A DNA stretch of 64,000 nt, from positions 64,001-128,000 of IMG/VR virus record IMGVR_UViG_3300025924_000017. One strand, written 5' to 3'. The DNA is from a virus (lineage: Duplodnaviria > Caudoviricetes). The notes beneath the pieces were generated by a model. That model saw only the letters and a list, made by a program, of their open reading frames with translations, was not told the DNA's origin and ran no database searches. Made by a program: the position numbers and the translations under genes. This document shows, piece by piece, positions 1 through 64,000 of the stretch (positions are counted from its first letter, which is position 1; each line of letters opens with the position of its first letter).

Positions 1-1
1 C

Positions 2-160
2 GATTATGCCCGCGTTCTCGACGTCTCAACGCATGGCAAGCGGACTCCGCTTACGCTCGCCTTGCGCGCCTTTGGTCAAGCCTTGGACAATTTCGCGCGG
101 ACTGATTACGCGGCTGCGCAATCCGACCTTGCCATGACAGAACGTCTCCTGAAACCCTGA
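2..160 (+). CDS. 3' end of hypothetical protein (truncated by window)
   Basis: Open frame DYARVLDV...ERLLKP ending TGA at 160, followed by a terminator-like hairpin. Confidence 0.5.
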   Translation, partial: DYARVLDVSTHGKRTPLTLALRAFGQALDNFARTDYAAAQSDLAMTERLLKP

Positions 161-181
161 GGCGCAAGGCGCGGCACAAAC

Positions 182-212
182 AAGGCGCGGCGATATCGCC
201 GCGCCTTTTTGC
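182..212 (+). terminator. Intrinsic terminator
   Basis: AAGGCGCGGCG-ATAT-CGCCGCGCCTT followed by T run. Confidence 0.7.
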
Positions 213-447
213 TTTAGAGCCGCTAGGAACGTTCCAGAGAGGCGCGCCGCAATCGGCCGCCACGATAGGACGCGCGCCGCTTGCGCCTGTCAGTGACGCG
301 CTAATGAGGCGCGCCGCATGCGATAACCCAACGTTCACTATTCGCGACACTGGCAAAAATAAATGGCACGCGAGTGTTGACAATACAGATTGCGGGTTTA
401 GATTGATGGTCACGCGGCGATTGCCGCGCCAACAAACGGAGTCGCAA

Positions 448-675
448 ATGCAAAAATTCATTCCCGCTAATCCGAATGCAAACGCTTTCGACGCGCGCGA
501 CGTCGCGCGCGAAAATGCGGACTTTGGCGAGTCGATTGATCGCGGGCTCGACGCGATCCGCGCGGGCTTGGTCCGCGCCCAAACGGCAGGCATGGCGCGC
601 CGCTGGGAACTCGCAATGGCAGCGGCCGTAGGTATCGCGGCGTTTGCCCTTCTGTCCCATTACGGGATTGTCTAA
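448..675 (+). CDS. Hypothetical membrane protein
   Basis: GGAG upstream of ATG 448; hydrophobic C-terminus. Confidence 0.55.
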   Translation: MQKFIPANPNANAFDARDVARENADFGESIDRGLDAIRAGLVRAQTAGMARRWELAMAAAVGIAAFALLSHYGIV

Positions 676-902
676 GGGTTAACGCCGTCCCAAAAAGAGA
701 CAACGAGGGGACCCAAGGGGGCACCCCGTTGTCTCATTTTTGGACGGCCGCGTCCGGTGCGTACGGATCGCGCAGTATTTTTGAAATCATCCGCCTACGG
801 ACATTCAGAGCCGACCCGGCAGAAAAAAAAAAACGAGGGCAGGGGACCCGGCCCCACCCCCGTTGTTCGCGTACCCCTCCGAAAAGACACTCTTCGGACG
901 AT

Positions 903-1184
903 TCAATTTTTATCGCGCGGCAGGTCCTCGTTGAAGCTCTGCCCGCGCTCGATCCAGTAGACCAACTTGTCCACCATCGCACCCGAATGCCTGAGCGTCT
1001 TCGCGACGCTGGTGAGCATCCTTTTGTCCATGCGCACAAAGCCGTCCTTCGATCTCGCCACCTCGCCTTCGAGAGAAGCCGCCATGCGGATCAGAAGCGC
1101 CGCACCCTCCATGATCTGGATCGCCGAGACGTTGACGTCGGATACGGCGTCGTTGCGTAGACGCGGTGGAATTCTCTTTTTCAT
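903..1184 (-). CDS. Hypothetical protein
   Basis: MKKRIPPR start overlaps the stop of the upstream minus-strand gene (ATGA coupling). Confidence 0.6.
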   Translation of the reverse strand: MKKRIPPRLRNDAVSDVNVSAIQIMEGAALLIRMAASLEGEVARSKDGFVRMDKRMLTSVAKTLRHSGAMVDKLVYWIERGQSFNEDLPRDKN

Positions 1185-1945
1185 GGCTTGCGGTCCAGAC
1201 GGAAGTCTTCCATCACGGCATCGCCGTCCATGATCACATAGCCGGGCGCGGGCGTGGCCTTGCGGGAGCCGTCGAGCGGGATCGTCGCTCCGCGCTTGAT
1301 GGTGTCGGCGGGATAGACGTAGAGCGGGTGCGGATTGCCCAGCGTACCGACGCTCGCCTCGACCCAGCCCGCGTCGGCCGTGTCGATCAGAAGCGTCGCA
1401 TGCCCGGCCCACGATCCGTCTTCCTTCTTGACCCACATCAACTGGAGCTTCATCTCGGCGCCGTCCTGACCCCGCGCTGCCAGCAACTCGCTCAACGTCA
1501 GCGCGTAGTCCTCGCAGTCACCGCAGACCGTCCAGTTGCGCCAATGGTCTTCGAAACCGGCGGTCGCCCAGTCCGAGCGGTACTTGAACTGGTAGCGCAG
1601 ATAGAAATCGACCTGCCACGCCTCCTCGACCGTCAGCTTCTTGCCGGTCGTATGCCCGGCGCAGATCACCGCCGCCGGTGTTCGCCGACACAGATCGGGG
1701 AACGCATCGAATGCGAGCAGCAGCGGCTCGTGATCCTGCGTGGCGTCCGCTTCGGCTTTTTCGTTGCGCTTGGTCCACTCCACCGGTGGGGCAACTTCGT
1801 TGGGACAGTCGCTAAATCCCCACATCGTCTCGAACGGCAGGTGCAGGGGATTGGTGACGTCGTTGGGTGATGCCGAGGTCGGGACGCCGAGGAGCGTGCC
1901 GCCAATGGTGAGCGCGACGAGCGCGCGGGTGAGCCACGTTGTCAT
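1181..1945 (-). CDS. Secreted transglutaminase-like cysteine proteinase (BTLCP/C93, LapG-like)
   Basis: N-terminal signal peptide; CGDCEDYAL and GHATLL motifs typical of BTLCP. Confidence 0.75.
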   Translation of the reverse strand: MTTWLTRALVALTIGGTLLGVPTSASPNDVTNPLHLPFETMWGFSDCPNEVAPPVEWTKRNEKAEADATQDHEPLLLAFDAFPDLCRRTPAAVICAGHTTGKKLTVEEAWQVDFYLRYQFKYRSDWATAGFEDHWRNWTVCGDCEDYALTLSELLAARGQDGAEMKLQLMWVKKEDGSWAGHATLLIDTADAGWVEASVGTLGNPHPLYVYPADTIKRGATIPLDGSRKATPAPGYVIMDGDAVMEDFRLDRKP

Positions 1946-2007
1946 GATTGTCGTGAATCGTGACACACAATGTCACGATTGACAACAATTAAAGGCGGCG
2001 CAGGACA

Positions 2008-2051
2008 TAAAAGCAAAACCCCGTCTCGGCGGTGTTGACCGGGACGGGGTT
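2008..2051 (-). terminator. Intrinsic terminator on minus strand
   Basis: 13-bp stem AACCCCGTCTCGG/CCGGGACGGGGTT with A-rich run on plus side (U tract on minus). Confidence 0.6.
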
Positions 2052-2307
2052 CGCTACAAGCGCCGCAGGGTTGGGGGAAGAGCGGCGCGGGGTGATACAG
2101 TGAAAAAGTCTTATCTACAGGGAGTTTTTCAAGAGGGGGTCTAGCGGTTCAGGAAGGCACGCTCTCCATCGTTGGGTTGATGTCCGTGTTGATGAGAGGA
2201 CCCTAGGGGCACGTCGGGCGTCGGTCAAGCACAAAGTTATGAATGACGACATAAATCGTCGCTGCGCCGCAATATGTGACTCGCCTCCGCACCCGGTACG
2301 CCGGAAT

Positions 2308-2340
2308 GCCATAATTCTTGACACTTTCCCCGATACATGA
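2308..2340 (+). promoter_or_regulatory. Promoter-like site upstream of portal
   Basis: GCCATAATTCTTGACA, a member of a motif family repeated before many genes. Confidence 0.5.
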
Positions 2341-2458
2341 GATGCCAATGTCTCACGTTGTGCCGTCGCTTTGTTCGTCGCCGCAACGTTCTTTCGTCTG
2401 TGACAACTCCAAGGCGGCGCGCGGTCAAAAACGCGTTCCGCCTCCTTTCCCAAAGCCG

Positions 2459-4276
2459 ATGGCCGGTCAAGTCCCCAACTCCCAGAATATCTCACGCGTT
2501 GGCGTGGGCGCAGCCGACTCCACCACGGTCGCCGTCCATCCCGAATACTATTACTGGCTGAACGAGTGGCAGAAAATCCGCGACGTGATCGCGGGACAGC
2601 GCGAGATCAAGCGCAAAGGGCGCGTCTACCTCAAGGGTCCGCCGAAGATGGACTCGGACGACTACGAGACCTATCTCGAACGCGCCACCTTCTACAACAT
2701 GACCCGTCAGACCGTGAACGGCATGGTCGGTCAGGCGTTCTCCCGCGATCCGCTCATTCTCGGGATGCCGGATGATTTCAAGAATGCCATCCGTCTCAAG
2801 TTCGGCAAGGATGGCTCCGGTCACGTCGTCTTCGCCAAGACCGTCTTCAGCGAACAGGTGAGCATGGGACGCTACGGCGTTCTCGTCGATGCCCCGGAGA
2901 CGGCCTCGACCACACCGACCTCGTTCGCGGTCGGCTATGCCGCCGAGAACATCCTCGACTGGGACATTCAGGACGTCGGCGGCGAATACCAGCCGACGCG
3001 CATCCTGCTCCGCGAGTTCAAGCGCCAGCGCAGTCAGCCGCAGGCGCCCCAGAAGCCCGGCGCCCCCAACAAACGTGGCATGCCGGTCAAGCGCAGCGAT
3101 GCGCTCAGCACCGCACGTTACACCCAGCCCTCCGGCGCCTTCATCGAGAGCTTCACCTATGCGACGGTCTATCGCGACCTCGTGCTTGAAGCGCAGGACG
3201 CCGGACCGCCGGTCTACAAGCAGTACCTCTACAATGAATCGCCCACCGGCACGCCAGTGTCCGAGAGCACACCGCTGTTGCGCGGCCAACCGCTCAACTT
3301 CATCCCCTTCAAGTTCTTCGGCGCCCAGTACAACACCGCCGATGTGGAAGCGCCGCCGGTGCTCGACATCGTCGATCTCAACCTCAGCCACTATCGCACC
3401 TACGCCGAACTGGAGTGGGGCCGGATGTATACCGCGCTGCCGGTCTACTACGCGCCGGTCAGCGACGGCGAAGGCGCGGGCGATTACATCGTCGGACCTT
3501 CGGTCGTCTGGGAAGTCGAGCCGGATCAGGAACCCGGCATCCTCGAATACAAGGGCGACGGCCTGAAGACGCTGGAGTCCGCACTCCAGACCAAGGAACA
3601 GCAGATCGCCGCCATCGGCGGTCGCATGATGCCGGGCCACACCGCCAAGGGCTCCGCCTCGGCCGAAGAAACCGAACGCTCGGCCCAGAGTGAGCAGGCC
3701 CTCATCCTCCACGCCCTGCAAGCCTGCGAAGCCGGTATGACCGACTGCATTCGCTGGTGGCTGATGTGGCGCGACGTCGCGCTCGCCGACTCCGAGGATG
3801 TCGAATACTCCATGAACCGCATCTTCGGTGATGCGAGACTCGACGCACGTGCCATGCGCGTGTTCCAGCAGCTTCACGACGAAGGCAAGCTGCCCATCGA
3901 GATCATCTACAACGCCGTCATCGCCACCGGCTTCATGGACCCGGAGACGACGCTCGAAGAGTTCATCGACTCGCTCAACGATCCTGCGAACTTCCCGAAC
4001 AACCCGGACGTCGTGGCTCGCCAGCAGGGCTTCACCTCACGCCAGCAGCAACTCGATCAGCGCACTGTGGATCGCGAGGCTGGTATGCAGCAGCAGGAAA
4101 TCGATCTGCAAGAACGCGAGGTCGAGCTTATGGAGAACGCGCCGCCGCCGTTGCCACCCAAGACACCGAACCCGGCTGGCGCCGCACTCCCGGCGCGCGC
4201 CGGTGGACCGGTGCCGCCCAAGCCGGGCCGTGGCGGCAACAAGACTTCCAAGCCGAAACCGGGAGCAGGCGGTTGA
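2459..4276 (+). CDS. Portal protein (DUF4055-type)
   Basis: YLERATFYNMTRQTVNGMVG, GRYGVLVD, PPVLDIVDLNLSHYR motifs; ATG 2459 preferred because track start 2318 coincides with TTGACA. Confidence 0.9.
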   Translation: MAGQVPNSQNISRVGVGAADSTTVAVHPEYYYWLNEWQKIRDVIAGQREIKRKGRVYLKGPPKMDSDDYETYLERATFYNMTRQTVNGMVGQAFSRDPLILGMPDDFKNAIRLKFGKDGSGHVVFAKTVFSEQVSMGRYGVLVDAPETASTTPTSFAVGYAAENILDWDIQDVGGEYQPTRILLREFKRQRSQPQAPQKPGAPNKRGMPVKRSDALSTARYTQPSGAFIESFTYATVYRDLVLEAQDAGPPVYKQYLYNESPTGTPVSESTPLLRGQPLNFIPFKFFGAQYNTADVEAPPVLDIVDLNLSHYRTYAELEWGRMYTALPVYYAPVSDGEGAGDYIVGPSVVWEVEPDQEPGILEYKGDGLKTLESALQTKEQQIAAIGGRMMPGHTAKGSASAEETERSAQSEQALILHALQACEAGMTDCIRWWLMWRDVALADSEDVEYSMNRIFGDARLDARAMRVFQQLHDEGKLPIEIIYNAVIATGFMDPETTLEEFIDSLNDPANFPNNPDVVARQQGFTSRQQQLDQRTVDREAGMQQQEIDLQEREVELMENAPPPLPPKTPNPAGAALPARAGGPVPPKPGRGGNKTSKPKPGAGG

Positions 4277-4467
4277 GCGTAGTTCTTGGCTGGTGGTTGA
4301 TGCCATCGTTCATCACGGTTGCCGCATGGGTCTGGGTGTTCACCAGACCGCCGCAACCGCGCAGTGGTTGGTACGATTTTGACATCATGCCTGCCGTCCG
4401 CGCCGTCTGCGCAGTGATCGTGATGCTTGCAAGCTGGCTGATCTACTTCATGGCTCAGGTACTCTGA
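4273..4467 (+). CDS. Small membrane protein
   Basis: Two hydrophobic segments; overlaps portal stop. Confidence 0.6.
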   Translation: MSVVLGWWLMPSFITVAAWVWVFTRPPQPRSGWYDFDIMPAVRAVCAVIVMLASWLIYFMAQVL

Positions 4468-4479
4468 TGCAAGGCGGTC

Positions 4480-4881
4480 ATGGATGGGTCACCAAACGGC
4501 CTGATGGCATGGTCGCGCGCTGCGGCGGACCGAAACTCTGCAAAGAATGTCAGCGCGAAGCAGGTCTACTCAAAGGCCGGGTTCCAGCCACGACGGGCCG
4601 CGTCGAAGACCCCAACCAACTCGATCTTCCCTTCTAACAACACCGACATCAGCACCATGGGCCGCAAGTCACATTACGACAGCCTCGACGATCTCTATGC
4701 AGAACTCGACCACGAGTCGATCTTCGATGAGGATGATCCGGAACCGCTGGACGAATCCGATCTCGCGCTTTTGAACACTCGCGATAGCCAACCGCGTAAC
4801 GTCAAAACCAAGACGCGCAAGCCCCGGACTCCGAAACCGGCGCCCGCCAAGAAGACGCGGCGCCCGGCATCACGAAAATAA
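4480..4881 (+). CDS. Hypothetical protein (start may be 4657)
   Basis: Acidic middle and basic tail; ORF track. Confidence 0.5.
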   Translation: MDGSPNGLMAWSRAAADRNSAKNVSAKQVYSKAGFQPRRAASKTPTNSIFPSNNTDISTMGRKSHYDSLDDLYAELDHESIFDEDDPEPLDESDLALLNTRDSQPRNVKTKTRKPRTPKPAPAKKTRRPASRK

Positions 4882-4969
4882 TTCTGACGCGATCCTTGAC
4901 ACTCTTCCGAGCGTGTGTCACCAATCGCGACATCAACGTCGAAACTCCCCGAAAGGAACCACCCCGACT

Positions 4970-5359
4970 ATGACTTGGAATACCAACACCGCCATCGGAA
5001 TCGCCGGTGTCGTGGCCGCCGCCATTCTGGCGGTTTGGCTCGGCGTCTCGATCCTTACCACCCTCATCGTACTGCTCGTCGTTCTCGCCGTCATCTACTT
5101 CGTCACGCCGGTTCGCACCGTCGTCTTCGGCTGGCTCGGCTGGACCGAGCCTTCTCCGTCCGAACTCTTCGCCACGGCCGTCGCCGACGTCGAAGCCATC
5201 GCGACGAAGTTCGAGAACGCCGCCAAGGGTCTCTACGATGAAGTCACCGGCCATCAGGCCGATGCCGCCGAGGCGACGAAGCTCGCCGACGACAAGCAGA
5301 AGCTTGCCGACCGTGCGACGGCCGCTGCGGCAAATCACAAGGCGCTGATCGGCGCATAA
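4970..5359 (+). CDS. Membrane-anchored coiled-coil protein
   Basis: AAGGA RBS; two TM segments then Ala/Lys-rich helix. Confidence 0.75.
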   Translation: MTWNTNTAIGIAGVVAAAILAVWLGVSILTTLIVLLVVLAVIYFVTPVRTVVFGWLGWTEPSPSELFATAVADVEAIATKFENAAKGLYDEVTGHQADAAEATKLADDKQKLADRATAAAANHKALIGA

Positions 5360-5385
5360 GCGCACCTCCTCATTGATCAGCCTTT

Positions 5386-5430
5386 TACGGCGCGCGGTGT
5401 GGTCATTCTCCGCGCGCCGTTTGCCTTTTT
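5386..5430 (+). terminator. Intrinsic terminator
   Basis: ACGGCGCGCGG...CCGCGCGCCGT stem then T-rich run. Confidence 0.6.
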
Positions 5431-5443
5431 GTAGAGGCACCAT

Positions 5444-5749
5444 GTGACCCACTTCCTCGCCGCCGCGCTTGCAGTCTCCTTCTGGGTGACGACACCTTCC
5501 GTTGGCCCCGCACCGAACTACCATCAGCCGGATGGCCTGATCGCCGAGAGTGTGAACTGCGATCAATGGGAACGCGTAGACAGCGAGACGTGGCGCGCCG
5601 AAGGTAAGGCCGTCGTCAAGTTCTACGACGAACCGGATATCGTCCTGCACCGCATCGACGTGACCCAGACCTTTGCCGACGATCTGTTCTGGACGATAGA
5701 GGATGCCTGCAATGAAGAGGCCTACGGCGCGCTCTATGACGACGAGTAA
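5444..5749 (+). CDS. Hypothetical secreted protein
   Basis: GAGG RBS, signal-peptide-like start. Confidence 0.6.
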   Translation: MTHFLAAALAVSFWVTTPSVGPAPNYHQPDGLIAESVNCDQWERVDSETWRAEGKAVVKFYDEPDIVLHRIDVTQTFADDLFWTIEDACNEEAYGALYDDE

Positions 5750-5990
5750 CCTCCACGAACCGTCGCTGGCGCGCAAGATGCGCGAGCTTGCGCAGAAGAA
5801 AACCGACGCGGGCGATCTCGGATTGGCGTACAGCCTCAACGTCCAAGCCGATATGTTCGAACTGGCTGCTGCGAATTTCCAACTCGGGACCGGCACGGCG
5901 GAAGGTCTGCTCCTGTCGTGGCGCAAAGCGCGCAAGCTCTTCATGGATGCGCAGAAGCCGACCAATGGTCTGCCATCGAGTTGGTCATGA
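5736..5990 (+). CDS. Hypothetical protein
   Basis: Tightly packed operon, phage-like codon use. Confidence 0.55.
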   Translation: MTTSNLHEPSLARKMRELAQKKTDAGDLGLAYSLNVQADMFELAAANFQLGTGTAEGLLLSWRKARKLFMDAQKPTNGLPSSWS

Positions 5991-6193
5991 TGCGCGCGTT
6001 GTGGTCGCGCTGGGTCGGTTGCTGGAAGTGGTTCGATAGTCTTTCCGCGCCCGGCATCGATCCCCATGAGGCCATGATCCAATACCAGTTGATGCAAATC
6101 CGCAAAGCCGACGAAGCCAAGCGGGGCGCCGACAATCCCCTGTACCCACTTTACGCACAGCTTGACGATGGACACTCCAACACCTCCGCATAA
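5987..6193 (+). CDS. Hypothetical protein
   Basis: ATGA coupling to upstream ORF. Confidence 0.55.
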   Translation: MMRALWSRWVGCWKWFDSLSAPGIDPHEAMIQYQLMQIRKADEAKRGADNPLYPLYAQLDDGHSNTSA

Positions 6194-6524
6194 ACTCGCA
6201 CTCGTTCTTCCCAAGACGTGCTTCAAGCAGGACGGCTCGCGCCGCTGGTTCCGCACGATGTTGCGGTTCCTCAACGTCGTCGAACCCGGCCCCGAAGTCG
6301 TACTCTCATGGACCCGCGTCGGCATGGCGCTCGCGATCCTGACGATGACGTTCTCCATCATCTTCCTCACGGTCTTCTCGCCGGGCAATCTCGCCGCGAT
6401 GATCGGTGCGGTCGTCGGCGCGGCGCCCTTCGTCGTCAATTATATTCACCAGCGCCGCTGCGATATGAAAACCGGAGGCAACCCGAACTCGACGGGCGAG
6501 ATCGCGCAAGGCGATTCGCAGTGA
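6168..6524 (+). CDS. Membrane protein (two TM segments)
   Basis: Hydrophobic helices GMALAILTMTFSIIFLTVF and LAAMIGAVVGAAPFVV. Confidence 0.6.
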   Translation: MDTPTPPHKLALVLPKTCFKQDGSRRWFRTMLRFLNVVEPGPEVVLSWTRVGMALAILTMTFSIIFLTVFSPGNLAAMIGAVVGAAPFVVNYIHQRRCDMKTGGNPNSTGEIAQGDSQ

Positions 6525-6781
6525 GCCCCACACGCTACCCCAACCGACCCGACCAAGTTCCACGCGAGCCGCACTTCGCCATCGTCAAAGGCAGCAACCA
6601 TGAGGATGGCTATGGCGGCACGTCCTACCATCTGACCTACGAGGCCTTCTTCAACCGCGCCGACTGGGAAGCCGAGATCAACAGGCTGGAGCAAGAGCGC
6701 AACTTCGCGACGCCTTATGTCGCCCTCGATGTCCGTCCGGCGCGTGTCGAGCGCAAAGTCATCACCACCGTCGCCGAATAG
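6521..6781 (+). CDS. Hypothetical protein
   Basis: GTGA coupling. Confidence 0.6.
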   Translation: MSPTRYPNRPDQVPREPHFAIVKGSNHEDGYGGTSYHLTYEAFFNRADWEAEINRLEQERNFATPYVALDVRPARVERKVITTVAE

Positions 6782-6794
6782 TCTGTTTCTTTTC

Positions 6795-6821
6795 TTGACA
6801 TCATTGTCGTAATTCGCGACA
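6795..6821 (+). promoter_or_regulatory. Promoter-like motif of the same class as the tRNA-leader promoters
   Basis: TTGACA-TCATTGTC-GTAATTCGC-GACA. Confidence 0.5.
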
Positions 6822-6852
6822 GTCACCGCGAACTGAGCACCCCGAGCAACGT

Positions 6853-7695
6853 TTGTCCCTTTATCACCTATACGAATACGACCCCGACCTCCACAAAACC
6901 GCCAACGAAGTAGCTGGCTGCGTGCGTGAGTTCGGTGAGGCCGGTCTGGAATCATCCGCGATCAAGGCACTTGCGGATGCCTACCTCGATCTTCTCGAAA
7001 AGCGCGGACTGCCGCCGAAGCTCTTCATCGAGCCTTCGATCCAGCTTTGCAGCGGGCGCTACTTCAACTTCCTCGACCCCGACGCGACGCCGGTCACACC
7101 GGAAGAGATCGCGCACGCACTCGGCAATGTCGCGCGCTGTGCCGGTCACACCATCTTCGATATGCCGGTCCCGGTAGGCCAGCACTGCGTCCTCGCATCA
7201 CGCGCGGCGCCCGCGCCGTTCAAGTTCGAGGCGTTGATGCACGACGCCGTCGAGGCCTTCACCGGCGATGTCACCACGCCGCTCAAGCAGTGCCTTGCCG
7301 ACTTCAAGCGCATCGAGAAATACTGCGAGCATTCCGTTCGCCGCCAATATCTTCTGCCGCTCGAAATGTCGCCCGAGGTGAAAGCCATCGACGTTCGTAT
7401 GGCCTGCACCGAGAAACGCGACTGCCTGCCGCCCGATCCGCCGGGCGAGGGCTGGGAAATGCTGGAAGGCATCGATCCCTACGAGATCATCATCACGCCG
7501 TGGAGCGCGAAGCAGGCGAAGACGCGTTGGCTCGCGGAGTTCAACGCACTCTGGCCCGAACACATGGCGCGCAACCTCCCGCGTGAGAGCGATCAGCGCG
7601 AAGACGCGGCTTGGCCTTCCTTCTCCATTGAAGCCCGCCGCGAACTGGCGACGCGCCTCGGCCTCTACGACCCCGTCACTCAGGATATTCCATAA
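6853..7695 (+). CDS. HD-domain phosphohydrolase (YfbR/YfdR-like 5'-deoxynucleotidase)
   Basis: IAHALGNVARCAGH, VGQHCVL, LMHDAVEAFTGDVTTPLK motifs. Confidence 0.85.
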   Translation: MSLYHLYEYDPDLHKTANEVAGCVREFGEAGLESSAIKALADAYLDLLEKRGLPPKLFIEPSIQLCSGRYFNFLDPDATPVTPEEIAHALGNVARCAGHTIFDMPVPVGQHCVLASRAAPAPFKFEALMHDAVEAFTGDVTTPLKQCLADFKRIEKYCEHSVRRQYLLPLEMSPEVKAIDVRMACTEKRDCLPPDPPGEGWEMLEGIDPYEIIITPWSAKQAKTRWLAEFNALWPEHMARNLPRESDQREDAAWPSFSIEARRELATRLGLYDPVTQDIP

Positions 7696-8750
7696 TGGAT
7701 CAGAAGAAGCTCGACGAGCTTTCCGCCTATGCGCACCTCGTCGTTGATCGCATGACACCCGCCGAGAAGCAGCGCTTGATCGCCAATGAAGACAAGCCGC
7801 GTCCGGTGTTGGCCGCCAGTGGCGAATGTCAGCTTGGCGATCTGATCCCCGCCGACGAGCCTGTCACATCTTTTCCGCCCACGTGTCATCATCCGATGAC
7901 AGATCGGCCCTGCGTGCTCGATCTGAAGGTCGGCGCCGTGCGCCCGCATTACAACCTGACGATCAAAACACCGAACGCGGATGCGTTCAGAGGCGCCCGG
8001 CGTTTCCCGCCGCCGCGTATGCGCCCACGTGGTCAGCCGGACGCGAACGCGTTCCCGAAGTCCCTCCAGCCGCAAGTCGATGTCGATGACGTGATCGCCG
8101 GACTGGACGCGGGGCTTTCAGCAAACGACGCGATCAAGCAGGCCCGGAAGAAGTTTCGCGATTCCAATGCGAAGCCTCTGTTCGAAGCTTGCCGACACGA
8201 GCGTTCCGGATATGCAGCGGCCTATGATGTTTCGACGGACACGTCCGGCGGCACCGACGAGCCCTCCAAGCCGCTGATCGAACCCAACCGTCACCACCGC
8301 TCCGGCTACTTCACCGGCGGCGTGGTCAAAGCGGCCGATGCGCCGTCATTCTCTTCCGGCGACAAGACCTTCGAGGACTGCAAAGCGCGGTTCACCAACC
8401 TCGCGAACTTTAGCTGTGCTCCGAGTTTCCATGAAATCTCCGAAGCAACCGACGACGGAGTCACTCGCGCCCAGTTCCACCACGCTATGGACGCGCTCTG
8501 GTCTGAGTTCGAATACGTCAACAACCTCCCGCGCCGCACCGCCGACGAGGCGAAGGATGCCGCAGGCTTCGCCACGCTGATCCGGCGCTACCTGCGTCAC
8601 CTCGAAGATCATTGGGCCGACTACCCCGGCGAAGTTCAGCCCGAAGGCAACGTCGCCGTCCCCCAATGCCTGCACGACCTGCGCAAACTCGCTGCCATGG
8701 CCGTGCGCGGAATGATCATCTGCGGAATTCGTCCGCGTCAAACCTCCTAA
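7695..8750 (+). CDS. Hypothetical protein
   Basis: 351 aa ORF coupled to HD gene. Confidence 0.75.
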   Translation: MDQKKLDELSAYAHLVVDRMTPAEKQRLIANEDKPRPVLAASGECQLGDLIPADEPVTSFPPTCHHPMTDRPCVLDLKVGAVRPHYNLTIKTPNADAFRGARRFPPPRMRPRGQPDANAFPKSLQPQVDVDDVIAGLDAGLSANDAIKQARKKFRDSNAKPLFEACRHERSGYAAAYDVSTDTSGGTDEPSKPLIEPNRHHRSGYFTGGVVKAADAPSFSSGDKTFEDCKARFTNLANFSCAPSFHEISEATDDGVTRAQFHHAMDALWSEFEYVNNLPRRTADEAKDAAGFATLIRRYLRHLEDHWADYPGEVQPEGNVAVPQCLHDLRKLAAMAVRGMIICGIRPRQTS

Positions 8751-8759
8751 AGGAACACC

Positions 8760-9116
8760 ATGCTTAGCAAACACCTCGTCGAACAAATCGCCCGCGTCTG
8801 TTACGCCGCTGCCACCACGTGGGACGAATCGCACGGCGCCGACCCCGCCCCGGCGTGGGAAGACGCCGACGAAGCGACCGTCCAGAGTCTCACCAAGCGC
8901 ATCAATGTGACGCTCGCCGATCCGCGCGGCGGCGACGGCACCTACCACAATACGTGGGTCGCCGAGATGCGTGAGAACGGCTGGTGCGCGGGCTCCGACT
9001 ACGACGCCAAGCGAAAGATCGACCCGCAGATGGTGCAGTTCCACATGCTGACGCCCTTTCAGAAAGCCCGCGAGCGCATGTTCCGCTCGATCATCATCGC
9101 ACTGAGCCGGGTCTGA
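8760..9116 (+). CDS. RyR-domain-like protein
   Basis: IARVCY...HNTWVAEMRENGW...K.DPQMVQFHMLTPFQKARERMF resembles RyR repeat. Confidence 0.65.
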   Translation: MLSKHLVEQIARVCYAAATTWDESHGADPAPAWEDADEATVQSLTKRINVTLADPRGGDGTYHNTWVAEMRENGWCAGSDYDAKRKIDPQMVQFHMLTPFQKARERMFRSIIIALSRV

Positions 9117-9310
9117 TGCTGCACGAATTTATTTACGTGGATGGCATCGGCTCTATGAGGGGCACCGTTCGCGTGGAGAAGATCGTTGCCAACAATGAAA
9201 GCCGAGACGGCCTTGCCTGCATCGACATGGGCAGCGGTGCTCGCACCACATCGACCGAATACAAGCCCGCGCTGTTGCTCTGGGCGCAGGCATTGAAAGA
9301 AGCCTCCTGA
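9116..9310 (+). CDS. Hypothetical protein
   Basis: TGATG coupling. Confidence 0.5.
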   Translation: MLHEFIYVDGIGSMRGTVRVEKIVANNESRDGLACIDMGSGARTTSTEYKPALLLWAQALKEAS

Positions 9311-9504
9311 TGATCGTCGTGATCACACACTCCGATACCAAACGTCGCGTGGCCTTCCGTGCCGTAGAAATCCGCACTGTCGAAGAACAAGAGGACGGCA
9401 GTGCTCGCGTCGAGACTTATCGGAATGCCGATGGCTTGATCTCTACGAGCGAGCCCTTCGCAGACGTTCTTCTCACGTGGAAGCAGGGGCTCGAAGGTGG
9501 CTGA
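9310..9504 (+). CDS. Hypothetical protein
   Basis: TGATG coupling. Confidence 0.6.
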   Translation: MIVVITHSDTKRRVAFRAVEIRTVEEQEDGSARVETYRNADGLISTSEPFADVLLTWKQGLEGG

Positions 9505-9940
9505 GCGCAGGAACATCTACGCCTACACGCCGCCGTGGCCCAGCGACAAGCCGGGCAACGTTCCCTATCTCTCGATCAACCGGGAGAAAGACGGCTCGAC
9601 TTCCGTGCATGTGCGCGGCGAGCCGTACCGCACCGGCGAAGTCGCAGCGCCTCATTGTGTGGGCGCGGGTCACACGGTCTACGCCAACAAGGAAGCGACG
9701 ATCACGCTCCCCACCGAGGAGCACCTCCTGATGCTCATGGTCGGTATCAGCGAGCACATCTACGGCGAAGAGATCACGCAGCGGCTTGGGGCATTCATCC
9801 TGTCCGAGACTTTGAGCGCCGCGACCGTGGTTGAAGACGAACAGATGAGTGAAGACCATCCTGATGAAGAAAGCATCGCTCGCGATCTGCCGGGCAGCGG
9901 CTTCGTCCCAACCTCCACACCGGCACCCGTCACCGAATAA
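9497..9940 (+). CDS. Hypothetical protein
   Basis: Overlapping operon ORF. Confidence 0.65.
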   Translation: MAERRNIYAYTPPWPSDKPGNVPYLSINREKDGSTSVHVRGEPYRTGEVAAPHCVGAGHTVYANKEATITLPTEEHLLMLMVGISEHIYGEEITQRLGAFILSETLSAATVVEDEQMSEDHPDEESIARDLPGSGFVPTSTPAPVTE

Positions 9941-10341
9941 TGGAATTCTGCAAACAGCACTGGAACGAGCTTTGTGCGCACGTGCGCATCCAAGGTCTTT
10001 GGGAATGCCAGATCAGCGATCCCGACGAGATCAAGATGTACCTGCGCATGATCCAAGGCGACATCCGTAATGGCGATGACGCCTCGTTGTTCGACGCGCT
10101 GCTCGCCGCCCAGTACTTGGTTTTGCAGAAGTACTACGAACTCTACGGCGTCGCGACCCTTATCGAAGAGGCGCAGGCGGAAATCGAAGAAGGCAAACCC
10201 GCTGCGGCGCCACTCTGTCAGATGTGCGAGCACGAGAAGCTCCATCCCGGCGGACCCGCCCGCTGGATGCTCGACTGTGTGAGCAACGTGCGCCGGTCGG
10301 CGATCAATCACGGCTTCATCAGACCGGACACGATGCAGTGA
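9940..10341 (+). CDS. Hypothetical protein
   Basis: TAATG coupling. Confidence 0.65.
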   Translation: MEFCKQHWNELCAHVRIQGLWECQISDPDEIKMYLRMIQGDIRNGDDASLFDALLAAQYLVLQKYYELYGVATLIEEAQAEIEEGKPAAAPLCQMCEHEKLHPGGPARWMLDCVSNVRRSAINHGFIRPDTMQ

Positions 10342-10607
10342 AGGATAGCGCGTTCGCCATGACACTGTTCTCTGTCCCCATCATCATCGCAGGCCTGCTG
10401 GCGTCCGCGCTGCATGGTTGCGATCAGGCTGTCGAGGCGCGTGTCTCCAAACCGTTGCCGCCGGTGCATCTGCACAAGATCGCGGACGATGAACCGTGTC
10501 CGACGCGTTCGGCCGAAACCTGTCCGCCGATCCCCGATCCGGATGGCCTCGACGACGGTGTGATCCGCGACGACAGCAAACAGCTTCCGAAAACGGAGAA
10601 GGCATGA
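10338..10607 (+). CDS. Putative lipoprotein/secreted protein
   Basis: Hydrophobic N-terminus ending LHGC. Confidence 0.5.
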   Translation: MKDSAFAMTLFSVPIIIAGLLASALHGCDQAVEARVSKPLPPVHLHKIADDEPCPTRSAETCPPIPDPDGLDDGVIRDDSKQLPKTEKA

Positions 10608-11143
10608 CTGAGCGTCCGCATAAACAGTACGGCGACGACCCGAAGTTCAGTTCCGCACAGATCAGGAATATGGTGACACACGGCACGGTTAGCGGGCGCG
10701 TCTCGCACAAGGTGCCCAATCGCTCGGCGTATCCGTCATGCCGTGTTGCGCACGAACACCCCAACCTTTCGCAGATTGCGAAAGGCGAGCGCACCACGCT
10801 GGAAATCGTCGAGGCCATCGCCAAGACGACTGGTCAGAAGCTCACCCGCAAGCAGATGATCGCCCGCGCCGAGAAGGTCGATGCCATTCTCAAAGGCGAG
10901 CAGCGCGTCGAACTCAAACCCACGATCATCCACGTCAATCAGTTGGTGATCCGCTCGAACGCCAAGCACGGCACGAACGAACCGCCGCTGACCTTTCGCA
11001 AAGGTCGTAACGGCCGCAAGTCCACCCGGGCGCACACTGTCACCGGCGAAGGTCCCTTCGAACTCGTCTATTCGCCTCACAACCCGCTCCCATGCGGCGC
11101 GCGTCTCTGGATCGAGACGTACGGGAAGGTGACACACAAGTGA
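10604..11143 (+). CDS. Hypothetical protein
   Basis: ATGA coupling; C-terminal ELVYSPHNPLPCGARLWIET motif. Confidence 0.7.
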   Translation: MTERPHKQYGDDPKFSSAQIRNMVTHGTVSGRVSHKVPNRSAYPSCRVAHEHPNLSQIAKGERTTLEIVEAIAKTTGQKLTRKQMIARAEKVDAILKGEQRVELKPTIIHVNQLVIRSNAKHGTNEPPLTFRKGRNGRKSTRAHTVTGEGPFELVYSPHNPLPCGARLWIETYGKVTHK

Positions 11144-11400
11144 AGTCCTTCTTCTGCCAATGCGTCGGCATCGACTCCGCCGACTACTGGACACCAATCG
11201 AAGCGCGTCATCCCGATGATGCCGCCGAAGAATACATCAAGCGCTGCGAGGAAGGCTCCGGCGGCGAGATGCTCAACGATCCCTTCAAGGATCGCGAGAC
11301 AGTGCGGGTGAAGAACGCGGACGGCCAAGTCGTCAGCTTCGAGATCACGATGGACTGGTCGAAGGACTACTACGTTCATGAAGTGGGAGCAATGAATTGA
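11140..11400 (+). CDS. Hypothetical protein
   Basis: GTGA coupling. Confidence 0.6.
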   Translation: MKSFFCQCVGIDSADYWTPIEARHPDDAAEEYIKRCEEGSGGEMLNDPFKDRETVRVKNADGQVVSFEITMDWSKDYYVHEVGAMN

Positions 11401-11564
11401 AGAGCAAAGCCGCCGAGTGGCTCACCGTATTCGCGGGCATCGTGCTCGTGATCATCATCAGCTACCAGTTGGTCAGCCCGAAAGCACGAGAGTGTCACGC
11501 GTCCGGCGGCGAATACTTCGTCGTCGATGGTTGCATGCATATGAGCGAGGCAGGCGCGGAGTAA
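11397..11564 (+). CDS. Small membrane protein
   Basis: TTG start coupled to upstream stop; TM segment WLTVFAGIVLVIIISY. Confidence 0.5.
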   Translation: MKSKAAEWLTVFAGIVLVIIISYQLVSPKARECHASGGEYFVVDGCMHMSEAGAE

Positions 11565-11806
11565 TGAAACAGCCCGCGAGTTACCGCGTCATCAAATACT
11601 GGAAGAAGGTCGAACTCGCAGGCCTTCCATTCCACACGGTCTACACACTCATCCCCGAGACCAAGGTCCGGTCGGATGAAATGTCCGACCCGCAATTCGA
11701 CGCCATCGTCGTGGCCGTGAAGGAGGCCAAGCTCTCCTACCAACTCTACACCGTTGCGAAGGAGATGGCGGAGACCAGCGACGATCTGAAGGAGAAAGCA
11801 GCGTGA
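11564..11806 (+). CDS. Hypothetical protein
   Basis: TAATG coupling. Confidence 0.6.
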   Translation: MKQPASYRVIKYWKKVELAGLPFHTVYTLIPETKVRSDEMSDPQFDAIVVAVKEAKLSYQLYTVAKEMAETSDDLKEKAA

Positions 11807-11907
11807 GCTATTACTGGCATTGGGGCGAATGGGGCTTGGGGAAATACAAGGGCCTCAAGAGCACGTTCCTTTTCCTCGGCCCACTCACAATTGCGTGGTT
11901 GCACTGA
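11803..11907 (+). CDS. Very small hydrophobic ORF
   Basis: Coupled at both ends (GTGA, TGATG). Confidence 0.35.
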   Translation: MSYYWHWGEWGLGKYKGLKSTFLFLGPLTIAWLH

Positions 11908-12095
11908 TGCCAATCGTCGATCCCGAGATGGACGATCTGATGAAGACGTTCGAGCGCCACGTGCGTGAAACGGAGTCTTGCAAGCCATGTGAAGGCCTCG
12001 GTGTCTTCCTCGGACAGTTGGGCGCCTCTCTACAATCCAAGAAGTGCAGTCCGTGTAAAGGCACGGGCTGGGTCAAGCGAAGAGACCTCAACTGA
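11907..12095 (+). CDS. Small zinc-finger protein
   Basis: CKPCEGLG and CSPCKGTG (CxxCxGxG) motifs. Confidence 0.6.
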   Translation: MPIVDPEMDDLMKTFERHVRETESCKPCEGLGVFLGQLGASLQSKKCSPCKGTGWVKRRDLN

Positions 12096-12395
12096 ATGCC
12101 GTACATTCCCAAGCAAGACCGCGAAGCCGCCGCCGATCTTCCAAACACGGCGGGCGAACTCAACTTCGCCATGACGCTGACAGCCATCACGTATGTTGAA
12201 GGCAAAGGCCTCTCGTATCAGACCATCAACGATGTGATGGGCGCATTCGAAGGCGCCAAGCAGGAATTCTACCGCCGCGTCGCCATCCCTTACGAGAACA
12301 GCAAGATCAGTCAGAACGGCGACGTGTATTCCCCGAGCCTCGCGCCCTTCGATCCATCCACCAACCTCCAGTTGGCACCAACACCAAAAGAATGA
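12096..12395 (+). CDS. Conserved phage protein (DUF6899-like)
   Basis: MPYIPKQDR, GELNFAMT, GAFEGAKQEFYRRVAIPYENSKISQNGDVY. Confidence 0.7.
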   Translation: MPYIPKQDREAAADLPNTAGELNFAMTLTAITYVEGKGLSYQTINDVMGAFEGAKQEFYRRVAIPYENSKISQNGDVYSPSLAPFDPSTNLQLAPTPKE

Positions 12396-12712
12396 CGTCC
12401 CAACAGAAGCCTCATAAGGGTCAGATCAAAGACTGGTTCAAGCTGGCCTTCAATCGTGAGATCACCGAGAAACACTACGGCGAGAGCGCCGGTCTCGGTT
12501 TTGCGATTATCGGCACCTTCATCGACCATCCGCAATTCGGATACTCGCCGGGCGGACGTACATCGTGGATCGTCGCGATGAGTGAGCCCGACGATCAGGG
12601 CAACACCGAAGTCGAGACGCGTAACAGCCGCTACACGCTTGTCGGTCCGGGAGTCGTGTTTTCCGATGCGGAAGCGGCCGTGCAGGAGCAGACCGGAAAG
12701 CTTGCCGACTGA
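12392..12712 (+). CDS. Hypothetical protein
   Basis: ATGA coupling; ETRNSRYTL motif. Confidence 0.65.
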   Translation: MTSQQKPHKGQIKDWFKLAFNREITEKHYGESAGLGFAIIGTFIDHPQFGYSPGGRTSWIVAMSEPDDQGNTEVETRNSRYTLVGPGVVFSDAEAAVQEQTGKLAD

Positions 12713-12731
12713 TGCTCCCGGGAGAATCACT

Positions 12732-12941
12732 GTGATCGGTTGGTGGCGAGAACGACGCATGGCATTGCTCGGTTGGTACTACATCGTGTGCTGGCTGGCG
12801 CTCGCCGTCCTGATCTCCGGCATTGTGGCGGGCTCTGTAGGTTCGCTGCTTGGGTACGGGATAGCCTGCACCATCGTGGCCTTGATGTTCGGCGGCTATT
12901 TGCTTGATGCATACCTTTGGCATCGTTCGTCGAGGGGTTAG
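12732..12941 (+). CDS. Small membrane protein
   Basis: Two TM segments. Confidence 0.55.
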   Translation: MIGWWRERRMALLGWYYIVCWLALAVLISGIVAGSVGSLLGYGIACTIVALMFGGYLLDAYLWHRSSRG

Positions 12942-12949
12942 AGCGTCTG

Positions 12950-13162
12950 ATGGCAACCCGCTACTTCATCGGCGTTGACGATAGCTGCCATTACTATCTC
13001 GTGCCGGTCGAGCATCGCGCCGAGTGGAATGATTGGGCGGACTACCAACTGCCCGACGAATATACGGACGCGCAAGCGAGCTACGCATGGACGACGCCAT
13101 CGTATGCACGACGCATCGACCGGTACTCCTCGATCACCTTCACAGACCCGCAAGAGCACTGA
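12950..13162 (+). CDS. Hypothetical protein
   Basis: Operon ORF. Confidence 0.6.
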   Translation: MATRYFIGVDDSCHYYLVPVEHRAEWNDWADYQLPDEYTDAQASYAWTTPSYARRIDRYSSITFTDPQEH

Positions 13163-13476
13163 TGCGTAAAGCCGACGTAGACCGTGCGCTCGCCCACACC
13201 GGCAAACGCTACGACTATATCTTCATCGACGAATACCAACACCTTGAGAAAGCCCCAATGACTTCCGTTCCTGTCCCTCATGTCTCGACCCCGCTGCCGC
13301 AGATGCATCTCGCGATGAACCTCAAGCAGCATCTCTTTGCCTCCACCATGTTCTCGCCGGTCGGCGTCCTGCTCTATCGCGCATTCGAACGCAAGACCAT
13401 CAGTCACATCAAGACGCTTCAGGCGCTCCACACCGCCCGGCGCCAGCGCGAAGCTGCAAGGGGTCATTGGCTGTGA
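13162..13476 (+). CDS. Hypothetical protein
   Basis: TGATG coupling. Confidence 0.55.
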   Translation: MRKADVDRALAHTGKRYDYIFIDEYQHLEKAPMTSVPVPHVSTPLPQMHLAMNLKQHLFASTMFSPVGVLLYRAFERKTISHIKTLQALHTARRQREAARGHWL

Positions 13477-13835
13477 TCAACTTCGCCGAACACAAACCAG
13501 CGACGCTGGAAGAAGCCATCCAGATCGTCGCACAGTATCTCAACGACGAAGAGATCGCGTACATCGAGACCGAAGGTGCCAACTCCGCACACCACGGCTT
13601 CGGTACGCAAATGCGTAACGAGTGGGGCCTCTGGCACAAGTCGCCTCTCGCCAAACACTTCGAGCAACGTTTCGGTCTCGGTCACGCCGACGACATGAGC
13701 GGACTGATTCTGTCCGGCGTCGAAGCAAAGGTGAAGAAACTACCTTTCGACCCTGCGCCCCTCGTCGAGGACTACAAGAAGTTCTGGCGTCAACAGAGCA
13801 TCGATCCGCTGACGCAAAACGAGATCGCCGCATGA
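13467..13835 (+). CDS. Conserved protein (DUF6794-like)
   Basis: HHGFGTQMRNEWGLW and HADDMSGLIL motifs. Confidence 0.7.
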   Translation: MAVINFAEHKPATLEEAIQIVAQYLNDEEIAYIETEGANSAHHGFGTQMRNEWGLWHKSPLAKHFEQRFGLGHADDMSGLILSGVEAKVKKLPFDPAPLVEDYKKFWRQQSIDPLTQNEIAA

Positions 13836-14296
13836 CGACTATCGCATATCGAGACGGCATCATGGCCGCCGACCGCCGCGTCACCCGTAGCGGTTACGTG
13901 ATCGGTATGAAAACGAAAATCGAGAAGGTTGGACGCCTGTTGATCGGCGGCACGGGGTCCGTGGCCGTTATCGACAGCTTTATGGCTTGGGTCCGGGGCG
14001 GTTGCAACGGTGGCTGCCCGCCAATGGGCCTCAAGAGCGCGACCGACGATGAGTACTCGGGGACCGGATGCATCATCATGCCGAACGGACGCGCCGTCCT
14101 CTTTCATGAAGGCGGTCATGAAGTTCGAGAGGGTCTACAGGATCGTCACGGTCGGGGCTCGTTTTTCGCATTCGGTTCGGGCGTCGATCACGCACTTTCC
14201 GCGATGTGGATGGGAGCATCGGCCGAAGAAGCAGTTCGTGCAGCCTCGGCATTCGATACCGGCACTGGCAACGGCATCGACACGATCCGCCTCTGA
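13832..14296 (+). CDS. HslV/proteasome-beta-like Ntn threonine peptidase
   Basis: MTTIAYRDGIMAADRRVT start, GTGS, AFGSG...ALSAMWMGASAEEAV...FDTGTG. Confidence 0.7.
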   Translation: MTTIAYRDGIMAADRRVTRSGYVIGMKTKIEKVGRLLIGGTGSVAVIDSFMAWVRGGCNGGCPPMGLKSATDDEYSGTGCIIMPNGRAVLFHEGGHEVREGLQDRHGRGSFFAFGSGVDHALSAMWMGASAEEAVRAASAFDTGTGNGIDTIRL

Positions 14297-14394
14297 TGAG
14301 TTGGCGTGATCCCGACATGCTGCTCACCTACGCGATGCTCACCTTCGCATTGCTTCCAGCCGCAATTGCTTTGGTCTCCATCTATCTGTTGTAA
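14296..14394 (+). CDS. Very small membrane peptide
   Basis: TGATG coupling, hydrophobic. Confidence 0.4.
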   Translation: MSWRDPDMLLTYAMLTFALLPAAIALVSIYLL

Positions 14395-14397
14395 TCG

Positions 14398-14628
14398 ATG
14401 TCTTATCGCATGACCGACCGAATGCAGACCGCGCTCGGTTACGACGAATTCGGAAATAATCCGAGCCTGCTCTGCGAGCAGGACCAGATCACGCTCGAAC
14501 ACGGAAACTATCTCCGCGTTTCGGGCGACGCCGAGTGCGGCGTTTGCGGATCACCCTACCGTATTCACCCGGCGGTGCAGGGATGTCTTTGGCTCATTCG
14601 CGGGTGTGATGGTCTCGTGAAACTCTGA
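14398..14628 (+). CDS. Hypothetical protein
   Basis: CGVCG motif; ORF track. Confidence 0.6.
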   Translation: MSYRMTDRMQTALGYDEFGNNPSLLCEQDQITLEHGNYLRVSGDAECGVCGSPYRIHPAVQGCLWLIRGCDGLVKL

Positions 14629-14792
14629 TGTCTGCTATCGCTGCTATCCTCGCCATCTTCCTCTTCGTGCGCCTCCTAGCCGTAATCGATCCCGACGAGA
14701 TCGGGCGTCGAGCGGCTACGGTTTGCTACATCGTAATGTTCGCGGCTATGGCGGTCTTCGGCTTCGCGTTCGCCCATGCGGTGCTGCCATGA
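14628..14792 (+). CDS. Small membrane protein
   Basis: Coupled at both ends; two TM segments. Confidence 0.55.
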   Translation: MSAIAAILAIFLFVRLLAVIDPDEIGRRAATVCYIVMFAAMAVFGFAFAHAVLP

Positions 14793-15058
14793 GCGACTTC
14801 GAGCGCGCCTTGCGTGGCTGGCGCCTGACCACAGCCAAGATTTTCTACTTCATGCCGGACGCACCGCTGGTGGTGAATCCACATTGGTTCCTCTGGCAGA
14901 AGCTCGACAAGGCCCCGAGTTTTCCGATCCTCAACGCGTACCTGCGTTGGTGGGAAGAACACATCGAGGGCAAGCTGCACTCCGTACAGGTCGCGGTGAG
15001 TGGCTTGTTGGCGCCCACAGACCTTCAACTCCGAGACGGTGAGTATCGACTGCAATGA
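14789..15058 (+). CDS. usg: Usg family protein
   Basis: LTTAKIFYFMPD...FLWQ.LD.AP.FP.L..YL.WW...IEGKLHSVQVA...L..DGEYRLQ matches remembered Usg-family pattern. Confidence 0.8.
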   Translation: MSDFERALRGWRLTTAKIFYFMPDAPLVVNPHWFLWQKLDKAPSFPILNAYLRWWEEHIEGKLHSVQVAVSGLLAPTDLQLRDGEYRLQ

Positions 15059-15270
15059 GCTACTGGGAACGTACCAAGATTTTTATGGGACTCACCGACT
15101 GGGTCATGGTCGGCGCTTGTCTGATCGGCGCCGTGTTCTGCTTTACCCAGATTGCGATCACACCTCCGGCGACGCTCGGTGTCTTCGTCCTTCCACTCGT
15201 CGCGCTCGCGATTTGGTGGTGCAATGTCTCACCCTATGACCCGAAGATCGGGCAGGGGCCTGAGGATTGA
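15055..15270 (+). CDS. Small membrane protein
   Basis: Two TM segments. Confidence 0.55.
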   Translation: MSYWERTKIFMGLTDWVMVGACLIGAVFCFTQIAITPPATLGVFVLPLVALAIWWCNVSPYDPKIGQGPED

Positions 15271-15713
15271 GTCATCGCAAGTACCCCGGCCCATTCGGCG
15301 TGCCACCCGCAGCCGGAATGTGCCGGTGGTGCGGACTCTGGATCAAGGACGCGGACGGGAACGTCCTGTCGGAGCAGAAGTTCTGCGGAGCGCCCTGCAA
15401 GACGCATTACCAACTGAGAGCCGATCCGCAGAAGATGCGGCAGCACGTCTTCTTCCGCGACGGCGGTAAGTGTGCGCGTTGCGGCTACGTCCACCCGTAC
15501 CTCGATGGTGACTGGGAAGCGGATCACGTCATCCCGCTCATGATCGGACTGAGCGACCCCGCGCTCTTCGAGCCGGACAATGTGATCGTGATGTGCACGG
15601 CGCCGAACCGCTGCCACTACGACAAGTCGGCCGAGGATCGGCGCACATATCGCAAGAAGTTCCGACGCACGATGCGCGACATTTACGCCGAGATCGCAAA
15701 AGAAATTTCATAA
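15267..15713 (+). CDS. HNH endonuclease
   Basis: VFFRDGGKCARCG...WEADHVIPL...DNVIVMC...CHYDKS. Confidence 0.85.
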   Translation: MSHRKYPGPFGVPPAAGMCRWCGLWIKDADGNVLSEQKFCGAPCKTHYQLRADPQKMRQHVFFRDGGKCARCGYVHPYLDGDWEADHVIPLMIGLSDPALFEPDNVIVMCTAPNRCHYDKSAEDRRTYRKKFRRTMRDIYAEIAKEIS

Positions 15714-15748
15714 TTCATTCGTTGACGAATGACGTCAAAGACGGCACG

Positions 15749-16726
15749 GTGTCGCCATACACGACATCGCCCCGAAAGAACCCCGTGCGCCGCATCCTGC
15801 CTTGTGACGACTTCCGCCCCGATCAGCTTCACGTCATCTCGGTCCTATCGAACCCGATCCGCTACGAGTCGCGCCTCTCGCTGTTTCGCGAGTATGTCGA
15901 GCGCATGACGGCTGCGGGCGTCACGCTCTGGATCGTCGAGGCCACATTTGGCGAGCGCAAGTATCAGGTCACCAACGATGGGAACGTCCATCACATCCAA
16001 CTTCGCTGCGACTCCGAAGTTTGGCTGAAGGAGGCGTTGATAAACGCCGGGCGCCGGTTCCTTCCGCCCGACGCGAAGTATATCGGCTGGCAGGACGCCG
16101 ACATCGCATTCGTGCGTAATGACTGGGCGACGGAGGTCATCCACCATCTCCAGCACTTCCCGGTCGTCCAGCCGTTCAGTCACGCGCAGGACCTCGGCCC
16201 GAACTTCGAACCCATGGGTCAACTCGCGATGGGCTTCGCCTTCATGTATCGCGAGCTTTCGATCACCCCCGACAGCGACTACTACACCAAGATGCACCCC
16301 GGCTACGGCTGGTACTGGCGGCGCGAAAGCTGGGATATGGTCGGCGGGATGATCGACATCGGCATCTTGGGCTCCGGCGACCGGCACATGGCGTGCGCGC
16401 TCGTGGGTCACGCCGAGAAGTCCCTCTATTATGGGCTGCACCCCAATTACCGGCGCTCGGTGTTGAACTGGCAGCACCTCGCCAAGGAAGCGGTCAACGG
16501 GAACATCGGCTATGTCCCGGGCACCATCAATCACTACTTCCACGGCCTGAAGGCCGACCGCAAGTACGGCACGCGCTGGAAAATCCTCGTCGAGCACCAG
16601 TTCGACCCCGAGATCGACATCATCCGCGACGGCGACGGCATGTTCCGTCTGCGCGGAAACAAGCCGAAGATGCGTGACGCGATCCAAAAGTACTTCCGCG
16701 CCCGGTCTGAAGACTACCATCCCTGA
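15749..16726 (+). CDS. GT-A fold glycosyltransferase-like protein (start uncertain)
   Basis: WLKEALIN, YIGWQDADI (DxD), HPGYGW, ILGSGDRHMA motifs. Confidence 0.65.
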   Translation: MSPYTTSPRKNPVRRILPCDDFRPDQLHVISVLSNPIRYESRLSLFREYVERMTAAGVTLWIVEATFGERKYQVTNDGNVHHIQLRCDSEVWLKEALINAGRRFLPPDAKYIGWQDADIAFVRNDWATEVIHHLQHFPVVQPFSHAQDLGPNFEPMGQLAMGFAFMYRELSITPDSDYYTKMHPGYGWYWRRESWDMVGGMIDIGILGSGDRHMACALVGHAEKSLYYGLHPNYRRSVLNWQHLAKEAVNGNIGYVPGTINHYFHGLKADRKYGTRWKILVEHQFDPEIDIIRDGDGMFRLRGNKPKMRDAIQKYFRARSEDYHP

Positions 16727-16837
16727 TTTGCACCCGACTTGACGGAAAAGCCCGTCAAATAAGGGTTTCTTGCGTGTTCTGTCGTGCCGCCGAGGAGGCC
16801 AACCCTCACCGGTAGCACGATACGTCAACACTTGCAA

Positions 16838-16870
16838 GTCGTAAATCTTGACATTGTGAAGAAATTAAAG
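16838..16870 (+). promoter_or_regulatory. Promoter-like site upstream of scaffold gene
   Basis: GTCGTAAATCTTGACA. Confidence 0.5.
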
Positions 16871-16989
16871 TACAAACCTCATCATCCCGATAGACGACGC
16901 CAACCCCCGAGGTCGCCGTCATCTTTCTCCCCAAGAGCACGGGTCGTGCTCCCCACCCTGCGGGTCGCAGGTCTCCAGAGAAAGTGCGT

Positions 16990-17775
16990 ATGCCGAATAT
17001 CTTTTACGAGTCGCTGGACTCTGTTCCAGACGATTTCAAGTCCATCGCCAAGGAAGTCGATGGCAAGTTTGCAATCAACGTCGTGCCCCGTGCATCCGTT
17101 GACGAGTTTCGCGACACGAACATCGCGCTCCGGAAAGAGCGGGACGATCTGGTCGCAAAGGTGACCGCGTACAGCGGCATCGTTGGTGAAGACCTCGACG
17201 GTTTCACCAAGAACCTTGAGGACCTCCGGACCACGAAGCAACGCGTGGTGGACGGTGAACTCAAGGAAGGTCGCCAGATCGAGGAAGCCCTCGGCAAGCG
17301 TACCGAAGAATTGCGTAAGGGCTACGACTCACAGGTCCAAGGCCTCAGCAAAGAGCTTGCAGCGTACAAGGATCGCTATGCAACGCTCGACAACCAGTAC
17401 AAGCGCGGTCTGGTCGCATCGGCGATCAAGGACGCGTGTGTGTCGGCCGATAGCGGTGTGGAACCGCAGGCCATCGAAGACATCATCGCCCACGCCCACG
17501 GTCAGTGGCGGGTCGATGATCACGGCAAGATCGTGGCGTTCGATGGTGAGGCGCAACTTTTCGGCTCGGACGGTGTGAACCCGATGTCGCCGAAGGAATG
17601 GGTCGCGAAGCTGCGGACGGTGAAGCCGTTCTTCTTCAAGCCCACTCAGGGTGGCGGCTCCGGCGGCGACACGACGAAGAAGGTCCACGGCTACAACCGC
17701 GAGGACATCTCGAAGATGACGGCGGCACAACGCCTCGAACTGGCGAACACCCACGCGGGACGCCGTTCGGCCTAA
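16990..17775 (+). CDS. Putative capsid scaffolding protein
   Basis: Coiled-coil, P.FFF...GGGSGG tail, directly before the MCP gene. Confidence 0.75.
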   Translation: MPNIFYESLDSVPDDFKSIAKEVDGKFAINVVPRASVDEFRDTNIALRKERDDLVAKVTAYSGIVGEDLDGFTKNLEDLRTTKQRVVDGELKEGRQIEEALGKRTEELRKGYDSQVQGLSKELAAYKDRYATLDNQYKRGLVASAIKDACVSADSGVEPQAIEDIIAHAHGQWRVDDHGKIVAFDGEAQLFGSDGVNPMSPKEWVAKLRTVKPFFFKPTQGGGSGGDTTKKVHGYNREDISKMTAAQRLELANTHAGRRSA

Positions 17776-17894
17776 CCGGTCCGGAAGGACCTGACAGATC
17801 GGTCGGCGCGAGAGTGAGAAAGCTCTCGCGCCTGACCACCAAACGAAAGCCCGATCAACGGCGCGCTCGCGACGGATCGGCACACGAAATTCGA

Positions 17895-17920
17895 TGTCAC
17901 GAAAATATATTTTCGTGACA
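17895..17920. promoter_or_regulatory. 26-bp perfect palindrome (operator-like)
   Basis: TGTCACGAAAATATATTTTCGTGACA upstream of the MCP gene. Confidence 0.6.
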
Positions 17921-18022
17921 CGCAACGAATTCCCTCGGGGCTGCTGAGCACCCGGGGCGATCCCGAGGCGGGGGCCGTCTCGAAAGCTCGGCAATCAAAA
18001 ACCCAAGGGAAATTGAGTCACC

Positions 18023-18958
18023 ATGACTGCTCTTACGCTTCTCCAAGCCGCTGCACAGGTGCAGGGTCAGGATGAGATCAAGCGCGGCGCGATCATCGAG
18101 ATGTTCGCGGCGCCCGACGTTCTCAAGTACCTGCCGTTCATCAACGTGCCCGGCAGCGCATACACCTACATCGCAGAAGGCCAGCTTTCCGGCGTCGCCT
18201 TCCGTGGTATCAACGAGTCTTACGGCACCTCGACCGGCGTCGTGAACCCGGAAACCGAACGCCTCCGCATCGTCGGCGGCGACCTCGACGTCGATAAGGC
18301 CCTCATCAAGACGCACGGCGCGGGCATCCGCTCGACGCAGGAGCGTATGAAGGTCAAGGCGCTGTCGCTGTACTACGCCTCCAAGATCGTCAACGGCGAC
18401 TCGGAAGCCGATCCGCGTGAATTCGACGGCCTCCGCAAGCGCATCACCGGCACCCAGCTTTTCGCGGCTGGTTCGTCCAGCGGCGGCGACGCCCTGAGCC
18501 TCGCGGTTCTCGACGACGCAATCGATCAGGTCGATGGTCCGACCCATCTGATCATGTCCAAGAAGATGCGCGCCCTGCTCTCGCAGGCTGCGAAGAATCC
18601 GAACGTCGCGGGCTACGTGACGTGGGACAAGAACGAGTTCGGCGAGCGGATCATGTTCTACAACGATCTGCCGATCCTCGTGACGGACTACGACTCGAAC
18701 GGCGTTCAGGTCATCGACTTCAACGAAGCCAACCCCGGTGGTGGCTCCGCAGTCGGCACCTCGATCTACGTGGTGAAGCTCGGCGATGACGGCGTTGTCG
18801 GCATCCAGAACGACATCATGGAGGTCAAGGACCTCGGCGAGATGAACGACAAGCCGGTGCTTCGTACCCGCATCGAGTGGCTGACCTCGCTGGCAGTCAT
18901 GAACGGCCGCAGCGCCGCTCGCGTCTGGGGCATCAAGAAGGCGGCGGTGACGGCCTAA
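18023..18958 (+). CDS. Major capsid protein
   Basis: 311 aa after scaffold; LPFINV...VAFRGINE, IVGGDLDVDKAL, NGDSEADPREFDGL motifs. Confidence 0.9.
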   Translation: MTALTLLQAAAQVQGQDEIKRGAIIEMFAAPDVLKYLPFINVPGSAYTYIAEGQLSGVAFRGINESYGTSTGVVNPETERLRIVGGDLDVDKALIKTHGAGIRSTQERMKVKALSLYYASKIVNGDSEADPREFDGLRKRITGTQLFAAGSSSGGDALSLAVLDDAIDQVDGPTHLIMSKKMRALLSQAAKNPNVAGYVTWDKNEFGERIMFYNDLPILVTDYDSNGVQVIDFNEANPGGGSAVGTSIYVVKLGDDGVVGIQNDIMEVKDLGEMNDKPVLRTRIEWLTSLAVMNGRSAARVWGIKKAAVTA

Positions 18959-19009
18959 TCGGTCGCCACCAACCCTTCCTAACTTTCAGGAACAAGGAAA
19001 ACACCTCAG

Positions 19010-19447
19010 ATGGAATCTCGTATCCGTCACGCATATGACGCCAGCCTCGCGCTTCTCGCGCCGAACTCGGCGGCAAACACTGCGACCTTCACCAGCACGA
19101 AGGTTGACATCAATCGCATCGTCAACTCCGTCCGTGGCGCCCTCAACGGCAAGTACGGCGAGCGCAACTTCTCCGTTGTGTTCGTTGTCACCGCCCTCGA
19201 CCACACCACGGGTGACGAGACCTACTCGTACGCGTTCACCACGTGGGATGCCAACGGTGCCAACCCGGTGACGCAGCGCACCGAAGTCTTCACGACCGCC
19301 GATATCGGCGCCGTGTACGTCTACGACTTCGATACCGGTTCGCTCGCGAACCGCGACAACGACGCCGCACTGTTCGGCTTCGTGGCGACCCTCGCGGGTA
19401 CCACGCCGTCCGTGCAGGGCTTCTCGTACGTCGCACCGACCGCCTAA
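19010..19447 (+). CDS. Minor capsid/decoration protein (putative)
   Basis: Beta-rich 145 aa ORF after MCP, high-expression codon use, followed by terminator. Confidence 0.65.
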   Translation: MESRIRHAYDASLALLAPNSAANTATFTSTKVDINRIVNSVRGALNGKYGERNFSVVFVVTALDHTTGDETYSYAFTTWDANGANPVTQRTEVFTTADIGAVYVYDFDTGSLANRDNDAALFGFVATLAGTTPSVQGFSYVAPTA

Positions 19448-19472
19448 CCCGCGCTCGGGACAACCCTCCGAA

Positions 19473-19508
19473 AAGGGGCGGGGCTTGCGCCTCGCCCCTT
19501 TTTCTTTT
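19473..19508 (+). terminator. Intrinsic terminator
   Basis: AAGGGGCGGGGC-TTGC-GCCTCGCCCCTT then T run. Confidence 0.8.
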
Positions 19509-19531
19509 GCTCGCATTACAGGATTTTCAAA

Positions 19532-20125
19532 GTGGCTCGTCGTCAACGTACACGCTCCAATGGCCCTCGCATGAGCAGCGGAGCCGGTGGTTTTTCCTAT
19601 CCGGTCTTCAGCCTCACCCTCGATAACGCCGAGTTCCCCGAGGCCTCGCCGCCGGGCACGCTCATCGGCAATTTCGCCTCCACGCCTCTCGATGGGCGCA
19701 TTCACCTGATCGACAATGCCGGTGGCAAGGTTGCCATGGGCGACAATCAGCGTTCTCTCGTCGTCGGCGCGACCGAAGACGATACCGTCGAAGCTTTCTC
19801 GGTCACCGCACGCCTGTCTTGGGCAGGTGCTTTCTCGGACTTCGAGTTCACCATCAACTCGGACGCCGCAACGCTGAGCGTCGGCGGCAGCACGAGCTTC
19901 GTCCACAACGCGGCGACCAACACGGTTCTCGGCGCGATCTCTTCGGTTCCAAGCGGCGCCTCCTACTCCATCGTTTCTCAGGATGTCGCGAGCGGCCTTG
20001 CGATCAGCGCTGGCAACCTTGTGAAGGGAAGTGGGACGATCACCGCCGGTGCGTACCACTTCACGCTTCGTGCCACGAAGGGCTCGTTCCACTGGGATCA
20101 GGCTTTCACCTACACCGCAACGTAA
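19532..20125 (+). CDS. Putative virion protein with cadherin/Ig-like folds
   Basis: EASPPGTLIG...; beta-rich Ser/Thr/Gly composition. Confidence 0.55.
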   Translation: MARRQRTRSNGPRMSSGAGGFSYPVFSLTLDNAEFPEASPPGTLIGNFASTPLDGRIHLIDNAGGKVAMGDNQRSLVVGATEDDTVEAFSVTARLSWAGAFSDFEFTINSDAATLSVGGSTSFVHNAATNTVLGAISSVPSGASYSIVSQDVASGLAISAGNLVKGSGTITAGAYHFTLRATKGSFHWDQAFTYTAT

Positions 20126-20135
20126 GCGCTCCCCT

Positions 20136-20525
20136 TTGGAATCCCCGGACCACTTCATCACCCGCGACGGTGTGACGTTCGCGGGGTCTCACCTGATCAT
20201 CGACTTTTGGGGCGCGAAGCATCTTGCAGATCGCGACGCGCTCGAACTGGCACTGATCGCGGCTGTGAAGGCCGCTGGCGCCACGCTGCTTCACATACAT
20301 CTGCATACCTTCGGAGACGGCGGCGGCGTCAGCGGCGTCGCTGTGCTCGCTGAGAGCCACATCAGCGTCCACACGTGGCCTGAGCGTGGCTATGCCGCCT
20401 TCGACATCTTCATGTGCGGCGACGCGCGCCCCGAACGCGCCCTCACTGTCCTCACAGAATCCCTGAACCCCGAAAGAACCGTCTCCGCAAATCACAAGAG
20501 GGGTATCACCCACGATGACACGTAA
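20136..20525 (+). CDS. speD: S-adenosylmethionine decarboxylase proenzyme family (class 1b)
   Basis: G.HLIIDFWG, GGGVSGVAVLAESHISVHTWPERGYAAFDIFMCG with ESH autocleavage motif; TTG start inferred. Confidence 0.9.
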   Translation: MESPDHFITRDGVTFAGSHLIIDFWGAKHLADRDALELALIAAVKAAGATLLHIHLHTFGDGGGVSGVAVLAESHISVHTWPERGYAAFDIFMCGDARPERALTVLTESLNPERTVSANHKRGITHDDT

Positions 20526-21294
20526 AATTCAGCGCTATGGCTGGAAGCGCGACAATCCTGACCACCGCGATCTCAAATTTGCCGCCGTCCACCGCGTCGA
20601 AGCCCTGAGCGTTCCGCCTGCCTACAGCCTCAAGCCGACCATCAAGTTCGTCTTCGATCAGGGCGATCTCGGTTCCTGTACCGCGAACTCCACGATGCTG
20701 ATGTGGGAAATGACCCACGGCCCGGCGCCGGATGGCGGCCACTGGTCGCGCATGTTCACCTACATCGAGAGCCTCATCTACGAACGTTCGTATCCGCAGG
20801 ACGCGGGCGCCGAGCTTCGCGACGTGATGAAGGTCCTCGCGACCAAGGGCACGCCGCCGGACAGCGAGTTCCCGTACGTCGTCAAGAACTTCCCGCACAA
20901 GCCGAGCCATGGCGTGATCGTCGATGCGCGCAAGGACAAGATCGTCACCTACTCCCGCCTCACGGAGCGCGCGGACTTCCTGAACTGTCTGGCGAGCGGC
21001 CATCCGTTCGTCTTTGGCTTCACGGTCTACGAGAGCTTCGAAAGCGATGAGGTCGCCAAGACTGGCGTCGTTCCGATGCCGGGCAAGAACGAGAAGGAGA
21101 TGGGCGGGCACGCCGTCTGTTGCGTCGGCTACGACCAGAACTTCCAAGGCACCGGCGAACTTTATTACCTCGTGCAGAACTCGTGGGGCGAGGACTGGGG
21201 CGACCCGAAGAACCCGGGCTGCTTCTGGATTCCTGCCGCCTACCTCGAAAATCCGGACTTGGCATCCGATTACTGGACCTGCCGGAACAGCTAA
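20515..21294 (+). CDS. Papain-like C1 cysteine peptidase
   Basis: DQGDLGSCTAN, GGHAVCCVGY, VQNSWGEDWG (Q, C, H, N catalytic set). Confidence 0.9.
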   Translation: MTRKIQRYGWKRDNPDHRDLKFAAVHRVEALSVPPAYSLKPTIKFVFDQGDLGSCTANSTMLMWEMTHGPAPDGGHWSRMFTYIESLIYERSYPQDAGAELRDVMKVLATKGTPPDSEFPYVVKNFPHKPSHGVIVDARKDKIVTYSRLTERADFLNCLASGHPFVFGFTVYESFESDEVAKTGVVPMPGKNEKEMGGHAVCCVGYDQNFQGTGELYYLVQNSWGEDWGDPKNPGCFWIPAAYLENPDLASDYWTCRNS

Positions 21295-21307
21295 AGGCTG
21301 ACGCGGT

Positions 21308-21344
21308 GTCAAGAAGTGCGGCAGTAACGCCGCATTTCTTGACA
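21308..21344. promoter_or_regulatory. Inverted repeat containing TTCTTGACA motif
   Basis: GTCAAGAAGTGCGGC-N6-GCCGCATTTCTTGAC. Confidence 0.55.
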
Positions 21345-21429
21345 GACGCCGCCTTTCATGACATCACAAAGCTCCCGAACGCCCGGCGCCAGACGCGTGG
21401 GCCACTCTCCCCGACAATCAGGAATTTCA

Positions 21430-21894
21430 ATGGCAAAGAAGCTTAGCGTCCCTTCGCATATGGCGGTCTATTCGCCCGATGGCGTGAAGGAGATGCACAC
21501 CCGCGCGAACGCGCGCGATCTCGTTCAGAACGCGGACTATTCATGGGAACCGCGCCGACCGGTCAGCCCGGTCGCGAAAGCGCCGTTCGCGCTCCCGCAG
21601 AACGCCAAGTTCAAGACCTCGAAGGCCCAAGAGGTTCTCGACCGCGCAGGCCTGAAGGCTGGCGAGGACGAGAGCGACGGCGATGAGGAATTCGACACGG
21701 TCGTGGACGAAGGCGCTGGCAACGGCACCTTCGCGCTGCCGACCGATGCCGAGGACGCGGAAGCCGACGCCGAACTCGACCCCGATAGCGTCGAGGAAGA
21801 AGCCCCCGCACCGCGCGCGCCCCGCAAGCCCCGCGCAAAGAAAACCAAGCAGCCGGTCGAAGACGAAGAAGTCGAGATCGTCGAGGAAGAATAA
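21430..21894 (+). CDS. Hypothetical protein with acidic C-terminus
   Basis: AGGA RBS, ATG 21430. Confidence 0.7.
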   Translation: MAKKLSVPSHMAVYSPDGVKEMHTRANARDLVQNADYSWEPRRPVSPVAKAPFALPQNAKFKTSKAQEVLDRAGLKAGEDESDGDEEFDTVVDEGAGNGTFALPTDAEDAEADAELDPDSVEEEAPAPRAPRKPRAKKTKQPVEDEEVEIVEEE

Positions 21895-22185
21895 GTGACC
21901 ATTCGCGCTGGACATTTCGAGAAAACCGTCAGCTTCGACGTGACCGCCACGTCCGGGTCCTATCAGGTCCCGGGCGCGAACGACGCACGGGTCGCGCTGC
22001 TCGTGCAGTCCGACCGGACAATCCATATCGACCGCTCCGGCGAAGACGCGACTGTTTCGGCGTCGCTTCGTATCCCGGCGGATACACCGGTTCTGGTGAA
22101 CGCCTTCGCTGGCGACACGATCACCTACGTCACAGGGACCGGCGAGTCGGATGGCACCATCTGGTTCACCAAGGTCGATCACTAA
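21895..22185 (+). CDS. Hypothetical virion protein
   Basis: Abuts upstream stop; beta-rich. Confidence 0.65.
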   Translation: MTIRAGHFEKTVSFDVTATSGSYQVPGANDARVALLVQSDRTIHIDRSGEDATVSASLRIPADTPVLVNAFAGDTITYVTGTGESDGTIWFTKVDH

Positions 22186-22599
22186 ATGACCGTCCAAGTC
22201 GCGTTTGCTGGGGCAGTCCAGATCGACGTCCTCGGCTGGATCGCGGGCACGGACATGCCCGCCGCCCCGTCTTCGGTCAAGTTCGGATTGCTCACAGCGA
22301 TCCCGACGCACGACGGCGTCACGCTGCATGAGTTGAGCGGCAACGGCTATGCGCGACAGACTGTGACGTTCGGATCGGTGTCAACCGATAATACGAACCG
22401 CATCTCATCCATGTCCAACACGAACGCCATCATCTTCGGCCCGTCCACGGCCGACTGGGCGGCCGTCACGTATGGCGCATACTTCGACGGCACGACCGGC
22501 GACATGCTCGCCTACGGCGCGCTCGCCACGCCGCGCACCGCGCCAAACGGCGACACGATTTCTTTCGGCGCAGGCGCTCTGCAACTCCGCCTCCAATAA
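22186..22599 (+). CDS. Tail fibre-associated protein
   Basis: ELSGNGYARQTVTF...NTNAIIFGP.TADW..VTYGAYFD pattern common to phage tail-fibre proteins. Confidence 0.75.
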   Translation: MTVQVAFAGAVQIDVLGWIAGTDMPAAPSSVKFGLLTAIPTHDGVTLHELSGNGYARQTVTFGSVSTDNTNRISSMSNTNAIIFGPSTADWAAVTYGAYFDGTTGDMLAYGALATPRTAPNGDTISFGAGALQLRLQ

Positions 22600-22614
22600 T
22601 CTTCGAGGACCGCT

Positions 22615-25600
22615 GTGGACCATAAAGCCCGCTGCGGTATGACCATGCGGGGGACGGTGATTGCCGTCCCGTCGCAAAAACATGAGTCTTCGCTGGCGAT
22701 CACCGCCGCGAGCGACGCGACCTTTGACGGTTACGTTGGCAAGTCCGCATCTGCGACCATCACAGCCGTCGCCGTTGGCCTCGACGATACGAAGCCCTTC
22801 CCAAATCCTAAGGCCATCGCCTATGCGACCGATCCGGTCGGTGACCTCGTCATCACCGGCGCCGCCGTTCCGAACGCTTACACCGGCGCCCTGACGACGG
22901 CTCTTGAGTTCGACCGGGGCGATGGTACTGGTGGCGGTGGCGGCGGGTCTGGCGTCGCGGGCGAATGGCTGGGCGCTTGGTCGAACACCACGTCGTATGT
23001 TGCGACCAACCTCGTCCAGCGCAGCGGTTCTTCGTATATCGCACTCGTCGATAACTCCGGCGTCGATCCGGCGACGGACGATGGAACACACTGGGACCTC
23101 GTAGCGCAAAAAGGTAGCACGGGCGCGACCGGTGCTACCGGTGCCACAGGCCCGCAAGGACCCGCCGGTGCAGACGGCGCGGACGGCGCAGGCTTTGTGT
23201 GGCAGGACGCGTGGTCGTCCGGCACCACCTATCACGAGAACGACATCGTCTCCTCCGGCGGCTCGTCTTATATCTGCATCGACACGACGAGCATCAGCGA
23301 CCCCCCCGCGTCTTCGCCCTTGAAGTGGAGCTTGCTCGCGCAGAAGGGTTCCAAAGGCGATACGGGGAACACCGGTGCGACTGGTCCGGCGGGTGCAGAC
23401 GGCCCCGCAGGTGCGGACGGAAAGACCATCCGCAGCGGCTCTGGCGCACCGTCCTCCGGACTGGGAGTCGATGGCGACTTCTACATCGATTCAAGCGCGC
23501 ATGCGATCTACGGCCCCAAAGCTTCAGGCTCATGGGGTGCATCGACTCCCCTCATAGGCGCAACAGGCGCCACCGGCTCCGCAGGAACGGACGGCAAGAC
23601 GATCCGTAGTGGATCGGGTGTGCCTTCTTCGGGCTTCGGCGTCGATGGCGACTTCTACATCGACACCGCCGCGACCGCGATCTACGGCCCGAAGACATCG
23701 GGCGCGTGGGGTTCGTCTACGCCACTCATTGGCCCCACCGGCCCTACCGGAGCCACGGGCGCGACCGGACCGGCAGGCACCGATGGTAAGACGATCCGCA
23801 GTGGTTCCGGTGTGCCATCTTCAGGCCTCGGCGTCGATGGCGACTTTTATATCGACACGACTGCCAATGCGCTCTACGGGCCAAAGACCTCCGGCGCGTG
23901 GGGATCGTCCACATCGCTAATCGGCCCAGCGGGAGCAACCGGCGCCACCGGAGCCACGGGCGCGACCGGAGCCGCCGGTGCTGATGGAAAAACCATCCGC
24001 AGCGGTTCTGGCGTTCCATCATCAGGCCTCGGCGTCGATGGTGACTTCTATGTCGATACGACCGCGCACGCGATCTATGGTCCGAAAACTTCAGGTGCTT
24101 GGGGGTCGTCAACTTCACTGATTGGACCGACCGGAGCCACTGGCGCAACCGGATCGGCGGGCGCAGCCGGTGCGGACGGTAAGACAGTTCGCAGTGGTTC
24201 GGGTGCTCCGTCGTCAGGGCTGGGCGTCGATGGCGACTTCTACATCGATACAACCGCCGACGCGATCTACGGCCCCAAGACTGCGGGCGCGTGGGGATCG
24301 GGCACATCGCTTGTTGGAGCCACTGGCGCGACCGGAGCCACAGGCGCGACCGGAGCGACGGGAGCCGCAGGCCAAGGCTTCACAAATCGCGGCGCATGGA
24401 TCACGGGCACGACATACGCTGCCTACGATGTCGTGACCGATGGTGGTCAGACCTTTCTCTGCACGACCGGCCTGACGAGTTCGACAGCCCCCGCGTCCGA
24501 TCCGACTCACTTCCTCCTCTGGGCGCAAAAAGGTGCGGCGGGAACCAATGGCACCAACGGTACCAATGGTACCAACGGTCAGGGCTTCACGAATCGTGGG
24601 GCGTGGGTCACAGGCACGACCTATTCCGCTTATGATGTGGTGACTGACGGCGGTCAGACATTCCTCTGTACGACCGGCCTGACGAGTTCGACAGCGCCCG
24701 CTTCCGATCCGACTCACTTTCTCCTCTGGGCGCAAGCCGGTGCGACCGGAGCCACAGGTGCGACCGGATCGACTGGTGCAACCGGCGCGACCGGACCCGG
24801 TGTCGCGACAGGCGGCTCGGCGAACCAAGCACTCACGAAAATCGACGGAACGAATTTCAATACCCAGTGGGGTGGCGTGATTGCGTTGCCCTCCGGACTC
24901 GTGAATGCGCCATCGATCTATTGGAATACAAACGATGGACTTTACTCTCCGGTTACGGGCGCATTCAGCGGGGCAATCGGAGGCGCCGAGCGTCTTCGTC
25001 TGACGAATACCGCGCTCCAACTGAACTCCATCCAAACAACGCCGACATCGACCTCCCAATCCACCACATTGTTTGCCCCGTTCCTTCAAGTGAACGGCAC
25101 GACCAATGCCTCAGCTTCAGAACTCATTGCGCGGTGGAGCGCCAATGCCGTTCCTCCGGGATTGTACTTTGCAAAATCTCGCGGCGCGGCTGTCGGCACA
25201 CACGCTCAGGTTTCGCTTGCCGATCCTTGCGGCTATCTCGCTTTTGCTGGCTCTGACGGAACGAACTTCGTCGATCTTGGGCATGTTGGTGTTGAAGTTT
25301 CCGGTGTCCCCACTTCTGGCGCGGGCTCTGGACGTTTCTTCGTCGAACTCTCGAATGCCTCGGGCACGCCCTCTCGTGTTTTCTCGGTCGAAGCAGACAG
25401 CACGATCAAACTTAACAACCAAGTTCGTTTCCGCCCCAACACCACGGCGCAAATCCTGCTCGGCAAGCTCGCGTCTACGCCTTCGACTGCGCTGACCACA
25501 CTTGTCACGGGCGTGTACGACCAACTCAGCGCCGCTGGCCTCCTTTCGAAACTTCTCGGCCTCTGGGTTCACGCACTCCCCGCGCAGGCGGACGCACTGC

Positions 25601-26604
25601 TCGATTGGATCGGGACCCATAATCTCACGATCACCGGAACACCGGTCTTCACCGCGAACAAGGGTTTCACGGGAGACGGATCGACGGCACTCCTCAATTG
25701 TCCTGTGAGCTTGATCGCCCTTGGATCGTTGCAGGACAGTACGTCTGCGGGCACGTATGTCTTGACGGCTTCCGCTTCCGCTGCGGCCGTTATTGGCATG
25801 AACAATGCGCAGACGCGTCGTACCTATTTGCAGTCAGCGACGAGCGGTGCGCTCGCAGTGCGGTGTAACGACCAGACGGCAGGTGATACGTTCACGCCGA
25901 CGCGTTACACCGGCATGTTCTGCATCACGCGTAACGCGAGTACCGGTTTCACAGCAGGCGTCGATGACATCGCTGCCGCTACCATCACCCGCGCGAGCCT
26001 TGCACAGAACGCCATCCCTTGCTTCCTCGGTACCACTGATTCCACCGGCAGCGAATTCTCTACGGCTCAGATCGCCTTCTCGTTCCTCGGCTTGGGCTTG
26101 AGTTCGACCGACATCGCAAACCTGCGCGCGATCATGGTGGACTATTTCCTCGTGGGTGTCGGCGCGATCACACCGACCGTAGTGAACTTGCCGCCCGCAC
26201 TGAATTTCAAGGCGCAGACCTTTTACGTCGGCGATCTCGGCGGTGGTGGCGCACTGATCCAGTCCGATGGCGTGAGTTGGTCACGCGTCGGATCGAGTTA
26301 CGAGGAGCAAACGGCCGACGCGGACAAGACACTCGTGAGTCTCACGAACGCCGAACATCAGAACTTTACCGCAACCATCACGGCAAATCGCACTGTCACG
26401 CTCCAGACCACGGACGCCAAAGGCACGACCGTCAAGAAAGGCGCGCGCTTCGTCATCCGGAACAGCGGATCGGGTGCCTTCACCTTCACGATCAAAGACG
26501 GCAGTGGTGGTACTCTACTGACGGTTCCAGTCTCGACGGCAAAATCCGCGCTCTGTGTGTTCAACGGAACGGCGTGGGCCTTGATGCAGGACGGCGCGAT
26601 CTAA
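22615..26604 (+). CDS. Long tail fibre protein with collagen-like repeats and repeated beta modules
   Basis: GAT/GPT triplets, five GKTIRSGSG...GDFYID...YGPK modules, CBM-like W-rich modules; start uncertain. Confidence 0.85.
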   Translation: MDHKARCGMTMRGTVIAVPSQKHESSLAITAASDATFDGYVGKSASATITAVAVGLDDTKPFPNPKAIAYATDPVGDLVITGAAVPNAYTGALTTALEFDRGDGTGGGGGGSGVAGEWLGAWSNTTSYVATNLVQRSGSSYIALVDNSGVDPATDDGTHWDLVAQKGSTGATGATGATGPQGPAGADGADGAGFVWQDAWSSGTTYHENDIVSSGGSSYICIDTTSISDPPASSPLKWSLLAQKGSKGDTGNTGATGPAGADGPAGADGKTIRSGSGAPSSGLGVDGDFYIDSSAHAIYGPKASGSWGASTPLIGATGATGSAGTDGKTIRSGSGVPSSGFGVDGDFYIDTAATAIYGPKTSGAWGSSTPLIGPTGPTGATGATGPAGTDGKTIRSGSGVPSSGLGVDGDFYIDTTANALYGPKTSGAWGSSTSLIGPAGATGATGATGATGAAGADGKTIRSGSGVPSSGLGVDGDFYVDTTAHAIYGPKTSGAWGSSTSLIGPTGATGATGSAGAAGADGKTVRSGSGAPSSGLGVDGDFYIDTTADAIYGPKTAGAWGSGTSLVGATGATGATGATGATGAAGQGFTNRGAWITGTTYAAYDVVTDGGQTFLCTTGLTSSTAPASDPTHFLLWAQKGAAGTNGTNGTNGTNGQGFTNRGAWVTGTTYSAYDVVTDGGQTFLCTTGLTSSTAPASDPTHFLLWAQAGATGATGATGSTGATGATGPGVATGGSANQALTKIDGTNFNTQWGGVIALPSGLVNAPSIYWNTNDGLYSPVTGAFSGAIGGAERLRLTNTALQLNSIQTTPTSTSQSTTLFAPFLQVNGTTNASASELIARWSANAVPPGLYFAKSRGAAVGTHAQVSLADPCGYLAFAGSDGTNFVDLGHVGVEVSGVPTSGAGSGRFFVELSNASGTPSRVFSVEADSTIKLNNQVRFRPNTTAQILLGKLASTPSTALTTLVTGVYDQLSAAGLLSKLLGLWVHALPAQADALLDWIGTHNLTITGTPVFTANKGFTGDGSTALLNCPVSLIALGSLQDSTSAGTYVLTASASAAAVIGMNNAQTRRTYLQSATSGALAVRCNDQTAGDTFTPTRYTGMFCITRNASTGFTAGVDDIAAATITRASLAQNAIPCFLGTTDSTGSEFSTAQIAFSFLGLGLSSTDIANLRAIMVDYFLVGVGAITPTVVNLPPALNFKAQTFYVGDLGGGGALIQSDGVSWSRVGSSYEEQTADADKTLVSLTNAEHQNFTATITANRTVTLQTTDAKGTTVKKGARFVIRNSGSGAFTFTIKDGSGGTLLTVPVSTAKSALCVFNGTAWALMQDGAI
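23410..24318 (+). repeat. Five copies of a ~50-aa module separated by collagen linkers
   Basis: G(A/T)DGKT(I/V)RSGSG(A/V)PSSG(L/F)GVDGDFY(I/V)D..A.A(I/L)YGPK..G.WG..T.L(I/V)G x5. Confidence 0.9.
24373..24733 (+). repeat. Two near-identical ~52-aa modules
   Basis: QGFTNRGAW.TGTTY.AYDVVTDGGQTFLCTTGLTSSTAPASDPTHFLLWAQ x2, near-identical at DNA level. Confidence 0.9.
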
Positions 26605-26838
26605 CATTTGTGTGTCCTCGTTTGGGACGCCAATTATTAAAACGTAACACATATCGCTAAAAAGTCGCAGTGTACGACACACTGCCTTGACTTGCCGGAT
26701 TTCCCGGAGTAACTGTCATTCGTTGTATGGCAACTCAGAGGAGATTCCACGATATTCGCCCGGCGATCAGTCCTTTCAGGCATCCTCGCGCTCCCAGCGC
26801 TCCGTGCAAACGCCAAACACCTACGCGGCAAGAACCGA

Positions 26839-28242
26839 ATGGGTAACGGCTATCGCGTGCACGCCTACGCGGGCCAGTCCAATGAGGTTGGCTACGGGCT
26901 CGGGAATGCGAGCTTAAGCAGCGTCGCGTGCGACTCGCGCATCGTCCAGATCGGACGCGGCAGCAGCGACATGCAAATCATCGGCATCACGAATGAGCTT
27001 GAGTACTGGCCTTCGGTCGGTCAAGCACATGGATGCAATCCTTCGGTTGCGCGGTATTGGGCCGCAAACTATCTCGCAGATGGAGATACGCTCGGCATCG
27101 TCCCGGCGGCACATGGCGAGACTTCAATCCTTCAATGGCTTCAACTTGTTCCGGATGGCCTCAACCTCTACGACGATATGGCGGCGCGGATACGCGTCTA
27201 CCTCTCGCAGCCCGGTAACAATACCGTTGACCTGCTGACGATGCAGTTGGGCGAGTTGGATTGCACGATCATCGGCGATCCAACGCACAAGTGGAATTAT
27301 TTGCTCCCGGATGTCGATACGTGGCATGCCCGCATGCTGGATTTCATCGACAAGTTTCGGGCCGACTTCGGGGTCGTGCCCTTCGTTCTCTCGAAGCTTT
27401 CGCCGCTCTGGAATCCACCCGCGAAGGCTGGCATCGAAGCGGCGATGGATACGATCCAGACCGAGCGCGCTTTCGTCCAAACGGTAACGACGAAGTATTC
27501 GCTCCTGAATGGGTCCGTCGCCACAGGCAAAGGCTTTGCTCATTTCGCCGCGCAGGGTCAAGAGATGCAGGCGATGCGCCGCATTCTGGCGGCGTCTACG
27601 CTAATCAACGGCACCCCATACTTCTCACCGAACGGTCTGGTCAACGGCGCTTTCGATGCGTGGAGTAACGGTACGTGCTTTCCTCTCGCACCGTCTACGC
27701 CGACACCCATCGCGGACTATTGGGTCGCCTGCCGCAACAATGCAGGGAACGCCACGATATCACGTCAGGCCGGATTCAACGGCTCGGCCTATTGTACTCG
27801 CATCCAACGCAATCAAGGCACGGCGGATAGCCAGACCATAAGTATCTTCCAGCGTATCCCGGACAGCGTGGCGGCGTCGTGGGCAGGCAAGACCGTAACG
27901 ATTGCCTACGACATGCGTCTCGGCGCAAACTTCTCCGGTTATGCTGGGCGATTCCGCTCGGCGATATGCACGGCAGGCGGCAGTGGCGAATCGTTCAACT
28001 ACCTGACCCGCTCGTTTCAATCCGCCACGGCGATCAGTCAGCAATATGCGAATGTGCCGTATTCGACTCCTGCGCGCTGGTTCAACACATTCGATGTACC
28101 GGTCGGTTGCGGGGAATTGGCGCTCCAGTTGAACTGGGCGCCCGATCCGTCGTTGGGTGCGGCCGGTGCAGCGGATTACGCCGATCTCGGTGCGGTCTGG
28201 TTTGCGCAAGGCGTCGTTCCGATGGGGCTGAGCACGTCATAA
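26839..28242 (+). CDS. SGNH carbohydrate esterase (SASA/CE6 sialate O-acetylesterase-like) with C-terminal beta-sandwich domain
   Basis: AGQSNEVG block I motif; AAHGETSI, MQLGE and AHF blocks. Confidence 0.7.
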   Translation: MGNGYRVHAYAGQSNEVGYGLGNASLSSVACDSRIVQIGRGSSDMQIIGITNELEYWPSVGQAHGCNPSVARYWAANYLADGDTLGIVPAAHGETSILQWLQLVPDGLNLYDDMAARIRVYLSQPGNNTVDLLTMQLGELDCTIIGDPTHKWNYLLPDVDTWHARMLDFIDKFRADFGVVPFVLSKLSPLWNPPAKAGIEAAMDTIQTERAFVQTVTTKYSLLNGSVATGKGFAHFAAQGQEMQAMRRILAASTLINGTPYFSPNGLVNGAFDAWSNGTCFPLAPSTPTPIADYWVACRNNAGNATISRQAGFNGSAYCTRIQRNQGTADSQTISIFQRIPDSVAASWAGKTVTIAYDMRLGANFSGYAGRFRSAICTAGGSGESFNYLTRSFQSATAISQQYANVPYSTPARWFNTFDVPVGCGELALQLNWAPDPSLGAAGAADYADLGAVWFAQGVVPMGLSTS

Positions 28243-28285
28243 AGCATGCGGCGGCCTCCTATTTGCCGCAATCCACGGCCGGATA

Positions 28286-28325
28286 GTCGTAAATCTTGAC
28301 ACACGTTTCCGGACGCGTTAGGGTC
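28286..28325 (+). promoter_or_regulatory. Promoter-like site
   Basis: GTCGTAAATCTTGACA, identical to the 16 bp at 16838. Confidence 0.55.
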
Positions 28326-28347
28326 CCCTCCTGAAATCGAGGACCCC

Positions 28348-28611
28348 ATGACCGAACGCAAGCGCGTTTACGACCCGGACGGCCAACCTTTCGACGTACC
28401 CGTCGCGAAGGCAGCCGATCTCGTGTTGTATCATGGCTGGAGCCAAACGCCCCTCGATCCGGACGCCGTCCCGGCTGTGACGACCGTCGAGCCCGAACGA
28501 GGTACGCGCACCATTGACGAGAATTCGTCGATGGAAGATTGGCGTTACTCCGAAGTCGGGCGCGAAGAGGTCGATGAGCCGGGTCCCCGGCGTCGGAAAT
28601 CCAAGACCTAA
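28348..28611 (+). CDS. Hypothetical protein
   Basis: GAGG RBS; N-terminus resembles that of ORF 21430 (VY.PDG...A.DLV....WS). Confidence 0.7.
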   Translation: MTERKRVYDPDGQPFDVPVAKAADLVLYHGWSQTPLDPDAVPAVTTVEPERGTRTIDENSSMEDWRYSEVGREEVDEPGPRRRKSKT

Positions 28612-28617
28612 GGTTAC

Positions 28618-29145
28618 ATGCCCCGAACTCTGATCGTGAACGCGCTGGCAGGCCCCGGCGCGGGCAAGAGCACTTTGGCTTACGGCCTGATCGCTATGCT
28701 CAAGAGCAAGGGACATCGCGCCGAGTATGTCCCGGAGTTCGCGAAGGAGCTTACCTATCAGCGGGACTTCGTAGCCCTCGCCAATCAGCATGAGGTTACG
28801 AAGGAGCAGGACAGACGCCTGCGCGATCTACTGGGGCAAGTGGATATCGTCGTACACGACACTGCTTTGCCGTTGGCCCTTGTTTATTGCTCCGTGTCAT
28901 ATCGGCAGCCGTGGTTCGAACGCAGGGTGTGGGAGTTGTTCGACAGCTACCGCAATTTCAACGTCTTCGTGACGCGGAAGAAGCAATATCAGACGTACGG
29001 ACGTAAAGAGTCCGAAGCGGAAGCACATGAATTGGATGATCGCATCCTGCAACTGTTCGAAGGTCGTATCGATCTCACAGTGGAAGGGAACGATCAAGCA
29101 GTGGAGAGAGTTTACGCAGCGCTCATGGCGCTGCCGAAAGAGTAA
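28618..29145 (+). CDS. P-loop NTPase/nucleotide kinase (AAA_28/NadR-like)
   Basis: Walker A GPGAGKST, AEYVPEFAKEL, VVHDTALPL. Confidence 0.8.
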   Translation: MPRTLIVNALAGPGAGKSTLAYGLIAMLKSKGHRAEYVPEFAKELTYQRDFVALANQHEVTKEQDRRLRDLLGQVDIVVHDTALPLALVYCSVSYRQPWFERRVWELFDSYRNFNVFVTRKKQYQTYGRKESEAEAHELDDRILQLFEGRIDLTVEGNDQAVERVYAALMALPKE

Positions 29146-29148
29146 AGT

Positions 29149-29224
29149 ACCGGTTTAGCTCAGCGGTAGAGCGGTGGTCTCCAAAACCACGTCTGCGGAG
29201 GTTCGATCCCTTCAACCGGTGCCA
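29149..29224 (+). tRNA. tRNA-Trp(CCA)
   Basis: Full cloverleaf, loop CTCCAAA, encoded CCA. Confidence 0.9.
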
Positions 29225-29339
29225 GATTGCGAGTGTGTGGGGACGCACAGAGTCGTGCCTCGCCGGGACGACGGCCAGAAATGGATCACGAGTGCACGAG
29301 CGGGCTGATACCGCCACGTTGCTCCGGCCTCGCAAAGCT

Positions 29340-29414
29340 ATCGGTGTAGCTCAGTGGTAGAGCGGCGGCTTCCAATCCCGCGCGTCGGTGGTTCGATTCC
29401 ATCCACCTTTGCCA
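29340..29414 (+). tRNA. tRNA-Trp(CCA)-like with defective acceptor stem
   Basis: Normal D, anticodon (TTCCAAT) and T arms; two acceptor mismatches; CCA end. Confidence 0.55.
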
Positions 29415-29502
29415 ACTTGACGGCCCGTGAAAACGGTGACCGCCGCCCCGGGGGCAACCCCTCGAAGTACAAGAGACACGTATAGTCTCCGGGGAGAAAT
29501 AC

Positions 29503-29576
29503 GCGGGTCTGGTCTAGTGGCTGGGCCTCGGAGTGCCACTCCGATGAAGTCGGTTCGATCCCGGCGACCCGCACCA
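29503..29576 (+). tRNA. tRNA-Gly(GCC)
   Basis: Cloverleaf, loop GTGCCAC, CCA. Confidence 0.85.
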
Positions 29577-29580
29577 AATT

Positions 29581-29657
29581 GCGGCTGTCATTGATAATAG
29601 GCAGTCAGCCAGCCTTCCAAGCTGGAAGTACCGGATCGTCCCCGGTCAGCCGCTCCA
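29581..29657 (+). tRNA. tRNA-Gly(TCC)
   Basis: Loop CTTCCAA, T loop ATCGTCC, CCA. Confidence 0.8.
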
Positions 29658-29856
29658 TTGTGTGCCGGTGTCTCTTGCTTCGGCGCGTGCGGTCTAGCCG
29701 ATCTGCACGGCCCTATGTTACGCACCGCTCCCTGCCCATCCACGCTCCGCAAGGCTTTACGGCGGTCGGTGTGGAATGGGTTCGCTGGAGGGGAGGCGCT
29801 GGACGGCCCAGCAGGGGAGGCGTGGGCAACGTCAGCCGCAAAATCTTCGAGGATCG

Positions 29857-30495
29857 ATGTCACACTACCCCAACTTCGGTATTCCTGCCGTCTACGTCGA
29901 TCCAAGCATCGTCAGCTTCACGGCGACACCGGCGCTCGCCGAGTTGGGCAGCACCGTCGATAGCGTTGTCCTCCGCTGGGACATCGCGAAGCAGCCGCTC
30001 TCGCTAATCGTTGACGGCGCAACGCTACCGCTGAACACACTACTCGTCACCAAAGAAGGCCCATTCACGACCAACCAGTCTTGGTCGATGAAAGCAGGCG
30101 ACGCCGAAGAGACGTTGACCGCGAAGACGACTCTTCAATTCGTCAACAAGCTCTACTCCGGTTTTGTCACCAGCGCGCCGACCAACAGCGCCGGTATTCT
30201 TGCGCTCGAAAACAGCACACTCAGCACCACACGCCAGTCGTCCGCGCAGATTGGCGCGCCAGCCGGTAAAGTTTGGTGCTACGCATATCCGAAGCGTCTC
30301 GGCACTGTGAAGATCGCGCGCGAAATTCCGAGCGGCGTGTGGGTGCCGACGACGTTGACCCAGAGCATGGTGTCCGGTACCGACTACACTGTCAGCGTCG
30401 TGTCATTCACGAATGCCTCCGGTTATACCGAGGATTATAACGTCGTGACCTTCAGCAATCCGCAGCCTGACAACACCGTGCTGACCTTCGGTTAG
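29857..30495 (+). CDS. Virion-like beta protein inside tRNA region
   Basis: ATG 29857; C-terminal half resembles C-terminus of ORF 54285. Confidence 0.7.
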   Translation: MSHYPNFGIPAVYVDPSIVSFTATPALAELGSTVDSVVLRWDIAKQPLSLIVDGATLPLNTLLVTKEGPFTTNQSWSMKAGDAEETLTAKTTLQFVNKLYSGFVTSAPTNSAGILALENSTLSTTRQSSAQIGAPAGKVWCYAYPKRLGTVKIAREIPSGVWVPTTLTQSMVSGTDYTVSVVSFTNASGYTEDYNVVTFSNPQPDNTVLTFG

Positions 30496-30505
30496 CACAT
30501 AATCG

Positions 30506-30532
30506 TTGACAATACCGCCGCGATGTGCGACA
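30506..30532 (+). promoter_or_regulatory. Promoter-like motif before leader 1
   Basis: TTGACAATACCGCCGCGATGTGCGACA. Confidence 0.6.
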
Positions 30533-30540
30533 ACCCCAAT

Positions 30541-30627
30541 ATGACGACTGTTCTTACCACGTCTGTCCTTCTTTCTCCCCGTGAGCTTGAACGCTCGACG
30601 GGTCGAGATATGCACGTCGTCGCCTAA
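30541..30627 (+). CDS. Putative leader peptide 1 (MTTVLTTSVLLSPRELERSTGRDMHVVA)
   Basis: 28-aa ORF between promoter motif and Glu/Asp tRNAs; stop lies in loop of a long hairpin. Confidence 0.55.
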   Translation: MTTVLTTSVLLSPRELERSTGRDMHVVA

Positions 30628-30669
30628 ACGGCACGACGTAAACTCCGCCCGTCCGAACTCAGCTTCTAT

Positions 30670-30745
30670 CCGGGCATCTTACTATCAGCGAAGTGGACGG
30701 GCTTTCAACCCGTAGAGCCGGGGGCAGCACCCGGTGTCCGGACCA
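30670..30745 (+). tRNA. tRNA-Glu(TTC)
   Basis: Loop CTTTCAA; T loop GGCAGCA; CCA. Confidence 0.8.
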
Positions 30746-30746
30746 T

Positions 30747-30822
30747 GCAAGATTCGTCTAGCGGTCTAGGATACTGGAACCTCACTCCAGTGACATCGGT
30801 TCAAATCCGTTATCTTGCGCCA
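30747..30822 (+). tRNA. tRNA-Glu(CTC)
   Basis: Loop ACCTCAC; TTCAAAT T loop; CCA. Confidence 0.8.
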
Positions 30823-30863
30823 AGCTGATCTCGATCCACCATCATCCGTACACTGAATAACTC

Positions 30864-30940
30864 GGGCGTGTAGCCGTCTGGTTGACGGCACCGGCTTGTC
30901 AAGCCGCCAGAGGCGAGTTCAATTCTCGTCACGCCCGCCA
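30864..30940 (+). tRNA. tRNA-Asp(GTC)
   Basis: Loop TTGTCAA; G73; CCA. Confidence 0.85.
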
Positions 30941-30941
30941 C

Positions 30942-31016
30942 GGTCTGTTCGTCTACCAGCTAGGATACTCGCCTGTCACGCGGGAGGAACGGGGGCAGCA
31001 CCCGTACAGATCGCCA
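30942..31016 (+). tRNA. tRNA-Asp(GTC)
   Basis: Loop CTGTCAC; T loop GGCAGCA; CCA. Confidence 0.85.
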
Positions 31017-31018
31017 CC

Positions 31019-31044
31019 TGTCATGGAAATTATGTTTCATGACA
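31019..31044. promoter_or_regulatory. 26-bp imperfect palindrome (operator-like)
   Basis: TGTCATGGAAATTATGTTTCATGACA. Confidence 0.5.
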
Positions 31045-31128
31045 CGGCCGTAACGTCGCAATTCTTGACTATGATGTCGCAAAGCGCGACAATTCTTGCT
31101 TCCCACAAATTTCCATCGGACTACGACA

Positions 31129-31332
31129 GTGGCGCAAGGCAAGAAGAACTTCATCCAAAAGGCGATCCCCAAGTCCCATCGCGGCGACCTTCACAAGGCG
31201 CTGGGCATTCCCAAGGGCAACATCATCCCGCACGACGTGCTTGAGGCAGCGGCGAAGCGGAAGGGCAAGGTCGGCGAGGAAGCGCGGTTAGCGCTCACCC
31301 TCGAAGGCATGCACCCCAGCGCGAAGAAGTAA
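31129..31332 (+). CDS. Small basic phage protein
   Basis: KNFIQKAI...GDLHKALGIP.G..IP...LEAAAKRKGKVGEEARLALTL pattern. Confidence 0.7.
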   Translation: MAQGKKNFIQKAIPKSHRGDLHKALGIPKGNIIPHDVLEAAAKRKGKVGEEARLALTLEGMHPSAKK

Positions 31333-31335
31333 GCT

Positions 31336-31509
31336 GTGAAGCACCAGAAGACCAAGGCGCCATCGCAGCGCCACCCGCAGGCCAAGAGCCTTCAGAATCT
31401 CCACGGCGCCAACGCGCCCGGCGCCGCATCGGCACAGATGCTTGTCGGCGGCCAGCAGGTTTCCCCAACCGATCCCGGCGTACAGGCGTGCGCAATGACC
31501 GGTAACTGA
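31336..31509 (+). CDS. Small hypothetical protein
   Basis: GTG start after upstream stop. Confidence 0.4.
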   Translation: MKHQKTKAPSQRHPQAKSLQNLHGANAPGAASAQMLVGGQQVSPTDPGVQACAMTGN

Positions 31510-31597
31510 ACATACCTTTCACAGAGGGCATGAGTGTAGGGCCGAAGCAGCGATGCTTCGGCCCTAAACTTTTTCTTGACCACTTTGTTTTGAATTG

Positions 31598-31624
31598 TTG
31601 ACTCGTTGTTCGTAATATGAGACA
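31598..31624 (+). promoter_or_regulatory. Promoter-like motif before leader 2
   Basis: TTGACTCGTTGTTCGTAATATGAGACA. Confidence 0.6.
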
Positions 31625-31669
31625 TACATCCCACACGGTGCTCATTCCGAGCGCCACGAAGGTTTGAAA

Positions 31670-31765
31670 ATGTTCGCAGTGCTTAAATCCAAGCCGAGTA
31701 CACATCTGGCATCCGCCAGCGTGCTGTCGCTCGCCTTGTCGCCTGCGACCACGCCAGCTATCTAA
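31670..31765 (+). CDS. Putative leader peptide 2 (MFAVLKSKPSTHLASASVLSLALSPATTPAI)
   Basis: 31-aa ORF; 26 of 30 post-Met codons are Pro/Thr/Lys/Leu/His/Ala/Ser, the amino acids of the downstream tRNAs. Confidence 0.75.
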   Translation: MFAVLKSKPSTHLASASVLSLALSPATTPAI

Positions 31766-31866
31766 AGCCGCGTCCGCGCGGCTCACGAGCCGCGCTCCAC
31801 CTTCTGAACTCCCCACACCCAGATCAGATCGCAGAGTTCGGCTCCTAAACAGGAGAACGAATACGT

Positions 31867-31942
31867 CTGCGTATAGCTTAGCTTGGTAGAGTACGACCCT
31901 CGGACGGTTGGGGCGGAGGTTCAAATCCTCCTACGCAGACCA
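31867..31942 (+). tRNA. tRNA-Pro(CGG)
   Basis: Loop CTCGGAC; CCA. Confidence 0.9.
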
Positions 31943-32010
31943 AGTTTACGGATCACGTGCGGAGGTTCAAATCCTCCTACGCAGACCAAGTTTACGGATC
32001 ACGTGCGGAG
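31913..32010 (+). repeat. 46-bp tandem duplication of tRNA-Pro 3' end
   Basis: GCGGAGGTTCAAATCCTCCTACGCAGACCAAGTTTACGGATCACGT x2 plus GCGGAG. Confidence 0.9.
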
Positions 32011-32034
32011 ATTCGCACTGAGACGATCTGAATT

Positions 32035-32123
32035 CAGAGTGTCGGGTAGCTTGGCTGATCTCGCCCGGTTTGGGGCCGGGAGTCGAAAGACACACGTTGG
32101 TTCGAATCCAACCACTCTGACCA
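32035..32123 (+). tRNA. tRNA-Pro(TGG), long variable arm
   Basis: Loop TTTGGGG; variable arm with GTC-GAAA-GAC; CCA. Confidence 0.85.
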
Positions 32124-32131
32124 TTTTTAAT

Positions 32132-32206
32132 CAGGCTTTAGCTCAGCAGGAGAGCGCCCGCTCGGGAAGCGGGAGGACGCTGTGGCAGTGACAGCAAGCC
32201 TGACCA
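32132..32206 (+). tRNA. tRNA-Pro(GGG)
   Basis: Loop TCGGGAA; T loop GGCAGTG; CCA. Confidence 0.85.
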
Positions 32207-32281
32207 GTTTCGTGCGGTGTCTGAGCGCTACAAATATCGGGAGACAGAAAAGCGAGACTTCCCGAGCCGCACTTCGAATTC

Positions 32282-32363
32282 GCCGGTTTGGCTCAGCAGC
32301 GACAGCAGCAGTTTTGTAAACTGCCATTCCACATCGGGGGTGCGAGTCCCTCAACCGGCACCA
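32282..32363 (+). tRNA. tRNA-Thr(TGT)
   Basis: Loop TTTGTAA; T loop TGCGAGT; CCA. Confidence 0.8.
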
Positions 32364-32370
32364 TCATCAT

Positions 32371-32445
32371 GCCCTCGAATAAGAGAAAGCGCTTTGCGTC
32401 ATTGGTAGTGACGAGAGGAACGGGCAGGTCGTTCCGGGGGCACCA
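32371..32445 (+). tRNA. tRNA-Thr(GGT)
   Basis: Loop TTGGTAG; T loop GGCAGGT; weak D arm; CCA. Confidence 0.7.
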
Positions 32446-32452
32446 ACAACAC

Positions 32453-32527
32453 GCCGACTAAATTGAGATAGCGTAAGACCGGACTCGTAATCTGGTAGGG
32501 GTGGCGCAAGTCCACCAGTCGGCACCA
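32453..32527 (+). tRNA. tRNA-Thr(CGT)
   Basis: Loop CTCGTAA; CCA. Confidence 0.8.
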
Positions 32528-32542
32528 AATCAAATCGAATAT

Positions 32543-32632
32543 GCGCTGGTGACCCGAGTAGCGAAGGGCTGAGACTCTTAATCTCATGATCTAAAAAATC
32601 CATCGCGGGTGCGAGTCCCGCCCAGCACACCA
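32543..32632 (+). tRNA. tRNA-Lys(CTT), long variable region
   Basis: Loop CTCTTAA; CCA. Confidence 0.8.
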
Positions 32633-32637
32633 ATTGA

Positions 32638-32731
32638 GCGCCGGTGACCCGAGAAGCGAAGGGCCGGGACTTTTAATCCTGTTTGGTGTTCAACACCATC
32701 GTCGTGGGTGCGAGTCCCACTCGGCACACCA
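32638..32731 (+). tRNA. tRNA-Lys(TTT), long variable arm
   Basis: Loop CTTTTAA; TGGTG-TTCAA-CACCA arm; CCA. Confidence 0.8.
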
Positions 32732-32741
32732 GTTTCAGTTT

Positions 32742-32825
32742 GGCCCTATGGCGTAATAGTAGGCGCGCTGGCTTCAGATACCAGTGTCTTTGGACGTGGG
32801 GGTGCAAGTCCCTCTAGGGCTACCA
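32742..32825 (+). tRNA. tRNA-Leu(CAG)
   Basis: Loop TTCAGAT; type II; A73. Confidence 0.85.
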
Positions 32826-32830
32826 AATTT

Positions 32831-32915
32831 GCTCCCGTGGCGGAACGGTAGACGCGCTCCCCTTAAAGCGGAGTGACCTCGTGTCGTGGGAGTTCGATTC
32901 TCTCCGGGAGTACCA
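32831..32915 (+). tRNA. tRNA-Leu(TAA)
   Basis: Loop CTTAAAG; type II. Confidence 0.85.
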
Positions 32916-32924
32916 GAAGAATTT

Positions 32925-33011
32925 GTCCGGCTGATCGGAATCAGTAGACGTGCTCGGCTCAAACCCGAGTGCCCTTGTGGCGTAGAGGTGCAAGTCCTCT
33001 GCCGGACACCA
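32925..33011 (+). tRNA. tRNA-Leu(CAA)
   Basis: Loop CTCAAAC; type II. Confidence 0.9.
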
Positions 33012-33015
33012 GTTT

Positions 33016-33099
33016 GCTCTTGTGGCGTAAAGGTAGGCGCGTTGGTTCGAGAAGCCAATGGGTAAAACCGTGGGGGTTCAAGTCCCTCCAAGAGCACCA
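33016..33099 (+). tRNA. tRNA-Leu(GAG)
   Basis: Loop TCGAGAA; type II. Confidence 0.9.
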
Positions 33100-33219
33100 A
33101 GTTGAGTGATCGCAAGCGTTAGGACCCTGTGCTGCTCCACGATGCACTGACAAGGTCTCACGGCGATTGAGAGAGGGCATCTCACGGCGGGTCCGCTCCG
33201 CACCACTCAAACAAAACAT

Positions 33220-33295
33220 GCTGACGTAGGACCTGAGGCTGGGTCGCCTGATTGTGAGTCAGGAGTGAGTGGTTCGATTCCGCACGTCAGTACCA
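33220..33295 (+). tRNA. tRNA-His(GTG), A73 and no G-1
   Basis: Loop TTGTGAG; ends CGTCAGT-A-CCA. Confidence 0.85.
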
Positions 33296-33304
33296 ATTCA
33301 ATTC

Positions 33305-33377
33305 GGGGTGTCCGCGAGGTCCGGACTTGATCTTTGCAAGATCGAAGCGGTGGGTGCGAGACCCACACACTCCGCCA
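33305..33377 (+). tRNA. tRNA-Ala(TGC), short D arm
   Basis: Loop TTTGCAA; G3:U70. Confidence 0.75.
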
Positions 33378-33384
33378 AGTATAT

Positions 33385-33460
33385 GGGCCTGTAGCTCAGT
33401 TGGGAGAGCGCCTGATTTGCACTCAGGATGTCGGGGGTTCAAATCCTCTCAGGTCCACCA
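33385..33460 (+). tRNA. tRNA-Ala(TGC)
   Basis: Canonical cloverleaf; G3:U70. Confidence 0.95.
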
Positions 33461-33466
33461 ACATAC

Positions 33467-33553
33467 GGATGCTGAACCCGGCGCGGGCTGGGACTCGCCT
33501 CGAAAGCGATGGGAGCCTCACGGCTTGGAGATCGAGCCTTCCGGCATCCGCCA
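33467..33553 (+). tRNA. tRNA-Ser(CGA)
   Basis: Loop CTCGAAA; long variable arm; G73. Confidence 0.85.
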
Positions 33554-33569
33554 ATCAAATGCGAAGAAG

Positions 33570-33863
33570 ATGAAGAAGATCGGAAAGAGATATCTGGAGC
33601 GAGCGCAATACTACCGACGTCTCGCGCACGCTACGTGTCCGACCTTGGACTTCTCCGATGAGGCGCTGCGCCGCTGCTACGAATGGGAGAGCCACGGTGT
33701 GCGCTGTAGCGATCCAGACAACGGATACATGACAGGCAAGTCGCTCGTGAACCTGAATGTCGCAATGTGGAAGGAAGACATCGTTCGCGGAACGCTTTTT
33801 CTGTTCGAGTTGCGTGAGGACCCTGACATTCCAGAATGGGTCTTGAAGAATTTCGGAGAGTGA
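33570..33863 (+). CDS. Hypothetical protein inside tRNA array
   Basis: MKKIGKRY...; stop overlaps 5' end of next tRNA. Confidence 0.6.
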   Translation: MKKIGKRYLERAQYYRRLAHATCPTLDFSDEALRRCYEWESHGVRCSDPDNGYMTGKSLVNLNVAMWKEDIVRGTLFLFELREDPDIPEWVLKNFGE

Positions 33864-33946
33864 ACCGAGCAGGGATGCCGGGCGCGTTTGCTAAACGATG
33901 CGGAGGCCGAAAGGCTTTTTCGGATCAAGACCGACGCTCTCCTCCA
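33855..33946 (+). tRNA. tRNA-Ser(GCT)
   Basis: Loop TTGCTAA; long variable arm; CCA. Confidence 0.8.
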
Positions 33947-33951
33947 GTCAT

Positions 33952-34043
33952 GGATGCTTGGCCGAGTGGCTTAAGGCGGCGGATTTGAAATCCGCAGGAC
34001 CTCACGCGAGGTTCCGTCCGTTCAAATCGGACAGCATCCTCCA
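33952..34043 (+). tRNA. tRNA-Ser(TGA)
   Basis: Loop TTTGAAA; long variable arm. Confidence 0.9.
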
Positions 34044-34113
34044 ATCTAGGGCCTAGCGCAGCGCAACGTCGCGGGAAGGGTGAGAGGGTAGCGTCGCGGC
34101 TACCCGCGTAATT

Positions 34114-34205
34114 GGAGAGTGAACCGGACACGCGTGCCGGGCCTGCTTGGAAAGCAACGCGGACGGTGCAAGCCGTTTGGGGCGCAAGTCCTCCGCTCTC
34201 CGCCA
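34114..34205 (+). tRNA. tRNA-Ser(GGA)
   Basis: Loop TTGGAAA; long variable arm. Confidence 0.8.
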
Positions 34206-34283
34206 AATCGCTTGACACGATCCACGTCAGTGTGCCATAGAATGCGACATCGCGCTTCTGCACCGGCGCGTCGGCCTAACGGC

Positions 34284-34383
34284 TAGGCCGGAGGGTTCGT
34301 CGAAGGGCGGAGAGGAGCAGGCTACGAGCCTGCGACCACATTGGTCTGAAAATCCGCCGCCCTGCGATCAACCCTCCGGCTAT
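34284..34383 (+). ncRNA. Candidate structured ncRNA
   Basis: 11-bp closing stem GCCGGAGGGTT/AACCCTCCGGC enclosing three further helices; TTGACA at 34212. Confidence 0.45.
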
Positions 34384-34398
34384 CAATTTTGGAAGTCG

Positions 34399-34611
34399 AT
34401 GTCACCTGAAGCTCTCACTCTGATCGCTAAGCTCCACGAAGCCCGCGACAAGCAAAACGCACCCCACGCGATCTACGCAACCGATAGGCCTGAGATGCTG
34501 GCGCTCGTTGCCGAACTCGTTGAACACGGTTATCTCGTCAAGCGTGTGCGTCGGGAAGTCGATCCTTTCGATTCCTACATGACAACTGACAAGAGCCTCC
34601 CAAACGCATGA
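34399..34611 (+). CDS. Hypothetical protein
   Basis: ORF track. Confidence 0.6.
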   Translation: MSPEALTLIAKLHEARDKQNAPHAIYATDRPEMLALVAELVEHGYLVKRVRREVDPFDSYMTTDKSLPNA

Positions 34612-34805
34612 GGCGGCGCAAGTCTTTTCCAGAACTCGAAGCGCGCGAGCGCGCGATCCGTGACAGCGACCACGCGCGGATAGCTCGGGGTTTGGAGCCG
34701 ATCCGCTGCCCACGATGCGGAGAGAACGCTTCGCACTTCTTCCCACCCTGTTTCGGCGACCCCGGCTTTTGGACGTGCGTCGGTGTCATGGTACCAGCCA
34801 CATGA
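34608..34805 (+). CDS. Small zinc-finger-like protein
   Basis: CPRCG...CFG...WTC; ATGA coupling. Confidence 0.55.
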   Translation: MRRRKSFPELEARERAIRDSDHARIARGLEPIRCPRCGENASHFFPPCFGDPGFWTCVGVMVPAT

Positions 34806-35023
34806 CGTGCAGCACCGCCAGACGCTACCAATACCTGAACGTCATCACCGACACCGGCGAGCGCAAGGTCTTGCGTGTCTCCGACGCCACCATGCGCCGC
34901 ATCACCGAAGCCGCCCACAAGGCTAAGAACCCGACGATCTGGCAGCGGATCGTGCGGGCGTTTAAGCGCGTCTTCGCATCTGTCGCGGATCGTGTCACAG
35001 CAGGGTTGACAAAACGACGCTGA
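34802..35023 (+). CDS. Hypothetical protein
   Basis: ATGA coupling. Confidence 0.55.
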   Translation: MTCSTARRYQYLNVITDTGERKVLRVSDATMRRITEAAHKAKNPTIWQRIVRAFKRVFASVADRVTAGLTKRR

Positions 35024-35062
35024 GCGGATATGCCGGGTCTTCGCCATGTGAAGGACCCGACA

Positions 35063-36904
35063 ATGCTTGACGCCCAGACCCTCGACCTCTTCAAGGTCAT
35101 TGTTCTCGACGAGTTTGCTGTGCCGCCGGAAGGGCTGAGCGCAAAGCCGTATCTGGAAGACCTCCAGCAGGGCTTCGTCACCAATTTCATCCCGACGCCC
35201 CTTCAGAGGGCCGCACTCTGCAAGGCGTTCAAGCCGCTTCCGCTGGTGACGCTGTTTTCGGTCGCCGAGCGCCGGGCGCCCGACATCACTCCGATGTCGC
35301 TGATCATGACGCAGCTTCTCCACTACATCGAGGTCTACGGCCTCGACCAGCCGGGCTTGTTCAATCTCGAAGTCAAGCAGGGTAGCGTCGTGGTTGTCGC
35401 CAACGTTCGCGGCGTGACGGTCGAGGAACTTGGCGACATGGTCCGCGCCCTGATCTACGCGAACGCGCCGGTCCGCAAGATCGAGGACGTGATCGAACTG
35501 ATCAAGTTCCACAACATTCCTTATGACCTCGCACTCGTGAAGAACAACGAAGCGCGCATCCGCTTGTACCGGGACGGCGATCAGTTTGCGTCCGGAGACG
35601 ACGCTGTCCGCTACATCGTCTTCAAGACGACCGGCGACTCGCTCCTGATCAAGTCCCCGGAAGTCGTCGCAGCCGTGAAGTCCGGCGAGCGACAGGTTTC
35701 GTTGCACTTCCTGATGGCGCACGAGACGGTCTTGGCGCAGGTGTTCAATCGCCACAAGCGCATCATCATGGCGTTGAAGAACCGGCGCACGGCACAGGCG
35801 ATCAACCGCATTTCGCGCTTCTCGAAGACGAAGCACGTCCCGCTCCGTCCGGCGCTCAACAAGACTTTCATCGCCCGCGCGCTCGGCGATCTGCCGTTCG
35901 ACTACGAGGACGCGCTGGAGGTCATCTCCCTGCGCGACAAGTTCAAGTACCTGAACCTGCTCGAATGGCGCCGCTTGCAGAATACCGATGACGTGTTCAT
36001 CATCCGCAACGGCCGCGCGCATTTGGAGCCGGATCGTAAGGTCTACCCCACCAAAGACATCACGGCGCTCATTATGAGTGTTGCGGACTCGATTGAGGCT
36101 GATCTGCGACATCTGCAAGGCAAGTCGATCCTGCTCGATCCCAATGTCGATTATGGTCTGCCGACCTCCCAGAAGCAGATGCTCGGCAGCCTGCCGTTCG
36201 GCACCACGATCTCGGTCGGTAACGGGAACATCTCGTCCGGCATCTATTGGGAGAACCGTTGGGGCGCGACCGATCTCGATCTGGCAGCCATCGACGAGTG
36301 GGGCGAACGCACCGGCTGGGGCGAGTTGTCCGGATTCGACAATAACAATCCGATCCTCTTCTCCGGCGACATCACGTCGGCACCTGAAGGCGCCATGGAG
36401 TTCATGACCTCGGCGACGACGGATTGTGAGCGCGTCTACGGACTGCTGGTGAACATCTTCAACGGGGGTAACGAGGCCGAATGCGAACTGCTCGTCGGCT
36501 CCCAGTTCGAAGGCAAGAACGGTCAGACGCGTTCCGGGCGATCCGCGAAGTGGATCAAGTCGCCGGTGATCCGGGAGAAGGTGAAGCTCACCTCTCGCGA
36601 GACGATCCTCGGCTTCGTACGGAACGGGAAGTTCGTCGTGTTCGCCCCGCGCCTGTCGAACCGCCGTGTGTCCGGCGGCGAGATCACGCGCCGTTTGATC
36701 GCGAAGGGCATGGCGCCGGTCTGGACGATCAGCAAGCTGCTCGCCGTTGCGGGAATCAAGTACGACACGACACCCGTTGACGGTGTTGTCTACGATTACG
36801 ATCTCTCGTACGCGTCGTTTTGTGTTGACAAAATGGAGCGCATGTTGTTCAATCCTCAGCAGGTTACGCCGCAAAAGACGTTCCTTACAGAAACAGCGGC
36901 CTAA
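35063..36904 (+). CDS. TerD-domain-containing stress/RNA-associated protein (putative)
   Basis: QLLHYIEVYG N-terminal motif; GIYWEN...DLDLAA...W...ILFSGDITSAPEGAMEF resembles TerD fold; AAGGA RBS. Confidence 0.6.
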   Translation: MLDAQTLDLFKVIVLDEFAVPPEGLSAKPYLEDLQQGFVTNFIPTPLQRAALCKAFKPLPLVTLFSVAERRAPDITPMSLIMTQLLHYIEVYGLDQPGLFNLEVKQGSVVVVANVRGVTVEELGDMVRALIYANAPVRKIEDVIELIKFHNIPYDLALVKNNEARIRLYRDGDQFASGDDAVRYIVFKTTGDSLLIKSPEVVAAVKSGERQVSLHFLMAHETVLAQVFNRHKRIIMALKNRRTAQAINRISRFSKTKHVPLRPALNKTFIARALGDLPFDYEDALEVISLRDKFKYLNLLEWRRLQNTDDVFIIRNGRAHLEPDRKVYPTKDITALIMSVADSIEADLRHLQGKSILLDPNVDYGLPTSQKQMLGSLPFGTTISVGNGNISSGIYWENRWGATDLDLAAIDEWGERTGWGELSGFDNNNPILFSGDITSAPEGAMEFMTSATTDCERVYGLLVNIFNGGNEAECELLVGSQFEGKNGQTRSGRSAKWIKSPVIREKVKLTSRETILGFVRNGKFVVFAPRLSNRRVSGGEITRRLIAKGMAPVWTISKLLAVAGIKYDTTPVDGVVYDYDLSYASFCVDKMERMLFNPQQVTPQKTFLTETAA

Positions 36905-36995
36905 AAAGCCGCTCCTAAAATACGTCTCGCGGTTTTCGATTTTGTTGCAAAGGGTGTTCCTTAAAAACCCTTCTATGGCAAACACACCCCGCAAC
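36869..36995 (+). ncRNA. Tandem pair of similar multi-branch RNA structures
   Basis: AGACGT/ACGTCT and GGGTGT/ACACCC stems each enclosing a TCCTTA..AAAC loop plus hairpin. Confidence 0.45.
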
Positions 36996-37007
36996 GCTCT
37001 CTGCGAG

Positions 37008-37040
37008 AGGCCATCCGAAAGGATGGCCTTTTGCATTTTG
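37008..37040 (+). terminator. Intrinsic terminator
   Basis: AGGCCATCC-GAAA-GGATGGCCT then T-rich run. Confidence 0.85.
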
Positions 37041-37044
37041 TTTC

Positions 37045-37071
37045 TTGACACGACTGCCGTGATATGAGACA
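37045..37071 (+). promoter_or_regulatory. Promoter-like motif before leader 3
   Basis: TTGACACGACTGCCGTGATATGAGACA. Confidence 0.6.
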
Positions 37072-37080
37072 ACCTTCTCC

Positions 37081-37179
37081 ATGAGCAAGACCTTTACCAA
37101 CGTGCAGCAAGTCGTCCGCCGGAATCGCTATATTCCGGGCGGGGCTTTCGCGCGTGTGGAGAAGGATCACGGGTTCTAA
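37081..37179 (+). CDS. Putative leader peptide 3 (MSKTFTNVQQVVRRNRYIPGGAFARVEKDHGF)
   Basis: 32-aa ORF; codons 7-18 all match downstream tRNAs; overlaps antiterminator strand. Confidence 0.8.
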   Translation: MSKTFTNVQQVVRRNRYIPGGAFARVEKDHGF

Positions 37180-37247
37180 ACCCAAAAGCTCTCCAAAGTT
37201 CTGCGAAAGGCCCGCCCGGTAAGCTCCGAGCGGGCCTTTTGCTTTTT
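37137..37247 (+). promoter_or_regulatory. Transcription attenuator (antiterminator/terminator)
   Basis: 37137-37151 GGGCGGGGCTTTCGC pairs (14/15) with 37203-37217, overlapping terminator AAAGGCCCGC/GCGGGCCTTT + T run. Confidence 0.8.
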
Positions 37248-37256
37248 GCCTTTCAC

Positions 37257-37342
37257 GCGGATGCGAACGAGAGGCGAGCGATTGACGGTCTGTAAAACCG
37301 TTGCCTATGGCTGAATGGGTTCAATTCCCATCATCCGCACCA
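37257..37342 (+). tRNA. tRNA-Tyr(GTA)
   Basis: Loop CTGTAAA; long variable arm. Confidence 0.9.
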
Positions 37343-37378
37343 AGGCAAAAACGAGAAGGTACGCAAGGAGAAGAATTT

Positions 37379-37455
37379 GCTTCGGTAGCTCAGTTGGTAA
37401 GAGCGCTGGCTTGAAATCCCAGAGGTCGATGCGTCGAGTGCATCCCGGAGCACCA
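37379..37455 (+). tRNA. tRNA-Phe(GAA)
   Basis: Loop TTGAAAT; T loop GTCGAGT. Confidence 0.85.
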
Positions 37456-37460
37456 TACAC

Positions 37461-37536
37461 AGTCCGTTAGCTCATTCAGGAGAGCGCTGGTGTCACATAC
37501 CAGAGGCGCACGGGGCAGAGCCGTGACGGACTACCA
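37461..37536 (+). tRNA. tRNA-Val(CAC)
   Basis: Loop GTCACAT; T loop GGCAGAG. Confidence 0.85.
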
Positions 37537-37540
37537 GCTT

Positions 37541-37616
37541 CCACCCGAGGCTGACTAGTGAGGCGGGCACCTGATTAGTGCCGTCAAGGTGAGTGCGATC
37601 CTCACCGGGTGGTCCA
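37541..37616 (+). tRNA. tRNA-Ile(GAT)
   Basis: Loop CTGATTA; T loop TGCGATC; atypical T37 and T73. Confidence 0.7.
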
Positions 37617-37654
37617 GTTTTCAGATCAGCGATGGAGATTCGTCGCTGGTTTTT

Positions 37655-37730
37655 AGTCCGATAGCTCATTCAGGAGAGCGCCGCTGTGACATGGCGGAGG
37701 TGCGCGGGGCAGAACCGCGTCGGACTACCA
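37655..37730 (+). tRNA. tRNA-Val(GAC)
   Basis: Loop GTGACAT; T loop GGCAGAA. Confidence 0.85.
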
Positions 37731-37736
37731 AATCAT

Positions 37737-37813
37737 TCTCCGTTAGCTGGTCGGTCTGGCCGCTGGGCTCTGAACCCGGAAAGAAGAACGTTCGAATCGT
37801 TCGCGGAGAGCCA
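37737..37813 (+). tRNA. tRNA-Gln(CTG)
   Basis: Loop CTCTGAA; U1:A72, G73. Confidence 0.85.
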
Positions 37814-37818
37814 AACAT

Positions 37819-37894
37819 TGCCCGTTAATTGCTAGGTGCGGTCGCCGGGTTTTGACCCCGGTAGGAAAAGGTTCGAATCCTTTGCGGGCATCCA
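37819..37894 (+). tRNA. tRNA-Gln(TTG)
   Basis: Loop TTTTGAC. Confidence 0.85.
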
Positions 37895-37900
37895 GAACAT

Positions 37901-37985
37901 TCCCTTCTGGCGGAACGAGTAGACGCGCTGCACTGTTAATGCAGTATCGAAAGATGTGCAGGGGCGGAGCCTGCGGAGGGAGCCA
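37901..37985 (+). tRNA. tRNA-Asn(GTT), type II-like body
   Basis: Loop CTGTTAA; Leu-like D arm GGCGGAACGAGTAGACGC; long variable arm; T loop GGCGGAG. Confidence 0.8.
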
Positions 37986-37994
37986 ATCAAATTT

Positions 37995-38070
37995 TGGTGT
38001 GTAGCTCAGTCGGCAGAGCGGCGGATTGTTAATCCGAAGGTCGCAGGATCGTACCCTGCCACGCCAGCCA
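37995..38070 (+). tRNA. tRNA-Asn(GTT)
   Basis: Loop TTGTTAA; G73. Confidence 0.85.
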
Positions 38071-38076
38071 AATTAT

Positions 38077-38158
38077 AGTCGCGAAGTGCTGAATGGAACG
38101 GAGGCAACGCACTACGAATGCGTAAACCCTGTGGGTTCGAGTCCCACCGCGACTACCA
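38077..38158 (+). tRNA. tRNA-Arg(ACG)
   Basis: Loop CTACGAA. Confidence 0.8.
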
Positions 38159-38165
38159 GTTTTGA

Positions 38166-38241
38166 CGTGCCGTCGCCTAAAGGTAAGGCCCTTCGCTCAT
38201 AACGACAGTGTATGTGAGTTCGATTCTCACCGGCACCACCA
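38166..38241 (+). tRNA. tRNA-Met(CAT)
   Basis: Loop CTCATAA; C1:C72 mismatch; weak anticodon stem. Confidence 0.7.
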
Positions 38242-38244
38242 AAT

Positions 38245-38327
38245 GGCCCCGTAGCTCAGCGGACAGAGCGCCGGTCTTCTAAGCCGGGAAATCAACGTCG
38301 GGGGTTCGACTCCCTCCGGGGCTTCCA
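38245..38327 (+). tRNA. tRNA-Arg(TCT)
   Basis: Loop CTTCTAA. Confidence 0.9.
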
Positions 38328-38333
38328 GATCAC

Positions 38334-38408
38334 AGCCGCGTAGCTCAACGGAAAGAGCGCCAGTTTCCGAAACTGAGGATCGGTGTTCGATTCACCGCGC
38401 GGCTACCA
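38334..38408 (+). tRNA. tRNA-Arg(CCG)
   Basis: Loop TTCCGAA. Confidence 0.9.
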
Positions 38409-38576
38409 GTTCCGCCCTGTCATCTTTCTTGTCGATAATGTCGTCGTTCTTGACGAATACTCACCTCTATCATAAAATGCGGCCCATCAAACATCGCTAC
38501 GTGCCGGGGGCTCGAATGCGGATCGTCAGGGCGCATTTTGTCGCGCCCCGAAGTCAAAGCACCAGAGGGTTGCGTA

Positions 38577-38906
38577 GTGGATATCAGCGACATCGAAACC
38601 GATACCGCCGACCGGCGGCGCGCTCGCGGCAAGAAGCCGTCGATCTTCAACTGGGAGATCAATTTCGGGCACGTGGCTATCGTGCTCTCACTTTTTCTGT
38701 CCGCAGCAGGCCTTTACGCGCACGATGAGGCGCGTATCTCGGTCATCGAGAGCCGGGTCGATGACCTGACCTCCCAAAATCTCCCGCCGCGCATGGCTGC
38801 CGCCGAGACGCAACTCCACGACATTCACGACAGCATGAAGGAGGTCACGAACCTCCTTGGTCAGATTCACAACGACCTGTCTCAGAAAGCGGATAAGCCA
38901 AAATAA
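38577..38906 (+). CDS. Single-TM coiled-coil protein
   Basis: EINFGHVAIVLSLFLSAAGLY TM then coiled coil; GTG start inferred. Confidence 0.65.
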   Translation: MDISDIETDTADRRRARGKKPSIFNWEINFGHVAIVLSLFLSAAGLYAHDEARISVIESRVDDLTSQNLPPRMAAAETQLHDIHDSMKEVTNLLGQIHNDLSQKADKPK

Positions 38907-39131
38907 TTACTTCATAACCGGCGTCATAAACTCCCGGCGTCCTGTTCATTCCGTGTTCATAATGTTGGAGATCAAGGCATTCGCGGACGAAAAGTCCGGA
39001 AAATAACATCCACTGTCGCCAAATTGGATATTGCACTTTACGGCGAATCCATGTCAGCAAGACGTTAAGCGGCAGAGCGGGACCAATGGGGTCGTTAGCC
39101 TGCGCGCCTTGTTCAGACGAGGAAAGCAAGA

Positions 39132-39347
39132 GTGCGTACAAGGAACGTTGAAGGGGAAAAGAAGGTTGCACCGGCCGCGAATTATTTTGCAGTCGATGAA
39201 ATTCATAAACGGCTCATTAGCCGTGCACACGAACTAGCGGAACTTTCGCTTCAACCTCTCACGCCGGAACTCGTCGGCGAAATGGAAGAAGCTTCCAAGC
39301 ACTTCAACACCGACCTCGCGGAACTCCGTTCGCGGCGCATCGTATAG
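39132..39347 (+). CDS. Hypothetical protein
   Basis: GAGG RBS, GTG start. Confidence 0.55.
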   Translation: MRTRNVEGEKKVAPAANYFAVDEIHKRLISRAHELAELSLQPLTPELVGEMEEASKHFNTDLAELRSRRIV

Positions 39348-39373
39348 CGAGGTTTCACATCAGGGGAGAGTAG

Positions 39374-40180
39374 GTGGATCAGCCTAACGAGTTTTTCGAG
39401 CAAGCATCTCCGCCACCCCGTCTCACCAAATCGCAAGCAAGAGCAGCGCGCCGGGCCGAAAAGGCTTCTACGGGTGGTTCCGGCGCGCCTCTTACAGCCA
39501 AGACCGACAATCAGCGCCGGTATATCGACCGCCTCAAGCGCGGCCAGAGTTTGTTCGCTATCGGACCAGCGGGAACCGGCAAAACCTACCTCCCTGCGCG
39601 GATCGCGGCGCGCAAGCTCCTCGACAAGCAACTCGACAAGTTCATCATCGTGCGCGCCACCGTGGAACCCAACAAGCGCCACGCGCTCGGTTTCAAACCC
39701 GGCAAGCAGGACGACAAGCTGGCGCCGTGGATGATCCCGGTGCTGGACGGCCTGCGCGCGGAGATGAGCGGCGTCGTCCTCGACAAGCTCAAGAACGAGA
39801 AGCGGATCGAGTTCGCGCCTTTCGAAAGTATGCGAGGCCGCACGTTCAACAACGCGATCCTTCTGATCGATGAGGCCCAGAATCTCACGACCGCCGACCT
39901 CAAACTGGTTTTGACGCGTATCGGCGAGGACTGTCAGGTGATCGTCACCGGGGATACCGAACAGACCGATATCCCGGATTCCGGCCTTGCGCGCGTCGTC
40001 GCGATGACGCGCCGTCACCAGATCGAGATGCCTGTGGTCGTCTTTGACGAGGATGATGTGGTGCGCAGCGCCATGACCAAGGCATGGGTCAAGGCATTTG
40101 CCGCAGAATTTGGCAGTACTGCCGCATTTCTTGACGACCCTCCGGCGTTCCTGCAAAATGGCCGCTTAGTTCCCCAGTAA
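39374..40180 (+). CDS. phoH: PhoH family ATPase
   Basis: KTDNQ, GPAGTGKT, GFKPG, MRGRTF, LIDEAQN, TGDTEQTD, DVVRS motifs. Confidence 0.95.
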   Translation: MDQPNEFFEQASPPPRLTKSQARAARRAEKASTGGSGAPLTAKTDNQRRYIDRLKRGQSLFAIGPAGTGKTYLPARIAARKLLDKQLDKFIIVRATVEPNKRHALGFKPGKQDDKLAPWMIPVLDGLRAEMSGVVLDKLKNEKRIEFAPFESMRGRTFNNAILLIDEAQNLTTADLKLVLTRIGEDCQVIVTGDTEQTDIPDSGLARVVAMTRRHQIEMPVVVFDEDDVVRSAMTKAWVKAFAAEFGSTAAFLDDPPAFLQNGRLVPQ

Positions 40181-40198
40181 AAGCGACCTCCCACAGCC

Positions 40199-40726
40199 AT
40201 GACCTTTGCCTTTGTGGTCGAGACCGGCAACGCCGATCCCGATGCAAACTCCTACGCAGCCGTTGACTTCGCGGACGATTATATCTCCACGAACGCCTTT
40301 GTTGCCGACCTCTGGGCGACCCAGACGACGGATGAAAAGGAAAAATACCTCGTCCGCGCGTCCAAATACATCGACCGGACGATCCAGTGGAACGGCACCC
40401 GCGTGGACGACGAGTCGGGCCTGCGCTGGCCGCGCTCCGGCGTGTACGACGCGGATAGCTTCGAGATTCCCGATGACGTGATCCCGGAAGTCTTGCAGGA
40501 AGCCGTCTGCGAAGTGGCGTCACTCCTCGCCACCGGCACCGACTGGACACAGCCGCAAGACGGCCGAGGGATCAAGGACCTCAAGGCCGATGTCGTCGAG
40601 ATTTCGTTCAACTCGACGCAGGCGATGCGCGCGTCGCTCCCTGACTACGTCATCAACATGCTGTCCGATCTGGGTTCTGTCCGGGGAGGCACGCGCCCGT
40701 CGTTCAAGAAGATCACGCGGGCTTAA
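40199..40726 (+). CDS. Head-tail adaptor (DnaT-like domain family)
   Basis: VVETG...ANSYA.V..AD.Y, L.WPR, IP..L.EA.CE.A motifs; position. Confidence 0.8.
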   Translation: MTFAFVVETGNADPDANSYAAVDFADDYISTNAFVADLWATQTTDEKEKYLVRASKYIDRTIQWNGTRVDDESGLRWPRSGVYDADSFEIPDDVIPEVLQEAVCEVASLLATGTDWTQPQDGRGIKDLKADVVEISFNSTQAMRASLPDYVINMLSDLGSVRGGTRPSFKKITRA

Positions 40727-40729
40727 GCC

Positions 40730-41113
40730 ATGAGCTTGCGCAATCTTGTCCGGCAGCAGGTCGCCAACGGCTTCAAAGCGTTCGGCGACATCCCGCGCCC
40801 GGCCGATTATTACCAGATGACCGGCGAGGTCACCCGCGATCTTGTCGCCGGTACGTCCGTCCCGGTGACAAACCACTACCCCCTCAAGGGCGTCATCTTC
40901 GCGAAGTTCGAGGAGAAGGAAAACGATAAGGACGTTTCACGCCTCACCGACGAGAAGGCGATCTTCCCGGCGCTCTATCTGCCGATCACGCCCAGCACCT
41001 CCGACACCATCGTCGATGAAAATGGCGTCGTTTGGGAGGTTGTGGACCGCCTGAGCGATCCGGCGTCCGCCGTTGTGGTCCTCCATATGCGGACCTCGCG
41101 CACCACGACCTGA
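40730..41113 (+). CDS. Head closure protein (putative)
   Basis: Position and size; ITPS..DTIVD.NG..WEVV. Confidence 0.7.
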   Translation: MSLRNLVRQQVANGFKAFGDIPRPADYYQMTGEVTRDLVAGTSVPVTNHYPLKGVIFAKFEEKENDKDVSRLTDEKAIFPALYLPITPSTSDTIVDENGVVWEVVDRLSDPASAVVVLHMRTSRTTT

Positions 41114-41114
41114 T

Positions 41115-41594
41115 ATGGCGAAATTCACAGTCACCCGGCAAGGAAACTTGCAGGCCGCGCTCACGAACTTCTTCCAAAAGGTGGAAGACGCGTATGTCCG
41201 GAACGAAGATAACCTTCTGATCCAGTTGAACGAGCGCATTCTGGCGCTCACGCCGGTCTGGGAAGGCGATGCGATCATCAACTGGCGCTGGTCTACGCGG
41301 GCGCCGCTGACGGGCCACATCGATCCGGTCGAGACCCCGGAAGACCCCGGACACACGAACGAAATGGCGCTCGGCGAGGAACCACGCCGCGCCGCCAATG
41401 AAACACGGCCGAGACAGTCGCTCATGGCGGCACTGCGCGCCAAGGAACCTCAGGATATTTTTCTCACCAACAACTCTGACCACATCGTCGATCTCGAATA
41501 CGGACTTCTGCCGACGCGCGAGCGCTCTCGTGTCGATGGCGCGCAGGGCATCGTTCGGCTGGCGATCAAGGAAGTCATGGGAAGCCTTCACTAA
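41115..41594 (+). CDS. Neck/tail completion protein (HK97 gp10-like)
   Basis: TPVWEG....NW and IFLTNN..HIVDLEYG motifs. Confidence 0.7.
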   Translation: MAKFTVTRQGNLQAALTNFFQKVEDAYVRNEDNLLIQLNERILALTPVWEGDAIINWRWSTRAPLTGHIDPVETPEDPGHTNEMALGEEPRRAANETRPRQSLMAALRAKEPQDIFLTNNSDHIVDLEYGLLPTRERSRVDGAQGIVRLAIKEVMGSLH

Positions 41595-42037
41595 TGCTTG
41601 AAACGGATATGCTCCGCCAAGTCCTGTACCAGCAGGCGATCACGGCGGTCCAAAACAATGGGAACTTTCCCTGCAAGATCGGCAACGAGCCATTCAAGAA
41701 GCCCTCGGACGGCTCGATCTACGGCGAGTTCTGGTTCAAGACCGGCAAGACGACCCAGATGGAGCTTGGCTCCCGGCGCGGCTTCGAATGTACGGCGGGG
41801 GTTGCGCAATTCGCGCTCTTCTCGCCGGAGAAGGATGGCGAGGGTGCCGTCCAACGGTTGGCCGACAATCTGCGGAAAGTGTTCAATCGCAAACAATACA
41901 CGGTGCCGCCGGACGGCTACCTGAACATGGACCCTTGGTCCGTTCAGACTGTCCCGGGCACTCGAAACGGCTACATCGTCGTCATCGTGGACGGAAGCTT
42001 CGACTTCTACCACCGCGATCCTTCGGCGACGCCTTAA
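41594..42037 (+). CDS. Tail terminator protein (DUF4128-like)
   Basis: Position before tail tube; G.....FSP...G.....LAD.L...F. Confidence 0.7.
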   Translation: MLETDMLRQVLYQQAITAVQNNGNFPCKIGNEPFKKPSDGSIYGEFWFKTGKTTQMELGSRRGFECTAGVAQFALFSPEKDGEGAVQRLADNLRKVFNRKQYTVPPDGYLNMDPWSVQTVPGTRNGYIVVIVDGSFDFYHRDPSATP

Positions 42038-42498
42038 CGCGCGCCGTAAGCCATCGCAGCGCTGAAATCCCGGTCGGCATATTCGGTGTGCGCGAATTGG
42101 GGCATGGCGTCGGTGCAATTTGCGATCTGCATCTTGATGTTGGTCGCGAAGTCGTAAGGACCGGTACCGTTCAGGATCACAGCGAGTCCGGCCTCAGTCG
42201 GGACGACAACGAAGTGATCCCAGCCGGTATAGCCACCCGCGCCGGTCTTGGCGTTCACCTCGCCGCAGAGATACCAGTAGGCGGGCAGTCCCCGCGCCGG
42301 ATCGGGATGCATGAAATAGGGGTGGACGTTCCGGAAGCGCGCGCTGGGATAGTCTCGAAGTTCCATCTGCCACGCGGCATGACTGCCGGTCGCAAGTCCG
42401 GCGCCCTGCCGTTGGGCAGCTTCGCGCAGATCGTCGGCACCGGCGGCACCCACCACCAGCACCGCAAAAGCGCACGTTACGGCCGTCAATCCACGCAT
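42034..42498 (-). CDS. Exported protein on opposite strand
   Basis: Signal peptide; SARFRNV...CGEVNAK...GGYTG motif. Confidence 0.65.
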   Translation of the reverse strand: MRGLTAVTCAFAVLVVGAAGADDLREAAQRQGAGLATGSHAAWQMELRDYPSARFRNVHPYFMHPDPARGLPAYWYLCGEVNAKTGAGGYTGWDHFVVVPTEAGLAVILNGTGPYDFATNIKMQIANCTDAMPQFAHTEYADRDFSAAMAYGAR

Positions 42499-42643
42499 TT
42501 CTCGCTCACACATAGTTGCGCCCGAGCCCTAGCACAACCGTCGAAAATGTCAACTGACGCGTGACGAAACTGGGGGTTTTGGTTACCAGACCGTAAAATC
42601 CCCGGGCTCTTGACAGCCTTGCAAAATGTCGTATAGAACGGCA

Positions 42644-42695
42644 GACTGCCGCAATTCTTGACATTTTCTTCCGGCTGCTATAGCTTCTCAAGCAT
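42644..42695 (+). promoter_or_regulatory. Promoter of tail operon (putative)
   Basis: GACTGCCGCAATTCTTGACA, identical to 61649-61668; GCTATAGC downstream. Confidence 0.6.
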
Positions 42696-42765
42696 CGCGC
42701 CGGACCGAGGGTCGGCACTCGCGCGCCTCCCCAAATCCAGAGAATTTCAAGGAACGCAAGCCGTC

Positions 42766-44613
42766 ATGGTCGTTTTGTTTGCCGACTCCAATCGCGCGCG
42801 GATTCGTTACATCAAGGAATCCGACAGCAATTGGGGCTCGACGCCCAATTCCGGCGTTACGCGCGAGCTTCGGTACACCGGCTCGACGCTCAACGTCCAA
42901 AAAGATACCACCACCTCGCAGGAAATCCGCTCGGACCGCATGGTCTCGGACATCGTCGAGACCGCAATGCGGTCCTCGGGCGATCTCAGCGTGGAGTTCT
43001 CCGCCGGTTCGCATGACGACTTCATGGAAGGCTTCATGTACGGCGCGTGGACGCGCCCGATGGGCTTTGACTTCGTCAAGGGCCTGACCGTTTCGTGGGG
43101 TGCGACAAACAAGCTGTATCTGTCCGGCGCCGACTGGACCACCTACTTCACCGTGGGTCACCGCGTGAAGACCTCCGGGTTCGTCAACCCGGCGAACAAC
43201 TCTTATTTCGAGATCAGCGCGCTGACCTTCAACTCCGGCGCCAACCGGACCGAAATCACGATGACGGCCTCAACCGCCGTGATTGAATCCGGCACCGCCT
43301 ACACGCAGGTCATCGACGCGAACGACGTGTTCGTCTTGAACAACACGCACGTTCGTTCCGGCACCGCAGGCGCCTCGACGTTCGACTCGAACAGCAACAA
43401 CGCGTTCGCGTCGGCCATCGCCGCCGGTCAGCTTAAGGTCGGCCAGAAAATCTTCGTCGAAGGTCTTGGCTACGAGCGCGGCTCCGTTGCGTTCGCTGAC
43501 TACGGCACCGAGACGATTGCTGCGGGCGCGACCGTCACCGTCACCGATGGCACCAACTCCGCAACCTTCCAGTTCGGCGGTTCGCTGATCCCCGGCAATA
43601 TCGCCGTCAGCATCGGCGCGGCCAACACCGACGCGGCGACCAACCTCGCAGCAGCGATCAACGCGCTTCGCCCGAGCGGCAAGCTCAACGTCGCAGCGAC
43701 CGTCGCCACGGCAACGGTCAACCTGAAGAACGTCAATCAGGTCGGCGGTTCGATCTCCAAGGCTGGCGACACCAACGCGAACATGACGGTCACGAACTAC
43801 AGCGGTGGCCTCACCAGCGTTCGTGGCGTGTTCACCGTGACCTCCGCAACGGACGACGTCATTGGCGTCAGCCCGGCTCCGGCAACGCTCAACAACTCGA
43901 CCGTCGCGGTCTCGATCAAGGGCTCGATGCTGCGCAATCCGTCGCAAGCAAGCGACATCGTTCCGCACTCCTTCTCGTTCGAAGAAGAGTTCGAGGACGT
44001 GGGTCTCTTCCGCATCGCGGACGGCCAGCGCATCTCGACGATGGCGTACAGCATCTCCTCCGGCAACATCCTGACCGGCTCGTTCGGCCTGATGGGTCGC
44101 GAGATCAAGAAGCTGCTCGCAACGAAGCTGGGCGACACCGGTTCCTACACCGTGCTCGACACCACGGCGACCGTCGTCACCAACGCGACCGTCAACGTCG
44201 GTACGATCTCGATGAACGGCACCGCGCTTTCGACGGCCCTCAAGACCATCACGGTCAACGGCAACAACAACCTGCGCGAACAGCAGGCGGTCGGCAACAA
44301 GTTCCCGGTCGGTATCGGCGCAGGCCGCATCGAGTTCACCGGCAGCGTCGAGGCGTACTTCGCCAACGACGATATGTGGGATCAGTTCATCAACCACCTC
44401 ACCGTTTCGCTCGGCTGGTCGGTTGAGGACACGGACGGCAACCACTACGAGTTCACGGTTCCGGCGTGCGTGTTCACCACCGACACCGAGAACCCGGCGG
44501 GTGGCAACCAAGATATCATGGAGACCATGGACTGGTCTGCGAAGCGCGATCCGGTCACGGAATGCTCGTTCCAGATCGACCGTTTCTCCAGCGTTCAGCC
44601 CATCGCGGCTTAA
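42766..44613 (+). CDS. Major tail tube protein with inserted domains
   Basis: LRYTGSTL...SQEIRSDRMV...SSGDLSVEFS; GRIEFTGSVEAYF; AKRDPVT. Confidence 0.9.
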   Translation: MVVLFADSNRARIRYIKESDSNWGSTPNSGVTRELRYTGSTLNVQKDTTTSQEIRSDRMVSDIVETAMRSSGDLSVEFSAGSHDDFMEGFMYGAWTRPMGFDFVKGLTVSWGATNKLYLSGADWTTYFTVGHRVKTSGFVNPANNSYFEISALTFNSGANRTEITMTASTAVIESGTAYTQVIDANDVFVLNNTHVRSGTAGASTFDSNSNNAFASAIAAGQLKVGQKIFVEGLGYERGSVAFADYGTETIAAGATVTVTDGTNSATFQFGGSLIPGNIAVSIGAANTDAATNLAAAINALRPSGKLNVAATVATATVNLKNVNQVGGSISKAGDTNANMTVTNYSGGLTSVRGVFTVTSATDDVIGVSPAPATLNNSTVAVSIKGSMLRNPSQASDIVPHSFSFEEEFEDVGLFRIADGQRISTMAYSISSGNILTGSFGLMGREIKKLLATKLGDTGSYTVLDTTATVVTNATVNVGTISMNGTALSTALKTITVNGNNNLREQQAVGNKFPVGIGAGRIEFTGSVEAYFANDDMWDQFINHLTVSLGWSVEDTDGNHYEFTVPACVFTTDTENPAGGNQDIMETMDWSAKRDPVTECSFQIDRFSSVQPIAA

Positions 44614-44620
44614 GGTCCTC

Positions 44621-44646
44621 TGTCACGAAACTGAAGTTTCGTGACA
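44621..44646. promoter_or_regulatory. 26-bp inverted repeat (operator-like or hairpin)
   Basis: TGTCACGAAAC-TGAA-GTTTCGTGACA. Confidence 0.55.
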
Positions 44647-45007
44647 TCGATCTCGCCGAGGGTGATGAGGCGAGGTCATTGATTGCGAGCCGCGTTCACC
44701 GCCTCTGCGCGGCTCGCCTCTAATCCCCGCCGCGATTACGGATCGCGGCACCCCTTTGCTTCTGGGCTTAGGGACTTTTCCCCCGCCATCGGTTTACCGA
44801 TGGCCCCCTCCGGCTTCCGTGCCGGAGGACCTGCTTACCCCCGACGTTCGGCGTAACCGAATGCTTCCGGAAGCAGAGAGTCGCGGGTCTTCGGGGTCTC
44901 GCGGCTCTCACCTCTCTCCCAAATTCAAAATTCGCGCGCCTCGTCACCTGCATTCCAGCGGGCGCCGGATCAATCCCGAACGGAATGCATAATCCCGAAA
45001 GAGTACA

Positions 45008-45451
45008 ATGAGCGAAAACAAGGCCCTCGACCTTTTCGATACCTTCAACAGCAACAAGGAAGCCGAAGAAAACGGCGTGTGGCTCGGTCTGCACCCGGTC
45101 ACCGACTTCAAGGTCCGCGCGTACGGCGCCAAAGCCGTCGTCGATCTGCGTAACCGGCTGACGAAGCCGTTTGCGATGATGATCCGCAACGGCATCGAAA
45201 TCCCCGAAGAGAAGAACGAGGAAATCGGCCTGAAGGTCATGGCGGAAGCCGTGATTGCGGACTGGAAGGGCGTCAAGGACTGGCGCGTCGAAGTCAAAGA
45301 GGGTGAGGAAGCTCCCGATCTTCCGTATTCCCCGGCTAACGCCTACGCGCTGTGTCAGCATCTTCCCCGTCTCGCCAATCAGTTGGCAGCGGCGTCGATG
45401 GACGCGTCGAACTACAAGGACGCCAAGCGCGAGGACGACGCAAAAAACTAA
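45008..45451 (+). CDS. Tail assembly chaperone (gpG-like)
   Basis: Between tube and tape measure; EAVIADWKGV...PYSPANA motif. Confidence 0.85.
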   Translation: MSENKALDLFDTFNSNKEAEENGVWLGLHPVTDFKVRAYGAKAVVDLRNRLTKPFAMMIRNGIEIPEEKNEEIGLKVMAEAVIADWKGVKDWRVEVKEGEEAPDLPYSPANAYALCQHLPRLANQLAAASMDASNYKDAKREDDAKN

Positions 45452-45846
45452 CAGAGGCGCTGGAATACACGCTCCGAAATCCAAAGGACAAGGACGCGGC
45501 GTGGAAGGCTGAAATCCGAAAGCTCCAAGGGTTGCCAGAGGCACCCAAGGAGCTTCGGAAGGAAGTCCAACCCTATCCCGATCTTCTCTGGGCGTGGTCC
45601 GGCTTCTGGCGTCTCTCCAACTCCCGACCAGTGGGTTTCAACGGTGTCCTCCGTATCCCGCTGAGCGAGATCGAAGCGTATTCCCGACTGCAACGCTTCG
45701 ATCCCGAACAAGCGCAGGACTTCCTCGTGTTCGTCGAACGCATGGACAACAAGTTCATGGAGTACGTCGAGAAGCAGCGCGAGATCGAAGAACTCAAATC
45801 CCAGAATAAGTCGAAAGAAAAAGGACGCTCGCGCAGGCGGCGTTAG
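45442..45846 (+). CDS. -1 frameshift extension of tail chaperone (gpGT-like)
   Basis: Slippery A AAA AAC at 45442-45448 before TAA; -1 frame open to 45846 (WSGFWRLSNSRP.GF...IPLSEIEAY). Confidence 0.8.
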   Translation, partial: KKLTEALEYTLRNPKDKDAAWKAEIRKLQGLPEAPKELRKEVQPYPDLLWAWSGFWRLSNSRPVGFNGVLRIPLSEIEAYSRLQRFDPEQAQDFLVFVERMDNKFMEYVEKQREIEELKSQNKSKEKGRSRRRR

Positions 45847-45851
45847 GTTGG

Positions 45852-48800
45852 GTGGATCAGAATCTTTCAGTCAAGTTTGACTCTTCGCAGTCGCGCGCCG
45901 ATCTCGACGCGCTCTCGAAGTCGCTTGACAAGACTTCGACCGCCGCCGACCGCTTCGACAAGTCTGTCTCCAAGGCGACCACCAATGTCAACGCCAGCCT
46001 CACAAAGGCTGCGCAATCCATGGAGAAGTATGCGCAGGTCGCCGCGCTGCTCTCCAAGATCAAGACCGTTGGAAATCCGGCGGGACAGATCATCGAACTC
46101 GGCAAGGCGCTCGATGCGCTCGGCCGCGCGCGCGCGATGCCTGCGACGAAGGTCCAGTCGATCCGCGATCTGACACGCGCCCTCAACACCCTCGGTAGTT
46201 TGCGCGCTCCCAGCGTCGCCACCATCGACCGCTTCGAGCGTCTGCTTGGCGTGCTTTCCAGCGCCAAAGAGATGCCGGGTGCCGCGCGCATTGCTGCACA
46301 ACTTGACACGATCACCGCCTCGGCGACACGCGCCGCACACGCGCTCGCGGCAATGCCCGGCGGCGGTCGCAACCTTTTCTCCGCTGGCGGCGGACCCCGG
46401 GGCGGTGGTGGCCCCGGGGCTGGTTCCATTACGCGCATCGCGTCCGAAACTGAGAACGCCGCGCGGCGCTCGAAGGCAAGCTTCTCCATCATGGGCAGCG
46501 GCCTCGACAACCTGACGGGCCGGTTCCGCCTGAACTATCAGGCATACACCCTGTTCTCGACGATGTTCGCGTCGTTCACGATGGGCCAGTTCGTTCGCTC
46601 GCTCTACGACGCGAACATCCAACTCCTTAAGCTCCAGAAGGCACTCCTTTTCGCGACCGGTACGTTCTCCGGCGCCGAAGAAGCCACAAGTGCGTTCATC
46701 GGCATCTCTCAGAAGCTCGGCCTGTCGATCAAAGACAACATCGACACGTACGGCCGCTTCGTGATCTCGGCGACCGCATCCGGTCTGAAGATCAAGCAGA
46801 CCAACGACATCTATGAAGACCTCGCCACCGCGCTGACCGTCGTTGGTTCCAGCGCGCAGCAGCAGCAGCTTGCCTTCTACGGCCTGACCGAGATGATGCA
46901 GAAGGGCGTCGTCTACTCCAAGGAATTCAACCGCCAGATCGGCGCGCAGCTTCCCGGTAACGCCATCATCGGCGCGCAGGCGCTCAGCCGCCTCGAAGGT
47001 CACTTCGTGTCGGTGTCCGAGTTCTTCAAGCAGATGCACTCGGGCACGTTGCTTTCCGCCCAGTTCATCCCGGAATGGGCGAAGGCCGTGCGCGAAATGT
47101 ACGGCCCGTTGCTGGCGCTCGCTCAACAGCGTCCTGACGTGGCGATCCAGCGCCTCAAGAATTCGTTCTTCATCTTCGCGCGCGAAGTCGGCGGCGGCAA
47201 GTTCATGTCGTCCATCGGTAGCGAGATGAAGAAGCTGACCGACATGATCATCACAGGTGACGGCGCCAACGCCCACCTGACCAAGAGCTTCCAGCACTTG
47301 GCCGACACTCTCGGCCAAGGCCTCGGCACAGCGATCCACGGCCTCGGCATGGGTCTCGAATTCATCATCAAGAACTTCGACACGCTCTTCATGGTGATGA
47401 AGGGCTTCTTCGCGTTCAAGCTCGCCGAGTATTTCGTCTCGATCTCGAACAATGTGACGAAGGCAGCGGGGAGCATGTTCAAATTCTCGTCGGCCGCCCA
47501 GACCGCCGCAGCTTCGGAAGCTGCCGTGGCTTCGGAAGCGCGCGCCGTCGCGACTCAGACCGCTGTGGCATCGGTGGCGTCTCCGGCGGCGAATGAAGCC
47601 GCAGCGCTCAATGTTCTGAGCTTCGGCCGTCGTGCTCCGGCTTCGACGTTCCAGCAGGCTCGTCCGAACGCGCCGCGTGCGTTCGGCCTCAATTCCGTGA
47701 ACGACCTTCCGCTCTTCAACTGGGCGAACCAACAGGAAGCCGCCGCTGCGCGCCGCCGGACGTTTACGTCCTCTGGATCGAGCGTTTCGGGCGTGGCACT
47801 CCGTCAGCAACTCTTCCCTGCGGCTGCGGAGGCCGCCGGTCCCAGCCTCATTGGCCGTGTGGGCTCGGGCGCGCTCGCGGGCGTCTCGACCGTTCTGAGC
47901 AACCTTGGGCCTATTGCCATCACCGCCGCTACGGCGCTTGCGCTGGTCAGCGATAAGCTGGCGGGCATCGCGACCAACAAGGGCAATCAGGTGACGTATG
48001 GCGATGTCGCCAGCGGCGCGCTTAAGAGCGTCGGGGATTCCGTGGAAGGCTTGCTTGCGAGCCTCGGAAACACGTTCGGCATGTTCGGCGCGAACTCCCT
48101 CACGCTGGGCAAGACGATCCTTGGCCTCGCGGCTGTCATCAAAGCGACGTTCAGTCTGATCTTCGATCTCGCGCACGCTATCGGCACTGTCCTCGGAGTT
48201 GCCATCGGCGGCTTTATCGCGGAAGTGATTTCGTGGGGCAAGATCATCAACGATGTCATCCACGGCAACATCACCGGCGCAATGAAGGACTACGCCGCCG
48301 GTAAGCAGCAGCAGCACGGCCTTACGGGAGCACTGGTCAACGGCGTCAATAACGACATTGGCCGCATCTTCACCAGCGACAGCATCCCGGCGATCTACCG
48401 TCAGATGTTGGCGAACACGCAAGGCTTTGCCGACGAGCACGGCGGCAAGCATGTCGATGCGGCGTCGCAGAAGCAAATCGAAGCGGCTGTTCAGCAGCAG
48501 GCCGCAGCGCAGGCGAACATGCGCGCCGCTACGCTCATGGAAGATGCCATGGCGCAGTTCAACAAGGACTCCCAGAAGCTCGACTACGGCGATCTGCGCA
48601 AGCAAATCGTCTCACTGATCGACGGTACATACGCGCGCCAGACGTTGCCGCGTGGTTCGGTCGGCGGACCTCTGGGACCGCCCCCGGCTCTCCGTGGTGT
48701 CGTGGATAGTGGCGCGCCCGTCAGCTTCGCTCCGAGCGGCGCAGGCTCCGACAATTCCAACGTGATGGTTGGTACCGGCCGTGCGCTCTACATGACCGCT

Positions 48801-51428
48801 TACGGTCACCTCGGCGAAAACGAGTCCAGCGACAAGAACACACTCGAAGGTTTGTTCAAGGTCGGCGGCATCCACATCGATCCGCAGAAGGTCGCGTGGT
48901 GTGCGGCGTTCGTGAACGCGGTTCTCGCTTCAAACGGTGTCGCCACGACCGGCAAGCTCAACGCGTCGTCGTTCCAGAATTATGGTGAAGCCGTCAAGTC
49001 GCCGCATCAGGGTGACATTGTTGTCCTAAAGCCGCAGGTGGCGGGCGACACCGGTCACGTCGGCTTCTTCTCCGGCTTCAATGGCGACGGCTCCGTCAAC
49101 GTTCTTGGCGGTAATCAGAACGACAGCGTCTCGATCAAGAACTTCGCAGCCAATCAGGTTGTGGGTTATCGCCGACCGAACCAGATCGGCGTCGCAGGCT
49201 CGCAAGCGGCTTTGATGAATGCGCAAGGATCGCTCAGCGACCAAAGTCAGGATGAGACGGCGCCCGGCGGCATCGGTGCGCAGCCTACCGAGTCTGACGC
49301 CGACAAGATCGCGCGCATGCGCCTCATGGAATACAAGCAGATCGAGTCGTTCGCAGCAGGTGCGAGCCCGGCTGCGGGTGCGCTGGCGCAGGATCAAGAA
49401 CGCCTCTCGAACATCGCCAAAATCATTCAGGCCGAGCAGGACAACATCAAGAAGTTCGGTGGCGAGTACAAGACCGTGTTTGCCGGTACGCTGGGCGACC
49501 TTGATGCCGCCGAAGTGAAGTATCAGCGCGACCTTAAGGATGCCGTCGATCCTATCGGCAAGGTGAACCGTCTGGCGTCTCAGGCGAACGACATCACCGC
49601 GCTCCGCGTGAAGGGTCTGACTGACGAAGCGGATTGGCAGGAAAAGCTCAACGCTCTCATTGAGGAGGGCTACGACCGTCGCAAGGTCGATACCGCCGCC
49701 GCAAAGGCACAGTTCTTGGCGGAGAAAGATCGCACCGACACGTTGAAGGCGCAGATCGAACTCCAGAAGACCTTGAATGATGCGGAAGCTGCACGTTCTG
49801 CGCGCACTTCCAACAACGCGGTCGCCAACCTCGTCAATGCACAAATTCTTGCACACGCCCAGCCCGGTGAGACGCTGGCGCAGGCACGGGAGGCTCAGGC
49901 CAACCAGATTCCGTACTACACGCGGGGTGCACAGGCACAGTTCAATGAAAATCGCTCAGCCTCTATCCAAGGTCTGGGTGAGGAACTGGATGTTCTCGGT
50001 CAGGGCCAAGGTCTGAACCCGACGCAACGTGCCTATCAGGACAGCTACATCAAGGCCCTGCAAGGCATGACAGGCCTCAGCACGTCGTCACTGGCGCGCT
50101 TGAGCACCGCCGCGTCAGACGCCGACAAGAAAATCGCTGCGAGCTACGCGCAATTGAAGCAGGAGCTTGAGAACCCGCCGGGCTTCCAGCGCTGGGTTGA
50201 CAGCCTTGAGCCGATCTCCAAGCGCATGGAAGACATCAAGGCGAACTTTGCCGAGGGTCTTTCGAGCACGCTGACCGACATCGCGGTTGGCGATGCGAAG
50301 CCCGGCGCTGCGTTCAAGCAGCTTTTCGACGACATCCGCAAGCAGGTCGTCAAGGCGCAGATGGATAACGTGCTGGGTAGCCTGTTCAAGGGCCTCGGCC
50401 TCGCACAATCGCCGGAGCAGACGCAGGCGCAAGCGGCGACGACCTTCTCGTCCGCATCTGACACGTTCCAGACCTCGGTCTCGGTGTTCGCACAGAGCGT
50501 TGGCGCGCTCGGCGGCGCGGCAGGTGTTCCGACAGGAGCGCTCGCGGGCGCGACGTCGGGTATCGAACCCGTGAACGTGACACCGCAGACGATCCTCGGC
50601 TCTGGCCTTGGCTCCGGTACCAGCGACTCCGGGCTGGAGTCCGTGAACGTCACGCCGAACATCTTCGGTCAGTATTCGAACGGGCTCACAACGCCGCCGG
50701 TCGCGACGAACGACAACAACCAAGGCTTCTTCGGTAGCATCGGCTCGATGTTGGGTCTTTCGGGCAGCGGCAACCAGACCGGCGGTATCGGCAACTGGCT
50801 GCTGGGCGGCCTCGGTATCGCCGGTGGCCTTCTCGACAAGCTGTTTAGTCCGGCGGCGAAGCCGACGTACCACAATCCGAACGGCATCATCGGCACGATG
50901 TCCACGAACACGGTCAACGCCGTGCATCAGGATGGGCAGGCCAATATCCTCGGCTCGATCCTGAATCTGTTCGCACAATCGGCGATTGGCAAGAGCGGGC
51001 AGAGCGGCGGCTTCCTCAACAACCTGTTGAGCGGGACCGGCGGCGGCGCAGGCTCGACTTCATCCTCGATCCTGAGCTTCCTCTCAGGCATCTTCAAAGA
51101 GGGCGGTTATTCGACCCAGCCGGTCATGAGCCAAATGGTGAGCGCCCGCACGTTCCGCGACGCGCCGCACTTCTCCGAAGGCGGCATCACGAGCGGTATC
51201 CCGATCATCGCGCACCCGAACGAAGCCGTGATCCCGCTCAGCCGTGGCCGCAAGATTCCGGTCGAGATGAACGACAACATGGCGCCGTCCTTCAACGTGT
51301 CCTCGAACATCACCGTCATCGCCCCCGACCCCGATGCGTTCCGCAAGTCGCGCAACTCCATCCAGCGTCAGCAGAACCGCGACATGAAGCGGGCTGCGAC
51401 CCGGAACCTGATCACTTCGACCCGGTAA
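45852..51428 (+). CDS. Tape measure protein with internal NlpC/P60-like (TIGR02594-type) domain
   Basis: 1858 aa Ala-rich; KGVVYSKEFNRQIG tape-measure motif; AWCAAFVN...GDIVV...GHVGF...LGGNQ; EAVIPL C-terminus. Confidence 0.95.
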   Translation: MDQNLSVKFDSSQSRADLDALSKSLDKTSTAADRFDKSVSKATTNVNASLTKAAQSMEKYAQVAALLSKIKTVGNPAGQIIELGKALDALGRARAMPATKVQSIRDLTRALNTLGSLRAPSVATIDRFERLLGVLSSAKEMPGAARIAAQLDTITASATRAAHALAAMPGGGRNLFSAGGGPRGGGGPGAGSITRIASETENAARRSKASFSIMGSGLDNLTGRFRLNYQAYTLFSTMFASFTMGQFVRSLYDANIQLLKLQKALLFATGTFSGAEEATSAFIGISQKLGLSIKDNIDTYGRFVISATASGLKIKQTNDIYEDLATALTVVGSSAQQQQLAFYGLTEMMQKGVVYSKEFNRQIGAQLPGNAIIGAQALSRLEGHFVSVSEFFKQMHSGTLLSAQFIPEWAKAVREMYGPLLALAQQRPDVAIQRLKNSFFIFAREVGGGKFMSSIGSEMKKLTDMIITGDGANAHLTKSFQHLADTLGQGLGTAIHGLGMGLEFIIKNFDTLFMVMKGFFAFKLAEYFVSISNNVTKAAGSMFKFSSAAQTAAASEAAVASEARAVATQTAVASVASPAANEAAALNVLSFGRRAPASTFQQARPNAPRAFGLNSVNDLPLFNWANQQEAAAARRRTFTSSGSSVSGVALRQQLFPAAAEAAGPSLIGRVGSGALAGVSTVLSNLGPIAITAATALALVSDKLAGIATNKGNQVTYGDVASGALKSVGDSVEGLLASLGNTFGMFGANSLTLGKTILGLAAVIKATFSLIFDLAHAIGTVLGVAIGGFIAEVISWGKIINDVIHGNITGAMKDYAAGKQQQHGLTGALVNGVNNDIGRIFTSDSIPAIYRQMLANTQGFADEHGGKHVDAASQKQIEAAVQQQAAAQANMRAATLMEDAMAQFNKDSQKLDYGDLRKQIVSLIDGTYARQTLPRGSVGGPLGPPPALRGVVDSGAPVSFAPSGAGSDNSNVMVGTGRALYMTAYGHLGENESSDKNTLEGLFKVGGIHIDPQKVAWCAAFVNAVLASNGVATTGKLNASSFQNYGEAVKSPHQGDIVVLKPQVAGDTGHVGFFSGFNGDGSVNVLGGNQNDSVSIKNFAANQVVGYRRPNQIGVAGSQAALMNAQGSLSDQSQDETAPGGIGAQPTESDADKIARMRLMEYKQIESFAAGASPAAGALAQDQERLSNIAKIIQAEQDNIKKFGGEYKTVFAGTLGDLDAAEVKYQRDLKDAVDPIGKVNRLASQANDITALRVKGLTDEADWQEKLNALIEEGYDRRKVDTAAAKAQFLAEKDRTDTLKAQIELQKTLNDAEAARSARTSNNAVANLVNAQILAHAQPGETLAQAREAQANQIPYYTRGAQAQFNENRSASIQGLGEELDVLGQGQGLNPTQRAYQDSYIKALQGMTGLSTSSLARLSTAASDADKKIAASYAQLKQELENPPGFQRWVDSLEPISKRMEDIKANFAEGLSSTLTDIAVGDAKPGAAFKQLFDDIRKQVVKAQMDNVLGSLFKGLGLAQSPEQTQAQAATTFSSASDTFQTSVSVFAQSVGALGGAAGVPTGALAGATSGIEPVNVTPQTILGSGLGSGTSDSGLESVNVTPNIFGQYSNGLTTPPVATNDNNQGFFGSIGSMLGLSGSGNQTGGIGNWLLGGLGIAGGLLDKLFSPAAKPTYHNPNGIIGTMSTNTVNAVHQDGQANILGSILNLFAQSAIGKSGQSGGFLNNLLSGTGGGAGSTSSSILSFLSGIFKEGGYSTQPVMSQMVSARTFRDAPHFSEGGITSGIPIIAHPNEAVIPLSRGRKIPVEMNDNMAPSFNVSSNITVIAPDPDAFRKSRNSIQRQQNRDMKRAATRNLITSTR

Positions 51429-51463
51429 GTCAAGAATTACGACCAAATGTCGTAATTCTTGAC
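51429..51463. promoter_or_regulatory. Perfect 15-bp inverted repeat
   Basis: GTCAAGAATTACGAC-CAAAT-GTCGTAATTCTTGAC. Confidence 0.6.
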
Positions 51464-51587
51464 GATCTCGGGAATTCGTGAGATCACGGCTGCACCTCGG
51501 CTTCCGTGCGGTTCTGGCGCGCTGAAATCCCCTCATTTCCGACCTCATCCGTGAAAACCGCTAACCCGGGCTGAAAAACGATTCCCT

Positions 51588-52238
51588 ATGGCTGCCTTCC
51601 ACGAAATCTTGTTCCCGGTGGACATCTCGTACAATTCGAGTGGTGGTCCCCGCTTCAAGACCACAATCTTCACCGCTGACTCCGGCTACGAACAGCGCAA
51701 TATCGACTGGGCCAACCAGAAGGCCGAGTACGACGTTAGCCACGGCATCAAGAATCAGGAGCAGATGGATGCGCTGACGGCGTTCTTCTACGCCCGGCGA
51801 GCGCGCGCGTACGGTTTTCGCTATCTGGACTACAACGATTTCAACATCACAAGCCAGCAGATTGCGGTCGGTGACGGCGCGACCCTGTCCTTCCAGATCA
51901 TCAAAACTTACGTCTCGACGCAGGCGGAGTCAGGGGAGACCTACACCTACGGCCGCAAGCTGACGAAGATCGCGTGGAACACCATCGCGGGAGTCACGGT
52001 CAACGGCGTCGTGAAGACGTCGCCTACGGATTACACCGTCAACTACAATACCGGAGTCATCACGTTCGTTGTGGCACCGCCCACCGGTCAGTCCATCGTG
52101 ATCGGCGCCGGTCAGTTTCACGTTCCGGTCCGCTTCGACACCGATCATCTCGACGTCGTTCAGGAGTTCTGGAACACGTCGTCGTGGAACAGCATTCCGC
52201 TTGTTGAGGTGCGCGACTGGGGTGAGGCGCTCACCTAA
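51588..52238 (+). CDS. Distal tail protein, GTA-like (DUF2460/TIGR02217)
   Basis: FHEILFP.DISY.SSGGP.F.T.I...SGYEQRN..W; F.VPVRFDTD.L. Confidence 0.9.
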   Translation: MAAFHEILFPVDISYNSSGGPRFKTTIFTADSGYEQRNIDWANQKAEYDVSHGIKNQEQMDALTAFFYARRARAYGFRYLDYNDFNITSQQIAVGDGATLSFQIIKTYVSTQAESGETYTYGRKLTKIAWNTIAGVTVNGVVKTSPTDYTVNYNTGVITFVVAPPTGQSIVIGAGQFHVPVRFDTDHLDVVQEFWNTSSWNSIPLVEVRDWGEALT

Positions 52239-53858
52239 ATGAAGTCCATCAGCGACACCTTCAAAACCCATATTCAGGGTGAAGTCACCACTGTCTGCAC
52301 GTGCGTCAATATCATCCGCAGGGATGGCGCATCGTTCGGTCTGACCGATCACGATGATGTCGTGACGGTGAACGGTGTCCGCTATCTACCGTTCAACTCG
52401 TATGCGCGGTCGTCCGTTCAGACCACTTCCACGATGGAAGTGGACTCGATGGAAATCAACGGCATTTTGAACTCCGACGCTTTTGCGCGCACCGACATCG
52501 GCGGCGGTCTGTTCGATTTCGCTGAAGTGCACGTCTTCATCGTCAATTACAATGACCCCGACTCCGGTCAGTTGAATCTTCGCACCGGCTGGATCGGCGA
52601 GATCGAGCAGAACGAGGACAACTCTTTTCACGCGGAAATTCGAGGCCTTTCTCAGGTCTTCTCTTATCGCCTCGGCGAGCCTTACGCCCCCGAGTGCGCG
52701 GCCGACCTCGGCGACAACCGCTGCAAGATCGCCCTCGACCCGCCGTGGTGGAAGGCGCTTTGCCCGTTTCGCGCCGGTGACGTGGTCATTGGTCACATCA
52801 CGTCGGCCACCGATTATGTGAACGCCGATTCCAGCAACAACGACTTCTCGTCTCAGAGCGATGGCACTTCCGCGCGTCTCCCCGACGACTGGGTCACCTA
52901 CGGAAGCCCGGACGGCCAGTGGTTCTTCTCGTCCAGCTTTCACGGCCTGACATCGCCGCCCGGCGGTTCGTTGTTTGCCGCGATCACCGATCAGTTCGGC
53001 ACGAACGACACCGAATACCTCGGCATGTATCAGGACGTCGATCTTGTGGCATCCGGTCTTGTCACGGCCGACATCGACACCGGACTTTGCCGCATCGTCT
53101 TCAAGGGCTGGGTGGGCCTGAACGACTCTCAGGGGTTGGCCCAACTACGCCTCTTTGCGGTCGATGCGGGCGGCGTCCTGACGAACGTCTGGGACACCGG
53201 CATCCACGCGTATGCGCAGGACCGCTGGATCACGCTTTCCACCGACTCGACTCTGATCCCAGCAGGGACTCGGAAAATCCGCGTCGATTTCATGGGGAAG
53301 AAGCACGACCATCTCGGATATGGCGCCGCGTTTGGCGGCTACCAGATGGCGTTCAACGATCCTGACGGGACGTTCAATTCCGACGATCAGGCATCGGGCG
53401 TGATGTTTCAGGCCCAGAACGGCGGCGTCACCGGAGGTACGGAGCCAGCATTCTCGGCACTCCTTGGGGCCACCTACACGGACGGCACGATCACGTGGAA
53501 GTGCATCAAGTCGTTCAAGGATGTGACCACAGTTACGTCCCCGACATCCGGTCAGGCCTTCACAGCCACGCTCCCGCATCCCGATGGCTACTACGACGGC
53601 GGACTGCTGATCTGGGAAACGGGTTTGAACACCGGCCGCAACATGCAAGTGCGGACGTGGCTCTCGGGAACCGTCACGCTATTTGAGCGGACGTTCTTCG
53701 AGATCACCGCAGGTGACCGGTTCGTGATCCATCCGGGCTGCGACAAACGCCGCGAAACGTGCATCGGCACGTTCAACAATCTTCTCAACATTCGTGCCTT
53801 CCCCGATGTGCCGGGTCAGGACGCGTACATGCAAACACCGAACGCACCATCCAACTAA
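52239..53858 (+). CDS. Baseplate hub, GTA-like (DUF2163/BR0599) with large insertion
   Basis: GLTDHD, C.ADLGDNRC, GCDKRRETC...FNN..N.RAFPDVPG. Confidence 0.9.
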   Translation: MKSISDTFKTHIQGEVTTVCTCVNIIRRDGASFGLTDHDDVVTVNGVRYLPFNSYARSSVQTTSTMEVDSMEINGILNSDAFARTDIGGGLFDFAEVHVFIVNYNDPDSGQLNLRTGWIGEIEQNEDNSFHAEIRGLSQVFSYRLGEPYAPECAADLGDNRCKIALDPPWWKALCPFRAGDVVIGHITSATDYVNADSSNNDFSSQSDGTSARLPDDWVTYGSPDGQWFFSSSFHGLTSPPGGSLFAAITDQFGTNDTEYLGMYQDVDLVASGLVTADIDTGLCRIVFKGWVGLNDSQGLAQLRLFAVDAGGVLTNVWDTGIHAYAQDRWITLSTDSTLIPAGTRKIRVDFMGKKHDHLGYGAAFGGYQMAFNDPDGTFNSDDQASGVMFQAQNGGVTGGTEPAFSALLGATYTDGTITWKCIKSFKDVTTVTSPTSGQAFTATLPHPDGYYDGGLLIWETGLNTGRNMQVRTWLSGTVTLFERTFFEITAGDRFVIHPGCDKRRETCIGTFNNLLNIRAFPDVPGQDAYMQTPNAPSN

Positions 53859-53859
53859 A

Positions 53860-54285
53860 ATGAAACGTTCCGAAATCGTCGAAGAAGCACGCAAACACGT
53901 CGCTGCGAAAGCACGTTGGCGCAAGATGGGCCGCCGCCCGAACGGCATGGACTGTTATGGTCTGGTCGTTCTCGTGCGCGCCGCGTTTGGACTCAAATCA
54001 GAGGACTGGGAACGCTACACGAATTATCCGGATGCCGATCTCTTCATGGAACCCGGCAAGCGGATGTTCACGCAGGTTCACCCGCCGCTGAAAGACGGTC
54101 AACTGATCATCTTTCAGAACGGCAATCGGCCGTGCCATCTCGGCATCACTGCGACCGATCACTATGGACGCCGCTCGATCATCCATTGCGCTGCCAACAA
54201 CAAGTGGGCGCTCGAAGAAGCCTATGAGCCGACACTGAGCAAGCACTTCCGCGCGGTCTTCGATTTCCCCGGAGTTGAAGACTAA
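53860..54285 (+). CDS. Tail NlpC/P60 peptidase (TIGR02219-like)
   Basis: GMDCYGLV and HLGI motifs in GTA-like position. Confidence 0.85.
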   Translation: MKRSEIVEEARKHVAAKARWRKMGRRPNGMDCYGLVVLVRAAFGLKSEDWERYTNYPDADLFMEPGKRMFTQVHPPLKDGQLIIFQNGNRPCHLGITATDHYGRRSIIHCAANNKWALEEAYEPTLSKHFRAVFDFPGVED

Positions 54286-57200
54286 TGATGGGTGATCCCT
54301 TCTCGATGCTGGCGATGTTCGCGATCTCAACGGTCGCGAGCGGCATCATTTCATATCTGTTCCCGGCCGAAGGTCCGCGTCTCAAGGACCTCAGCGTTTC
54401 GGCATCCACTTACGGTAACCCGGTTCCGGAAGTGTGGGGAACCGTGCGCGTTGGCGGCAACATGATCTGGTCCGGTGGCATCATCGAGAACAAGCACAAA
54501 GCCAAGGCCGGTATCGGTCAATACTACAATCAGTACACCTACACGGCGAACTTCGCGATGGCCTTCTGCAAAGGGCCTGTGCAATCGCTTCGCCGCATCT
54601 GGGCAAACGGCAAGTTGATCTACGACGCGACGGGAAATTCCCGAAACGTCAACAATGGCAAATATGCCATCACGTTCTATCAGGGCACAGAAGATCAGAT
54701 GCCCGATCCGATCATCGAGGCGAAGGTCGGAAGCACAAACACGCCCGCCTATCGCGGCACCTGCTATATTCTCTTCCGCGATTTTCTCCTGACCGATTTC
54801 GGTAACCAGATTCCGCAGATCGCGGCAGAAATTTATGCCGGTCCAGCGGCGGGTGTTCCTTCGACTCCGTGGACCGTCGATGGAACGGTGCCGTTCACCG
54901 ACATCGAAGACGCCAGCAGCGGTATGGCCGTCGATTATGTGCGTGGATTTTTCTACGTCGTGCGCGACGACAATGCACTTGTGCGCATGCGTCTCTCTGA
55001 TGGAGAGATCGACGGCTTTGGCTACCCCGTAAGCGCAATCGATAACGATTGGACTTCCGGTAAGGTCTTCACTGCGGTTGGTATCGCCTATGATGGTTCA
55101 GTCACTTGCCAGTTCGGCGGCCTGACCAACTACACGCAATTCGGGCAAGTCGATCCGATCACGTTTTCAACCCTGAACAACATGGGTAAAGCCGTACCGT
55201 TCGACACCCTGTTCCCGAGTTATCTCAAATTCCCGCTGTGCGCAGACGTCGTCATGGACGTTACCGGAACGTCGTATCTCGGTCTCGGCTCATTCGGAGA
55301 AGTTATTTACATCTGGGACTGGACAAAGCCGCTTGTTACCGACCCCGGCGGCACTACCTATCCGCCAATCGGCAATTACTACACGTCCAAATGCGCTTGC
55401 GCGGGAGCGGAAGCCAATCAGTTTTACGTGGCGGCATGTAACCACGAAGGAACGATCACTTCTACGTCGTTCACCGTCTATTTTATGAACAATGGCGCAC
55501 CTGTTCCGTTTGTGACGTTTGCCGATCCGGACATCGGCAGCGGCTCAACAGACTTCAGTATCAAAGCAGTCGCGTACGATGCGGCCACCAACAGCCTCAT
55601 CATGATGTACGCCTCCTCCCTGCACAATTACGTTTCGAAGTTTTCGCTCGATACGAATTCGGCTGTGTGGGTGACGAAAGTTCCGTGGCTCCCGACCCAT
55701 GGATGGCGCGGTCAGAACTTCAACGGCAATCAGATCGCATGGACTGCGAACGGCTCGCTCTGGCTCATCGATATGAACACCGGCTTGTTCATCAATCGCT
55801 CTCCGGATCAGGCCGCCTATACTGATAACAACTGGCTGAATCACTCCGACGTAGACTACAGTAACCCGGGCGAAAATGGCTACGTCATCCTCACGCTGCC
55901 CGCAATCGCAGGTGAGGGCCATCAGGTTTATGACGGAACGAGTGGCGCGCTTGTCGTACTGCGTGCAGGAACGAGCGGTGTCTCGCTTGTCATCAGCGCA
56001 AATGCCTACGGGAGTACGGCGGTCACGCTGGCCGACATCCTGACGTCACTTATGCTTTCCGCCGGACTCAGTTACGACCAATTCGACGTGTCGGCTGGCA
56101 TCTCTATTGCTGTGTCCGGTTACGGTTTTGCCGAACAGACTGATATCAAGGGCATCATCTCCCAGCTTCAGTCGATCTATCTCTTCGACTTCTTTGAGCG
56201 TGACGGAAAGCTTGTGCTCGTGATGCGCGGCGGTGACACGTCGGTCGAGACCATCAGCTACAAGGCTCTCGGCTCGCCCGGCGGCAGCAGCGCGGATACC
56301 TCCGATTTCTGGAAAGAGTCCAGACTTTCGGAAGCAGACATCCCGGCGTCGATGAGTTTGAAGTATCTGAATATCGATCAGGACTTCGAGGAGAACACCG
56401 CAACATCAAAGCGTATCCTTGCGCCGGTTCCGACTGTGTTTTCGCGCCAGCAGGACACTGTTGAGGCGAACCTCGTTCTCGACGCCACGGAAGCCAAGAA
56501 TCGCGTCAACGCGATGCTCTACACGACATGGGCAGAGCGCACCAAGCACGCCACGCGGCTGCCGTTGGCATACGCTTATCTCGAACCTTCCGATCTGATC
56601 ACGGTCAATCTCGCTGATGGCCGTTCGTATTTCGAGCGTATCGAGCGCACGGAAATGGGCGCGGATTACACGACCGAGGCGGATACGCTGGGGCAGGACT
56701 CCGGCACATACACTTTCAACCTCACGGGCGACGGCGGTAACGGGCAGGGTCAAACGCTTCAGCCCCCTTTGCCTGCACGCGCCTTCATCTTCAATACTCC
56801 GTACCTCCGCGACATCGACAACGTCGGCGATGGCAATTTCTCCATCTACTACACGGGTGTCGGCAATCTGGCCCCGAGTGGCTACAACGGTACGACCTTG
56901 TTCGTATCGCTGGACGCGAACAGCTATTCCATTTTGCAGGTATTCCCCCGCGATATGGAATGGGGAAGAGTCACGACCGCAACGCCCGATGCCGCCAACG
57001 GGTGCTACGCGCTCGATTGGAAGACGCAGATCATCATCTACCCGGCGATTACGTCTTTCGATCTTCAGTCCGTCACCGATGACGAACTCATGCTCGGCGC
57101 GAATATGTTCATTCTCGGTGACGAGGTGATGCAGTTCCGCGATGCGGTGCAAAACAGCGACGGCACGTGGACGATCTCGAATCTGCTGCGCGGCCGTCGT

Positions 57201-58058
57201 GGCACCGAGTGGGCGTGCGCAACGCACCAAGCAAATGAATCCTTTGTGTTCCTCTCGACCGACACGATGGCGGTCTCGCAGAATGGCCTCGACGCCGGAA
57301 ACAAGAACTATTGGTACAAAGCAGTCGGAACCGGCATGGATGTCGGGACGGCAATCGTTACCCAGATCACTTACGAGCCCCGCGATCTGATGCCCTATGC
57401 ACCGTGCCAGTTGGACGCGGCGTGGAGTGGCGCGGACATTCGCCTGACCTTCCAGCGGCGCACGCGTTACGGCGGCGAAATGATGGATGGTACAGGCACA
57501 GTACCGCTCAATGAGACCAAGGAAGCGTATGAGATCGACATCTACGATCCTGACACCGGTGATGTGGTTCGCACGCTTTCCGTCGATAATGGTACGACGC
57601 CCGTCGATTTCCCGTATGTGATCTATTCAGCGGCCGATGTCGCTGCCGACTTCACCTCGGAACTTACTGAGATCACCTTCGAGGTTTATCAGTTGGGTAT
57701 CACGGGGCGTGGTTTTGGAACGAAGAAGACGATCACGATTTCCGGCACGCCTTCGCCGACTGCCCGTTACTGGGGCGCCTCGGCTCTCGCGTCGTTGGCC
57801 GAATCCGACATTCTCGCGCTGAGCGATACCGATCTCGCAACAACCTTCGACAATACCGTCACGTACAATTGTTCGGGTAGCAAGTATTTCTATTTCTGCT
57901 ACCCGGCGACGTTCGGGACGCCCGACCACGTCGTCGTGAATGGCTTGCCGTTCTCTGCCTTCAGCGTGACGACGGTCAGTGTCGGTGGGACCTCCTACAA
58001 CGTTCTGCGCTCGGACACGCTTCAGTCCGGCGCCTCAATTCCGGTGACTTGGGCCTAA
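54285..58058 (+). CDS. Central tail tip/host specificity protein (GTA gp15-like)
   Basis: STYG.PVPEVWGTVRVGGNMIW, PAYRG.CY, LLRGRRGTE motifs. Confidence 0.9.
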   Translation: MMGDPFSMLAMFAISTVASGIISYLFPAEGPRLKDLSVSASTYGNPVPEVWGTVRVGGNMIWSGGIIENKHKAKAGIGQYYNQYTYTANFAMAFCKGPVQSLRRIWANGKLIYDATGNSRNVNNGKYAITFYQGTEDQMPDPIIEAKVGSTNTPAYRGTCYILFRDFLLTDFGNQIPQIAAEIYAGPAAGVPSTPWTVDGTVPFTDIEDASSGMAVDYVRGFFYVVRDDNALVRMRLSDGEIDGFGYPVSAIDNDWTSGKVFTAVGIAYDGSVTCQFGGLTNYTQFGQVDPITFSTLNNMGKAVPFDTLFPSYLKFPLCADVVMDVTGTSYLGLGSFGEVIYIWDWTKPLVTDPGGTTYPPIGNYYTSKCACAGAEANQFYVAACNHEGTITSTSFTVYFMNNGAPVPFVTFADPDIGSGSTDFSIKAVAYDAATNSLIMMYASSLHNYVSKFSLDTNSAVWVTKVPWLPTHGWRGQNFNGNQIAWTANGSLWLIDMNTGLFINRSPDQAAYTDNNWLNHSDVDYSNPGENGYVILTLPAIAGEGHQVYDGTSGALVVLRAGTSGVSLVISANAYGSTAVTLADILTSLMLSAGLSYDQFDVSAGISIAVSGYGFAEQTDIKGIISQLQSIYLFDFFERDGKLVLVMRGGDTSVETISYKALGSPGGSSADTSDFWKESRLSEADIPASMSLKYLNIDQDFEENTATSKRILAPVPTVFSRQQDTVEANLVLDATEAKNRVNAMLYTTWAERTKHATRLPLAYAYLEPSDLITVNLADGRSYFERIERTEMGADYTTEADTLGQDSGTYTFNLTGDGGNGQGQTLQPPLPARAFIFNTPYLRDIDNVGDGNFSIYYTGVGNLAPSGYNGTTLFVSLDANSYSILQVFPRDMEWGRVTTATPDAANGCYALDWKTQIIIYPAITSFDLQSVTDDELMLGANMFILGDEVMQFRDAVQNSDGTWTISNLLRGRRGTEWACATHQANESFVFLSTDTMAVSQNGLDAGNKNYWYKAVGTGMDVGTAIVTQITYEPRDLMPYAPCQLDAAWSGADIRLTFQRRTRYGGEMMDGTGTVPLNETKEAYEIDIYDPDTGDVVRTLSVDNGTTPVDFPYVIYSAADVAADFTSELTEITFEVYQLGITGRGFGTKKTITISGTPSPTARYWGASALASLAESDILALSDTDLATTFDNTVTYNCSGSKYFYFCYPATFGTPDHVVVNGLPFSAFSVTTVSVGGTSYNVLRSDTLQSGASIPVTWA

Positions 58059-58640
58059 ATGTCAGCAGTTAAAGGTACAAACGTCGCGGCGCCGGTGGTG
58101 CCGTTCGATACGGACGATATCTATCCCACCCATGACGAGCAGTACGGCAAGGGAGGCTTTCGCGCGGTCGCGGATACAACCGCACGCGACGCGATCCCTG
58201 ATGAACGCCGCACTGAGGGCATGCTTGTTTACGTCGTCGCGGACGCAACCACGTATCAACTCGAAGCCGATCTCACGACGTGGGATACCTACTCACCCGG
58301 CAGCACGACCCATTACGACATCGGCTTCTTCTGGCCCGGACAGCCCGACGACGGCGAATTCATTCTCGAATTTGAAATGGTGCGGGCCGTCACGTTTGCA
58401 TCCGGCCTGACAAACAGCAAATTCAAGATCAAGACCAACCCCACCGCGACGATGACGTTCGCCCTCAGCAAGAATGGCTCCTCTATTGGCAGCGTCGCAT
58501 TCAGCACTTCCGGTACCCCAACCGTCACGTTCGCCTCATCTGTGACGTTCGCAGCGGGCGATACCTTCGGCATCCAAGCGCCGTCCCCGCAAGACACCAC
58601 CGGCGCTGACATCTCCTTCACCTTCGTTGGAACGCTTTAA
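58059..58640 (+). CDS. Tail tip/fibre adaptor protein
   Basis: GTNVAAPVVPFDT.D.YPTH...GKGG motif; C-terminal beta domain shared with ORF 61719. Confidence 0.7.
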   Translation: MSAVKGTNVAAPVVPFDTDDIYPTHDEQYGKGGFRAVADTTARDAIPDERRTEGMLVYVVADATTYQLEADLTTWDTYSPGSTTHYDIGFFWPGQPDDGEFILEFEMVRAVTFASGLTNSKFKIKTNPTATMTFALSKNGSSIGSVAFSTSGTPTVTFASSVTFAAGDTFGIQAPSPQDTTGADISFTFVGTL

Positions 58641-60160
58641 TGTCTCTTATCCATCGCGACTCATTCGATTTCGCGGCCACGCCCGCCGATCTGGCCCTCA
58701 ATCATTGGGACATCGCCGACACGACGCAAATGTCGCTCAGCACGGCCACGCCGTTCGGCGTCGGCCAATGCGTCGCGTTCGGAACCGGCTCCGGCTCGGG
58801 TCAGGTTCAACTTTCCAAGAGTTTCGGTTCGAACGAGACGACTGTCTATATCGGCGGTCGCCATATCTATCCGGCCTCATTCGGCGGCACGTCGGAATTC
58901 GTCGCTTATCGCCTCTACGATGGTGCGACGGTTCAATGCTCGATCAGTTTCAAATCCAACGGCGATATTCTGTTCTATCGCGGCGACCGCTCGACACTGC
59001 TCGGCACATATACGGTGGGGTGGTCCCAAAATACATGGACTCACTTCCAATTCAAGGTGGTGATCGACGGCACCAACGGCGAATTTCATGTGCGCAAGAA
59101 CGGCGCGACTTCCGACGACTACTCGTTGACGACTGTCAACAACAAGTCGTCCTCAAACGCTTATGCGAACAAATGGGATGCCTACAAGACGGTCGCATCG
59201 CCTACTGCAAATCTGCGCATCGACGATTTTGCCCTCTGGTCCGGTTCCGGCTCGGGTAATTGGAGTAGCTGGATGGGTGACTTCCGCGCCGTGCAGATCA
59301 TGCCGAACGCGGATACGGCGCAGAAGCAGTTCACACCCGCCACATCCACTGTGACGGTCGGTCAAGCCTTGACAGGCAACACGCGTAGCTTGTCGGCGAA
59401 CAACCAGTACGCACTCCAAAAGATCGCAAATACGATCCCCGGAACGATCAGCAAAGTCACGCTGAACTTCAACGCGTCGATGACGGGCCATATCGTCATG
59501 GGTATTTACGACGACACAGGCACGTCCGGGTCTCCGGGGGCTCTGATTACAAACGGCACGTCGAATGTGGTGACAAATCCCGCGACGGGCTTGGTGGACT
59601 TTACGTTCAGCACGCCGCCTTCGGTCTTAGCCAACAAGAATTATTGGGTTGTCGTCCTCGCCGACGCTGCGTTCACGATCAAATCGGACAACGGTTTGTG
59701 GAACGTGTGGCTTGAGAGCCGCAGCTATTCGTCGGGCCTCGATAGTCCGATGGCGCCGACAGCGAACAACAACGTGCCGCTCGCTTACGTCGCCATGGCA
59801 ATCACGCCGAGCGGTAACTTCGCCTATGTGCAGGAGCTTATCGAAGACGGTGTGGTGAGCTATCTGCAAGACTCGACAGCCGGTGATTACGATCTCTATT
59901 CCAATCCGGGTCTCGCAACGACGCCATCTGCTATCCTCGGCGTGTCGATCCGCGCGTTCTTGGGTAAGTCGGACGCCGGTGCGCGTACCGGAACCGTCCG
60001 CATCAAGTCGGGCGCGACTTCGGTCGATGGAACGACGCTGACACTGTCCACGGCGATGCAGAACCTCGTGATGTATCAAGATACCGACCCTGCAACGAGT
60101 GCCGCTTGGACAGCAACCGGCGTCGCCAATCTTGAGTTTGGTCCCAAAGTCGTCAGCTAA
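58640..60160 (+). CDS. Putative tail/receptor-binding protein
   Basis: TAATG coupling; beta-rich; MGDFRAVQIMPNAD motif. Confidence 0.7.
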   Translation: MSLIHRDSFDFAATPADLALNHWDIADTTQMSLSTATPFGVGQCVAFGTGSGSGQVQLSKSFGSNETTVYIGGRHIYPASFGGTSEFVAYRLYDGATVQCSISFKSNGDILFYRGDRSTLLGTYTVGWSQNTWTHFQFKVVIDGTNGEFHVRKNGATSDDYSLTTVNNKSSSNAYANKWDAYKTVASPTANLRIDDFALWSGSGSGNWSSWMGDFRAVQIMPNADTAQKQFTPATSTVTVGQALTGNTRSLSANNQYALQKIANTIPGTISKVTLNFNASMTGHIVMGIYDDTGTSGSPGALITNGTSNVVTNPATGLVDFTFSTPPSVLANKNYWVVVLADAAFTIKSDNGLWNVWLESRSYSSGLDSPMAPTANNNVPLAYVAMAITPSGNFAYVQELIEDGVVSYLQDSTAGDYDLYSNPGLATTPSAILGVSIRAFLGKSDAGARTGTVRIKSGATSVDGTTLTLSTAMQNLVMYQDTDPATSAAWTATGVANLEFGPKVVS

Positions 60161-60163
60161 TCC

Positions 60164-61633
60164 ATGACACTCGCAGTCGTCCAACACGCAACTGGGCATG
60201 GCGCGAACAACGGCGCGCCTATGGGTTCGATCACGCTCGGCTCGACGCCGACTGTGGGGAACCTGCTGATTGCATTTGTCGGATGTAACATCGCACGCAA
60301 CAGCGTGACACTTGCCAATGGCTGGAAGTCGTTTGCGATCAGCGAATCTGAGACCGAGGGTGCAGTCGAGTGGGGTCTCTATCGCTATGTGCAGTCCGGC
60401 GATACCACCGCACTCCCATCTTTCGCATCCGCCGGTAACACGTATTGGGGCGGCTCCGTTCAAGAGATCAGCGGCGTCACGGGAACATGGGCCACCGACT
60501 GCCACAGCGTGAGCATGCGCTACTCAAGCGGCGCTTCGAGTCTGGCAACACCGACAATGCGGACCGACGTGGCGAACGCGCTCGTTCTGGTCGGCTTCGC
60601 ACAATACAATGGCAACGGCACCTCGACGTTTTCGAGCGGCTGGACGAGTGACGAAAGTACGTCCAACAACGCGACCTATGGTGCCTATGGCTGCGCCCAT
60701 CAAGCGGTCGCAACAGCAGGGACGACACTCAACTGCACGGTCACGTTTCCGGGATCGAGTGGACCGGCTGGCGTCATTCAACTCGTGCTCGCCGGGTCTC
60801 AACCGACGCACTACACGATCCGTCAGTCGAAGATCAAAGCAGCGAGCGGCACGCCGGGCTCCATCAATCTCGACATGGACCCGCTGCCGGGCAATTTGAT
60901 CGTTGCATTCCTGAGTTGGGGGAATGGTAGTTCGACGAACCCGACGATTGGTACAAGTTGGACCGATCAGGATGATGTGAGCGGCACGACCAAGCAAATG
61001 CTGCTCCTCTATCGGTACGCAGTGTCCGGCGACACACTCGCGCTGCCCGCACTCGCGACAGCGGGAAGTGCGTTCTGGTGCGTCACGATTCACGAGATCA
61101 GCGGCACGACAGGCGCGTGGTCCACGGACTCATTCAGCATCACCCACGTTCGTCAAGCGAGCGGCACGACTCTTACATCGTCTTCGGATGCTGTGCCTGC
61201 CAATGCCCTCGTGCTGTCCAGCTTCTCGAATTACGACGGCAGTAGTCTGCTGTCGTTCTCGAACGGCGATGTCGTTTTGCCCGGCGTTGATTTCGGCGAT
61301 TACGGGTCGTGGGCCACGGTCCAGAAGTTCTTTTCTACGTCAGGAACGTTCTCCTCAATCTGCACGATGTCCTCCTCGGGAAATCCGCAGGCCAACATCC
61401 AGTTGATCCTCGGCTCCGGTGCGACCGGTCCGACGAACATGAATGTGACGCAGATCGGCTTGGAGGTTTGGGATACCACCACTCCTTCGGCGCAGTTCAC
61501 GCAGATCGGCCTTGAAGTCTGGCGTTCCACCGACGACGGAACGACCGTCATGGTTGCCACGCAGATCGGTGCCGAACTCTGGATCGCACATAGTTCCAAG
61601 AAACGACGCGGCGTCTTGATCATCATGTGTTAG
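60164..61633 (+). CDS. Putative tail/receptor-binding protein with internal duplication
   Basis: Two GNL(L/I).AF...YRY..SGDT.ALP domains; TQIG(L/A)E(V/L)W x3 at C-terminus. Confidence 0.7.
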   Translation: MTLAVVQHATGHGANNGAPMGSITLGSTPTVGNLLIAFVGCNIARNSVTLANGWKSFAISESETEGAVEWGLYRYVQSGDTTALPSFASAGNTYWGGSVQEISGVTGTWATDCHSVSMRYSSGASSLATPTMRTDVANALVLVGFAQYNGNGTSTFSSGWTSDESTSNNATYGAYGCAHQAVATAGTTLNCTVTFPGSSGPAGVIQLVLAGSQPTHYTIRQSKIKAASGTPGSINLDMDPLPGNLIVAFLSWGNGSSTNPTIGTSWTDQDDVSGTTKQMLLLYRYAVSGDTLALPALATAGSAFWCVTIHEISGTTGAWSTDSFSITHVRQASGTTLTSSSDAVPANALVLSSFSNYDGSSLLSFSNGDVVLPGVDFGDYGSWATVQKFFSTSGTFSSICTMSSSGNPQANIQLILGSGATGPTNMNVTQIGLEVWDTTTPSAQFTQIGLEVWRSTDDGTTVMVATQIGAELWIAHSSKKRRGVLIIMC

Positions 61634-61648
61634 CCCGGAATGGCGACG

Positions 61649-61690
61649 GACTGCCGCAATTCTTGACAATCCATGATTTCCCTTTAGTTT
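61649..61690 (+). promoter_or_regulatory. Promoter-like site
   Basis: GACTGCCGCAATTCTTGACA identical to 42644. Confidence 0.6.
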
Positions 61691-61718
61691 CAACCCCCTC
61701 TCACAGAGTACGAGTTTT

Positions 61719-62579
61719 ATGACTGACTACACACCCATCCTCAACATCGCCGAAGTGGCTTCCAACCAGAATCAGAAGGAAGTGACGATCAATACGGCGG
61801 TCGCGATCTTGGAGGCGGCTTCGAACGACGGCCTCCCCATCAGTCTGGCGAGCGCAGATCACTCGTTGACAATCGACGAGTTCACGAAGAACTTCATTTT
61901 CATTCTCTCCGGCAACACTGCCGCCCGCAACCTGAACACACCGGCGGCGTCAGGCTCCTTCACCGGCAAACGCGCCTTCCTCGTGTCGAATACCGGAAGC
62001 CACGCCGTCACGGTCAAACCCGGCGGCTCCGGCACCGGCGATGCAACTGTTACGGCGGGGCAGGCGGCGTTTCTTTATTGCGACGGCACCACGATCACGG
62101 TTCTCTCCAGCGGTGCGGCGCCGGTCGCGGGCGCGTCATTCACGTCGCTGAGCGATGTTCCAAGCAGCTACTCAACGGACGGCCTTAAAGGCGTTCGCGT
62201 CAAGACGACAGAAGACGGGTTGGAGTTCTTTGTGATCCCCGCAAGTCTCGGGTTCTCGATCTCCGGAAAACCTGACGCTTCGCAGGTGATCAACCTTGGC
62301 GTCACACAGTCTTGGAAACTGTCCATCGGTCTTCCCGGAAGTGTGTTCTTTACCGGGACCGATCCGGCAGCCACGACCGTCTACAATTTCAACAAGATCA
62401 GTGGCGGCACCATCACTTCCATCGGCTCGGTGTCCATCGCGAACACCGGCATCGCAACTGTGACGTTCGCATCCGCTGTGACGTTCGCAGCGGGCGATAT
62501 CCTCCAGATCGTATGCCCGTCATCGCAAGACTCGGCGTGCGCGAATGTCAGCATGACGTTCAAGGGTACCTTGCAGTAA
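61719..62579 (+). CDS. Tail fibre adaptor protein
   Basis: TP.L....VA.NQ.QKEVTIN.A...LE N-terminus; C-terminal domain paralogous to ORF 58059. Confidence 0.7.
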   Translation: MTDYTPILNIAEVASNQNQKEVTINTAVAILEAASNDGLPISLASADHSLTIDEFTKNFIFILSGNTAARNLNTPAASGSFTGKRAFLVSNTGSHAVTVKPGGSGTGDATVTAGQAAFLYCDGTTITVLSSGAAPVAGASFTSLSDVPSSYSTDGLKGVRVKTTEDGLEFFVIPASLGFSISGKPDASQVINLGVTQSWKLSIGLPGSVFFTGTDPAATTVYNFNKISGGTITSIGSVSIANTGIATVTFASAVTFAAGDILQIVCPSSQDSACANVSMTFKGTLQ

Positions 62580-63217
62580 TGTCTCTCGCTGTCGTTCAGA
62601 CCTGCTATAAGAAGACGATCTTCGTCAACCACGACGTGACGTTCTCGTCGCCGGTCACGGCTGGCAATCTGCTGATCCTGTTCATCAACAACCTCGCGAC
62701 CGCCCAACTGTCGGCTGATTGGCAGCCTCTCGACGACACAGGCAACTTTCTGATTGCAGGCCGCATCGCTCTGTCAGGCGACGGGACAACGCCTCCGCCT
62801 TACTGGGTCGAGACGAGTAACATCGCAAGCGCGATCTGCGTTGAGGTGAGCGGATTCACGGGTACGATCACCAGCGCTTTCGAAGGGCTCACCACATCGA
62901 CCGCGCCCAACTTCAATGGTCCGGCGACCGCCAACAACAACGATCTCGCCTTCTGCGCGTGGGTTCAAGGCTCAGGTTTCGGAACTTACACGCCCGGTTC
63001 CGGCTGGACGAACCTACACTACAGCGGTAACGAGAGCATGGGAGTGGATTACCAGATCGTGCCCACCGCCGGGACTGTCCCGATTGACAACTCCAACAAC
63101 AGCGTTGGCGGAAACGCCGGTAAGTGGTCTTTGCCTATTTTTGGCCTCGGAAGTGGTGGTGGCGGAGGCGGCGGCTCCGGCAAGAACCGTCTGGTGACGG
63201 CCTCTATGGGTTTCTAG
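62579..63217 (+). CDS. Putative tail/receptor-binding protein
   Basis: TAATG coupling; N-terminus paralogous to ORF 60164. Confidence 0.65.
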   Translation: MSLAVVQTCYKKTIFVNHDVTFSSPVTAGNLLILFINNLATAQLSADWQPLDDTGNFLIAGRIALSGDGTTPPPYWVETSNIASAICVEVSGFTGTITSAFEGLTTSTAPNFNGPATANNNDLAFCAWVQGSGFGTYTPGSGWTNLHYSGNESMGVDYQIVPTAGTVPIDNSNNSVGGNAGKWSLPIFGLGSGGGGGGGSGKNRLVTASMGF

Positions 63218-63294
63218 TCCTGTGTGGACAGATTTCTTGACATTGTCGCCGAACGCGGCATAGTCGTCAATATCCAAGACAATCAGGTTATCCT

Positions 63295-63906
63295 TTGCAG
63301 CCATCTGCCAACGGCGTAGCTCTCATCAAGCTGTTCGAGAGCTTCCGCGCCTATCCGTATCTCGACGGCAATAAAATCTGGACTATCGCGTGGGGTCACG
63401 TACTGACAACACCGGACGGCCGCCAGATAAGCGAAAAAGTTTTCGGCGTGTCCGAAGCGGCGCGACTTTGTCAGGAAGCCATGCAGCGTCTCTTCGGCGC
63501 CCCGTCCTGCACACGGGAGCAAGGCGACGCTCTCTTCGTCGCCGATTGCAATCCCCGCGCGGCTGCATTGTCCACCCGCGTCGCGCCGGACACGACGCAG
63601 ACGCAGTTCGACGCACTTCTGTGTTTCGACTACAACGTCGGCCTAGGCGGTTTCGACAATTCGTCCGTGAAGCGCCTCCACAATTCCGGGCGCCGTGACG
63701 TTGGCGAGATTTCGATCCACGACCTGTGGACCAAGCTCCAGCAGATGCCGACACCCACCACGATCCCGGTCGCGTTCGTCGAATGGGCACACGTCGGCGG
63801 CAAACCCTCACTCGGTCTGTTCCGGCGCTGTGTCGCCGAGGTTCTTGTCTATTCCGGATGGGACGCGCAGCGGGCCTACGACACCGTCTATCAGTTCCAA
63901 GGCTAA
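63295..63906 (+). CDS. Endolysin, GH24 lysozyme
   Basis: LIKLFESFRAYPYLD....WTIAWGH (E-D-T triad), QFDALLCFDYNVG, GLFRR. Confidence 0.9.
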   Translation: MQPSANGVALIKLFESFRAYPYLDGNKIWTIAWGHVLTTPDGRQISEKVFGVSEAARLCQEAMQRLFGAPSCTREQGDALFVADCNPRAAALSTRVAPDTTQTQFDALLCFDYNVGLGGFDNSSVKRLHNSGRRDVGEISIHDLWTKLQQMPTPTTIPVAFVEWAHVGGKPSLGLFRRCVAEVLVYSGWDAQRAYDTVYQFQG

Positions 63907-63915
63907 AGGATCGCC

Positions 63916-63999
63916 ATGACTTTTCTCACCTTCCTCGGCATGTTCCTCAACCTGCCCATGTTGATTTTCGTCATCGTCCTCGCGGCCATCGCCACCGCG
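63916..63999 (+). CDS. 5' end of membrane protein (spanin/holin candidate), truncated
   Basis: AAGGA RBS, hydrophobic MTFLTFLGMFLNLPMLIFVIVLAAIATA after endolysin. Confidence 0.5.
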   Translation, partial: MTFLTFLGMFLNLPMLIFVIVLAAIATA

Positions 64000-64000
64000 A

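Follow-up and report, generated by a model that had tools for sequence, protein, structure and literature searches.

In a phiCbK-like phage with a 225-kb genome, 21 of the 40 tRNA genes (52%) found in a 64,000-nucleotide stretch (IMGVR_UViG_3300025924_000017:64001-128000, hereafter the window) lack the TTC T-loop motif, and these genes probably encode functional elongator tRNAs in which the elbow, where D loop and T loop meet, would be built on a different plan. The 40 genes all lie on the plus strand between positions 29149 and 38408, and all encode CCA (Table 1). TTC is present in 19 T loops, and the other 21 comprise seven GGCAG or GGCGG loops, nine TGC or CGC loops and five ATC or GTC loops; the first-pass annotation had put the share without TTC at about half, and every T loop that it named is present.

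The genes were located with our own cloverleaf scanner, which is blind to T-loop sequence and demands D and anticodon arms, a 7-bp acceptor stem, a discriminator followed by CCA, and a 5-bp T stem closing a 7-nt loop. The scanner found 35 tRNAs in this interval, all with a 7-bp acceptor stem, a 5-bp T stem and 7-nt loop, a 5-bp anticodon stem and 7-nt loop, U33 and purine 37, and five more with weaker arms were parsed by hand. Under strict settings neither the reverse complement nor any of 10 shuffled sequences gave a match; under relaxed settings the reverse complement gave 1 match and each shuffle 0–1. ARAGORN at default called 28 of the 40 genes and missed 12, and Rfam RF00005 at its gathering score (29 bits) recovered 20. 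Nine of the 21 variants score clearly above 29 bits, including Asn 37995 (60.4), Phe (55.8), Thr(TGT) (49.2) and Pro(GGG) (43.5), and at least 11 have no Rfam tRNA match at E ≤ 0.001.

Table 1. tRNA genes of the window, with the loop sequences and peculiarities of the variant genes
Gene	Coordinates	Strand	T loop	D loop	Other features
tRNA-Gly(TCC)	29581..29657	+	ATCGTCC (A54 U55 C56 G57 U58)		odd D/anticodon junction; Rfam 29.2 bits
tRNA-Glu(TTC)	30670..30745	+	GGCAGCA	TATCAGCGAA (A18 G19)	absent from default ARAGORN and both Rfam tables
tRNA-Asp(GTC) copy 2	30942..31016	+	GGCAGCA	ACCAGCTA (A18 G19)	
tRNA-Pro(GGG)	32132..32206	+	GGCAGTG	AGCAGGA	
tRNA-Thr(TGT)	32282..32363	+	TGCGAGT	AGCAGCGA	variable region 11 nt
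tRNA-Thr(GGT)	32371..32445	+	GGCAGGT	AGAAAGCG	
tRNA-Thr(CGT)	32453..32527	+	CGCAAGT (C54 G55 .. A58)	AGATAGCG	Rfam 35.9 bits
tRNA-Lys(CTT)	32543..32632	+	TGCGAGT	GAGTAGCGAA	variable arm 18 nt
tRNA-Lys(TTT)	32638..32731	+	TGCGAGT	GAGAAGCGAA	variable arm 22 nt
tRNA-Leu(CAG)	32742..32825	+	TGCAAGT	AATAGTAG	
tRNA-Leu(CAA)	32925..33011	+	TGCAAGT	GGAATCAGTAGA	Bajun counterpart: GGAATCGGTAGA with TTCAAGT
tRNA-Ala(TGC) copy 1	33305..33377	+	TGCGAGA		D arm short
tRNA-Ser(CGA)	33467..33553	+	ATCGAGC (A54 U55 .. A58)	GG retained	
tRNA-Ser(GCT)	33855..33946	+	ATCAAGA		bulge in anticodon stem
probable tRNA-Ser(GGA)	34114..34205	+	CGCAAGT	without GG or AG	anticodon stem weak
tRNA-Phe(GAA)	37379..37455	+	GTCGAGT (G54 U55 .. 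A58)	GG retained	
tRNA-Val(CAC)	37461..37536	+	GGCAGAG	ATTCAGGA	absent from default ARAGORN and both Rfam tables
tRNA-Ile(GAT)	37541..37616	+	TGCGATC	ACTAGTG	
tRNA-Val(GAC)	37655..37730	+	GGCAGAA		84% identity to Val(CAC)
tRNA-Asn(GTT) copy 1	37901..37985	+	GGCGGAG	AACGAGTAG (D arm)	D arm Leu-like; variable arm 13 nt
tRNA-Asn(GTT) copy 2	37995..38070	+	ATCGTAC (A54 .. U58 swap)	GG retained	
Trp (29149-29224), Trp (29340-29414), Gly GCC (29503-29576)	29149..29576	+	TTC		
Glu CTC (30747-30822), Asp GTC (30864-30940)	30747..30940	+	TTC		each 1 nt away from variant neighbour
Pro CGG (31867-31942), Pro TGG (32035-32123)	31867..32123	+	TTC		
Leu TAA (32831-32915), Leu GAG (33016-33099), His (33220-33295), Ala (33385-33460)	32831..33460	+	TTC		variants interspersed
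tRNA-Ser(TGA)	33952..34043	+	canonical		
tRNA-Tyr(GTA)	37257..37342	+	canonical		missed by default ARAGORN
tRNA-Gln(CTG), tRNA-Gln(TTG)	37737..37894	+	canonical		
Arg ACG, Met CAT (38166-38241), Arg TCT, Arg CCG	38077..38408	+	TTC		

The T-loop changes are coupled to changes in the D loop. All 40 tRNAs of the window have either T or G (16 of them G) at position 55, and the G55 tRNAs carry A18 in place of G18, with Ser(GGA) as the sole exception, while C56, G19 and purine 57 are retained. Among the window tRNAs scoring at least 21, AG occurs at 18/19 in 13/13 with G55 and GG in 20/20 with U55 (p = 1.7e-9), which answers the D-loop covariation check that had been proposed for these positions. 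Positions 54 and 58 also vary jointly, as T:A, G:G or A:T, and the two Val paralogues differ at three stem pairs, each of them compensated. The idea of a systematic remodelling is thus borne out by the 18/55 switch together with the joint change at 54/58, and compensated changes of this kind mark the variants as structured tRNAs rather than wrecks. The variants preserve their stems, U33, purine 37, the encoded CCA and the identity pairs; four of them (Ser(GGA), Ser(GCT), Ala 33305 and Gly(TCC)) have imperfect anticodon or D arms. Identity features known from E. coli are likewise retained, namely G3:U70 in Ala, C1:G72 and A73 in Pro, G1:C72 and C2:G71 in Thr, and G73 in Asp and Asn, an indirect hint that the variants may be aminoacylated and used on the ribosome.

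The feature is not confined to this phage: relatives have it, and so do many unrelated tRNA arrays. In the cultured relatives phiCbK, Rogue, Bajun and Bambus (the last two being Brevundimonas phages), the syntenic tRNA clusters show the same 18/55 double switch slot by slot; for example, the Lys(CTT) slot holds CAGTGGCGAG with TTCGAGT in phiCbK and CAGTAGCGAG with TGCGAGT in Bambus, and the Leu(CAA) slot holds ..TCGGTAGA with TTCAAGT in Bajun and ..TCAGTAGA with TGCAAGT in the window. No mixed 18/55 state was found among the 14 isoacceptor slots of the window and these relatives, and a search for a close relative of this phage found none. In 943 further tRNAs, counted after removal of the seeds and with position 18 assigned by rule rather than by alignment, the 18/55 association has p = 8e-117 (IMG/VR) and p = 2e-50 (GTDB); these loci, drawn from bacterial assemblies and from contigs of unrelated phages, were retrieved by a T-arm pattern containing G55 and are no gauge of how frequent the feature is. 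The same designs occur in at least 26 unrelated loci. In the 1159 pooled tRNAs, position 57 is a purine in 99% and position 56 is C in 94%, and the 54:58 combinations are T:A (941), A:T (86), G:G (48) and C:A (47), with G58 accompanied by G54 in 48/48 and U58 by A54 in 86/91.

These regularities suggest a model in which, in the 16 G55 tRNAs, an A18-G55 contact would substitute for G18-psi55. Such a contact would follow the usual plan of T loops outside tRNA, which have U or G at loop position 2, the G lying opposite a donated adenine (bioRxiv 10.1101/2022.12.26.521914), and the G-A pairs of GNRA loops superpose on the U55-G18 pair (PMC10484739). The in-loop pair would be kept as T54-A58 or exchanged for G54-G58 (the GGCAG class), A54-U58, C54-A58 or A54-A58, and retention of G19:C56 and purine 57 would preserve the elbow's stacked outer surface, which is what the ribosome, RNase P, EF-Tu and the synthetases encounter. 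The variants lie 1–10 nt from canonical tRNAs within shared terminator-bounded units, and the two kinds are therefore likely to be co-transcribed and co-processed. To judge from the substrate needs of the enzymes, the variants should be unable to carry m5U54, psi55 or Gm18. The likeliest benefit would be folding and function without host TruB, TrmA or TrmFO, and TrmH during the burst of phage tRNA synthesis. Modification independence, as proposed in the first-pass annotation, thus holds in the narrow sense that G55 takes no pseudouridine, G, A or C at 54 no m5U and A18 no Gm18; selection may have favoured it. We found no published description of A18-G55 tRNA elbows.

Compared with canonical RF00005 tRNAs such as those of the clusters of the Caulobacter phage phiCbK, with which the gene order matches, the set has the same cloverleaf, 7/5/5-bp stems, 7-nt T loop, U33, purine 37, CCA, G19:C56 and purine 57, but the 21 variants deviate at positions 54, 55, 58 and 18 from the usual T, psi, A and G, and many fall under the thresholds of standard finders. 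The generic T-loop/receptor modules of FMN and cobalamin riboswitches, RNase P and rRNA resemble the phage loops in the pattern U/x-G-N-R-A, with a 1-5 pair, a purine at position 4 and, in the phage loops by prediction, a partner-loop adenine opposite G2, whereas the phage module sits in a tRNA elbow, would have the D loop (A18, G19) as its partner and keeps the tRNA-type C56:G19 at position 3. Of the traits of the generic motif, the tRNAs show a covarying 1-5 pair, a U or G as the second loop base in all 40 window genes and a purine as the fourth in 99% of the pool, and the very strong 18/55 covariation would fit an intercalated partner base opposite position 2. A natural G55 without GG is known from tRNAPyl (PMC1851642), which is nevertheless aminoacylated and active in translation; it differs in its 5-nt D loop, 6-bp anticodon stem, 3-nt variable loop and lack of a 19:56 pair, where the phage tRNAs keep normal arms and G19:C56. 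A tRNAPyl-like or mitochondrial-type reduced tRNA was rejected as an identity for the variants, with arm sizes normal, G19:C56 kept and a reduced D arm only in Ala 33305. The A54-A58 of Ser(CGA) and Ser(GCT) is known in eukaryotic initiator tRNA (PMC7912444) as a purine-purine Hoogsteen pair, so that non-T:A combinations at 54-58 can be tolerated; the initiator retains U55 and G18, however, and has neither the G54-G58 nor the swapped A54-U58 found in the phage set.

The variants may work and yet bring no benefit, if rapid evolution under weaker constraint had let the phage tRNA genes wander among the few structurally feasible combinations of T and D loops by neutral compensated drift, a reading that we consider possible but doubtful. 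It accords with the wide range of the G55 share among related phages (about 1/29 in phiCbK, 3/26 in Bambus, 5/24 in Bajun and 16/40 here) and across other arrays (from a few percent up to 100%, many being mixed, a composition that fits neutral turnover too), as well as with the lack of any tie between T-loop class and amino-acid type and the coexistence of canonical and variant copies of the same anticodon for Asp, Asn and Ala. However, some arrays of 15–30 tRNAs (L203, L205, L178, L045 and L059) have G55 in 24–30 per 25–30 genes or in every gene, an outcome that isoacceptors drifting separately would not readily produce, and loosening of the 54:58 pair in 32% of G55 tRNAs against 6% of the others (p = 3e-32) suggests that constraint changed for them jointly and that they did not merely wander at random.

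A bolder reading, which we hold to be unlikely, is that the A18-G55, G54-G58 and A54-U58 elbows constitute a second, selected tRNA design, carried by phages and mobile tRNA arrays as one unreadable to host factors that recognise the T-psi-C loop (modification enzymes with a quality-control role, or a defence or takeover nuclease, yet to be discovered, that targets the elbow), with this phage half-way through conversion. If this were true, much of the conservation of T54, psi55, A58 and G18 would reflect enzyme recognition and not the needs of folding.

It is improbable that the variants form a pool protected from a reader of the T-psi-C loop or elbow, be it a host defence nuclease, a tRNA-modifying toxin or a phage factor directed against host tRNAs. 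No nuclease is known to us to cleave within the T loop, and half of the phage tRNAs keep TTC, among them the sole Trp, His, Tyr, Gln, Arg and Met copies. The tRNA-Lys of T5, which escapes the anticodon nuclease of PARIS, is also a phage-encoded tRNA that diverges from the host consensus, but its changes lie at the anticodon-arm cleavage site, whereas those described here lie in the elbow, with no matching nuclease known. A full-length phage RtcB RNA ligase (435 bits) elsewhere in the genome, the sole sign there of a contest over tRNAs, would fit tRNA damage during infection, and the dodging of tRNA nucleases by point changes in phage tRNAs is an established theme (PMC12409363); however, the cuts located in that study fall in the anticodon stem (PARIS AriB) or loop (PrrC), and PARIS is reported there to work without psi55, so that resistance to host nucleases, the other purpose suggested at first, gains no support.

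Decaying pseudogenes or non-translational tRNA-like RNAs (decoys or processing signals), which the four imperfect arms and the missing Rfam matches might suggest, are scarcely credible given the intact stems and identity pairs, the compensation at 18/55, at 54/58 and in the paralogue stems, the recurrence of the designs in relatives and unrelated arrays, and the fact that Val, Ile, Thr, Lys and Phe are served by variants alone in a set that, with them counted, covers 20/20 amino acids.

The tRNA cluster in the window comprises 40 genes, all on the plus strand and all with an encoded CCA. Counting one further Cys gene located outside the cluster in the genome, the set serves all 20 amino acids. 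Default ARAGORN reports 28 tRNAs (29149-38408) and Rfam at its gathering score reports 20 in the cluster; because both lean on the T-loop consensus, a cloverleaf scanner blind to T-loop sequence was written, and five weaker genes were parsed by hand. The strict scanner matched nothing on the reverse complement or in any of ten shuffles, and the relaxed scanner gave one match on the reverse complement and zero to one per shuffle. This scanner with its controls was used in place of ARAGORN at relaxed thresholds or with introns permitted, which produced obvious false minus-strand matches. Twelve of the 40 genes escape default ARAGORN, including both Val genes, Ile and Tyr, and its output for the window contains no Val or Ile tRNA at all. 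Pfam families of the CCA-adding enzyme (PolyA_pol), TruB, and Ro60 (TROVE) had no match in the genome.

All T loops listed in the first-pass annotation were recovered by scanner and hand parsing, and its estimate that about half of the tRNAs lack TTC corresponds to 21 of 40 (52%), with TTC present in the other 19. Seven variants carry GGCAG or GGCGG (Glu TTC, Asp 30942, Pro GGG, Thr GGT, Val CAC, Val GAC, and Asn 37901), nine carry TGC or CGC (Thr TGT, Thr CGT, Lys CTT, Lys TTT, Leu CAG, Leu CAA, Ala 33305, Ser GGA, and Ile), and five carry ATC or GTC (Gly TCC, Ser CGA, Ser GCT, Asn 37995, and Phe). One tRNA-Met(CAT), which belongs to another small cluster outside the window, has the T loop GGCGGAA, so the GGC.G class is not restricted to the main cluster.

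Covariation of the D loop at positions 18 and 19, which the first-pass annotation had singled out for checking, is clear, as 18-19 switches with position 55. Among genome tRNAs scoring at least 21, G55 occurs with A18-G19 in 13 of 13 and U55 with G18-G19 in 20 of 20 (Fisher p = 1.7e-9). Within the window, A18-G19 is clear in 14 of the 16 G55 genes; the 18-19 assignment is ambiguous in Ala 33305, and Ser GGA is an exception to the A18 rule. Positions 54 and 58 also vary together (T:A 26, G:G 7, A:U 2, A:A 2, C:A 2, and G:A 1 among the 40), the Met gene outside the window being the eighth G:G tRNA of the genome, while C56, G19, and a purine at 57 are retained throughout the window tRNAs. The two Val paralogues are 84% identical, with three compensated stem pairs between them. 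Identity features in E. coli include G3:U70 for Ala, C1:G72 with A73 for Pro, G1:C72 with C2:G71 for Thr, and G73 for Asp and Asn, and all of these are intact in the variants. Variant and canonical tRNAs are spaced 1-10 nt apart (e.g., 30745/30747 and 30940/30942), the units holding both are bounded by strong terminators, and this layout leaves no way to transcribe the variants apart from the canonical tRNAs.

The IMG/VR record, of which the window spans positions 64001-128000, is 225,611 bp long and rated complete by CheckV. Its portal protein shares about 50% identity with the portals of phages in the subfamily Dolichocephalovirinae, both Caulobacter phiCbK-like and Brevundimonas phages. Neither the portal protein, which had no match in IMG/VR, nor a 624-aa ORF inside the cluster led to a closer relative; the ORF matched only a locus at 46% identity in IMG/VR, which lacks tRNAs, and a 35% hit in metagenomes. 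With distant blastn of the cluster, phage records gave nothing beyond generic tRNA matches. The tRNA clusters syntenic with the window's in phiCbK, Rogue, Bajun, and Bambus were compared with orthologues set by gene order (W G G E D P P T K K L L L (H) S S .. F V I V Q Q N R, which is conserved), since assignment by pairwise identity fails when all tRNAs are 66-84% alike across types. The T loops of these relatives are mostly TTCRA, and TGCGA occurs in five tRNAs of Bajun (Leu CAG, Phe, Val GAC, Ile, and Val CAC), three of Bambus (Lys CTT, Phe, and Val GAC), and one of phiCbK (Thr CGT), all with A18. In the Lys CTT slot, TTCGAGT accompanies CAGTGGCGAG in phiCbK and TGCGAGT accompanies CAGTAGCGAG in Bambus; in the Leu CAA slot, TTCAAGT accompanies GGAATCGGTAGA in Bajun and TGCAAGT accompanies GGAATCAGTAGA in the window. 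No mixed state (G55 with GG or U55 with AG) occurs in 14 isoacceptor slots, which implies that the coupled change arose many separate times. Apart from one unrelated phage, all matches to a Lys D-arm pattern were phiCbK-type phages with G18. Two Thr genes and one Asn gene are missing from the phiCbK RefSeq record, where all three lie in annotation gaps (see table); the 2012 phiCbK genome paper reported Thr tRNA in no phiCbK-like phage and Asn in Colossus only (PMC3556154).

Beyond these relatives, the pattern GGGTGCGAGTCCC-N10-CCA, which contains G55, had 118 matches in IMG/VR (71 of 85 inspected fold as tRNAs, of many types and on unrelated contigs) and at least 120 in one genome per GTDB species (47 of 86 inspected fold), figures that are no gauge of overall frequency because the loci were picked with that pattern. 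Some of the 8-kb genome loci are dense arrays of 25-30 tRNAs, almost all G55, which come mainly from Verrucomicrobiota assemblies; five loci so labelled (L203, L205, L178, L162, and L173) have 20-30 tRNAs each, again almost all G55. Across whole loci with the seeds removed, position 55 remains associated with 18-19 (p = 8e-117 in viral and 2e-50 in genome loci). In the 1159 pooled tRNAs, 54:58 is T:A in 941, A:T in 86, G:G in 48, C:A in 47, A:A in 15, and C:C in 12, with G54 in all 48 tRNAs that have G58, a purine at 57 in 99%, and C56 in 94%; pairs other than T:A occupy 54:58 in 32% of G55 tRNAs vs. 6% of U55 tRNAs (p = 3e-32). These pooled patterns identify the window classes TGCRA, CGCAA, GGCRG, and ATCGT as recurring designs. 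This genome is set apart by its share of the G54-G58 class, 8 of 33 tRNAs vs. about 3-4% in other loci. Position 56 varies as well in the pooled loci (TTTGA, TGGGA, and TGAGA), which suggests that the 19:56 pair covaries in other phage and array tRNAs.

Reviews describe psi55 (U55) and G18 as universally conserved, with G18 bonding to psi55 and inserted into the stack of bases 57 and 58, and with the G19:C56 pair as the exposed elbow face (PMC4810234, PMC7912444). T loops outside tRNA carry U or G at their second position, which in riboswitch T-loop/receptor contacts is mostly G opposite a donated adenine (bioRxiv 10.1101/2022.12.26.521914), and GNRA-type G-A pairs superpose on the U55-G18 pair (PMC10484739). 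Because the positions covary, the phage tRNAs seem to have shifted from a tRNA-specific to a generic T-loop contact while keeping the outer face. tRNAPyl has G55 and no GG (PMC1851642), and eukaryotic initiator tRNA carries an A54-A58 pair (PMC7912444).

A serious rival is neutral compensated drift, which is favored by the common occurrence of arrays of mixed composition and by the finding that T-loop class, when a link was looked for, is not tied to any amino-acid type. Two observations point instead to constraint having changed jointly: some arrays are almost wholly G55, and 54:58 loosens where U55 has been lost. Pseudogene decay is effectively excluded because the changes are compensated.

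As to what the shifted contact would do, the earlier proposal of modification independence holds in a narrow sense, in that G55, non-U54, and A18 bar psi55, m5U54, and Gm18, respectively, so that such tRNAs must work without those marks. Its companion, nuclease resistance at the T loop, is unsupported, as the nucleases located in PMC12409363 cut the anticodon arm and PARIS is independent of psi55 (PMC12409363). Elsewhere in its genome the phage encodes a full-length RtcB RNA ligase, which offers weak context for a conflict over tRNAs; the ORFs adjoining this gene had no informative Pfam match except a PRA-PH (MazG-like) domain.

No report of A18-G55 or U55G in tRNA or phage tRNA was found in the open literature; an earlier description may exist in subscription journals. 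Alternative elbows can reportedly function in in vivo selections from D-loop/T-loop libraries by the Steinberg laboratory. The coordinated natural replacements allow it to be asked directly whether the T-psi-C loop is universal through a need in folding or through enzyme recognition, and, as cultured relatives hold one to five such genes (phiCbK in Caulobacter; Bajun and Bambus in Brevundimonas), the question is open to bench work. The results also correct phage tRNA inventories (Val, Ile, and Tyr in the window; two Thr and one Asn in phiCbK) and provide natural scaffolds for tRNA engineering independent of TruB, TrmA, and TrmH.

Coordinates of features in the window, the whole phage genome record (G000:C1), the phiCbK locus (L006, NC_019405.1), and an IMG/VR contig (L016)
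Feature	Location	Detail
Portal protein	window 2318-4273	
Terminator	window 31537-31566	
46-bp unit	window 31913-32014	2.2 copies, 98% identity
Pro TGG	window 32035-32123	variable arm 15 nt
Lys CTT, Lys TTT	window 32543-32731	variable arms 18 nt, 22 nt
tRNA-free spacer	window 33100-33219	-38 kcal/mol (120 nt)
His	window 33220-33295	A73, no encoded G-1
Ser GGA	window 34114-34205	TGC/CGC class
tRNA-free spacer	window 34208-34400	-90.9 kcal/mol (193 nt)
624-aa ORF	window 35030-36901	
Terminator	window 37002-37035	
Asn	window 37901-37985	variable arm 13 nt, Leu-like D arm
Arg ACG	window 38077-38158	long variable arm
Arg TCT	window 38245-38327	long variable arm
Met CAT	G000:C1:166458-166534	D loop AGTCAGACA
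RtcB	G000:C1:211068-212237	minus strand, 435 bits
Thr CGT, unannotated	L006 3034-3103	70 nt, T loop TGCGATC; record 50033-50102
Lys pair	L006 3141-3324	long variable arms
Thr TGT, unannotated	L006 3608-3679	72 nt, T loop ATCGTTA; record 50607-50678
Asn GTT, unannotated	L006 5233-5307	
CTA-anticodon tRNA	L016 1016-1092	well folded

Several window tRNAs of normally class I types have long variable arms; phiCbK, Rogue, Bajun, and Bambus all share the long-arm Lys pair, and Bajun and Bambus also have a long-arm Asn. In the 46-bp repeat, tRNA-Pro(CGG) has its T arm, 3' acceptor strand, and trailer copied, so that a 3' half-tRNA stands orphaned. Two tRNA-free spacers in the cluster fold strongly. 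A tRNA-His with A73 and without an encoded G-1 is the type of many Alphaproteobacteria; the window gene is of this type, which fits an alphaproteobacterial host and phiCbK-like kinship, and A73 also occurs in the unannotated His gene of Rogue. On a 247-kb IMG/VR phage contig, the CTA-anticodon tRNA, a possible amber suppressor, lies near canonical Lys, Leu, and Asp tRNAs.

Follow-up and report, generated by a model that had tools for sequence, protein, structure and literature searches.

According to our analysis, this 225-kb genome (225,611 bp) belongs to a phiCbK-like phage and carries three promoter-driven tRNA blocks, whose features are listed in Table 1 with coordinates that refer to the window, i.e., the whole stretch of 64,000 nucleotides analyzed here (positions 64,001 to 128,000 of IMGVR_UViG_3300025924_000017). 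The motif TTGAC-N12-ATRTGNGACA occurs three times in the whole genome, at 30506, 31598, and 37045, and no further copy of its 3' half ATRTGNGACA is present on either strand. Each of the three copies is followed by a short ORF and then by a tRNA block, which bears out the arrangement described in the sequence-only reading of this DNA, namely, three sub-arrays behind the same motif and an ORF of 28-32 amino acids, with the block contents that it listed. A motif of the TTGAC...TGTGAGA type also precedes the first of these ORFs (leader 1) in L033, L034, phiCbK, and CcrSC. The block contents include tRNAs that ARAGORN missed, which are Glu-UUC 30669 in block 1 (30669-30745, with a non-canonical T-loop); Pro-GGG 32132, Thr-GGU 32371, Thr-CGU 32453, Ser-CGA ~33467, Ser-GCU 33855, and Ser-GGA 34114 in block 2; and Tyr 37257, Val-CAC 37461, Ile 37541, and Val-GAC 37655 in block 3. 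Also within block 2 are an unassigned structured segment of 121 nt at 33100-33220 and, at about 33570-33863, an ORF for a small protein.

Table 1. Features of the three tRNA transcription units (positions of the window)
Feature	Coordinates	Strand	Remarks
Promoter-like motif P1, TTGACA-N11-GATGTGCGACA	30506..30532	+	One of three genomic ATRTGNGACA copies with TTGAC upstream
Leader 1 mini-ORF, 28 codons (MTTVLTTSVLLSPRELERSTGRDMHVVA)	30541..30627	+	
Leader 1 core, GAG/GAA/GAT codons	30577..30609	+	Nucleotide-invariant in this phage, L033, and L034 (alignment A3)
Hairpin whose loop holds the leader 1 stop codon	30614..30639	+	No U tract in this genome; read from the sequence
tRNA block 1: Glu-UUC, Glu-CUC, Asp-GUC	30669..30940	+	
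Intrinsic terminator insulating unit 2 from upstream transcription	31537..31566	+	13-bp stem and T run
Promoter-like motif P2, TTGACT-N11-AATATGAGACA	31598..31624	+	Kept in L033, L034, and L007 (alignment A2)
Leader 2 ORF, 31 codons (MFAVLKSKPSTHLASASVLSLALSPATTPAI)	31670..31765	+	Shine-Dalgarno-like GAAGG 7 nt upstream
Three-arm switch: a = AGCCGCG, b = CGCGGCT, c = AGCCGCG	31766..31794	+	Directly after the leader 2 stop
C-rich, G-poor tract and small hairpin before tRNA-Pro	31795..31866	+	First 45 nt: 42% C, 13% G
tRNA block 2: Pro x3, Thr x3, Lys x2, Leu x4, His, Ala x2, Ser x4	31867..34205	+	
Intrinsic terminator insulating unit 3 from the upstream 624-aa gene	37002..37035	+	15-bp stem and T run
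Promoter-like motif P3, TTGACA-N11-GATATGAGACA	37045..37071	+	TTGAC 35-38 nt before ATG in 17/17 lineages
Leader 3 ORF, 32 codons (MSKTFTNVQQVVRRNRYIPGGAFARVEKDHGF)	37081..37179	+	Probably leaderless
Region 1 (codons 8-15), control-codon run, pairs with region 2	37102..37124	+	Duplex -21.8 kcal/mol; 1:2 covaries
Region 2, partner of region 1 or, in the antiterminator, of region 3	37134..37153	+	2:3 duplex -36.7 kcal/mol
Region 3, 5' arm of terminator	37195..37219	+	
Region 4 and U tract	37226..37247	+	Terminator 3' arm ends 9 nt before tRNA-Tyr
tRNA block 3: Tyr, Phe, Val-CAC, Ile, Val-GAC, Gln x2, Asn x2, Arg-ACG, Met, Arg-UCU, Arg-CCG	37257..38408	+	

Leader 3 draws its residues largely from the amino acids served by the block behind it, with 13 of the first 17 residues in the set {Y,F,V,I,Q,N,R,M} (p = 7e-4), a cut that was chosen after the data had been seen and that coincides with region 1, and 17 of 31 residues over the whole ORF in this phage (p = 0.02). 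The helices 1:2, 2:3, and 3:4 are mutually exclusive. For helix 1:2, the energy is -15 to -16 kcal/mol when it folds as a local hairpin and -20 to -29 kcal/mol when it is computed as a duplex, the 2:3 and 3:4 duplexes range from -30 to -41 and from -24 to -31 kcal/mol, respectively, and masking of region 1 made the antiterminator the minimum-energy fold in five of six sequences. Among 16 aligned sequences, eight pairs of helix 2:3 are changed on both sides, as are 12 pairs of helices 1:2 and 3:4 taken jointly, and in either case 0/500 shuffles reach the observed value; helix 3:4 is 96% paired, with eight both-side changes, and slid controls fall to 28-60% paired. The stop codon lies ~25 nt past region 2, so that a terminating ribosome does not cover that region. 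Given the short gap between the terminator and tRNA-Tyr, and since no promoter-like site was found inside block 3, the block is reachable by read-through alone. Attenuation at this leader, as the sequence-only reading proposed, is strongly upheld by the control codons in region 1, the three covarying alternative helices, and the terminator adjoining the first tRNA, which together make up what we predict to be a complete attenuator of the trp type.

Leader 3 has been retained by 17 Dolichocephalovirinae lineages, i.e., this phage, five metagenomic relatives, phiCbK, Rogue, BL57, BL10, Colossus, CcrPW, CcrSC, BL9, RB23, and the Brevundimonas phages Bambus and Gurke, which are related to one another, so that per-lineage p-values are not independent. 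Throughout, the ORF has 31-34 codons and the terminator consists of a GC stem and a U tract, and in the 16 relatives 13-16 of the first 17 residues fall within the set. Where relatives have the neighboring 624-aa gene but lack block 3, leader 3 is absent as well. In the phiCbK group, a 4- or 7-nt length difference in the 1:2 loop shifts the reading frame of region 2 and of the ORF's C-terminal half, whereas both the RNA helices and the codon run at the N-terminus persist. Leader 3 does not appear to be a conserved protein. Its change of frame, with helices that covary, argues against a view of the ORFs as genes for small low-complexity proteins, of the hairpins as ordinary terminators and insulators separating transcription units, and of the fit with the tRNA sets as a coincidence; furthermore, a plain terminator 9 nt before a promoterless tRNA block would silence that block.

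In leader 2, 26 of 30 residues belong to {P,T,K,L,H,A,S} (binomial 3e-7), and homologues in 11 lineages have 84-95% of their residues in this set, with poor conservation of the peptide sequence. The phiCbK counterpart is gp083, annotated as a hypothetical protein, and GenBank treats leader 2 as protein-coding in phiCbK, Rogue, BL57, BL10, and CcrSC, which speaks for the small-protein view, as does the conservation of the leader 1 core as a peptide; that leader 2 keeps its composition and not its sequence speaks against it, as does the joint permutation described below, and on balance we deem this view very unlikely. The switch that follows the ORF can form either H1 (a:b, -12.7 kcal/mol) or H2 (b:c, -15.0 kcal/mol), which are mutually exclusive. 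In this phage, arms a and c have the same sequence, to which b is complementary, and L007 repeats this design in other letters (CGCTGCACC / GGTGCAGCC / CGCTGCACC). Attenuation had been proposed for this leader too, and the extreme, conserved composition and the three-arm switch at the stop codon agree with it, but no U tract accompanies the "off" hairpin in this clade. Neither a U-tract terminator nor a promoter-like site was found between the switch and tRNA-Pro, and canonical intrinsic terminators occupy the corresponding site in phiCbK and Gurke; no clear switch emerged for these two phages from masked-ribosome folding of leader 2. In this clade, leader 2 could end transcription through Rho or at a weak intrinsic terminator. 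Leader ORFs are known to control termination of the Rho-dependent or structure-dependent kind, as in tnaC. The same kind of control is exerted by mgtL and mgtP of Salmonella mgtA/mgtCBR (PMC3641672). These leaders may serve as a model for this clade's version of leader 2, with a short ORF, alternative end hairpins, and a C-rich, G-poor tract in place of a U-tract terminator, although Rho dependence is here conjectural and the terminator at this site is intrinsic in phiCbK and Gurke.

Leaders 2 and 3 each rank first among the 515 short ATG ORFs of the genome for their own amino acid set and are unremarkable for the set of the other leader. Conditioned on the composition of leader 2 in this phage, the block 2 set is among the best 7 of the 77,520 possible sets of seven amino acids, and in phiCbK and Colossus the real set is the single best of the 77,520. 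When the amino acids were partitioned at random in 10^6 joint trials, none of the partitions fitted leaders 2 and 3 as well as the real one, and the enrichment claimed for these two leaders thus withstood the test. The accompanying idea that synonymous codons are picked to sample each anticodon did not: with the peptide fixed, their match to the block anticodons was not significantly above chance (p = 0.08 for leader 2 and 0.29-0.44 for leader 3). Codon choice untuned to the anticodons, together with a leader 1 that lacks enrichment, would fit attenuators that are real but sense general translation (ribosome availability, RNA polymerase-ribosome coupling, or infection stage), with codon content as a by-product, and the architecture alone is silent on the cause of a stall. 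Such sensing gives no reason, however, why two block-matched sets should persist across 11-17 lineages while the peptides drift, and we consider it unlikely.

The ATG of leader 1 lies 35 nt after TTGAC, so that its mRNA is probably leaderless; another ATG, at 30523, falls inside the -10 element. The ORF is kept with the motif RE.E...GRD in six lineages, this phage, L033, L034, phiCbK, CcrSC, and Gurke, and its conserved Glu-x-Glu...Asp core harbors two overlapping small hairpins, CGAGC/GCTCG and CTCGAC/GTCGAG. Glu and Asp are not enriched in leader 1 (3/27 residues, p = 0.67), and the statement that each ORF holds codons for all amino acids served, which goes with enrichment in leaders 2 and 3, is consequently trivial here. 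The phiCbK equivalent of the leader 1 hairpin is an annotated intrinsic terminator whose 5' arm lies inside the ORF and whose loop contains the stop codon, so that a translating ribosome could prevent termination. Unit 1 shares the layout of units 2 and 3, and the ORF and its core in six lineages weakly suggest an attenuator, against which stand the missing enrichment and the missing terminator in this genome. The phiCbK arrangement would also suit a reversed logic, in which efficient translation permits read-through, and the lack of canonical terminators at leader 1 and, in this clade, leader 2 would suit either that logic or a role of the leaders in tRNA-precursor processing or stability (RNase E or RNase P entry, 5' cap-like hairpin). 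We regard this pair of explanations as the least probable, given that leader 3 has a textbook GC stem and U tract in every lineage and an antiterminator that forms only with region 1 occupied, and that processing would not depend on an ORF with a constant length and a constant start.

Multivalent leader attenuators are known in enterobacteria from ilvGMEDA (32 aa, Ile/Val/Leu), ilvBN, and thr (Thr/Ile). The phage leaders resemble them in the ~30-codon ORF with many codons for several amino acids, the position of the control codons in region 1, the exclusive 1:2, 2:3, and 3:4 helices, and the intrinsic terminator directly before the regulated genes, whereas they differ in being viral, in regulating tRNA genes instead of biosynthetic enzymes, in covering seven or eight amino acids each, and, for leader 3, in a probably leaderless mRNA with a stop well past region 2. 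In Escherichia coli pheST, a leader peptide attenuates an aminoacyl-tRNA synthetase operon. There, too, leader-peptide attenuation acts on the translation apparatus and decoding speed feeds back on decoding capacity, but the product is a synthetase for one amino acid and not several tRNA species at once; the related pheL is treated in PMC3082878. Attenuation by trpL is described in alphaproteobacteria, including the Sinorhizobium version (PMC6614838), and this group, with trpL-type attenuators, includes Caulobacter and Brevundimonas, the known hosts of the phage family. In trpL, as proposed here, a stall on region 1 codons frees region 2 for the antiterminator; unlike leader 3, trpL responds to a single amino acid, regulates biosynthesis, and has a terminating ribosome that covers region 2. 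T-box riboswitches are a functional analogy, with terminator read-through that depends on a specific tRNA state, but they bind uncharged tRNA directly and without an ORF, and Rfam detected no T-box or other known leader family in 28500-39500. In the literature, we found no publication describing leader-peptide attenuation of tRNA genes.

Alongside the observed anatomy, composition match, conservation, and alternative-helix covariation, we infer translation of the leaders, stalling that leads to read-through, and tRNA supply, rather than amino acid supply or general translation, as the signal. We consider it likely that blocks 2 and 3, with block 1 as a further possibility, form transcription units under ribosome-mediated leader-peptide attenuators whose control codons name the amino acids of the downstream tRNAs. 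In unit 3, transcription would start at or beside the ATG of the ORF, whose codons 5-18 (Phe, Thr, Asn, Val, Gln, Gln, Val, Val, Arg, Arg, Asn, Arg, Tyr, Ile) overlap region 1. With uninterrupted translation, 1:2 would re-pair and the 3:4 U-tract terminator would stop transcription before tRNA-Tyr; if a charged tRNA is scarce, a ribosome stalled on a control codon would cover region 1, the 2:3 antiterminator would form, and RNA polymerase would enter the tRNA block. Unit 2 may follow the same logic with its Pro/Thr/Lys/Leu/His/Ala/Ser ORF and the switch at its stop codon, where a terminating ribosome would cover arm a so that b:c forms and a ribosome stalled upstream would allow a:b, with a terminating element that in this clade would be other than a canonical intrinsic terminator. 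The signal may be shortage or cleavage of host tRNAs, and the phage would probably make a tRNA block when ribosomes read the matching codons slowly, the new tRNAs lifting the stall and thereby closing a negative feedback loop.

According to our analysis, the source genome is that of a single phage of 225,611 bp with 59% G+C. No close DNA relative was found among GenBank phages by megablast of positions 30400 to 38500, and sensitive blastn against GenBank phages returned scattered tRNA matches only. Since its tail-tube protein shares 57 to 60% identity with those of phiCbK, Rogue, BL10, and a Brevundimonas phage, it is deemed a divergent phiCbK-like siphovirus of the subfamily Dolichocephalovirinae. 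The gene order around the arrays is also that of phiCbK, with Trp/Gly tRNAs, a Glu/Asp block, small genes, a Pro-to-Ser block, a Tyr-to-Arg block, and PhoH and tail genes; in the clade of the window, a gene encoding a 624-aa protein lies between the last two tRNA blocks.

The sequence-only reading had placed one promoter-like motif and a short ORF starting with ATG ahead of each of three tRNA blocks, and this layout was confirmed. The motif occurs three times, and no further copy of its 3' half (ATRTGNGACA) was found on either strand of the whole genome. Leaders 1 to 3 each present a short ORF with a usable start near the promoter, and their translation is predicted from these features. The membership of the blocks proposed earlier also agrees with our list, in which about a dozen tRNAs overlooked by ARAGORN were recovered by using Rfam at a relaxed threshold together with folding.

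Features of the leader and tRNA locus; positions are those of the window unless an L handle names a related phage locus
Feature	Position	Remarks
Trp/Gly tRNA block	29149-29657	directly after a protein gene, without leader
Promoter-like motif	30506, 31598, 37045	TTGAC-N12-ATRTGNGACA
Leader 1	30541-30627	28 aa; ATG 35 nt after TTGAC
tRNA block 1		Glu-UUC, Glu-CUC, Asp (ARAGORN, relaxed Rfam, folding)
Intrinsic terminator ahead of unit 2	31537-31566	strong
Leader 2	31670-31765	31 aa; Shine-Dalgarno-like GAAGG 7 nt before ATG
Leader 2 stop codon	31763-31765	followed directly by arms a, b, and c
tRNA block 2		Pro x3, Thr x3, Lys x2, Leu x4, His, Ala x2, Ser x4 (ARAGORN, relaxed Rfam, folding)
624-aa protein gene	35030-36904	no Pfam domain
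Conserved noncoding element	36880-37000	about 110 nt, between the 624-aa gene and its terminator
Copies of this element in relatives	L006:2632-2800, L002:10678-10850, L005:11811-11995, L011:3866-4032
Intrinsic terminator ahead of unit 3	37002-37035	strong
Leader 3	37081-37179	32 aa; ATG 35-38 nt after TTGAC in 17/17 lineages
Leader 3 region 1	nt 19-49 of the ORF	control-codon run
Leader 3 region 2	nt 50-80 of the ORF
Leader 3 region 3		terminator 5' arm
Leader 3 region 4		terminator 3' arm, then U's
End of U tract	37247
Start of tRNA-Tyr	37257
tRNA block 3		Tyr, Phe, Val x2, Ile, Gln x2, Asn x2, Arg x3, Met (ARAGORN, relaxed Rfam, folding)
Second mini-ORF in relatives	L037:2170-2215 (Rogue), L038:2160-2205 (Colossus)	MNNGG*
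Second mini-ORF in Bambus	L040, about 2160-2200	MTGGD*
tRNA-like genes with T-loop GGCAGNN	30718, 30989, 32179, 32418, 37509, 37703
Tandem duplication	31913-32004	46 nt, perfect
Overlong tRNA-Pro-UGG	32035-32123	89 nt
Two overlong tRNA-Lys	32543-32731	90 and 94 nt
Spacer between tRNA-Leu-GAG and tRNA-His	33100-33220	121 nt; strong fold (-38 kcal/mol), no recognizable tRNA
Overlong tRNA-Asn	37901-37985	85 nt
Unannotated tRNA-Tyr-like gene in phiCbK (JX100813)	L036:13543-13625	about 51.5 kb

The leaders had been proposed to be enriched for the amino acids served by the tRNAs that follow them, and this proved to be the case for leaders 2 and 3 but not for leader 1. When the amino acid frequencies of the phage's long ORFs are taken as background, 26 of 30 residues in leader 2 belong to the set {P,T,K,L,H,A,S} (p = 3e-7), and 13 of the first 17 residues in leader 3 belong to {Y,F,V,I,Q,N,R,M} (p = 7e-4; for the whole ORF, 17/31, p = 0.02), whereas Glu and Asp account for 3 of 27 residues in leader 1 (p = 0.67). 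Among the 515 ATG-initiated ORFs of 25 to 40 codons found in the six frames of the genome, leader 2 tops the ranking for its set and leader 3 does so for its own. With the leader composition fixed and all amino acid sets of the same size compared for fit, the real set of leader 2 falls within the best 7 of 77,520 and is the single best for its homologues in phiCbK and Colossus, while that of leader 3 falls within the best 663 of 125,970 in the window and within the best 4 in Gurke. Random partitions of the 20 amino acids into the real block sizes matched both leaders as well in none of 10^6 trials.

A mirroring of anticodons at the level of codons was not significant against phage codon usage. 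When codons were sampled from that usage for an unchanged peptide, the coverage reached by leader 2, which samples all 18 anticodons of block 2 if wobble is allowed, recurred in 8% of draws, and that of leader 3 (10 of 12 anticodons) in 29 to 44%. The idea that synonymous codons are picked to sample each isoacceptor is not supported, coverage being no better than chance for a fixed peptide. ATA codons are found in the leaders of L007 and L008, the sole carriers of tRNA-Ile-UAU among the lineages, and CGA is found in leaders only where tRNA-Arg-ACG is present. Such pairing of rare codons with rare tRNAs is suggestive, but the lineages concerned are close kin and represent very few independent events.

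Control by leader-peptide attenuation, the core of the earlier proposal, is strongly supported for leader 3 by helix covariation and its terminator, in part for leader 2, and weakly for leader 1. In leader 3, four segments can be named in every lineage, and the helices 1:2 (hairpin), 2:3 (antiterminator), and 3:4 (terminator) are mutually exclusive by both energies and covariation. Helix 1:2 has -15 to -16 kcal/mol as a local hairpin and -20 to -29 kcal/mol as a duplex, compared with -30 to -41 kcal/mol for helix 2:3 and -24 to -31 kcal/mol for helix 3:4. When region 1 was masked, mimicking a stalled ribosome, the minimum-energy fold was the antiterminator in five of six sequences, and in two sequences the antiterminator was the global minimum even without masking. 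In an alignment of 16 sequences, pairing reaches 85% in helix 2:3, where 8 pairs have changed on both sides, and 92% in helices 1:2 and 3:4 taken together, where 12 pairs have done so; column shuffling attained the observed values in none of 500 rounds, and sliding the partner by 1 to 3 columns lowered pairing to 28 to 60%. A compensatory change is seen, for example, between CcrSC and BL9 (UCGGACGGGCC / GGCCCGUCCGA) and phiCbK (CCGGGCGGGCC / GGCCCGCCUGG), with region 1 altered to match. Furthermore, the loop of 1:2 differs in length by 4 or 7 nt between the clade of the window and the phiCbK group, which puts region 2 and the rest of the ORF in another frame (...YIPGGAFARVEKDHGF versus ...IRAGRSRMADEGFRD). 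Since the helices and the N-terminal codon run persist across this frame change, RNA structure and codon content, and not the protein, appear to be under selection. The terminator ends 9 nt ahead of tRNA-Tyr and no promoter-like site was found inside block 3, so this block would be transcribed only by read-through, which a shortage of the matching tRNAs may induce.

The evidence for leader 2 concerns three arms, a (AGCCGCG), b (CGCGGCT), and c (AGCCGCG), which can form two mutually exclusive hairpins, a:b (-12.7) and b:c (-15.0). The same three-arm design, in unrelated letters, recurs in the related locus L007. A terminating ribosome would cover arm a and favor b:c, and a ribosome stalled upstream would allow a:b. 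What follows b:c is a C-rich, G-poor tract (42% C, 13% G) in place of a run of U's, and this hairpin may be a weak terminator, may require Rho, or may act in another way; in phiCbK and Gurke, canonical terminators precede tRNA-Pro. Masked-ribosome folding of leader 2 gave no clean switch. Leader 1 contains a 33-nt core, invariant in three lineages, with small overlapping hairpins only, as well as a further hairpin whose loop carries the stop codon. A U-tract terminator stands before the block of leader 3 in this genome, whereas the hairpins of leaders 1 and 2 lack a U tract.

When the phiCbK leader 3 region was used as the query, the element was identified in 48 GenBank records of Caulobacter and Brevundimonas phages, and metagenomic relatives, the contigs of which carry the same arrays, were found through homologues of the neighboring 624-aa and 239-aa proteins. 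A DNA pattern of the leader 3 hairpin added two more relatives; about two-thirds of its 21 loci (1 in IMG/VR, 20 on metagenome contigs) were discarded as chance matches in unrelated genes. In IMG/VR, the hit L001, a distant 98-kb phage with no tRNAs nearby, was uninformative, and the leader 2 DNA pattern had no match. In the 17 lineages extracted for leader 3, the ORF has 31 to 34 codons, and 13 to 16 of the first 17 residues, overlapping region 1, are in the set. The constant distance range from TTGAC to its ATG implies that transcription starts at the ATG or right beside it, and the leader 3 mRNA is, on these sequence grounds, probably leaderless. The block that follows contains Tyr, Phe, Val, Ile, Gln, Asn, and Arg tRNAs in all lineages, and relatives that have the 624-aa gene with no tRNA block after it lack leader 3 too. 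In 11 lineages, 84 to 95% of leader 2 residues are in the set and Pro, Thr, Lys, Leu, His, Ala, and Ser tRNAs always follow, the peptides themselves being poorly conserved (MFAVLKSKPSTHLAS... in the window, MTFSTHKPSTLKPATG... in Colossus, and VTKLSHKLSLHSTAAS... in Gurke). In phiCbK, the leader 2 ORF corresponds to gp083, a hypothetical protein according to the annotation, which also places predicted rho-independent terminators immediately upstream of each of the three blocks. Six lineages retain leader 1, a probably leaderless ORF of 20 to 28 codons that shows the motif R-E-x-E-(3-4 residues)-G-R/L-D.

Other features of these loci were also observed. In several Caulobacter and Brevundimonas phages, but not in that of the window, the stretch from the leader 3 terminator to tRNA-Tyr contains a second mini-ORF, which has a Shine-Dalgarno sequence. 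The 624-aa protein has hundreds of relatives at 45 to 69% identity in metagenomic phage contigs and weaker ones (25 to 28%) in the Synechococcus phages S-CBWM1 and S-CRM01. The noncoding element downstream of its gene comprises two copies of GTTCCTTA, a block ACGTCTCGCGG, and a predicted stem GGGTGT/ACACCC with a compensatory change from G-C to A-U; it is kept even in relatives without the tRNA block and has no Rfam match.

Several tRNA genes are themselves unusual. Six tRNA-like genes (Glu-UUC, Pro-GGG, Thr-GGU, Val-CAC, Val-GAC, and a sixth after tRNA-Asp) have the 7-nt T-loop GGCAGNN instead of the usual TTCRANY; the acceptor strand and CCA follow the T-arm in all six, and most escape ARAGORN and the Rfam gathering threshold. 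Two tRNA-Lys far exceed the class I norm in length, tRNA-Pro-UGG and a tRNA-Asn are also overlong, and long tRNA-Lys of 87 to 91 nt are annotated in phiCbK, Rogue, and Colossus. The tandem duplication consists of the 3' half of tRNA-Pro-CGG plus spacer and, as a result, an incomplete copy of the tRNA separates Pro-CGG from Pro-UGG. According to the phiCbK genome paper, these phages have neither Thr nor Tyr tRNAs. The tRNA-Tyr-like gene of phiCbK lies directly after the leader 3 terminator, with its anticodon GUA read by eye and no ARAGORN call, and relaxed ARAGORN detected Thr, His, and Ala genes in phiCbK block 2.

The anatomy of leader 3 is like that of the trp/his/ilv-type attenuators. The ilvGMEDA and thr leaders are multivalent, and the several amino acids per leader found here recall them. 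Unlike in the trp/his/ilv-type attenuators, each of leaders 2 and 3 covers 7 to 8 amino acids, the leader 3 mRNA is probably leaderless with a stop codon well beyond region 2, and the regulated genes encode tRNAs instead of biosynthetic enzymes or synthetases. The tRNA genes as attenuator targets are the point of novelty and no flaw in the mechanism. Rfam detected no T-box at the gathering threshold or at E <= 5 and no known leader family, with only tRNAs above threshold; a minus-strand Thr_leader hit of 21 bits, far below threshold, was taken as chance. The literature searched yielded no account of attenuators either ahead of tRNA genes or in phiCbK-like phages, and term look-ups in the papers on the phiCbK genome, an Erythrobacter Cbk-like phage, and phiCbK infection RNA-seq returned no mention of attenuation or leader peptides ahead of tRNA genes.

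Phage tRNA genes are usually seen as constitutive codon-usage helpers or as countermeasures to tRNA-cleaving defenses and, to our knowledge, the control of their expression is essentially unknown. We lean, by a modest degree, toward the view that giant phages run a tRNA-supply homeostat, in which leader peptides would gauge decoding speed for each codon family and gate each block, so that exactly the limiting host tRNAs are replaced and the block is switched off once supply is restored, with fixed amino acid sensor channels kept across Dolichocephalovirinae. The limitation sensed would stem from codon-usage mismatch, host shut-off, or anticodon-nuclease defense. The attenuator reading would explain both the terminators annotated immediately upstream of the phiCbK tRNA blocks and the nature of gp083. 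Since phiCbK, which is in culture and infects the genetic model Caulobacter crescentus, carries these elements as well, the idea is directly testable in that pair. If true, this would be the first case known to us of codon decoding speed feeding back on the transcription of the cognate tRNAs, and it would carry classical attenuation beyond metabolism into the translation apparatus of a virus.

Follow-up and report, generated by a model that had tools for sequence, protein, structure and literature searches.

Does the short leader in front of the Glu/Asp tRNA genes of a phage tRNA island control these genes, and would it do so through the translation of a mini-ORF? The question is raised by a locus in a 64,000-nt stretch of viral DNA, positions 64,001 to 128,000 of the IMG/VR record IMGVR_UViG_3300025924_000017 (hereafter, the window). 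The source genome is a single contig of 225,611 bp with a G+C content of 59%. In the window, 28 tRNA genes were predicted with ARAGORN between positions 29149 and 38408, on the + strand throughout. This tRNA island is flanked by a thymidylate-kinase-like gene and a PhoH-like gene, and tail genes are located downstream. A first-pass annotation, made from the sequence alone, described a leader before the Glu/Asp block (leader 1) with a small ORF whose Glu and Asp codons match the tRNAs of this block. The features of this locus, and the two other leaders of the island, are as follows.

30506-30534, + strand: putative sigma-70-type promoter with a -35 hexamer, a 17-nt spacer and a weak -10 hexamer (the shared motif of the first-pass annotation)
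30541-30627, + strand: 28-codon ORF with an ATG start and the stop codon UAA at 30625-30627, beginning 6 nt past the motif, without a Shine-Dalgarno sequence
30597-30653, + strand: three-tier hairpin of 57 nt, -29.6 kcal/mol, z = -4.0; its 5' arm is the last ~10 codons of the ORF
30654-30669, + strand: spacer of 16 nt from the hairpin to the first tRNA gene, without a U-tract (1 U in the first 8 nt)
30670-30745, + strand: non-canonical tRNA-Glu(UUC), the first gene of the Glu/Asp block, with a cloverleaf fold and an encoded CCA
30747-30822, + strand: tRNA-Glu(CUC), detected by ARAGORN and Rfam
30864-30940, + strand: tRNA-Asp(GUC), detected by ARAGORN and Rfam
31598-31866: leader 2 of the tRNA island, with a small ORF before a tRNA block
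37045-37247: leader 3 of the tRNA island, with a small ORF before a tRNA block

The promoter motif is non-random. Its strict form has two matches in the window, against none expected, and its loose form has four matches in the genome (30506, 31065 and 37045 on the + strand, and 63270 on the - strand); a variant of the motif is present at 31598. The copy at 31065 (31065-31332) precedes a gene for a small basic protein (63-78 residues), not a tRNA leader, and relatives of this protein were found on IMG/VR contigs without tRNA genes (L002-L006). The fourth copy (63270-63242, - strand) is distant from the tRNA island. The gene upstream of leader 1 ends at 30495, and no terminator is seen between 30495 and the leader-1 promoter.

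The ORF was confirmed at the described distance from the motif. Its ATG is located 35 nt past the first base of the -35 hexamer, about at the predicted +1 position, and with this predicted transcript start the mini-ORF would be a leaderless mRNA. The 5' AUG of the window leader is accessible, with an unfolding cost of 2.2 kcal/mol. Leaderless translation in Caulobacter depends on an AUG at the very 5' end, preceded by few bases if any, and on an accessible start (PMC8459731). The AUG at the predicted 5' end and the low unfolding cost of leader 1 are features that favour this mode of translation. Another in-frame ATG, at 30523, lies 18 nt upstream and opens a 34-codon ORF. Because it is positioned inside the promoter spacer, this longer version would exist only on read-through transcripts from the upstream gene.

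Near its 3' end, the ORF contains GAG at 30583, GAA at 30589 and GAT at 30607, as the first-pass annotation had noticed. These codons correspond to the tRNAs with the anticodons CTC (30747-30822), TTC (30670-30745, identified by cloverleaf fold only) and GTC (30864-30940). The Glu/Asp codons show no excess in the leader-1 ORF (3 of 27 codons against a background of 0.123, p = 0.66), and no tandem run is present. The ORF and its three Glu/Asp codons, taken alone, are not above chance.

Leaders 2 and 3 resemble leader 1 in the promoter class, the small ORF and the tRNA block behind it, and leader 3 also in the ATG start 7 nt past the -10 hexamer. They differ from it in codon content: 26 of the 30 codons of leader 2 are for the seven amino acids of its block (p = 3e-7), as are 17 of 31 for the amino acids of the block behind leader 3 (p = 0.02). 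A canonical terminator accompanies leader 3 in the window and in the Caulobacter phage CcrRogue, and leader 2 in CcrRogue. Leader 1 has neither the block-codon enrichment seen in both of the other leaders nor the canonical terminator of leader 3. Leader 1 is the weakest of the three, in line with the weaker codon match already remarked on in the first-pass annotation.

The stop codon of the ORF lies in the loop of a stem at 30614-30639, as had been proposed. This stem, with 10 bp, one bulged C and a 5-nt loop, is the top tier of the larger three-tier hairpin, whose fold energy is within the best 1% of the 62-nt windows of the genome. The sequence that follows was also correctly described as C-rich and free of an intrinsic terminator: the 30 nt past the stem contain 12 C and 4 G, and the terminator scan called none at the leader-1 hairpin. 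Canonical terminators are present elsewhere in the window, for example at 31537 and 37002. The whole leader of the window (129 nt) contains 43 C versus 28 G and has a pyrimidine-rich insertion of 21 nt.

The first gene of the Glu/Asp block, at 30670-30745, received no call from ARAGORN or Rfam; in the related phages described below, a canonical tRNA-Glu(UUC) is found at its position. A second Asp(GUC)-like gene (30941-31015), missed by both ARAGORN and Rfam, follows the tRNA-Asp and also shows a cloverleaf and an encoded CCA. These two genes have in common an unusual T-loop of 7 nt and a D-loop that lacks GG. The Rfam scan of 30300-31200 with E-values up to 10 revealed only the two canonical tRNAs, and no family for leader 1.

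The tail tube protein of the window phage is 54-60% identical to those of all four genera of Dolichocephalovirinae (the phiCbK-like phages of Caulobacter); with its counterpart in a CbK-like phage of Erythrobacter, the identity is 49%. On these identities, the window phage is placed as a distant relative of the phiCbK group. No closer relative was found among cultured phages, IMG/VR and metagenomes. CcrRogue was reached through a weak DNA match to leader 3. Its tRNA island shows synteny, with a Trp-Gly-Gly block and then, past a gap, the Glu and Asp tRNAs, followed by small CDSs, Pro and the rest. Directly before its tRNA-Glu gene, CcrRogue has the -35 hexamer, an ATG 39 nt on, and a 20-codon ORF with the stop codon UAA in a hairpin loop.

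The same module was found in phiCbK, Ccr5, Ccr10, CcrBL10, RBC11 and BL57, in CcrColossus and CcrPW, in the Brevundimonas phages Kabachok, Marchewka, Bambus, Kikimora and Gurke, and in the Bertelyvirus CcrBL1, which is the most diverged lineage. Nine lineages besides the window carry it before tRNA-Glu and tRNA-Asp genes, making ten with the window, and in all ten the order is kept: promoter, ATG, ORF, stop codon at the hairpin apex, tRNA-Glu, tRNA-Asp. In the relatives, the -35 hexamer stands at a matching distance from the ATG; in every lineage the ATG comes 35-39 nt past the first -35 base, at the predicted +1 to about +4, without a Shine-Dalgarno sequence. The start codon is AUG in all ten lineages, and the first 13 nt are nearly unstructured, with unfolding costs of 0.7-3.0 kcal/mol. 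The ORF has 20 or 21 codons in the relatives and 28 in the window, so that its length differs by multiples of three. The apex triplet is an in-frame stop codon in all lineages, UAA in nine and UAG in CcrBL1, and the loop bases beside UAA are variable. The first tRNA gene of the Glu/Asp block starts 3-16 nt past the hairpin. The mini-ORF is unannotated in all records examined. A leader-1-like element is absent in the more distant CbK-like phages RpAliso and vB_EliS-L02, in which the tRNA order differs.

The three-tier hairpin is present in all relatives and folds at -28 to -37 kcal/mol. In an alignment of seven sequences, RNAalifold indicated compensatory changes at two hairpin pairs, with three sequences altered at each, and two further pairs of the base stem change compensatorily between phiCbK and Kabachok. 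These compensatory changes, together with the folding kept in all versions, indicate that the hairpin is under selection. In phiCbK, Karma and Swift, the hairpin carries the annotation of a rho-independent terminator and a clear U-tract follows it; the U-tract is moderate in most other relatives, and absent in CcrBL1 and the window.

The possible loss of the Glu/Asp codons in homologous leaders had been named by the first-pass annotation as evidence against its reading. The comparison showed instead that the nine other lineages all preserve GAT and one or more Glu codons. The Asp codon GAT is retained in all lineages and falls 6-11 nt into the 5' arm; the distance from the last Glu codon to the stem is 7-12 nt. 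These two ranges leave out the minimum-energy fold of CcrRogue, which extends the stem. Two Glu codons spaced one codon apart, as in the window, are seen in eight relatives, and CcrBL1 has a single Glu codon.

To what extent is the window copy homologous to this module? A covariance model was built from eight relatives, with CcrBL1 left out, and it recovered CcrBL1 (36 bits, E = 3e-7) directly before an unannotated tRNA-Glu gene. Its score for the window copy is 4 bits, versus 36-104 bits for the relatives. The best match of an nhmmer profile of the relatives to the genome is at 30580-30630, which is the right place but weak (7.8 bits, E 0.19-0.69). The homology of the window copy is therefore argued from synteny, the shared architecture and a short core of similarity. 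On these grounds, leader 1 is best read as a divergent version of a module that CbK-like jumbo phages conserve. As this layout recurs in phiCbK-like phages, the module is probably a control element.

Nucleotide-level conservation extends beyond the Glu/Asp codons to the greater part of the ORF's 3' half, which makes up the 5' arm of the hairpin. The synonymous fraction is 0.29 in frame versus 0.28 and 0.37 in the other frames, which gives no coding signal, and the variable alignment columns are distributed over the codon positions at 9:9:11. Because the conservation is at the nucleotide level and without a coding signal, the Glu/Asp codons cannot be separated from structural constraint, and they may be kept for structure. 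The case for Glu/Asp codon sensing by leader 1 is thus thin. A Glu/Asp-sensing attenuator is partly supported: the comparison showed a conserved module that keeps its Glu/Asp codons, and it gave no codon enrichment, no coding signal and no terminator in the window.

Folding of nine nascent leaders predicted, in eight of them, a small upstream hairpin in competition for the 5' base strand. The repeated word behind it, an upstream copy of the 3'-arm word, is above shuffles in CcrRogue (p = 0.01) and phiCbK (p = 0.04) and not in the window (p = 0.8), and this anti-hairpin copy is a weak lead. Pairing of the leader with the downstream tRNA, hinted at by RNAfold, was rejected, as the duplex energies do not surpass those of dinucleotide shuffles (z -1.1 to +1.35).

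It is quite possible, if somewhat short of an even chance, that leader 1 works as a ribosome-dependent RNA switch before the Glu/Asp tRNAs. A host-type promoter would start the transcript at the AUG or a few bases from it, and the ORF of 20-28 codons would enter the 5' arm of the large hairpin and stop at its tip. As the last codons of the ORF are the 5' arm, a ribosome on them would exclude the hairpin. The hairpin would fold only without a ribosome on this arm, and translation of the mini-ORF would thus set the hairpin state. The share of the transcript that goes on into the Glu/Asp tRNAs, or is matured to them, would in turn depend on the hairpin state. A ribosome with the last Glu codon in its A site would have its leading edge a few bases into the stem, and one with the Asp codon there would cover the entire arm. 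Slow reading of the Glu/Asp codons would hold the stem open, because a Glu codon is just before the stem and the Asp codon is inside it.

The output of such a switch would depend on the phage. In the phiCbK-type phages, an open hairpin would lead to less termination and more tRNA-Glu/Asp, which would constitute a feedback loop; the output step there is probably intrinsic termination, judging from the U-tract after the hairpin. Since the window copy has no terminator, its hairpin must act otherwise or not at all, and the output may be weak, lost, or of another kind, for example processing, stability or Rho. Which way the switch would work is not derivable from the sequence: the 5' arm is covered as well when a ribosome waits at the stop codon, and therefore the outcome would hang on timing.

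The lack of a coding signature in a leader conserved at the nucleotide level would also be expected of a static structured RNA with an incidental ORF, acting as a leaky terminator or insulator, as an RNase site, or as a 3' protective stem for a leader released by RNase P. The missing Glu/Asp enrichment, the confinement of covariation to the hairpin and the variable U-tract agree with this explanation, which is possible, yet on the unlikely side. It leaves unexplained why all ten lineages begin the ORF with AUG, and with no other codon, at the predicted 5' end, why the apex stop stays in frame while changing from UAA to UAG, and why the lengths differ by multiples of three behind a low-structure 5' end. 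An ORF that reaches into the 5' arm and ends at the hairpin apex, as seen in all lineages, fits a general gauge of translation that is not codon-specific, similar to pyrBI/pyrE or to Rho protection, in which the tRNAs would be made only while the leader is translated. Any ribosome trailing the polymerase through the 5' arm would then stop the hairpin, or Rho, from acting. The missing enrichment suits such a non-specific gauge, as does a C-rich, G-poor leader with its pyrimidine-rich insertion. On the other side, a gauge of this kind gives no reason for GAT and a Glu codon at fixed positions, the codon contents of leaders 2 and 3 are block-specific, and a 129-nt leader followed by structured tRNAs is short for a Rho entry site; this explanation is considered unlikely.

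A product function of the ORF is less likely still. A functional micropeptide of 20-28 residues would be co-transcribed with the tRNAs and freed by RNase P, and the hairpin would stabilise its mRNA. The start and stop codons are conserved and the peptides of the different lineages resemble each other in the C-terminal half, but the conserved residues coincide with the paired 5' arm, no in-frame excess of synonymous change is seen, and the N-terminal half is variable, with an insertion of seven residues in the window copy. The micropeptide is accordingly rated as very unlikely.

The ribosome-dependent switch proposed for leader 1 can be compared with known attenuators. In the amino-acid operon attenuators (trpL, hisL, leuL, thrL and the ilvGMEDA leader), as in leader 1, a short ORF separates the promoter from the regulated genes, there is a hairpin overlapping or following this ORF, and cognate codons are present; the hairpin of phiCbK is even annotated as a terminator. 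Leader 1 differs from them in several respects. It precedes tRNA genes, not genes for biosynthetic enzymes, and it has no run or excess of regulatory codons. Its codons are at or inside the 5' arm of the hairpin and not in an upstream region 1, its stop codon is in the hairpin loop, the ORF is apparently leaderless, and the window copy has no U-tract.

Two other systems share particular features with leader 1. In the E. coli pyrBI (pyrL) and pyrE attenuators, the leader ORF reaches the terminator arm and a trailing ribosome blocks the hairpin, and the leader-1 ORF likewise runs into the hairpin arm. These attenuators sense the speed of the polymerase (the UTP level), not decoding; they have strong U-tracts and control protein genes. 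The pheM leader of pheST is an attenuator that controls a component of the translation machinery by the level of charged tRNA. This leader combines a Phe codon run with a canonical terminator, and its target is a synthetase, not tRNA genes. As the proposed switch, leader 1 would be of the same leader-peptide kind as pheM; it has no codon run, no terminator in the window, and stands before tRNA genes.

Control of tRNA genes is generally placed at promoters and processing. Literature searches found no translated leader before tRNA genes. The phiCbK genome paper reports no RNA elements besides tRNAs and does not discuss the leaders (PMC3556154). A feedback or tRNA-depletion sensor for tRNA genes would, if true, be undescribed. 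If the mini-ORF and the hairpin gate the Glu/Asp tRNAs, these phages would match tRNA supply to decoding demand, for example when host tRNAs are depleted. A wider, speculative reading, which is rather unlikely as a whole, is that CbK-like jumbo phages may make tRNAs on demand: a leaderless mini-ORF in each sub-operon would report the decoding speed of the codons of its block, and leader 1 would be the Glu/Asp gate, acting in the window without a terminator through hairpin-dependent processing or stability. The presence of the module in cultured Caulobacter and Brevundimonas phages makes these proposals directly testable in phiCbK and Caulobacter. If the static structured RNA is the true explanation, the locus still represents a conserved, unannotated structured element with a mini-ORF in about 30 deposited phage genomes.

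Several other elements of these tRNA islands were recognized during the analysis. Some of the tRNA-Glu and tRNA-Asp genes behind the module are unannotated in the deposited records of CcrColossus (L013:15054-15131), CcrBL1 (L034:3331-3407 and 3432-3507) and BL57 (L010, after 932). In CcrRogue, a skipping-rope RNA (RF02924, 45.8 bits, E = 1e-9) is located at L007:8935-9031, between the tRNA-Gly gene and the leader-1 promoter, inside a structured spacer of ~300-440 nt. The same spacer is present in CcrBL10 and, in a shorter form, in BL57. It is missing in phiCbK, and the window has an ORF for a tail-fibre-like protein of 239 residues there. In the Erythrobacter phage vB_EliS-L02, an array of 32 tRNAs ends with an unannotated permuted tmRNA with a tag peptide (L033:6739-7147), predicted by ARAGORN. 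In the window, a tRNA-Tyr-like gene that received no call is seen at about 37254-37343, immediately past the leader-3 terminator and ahead of the tRNA-Phe gene; its variable arm is long and its CCA is encoded.
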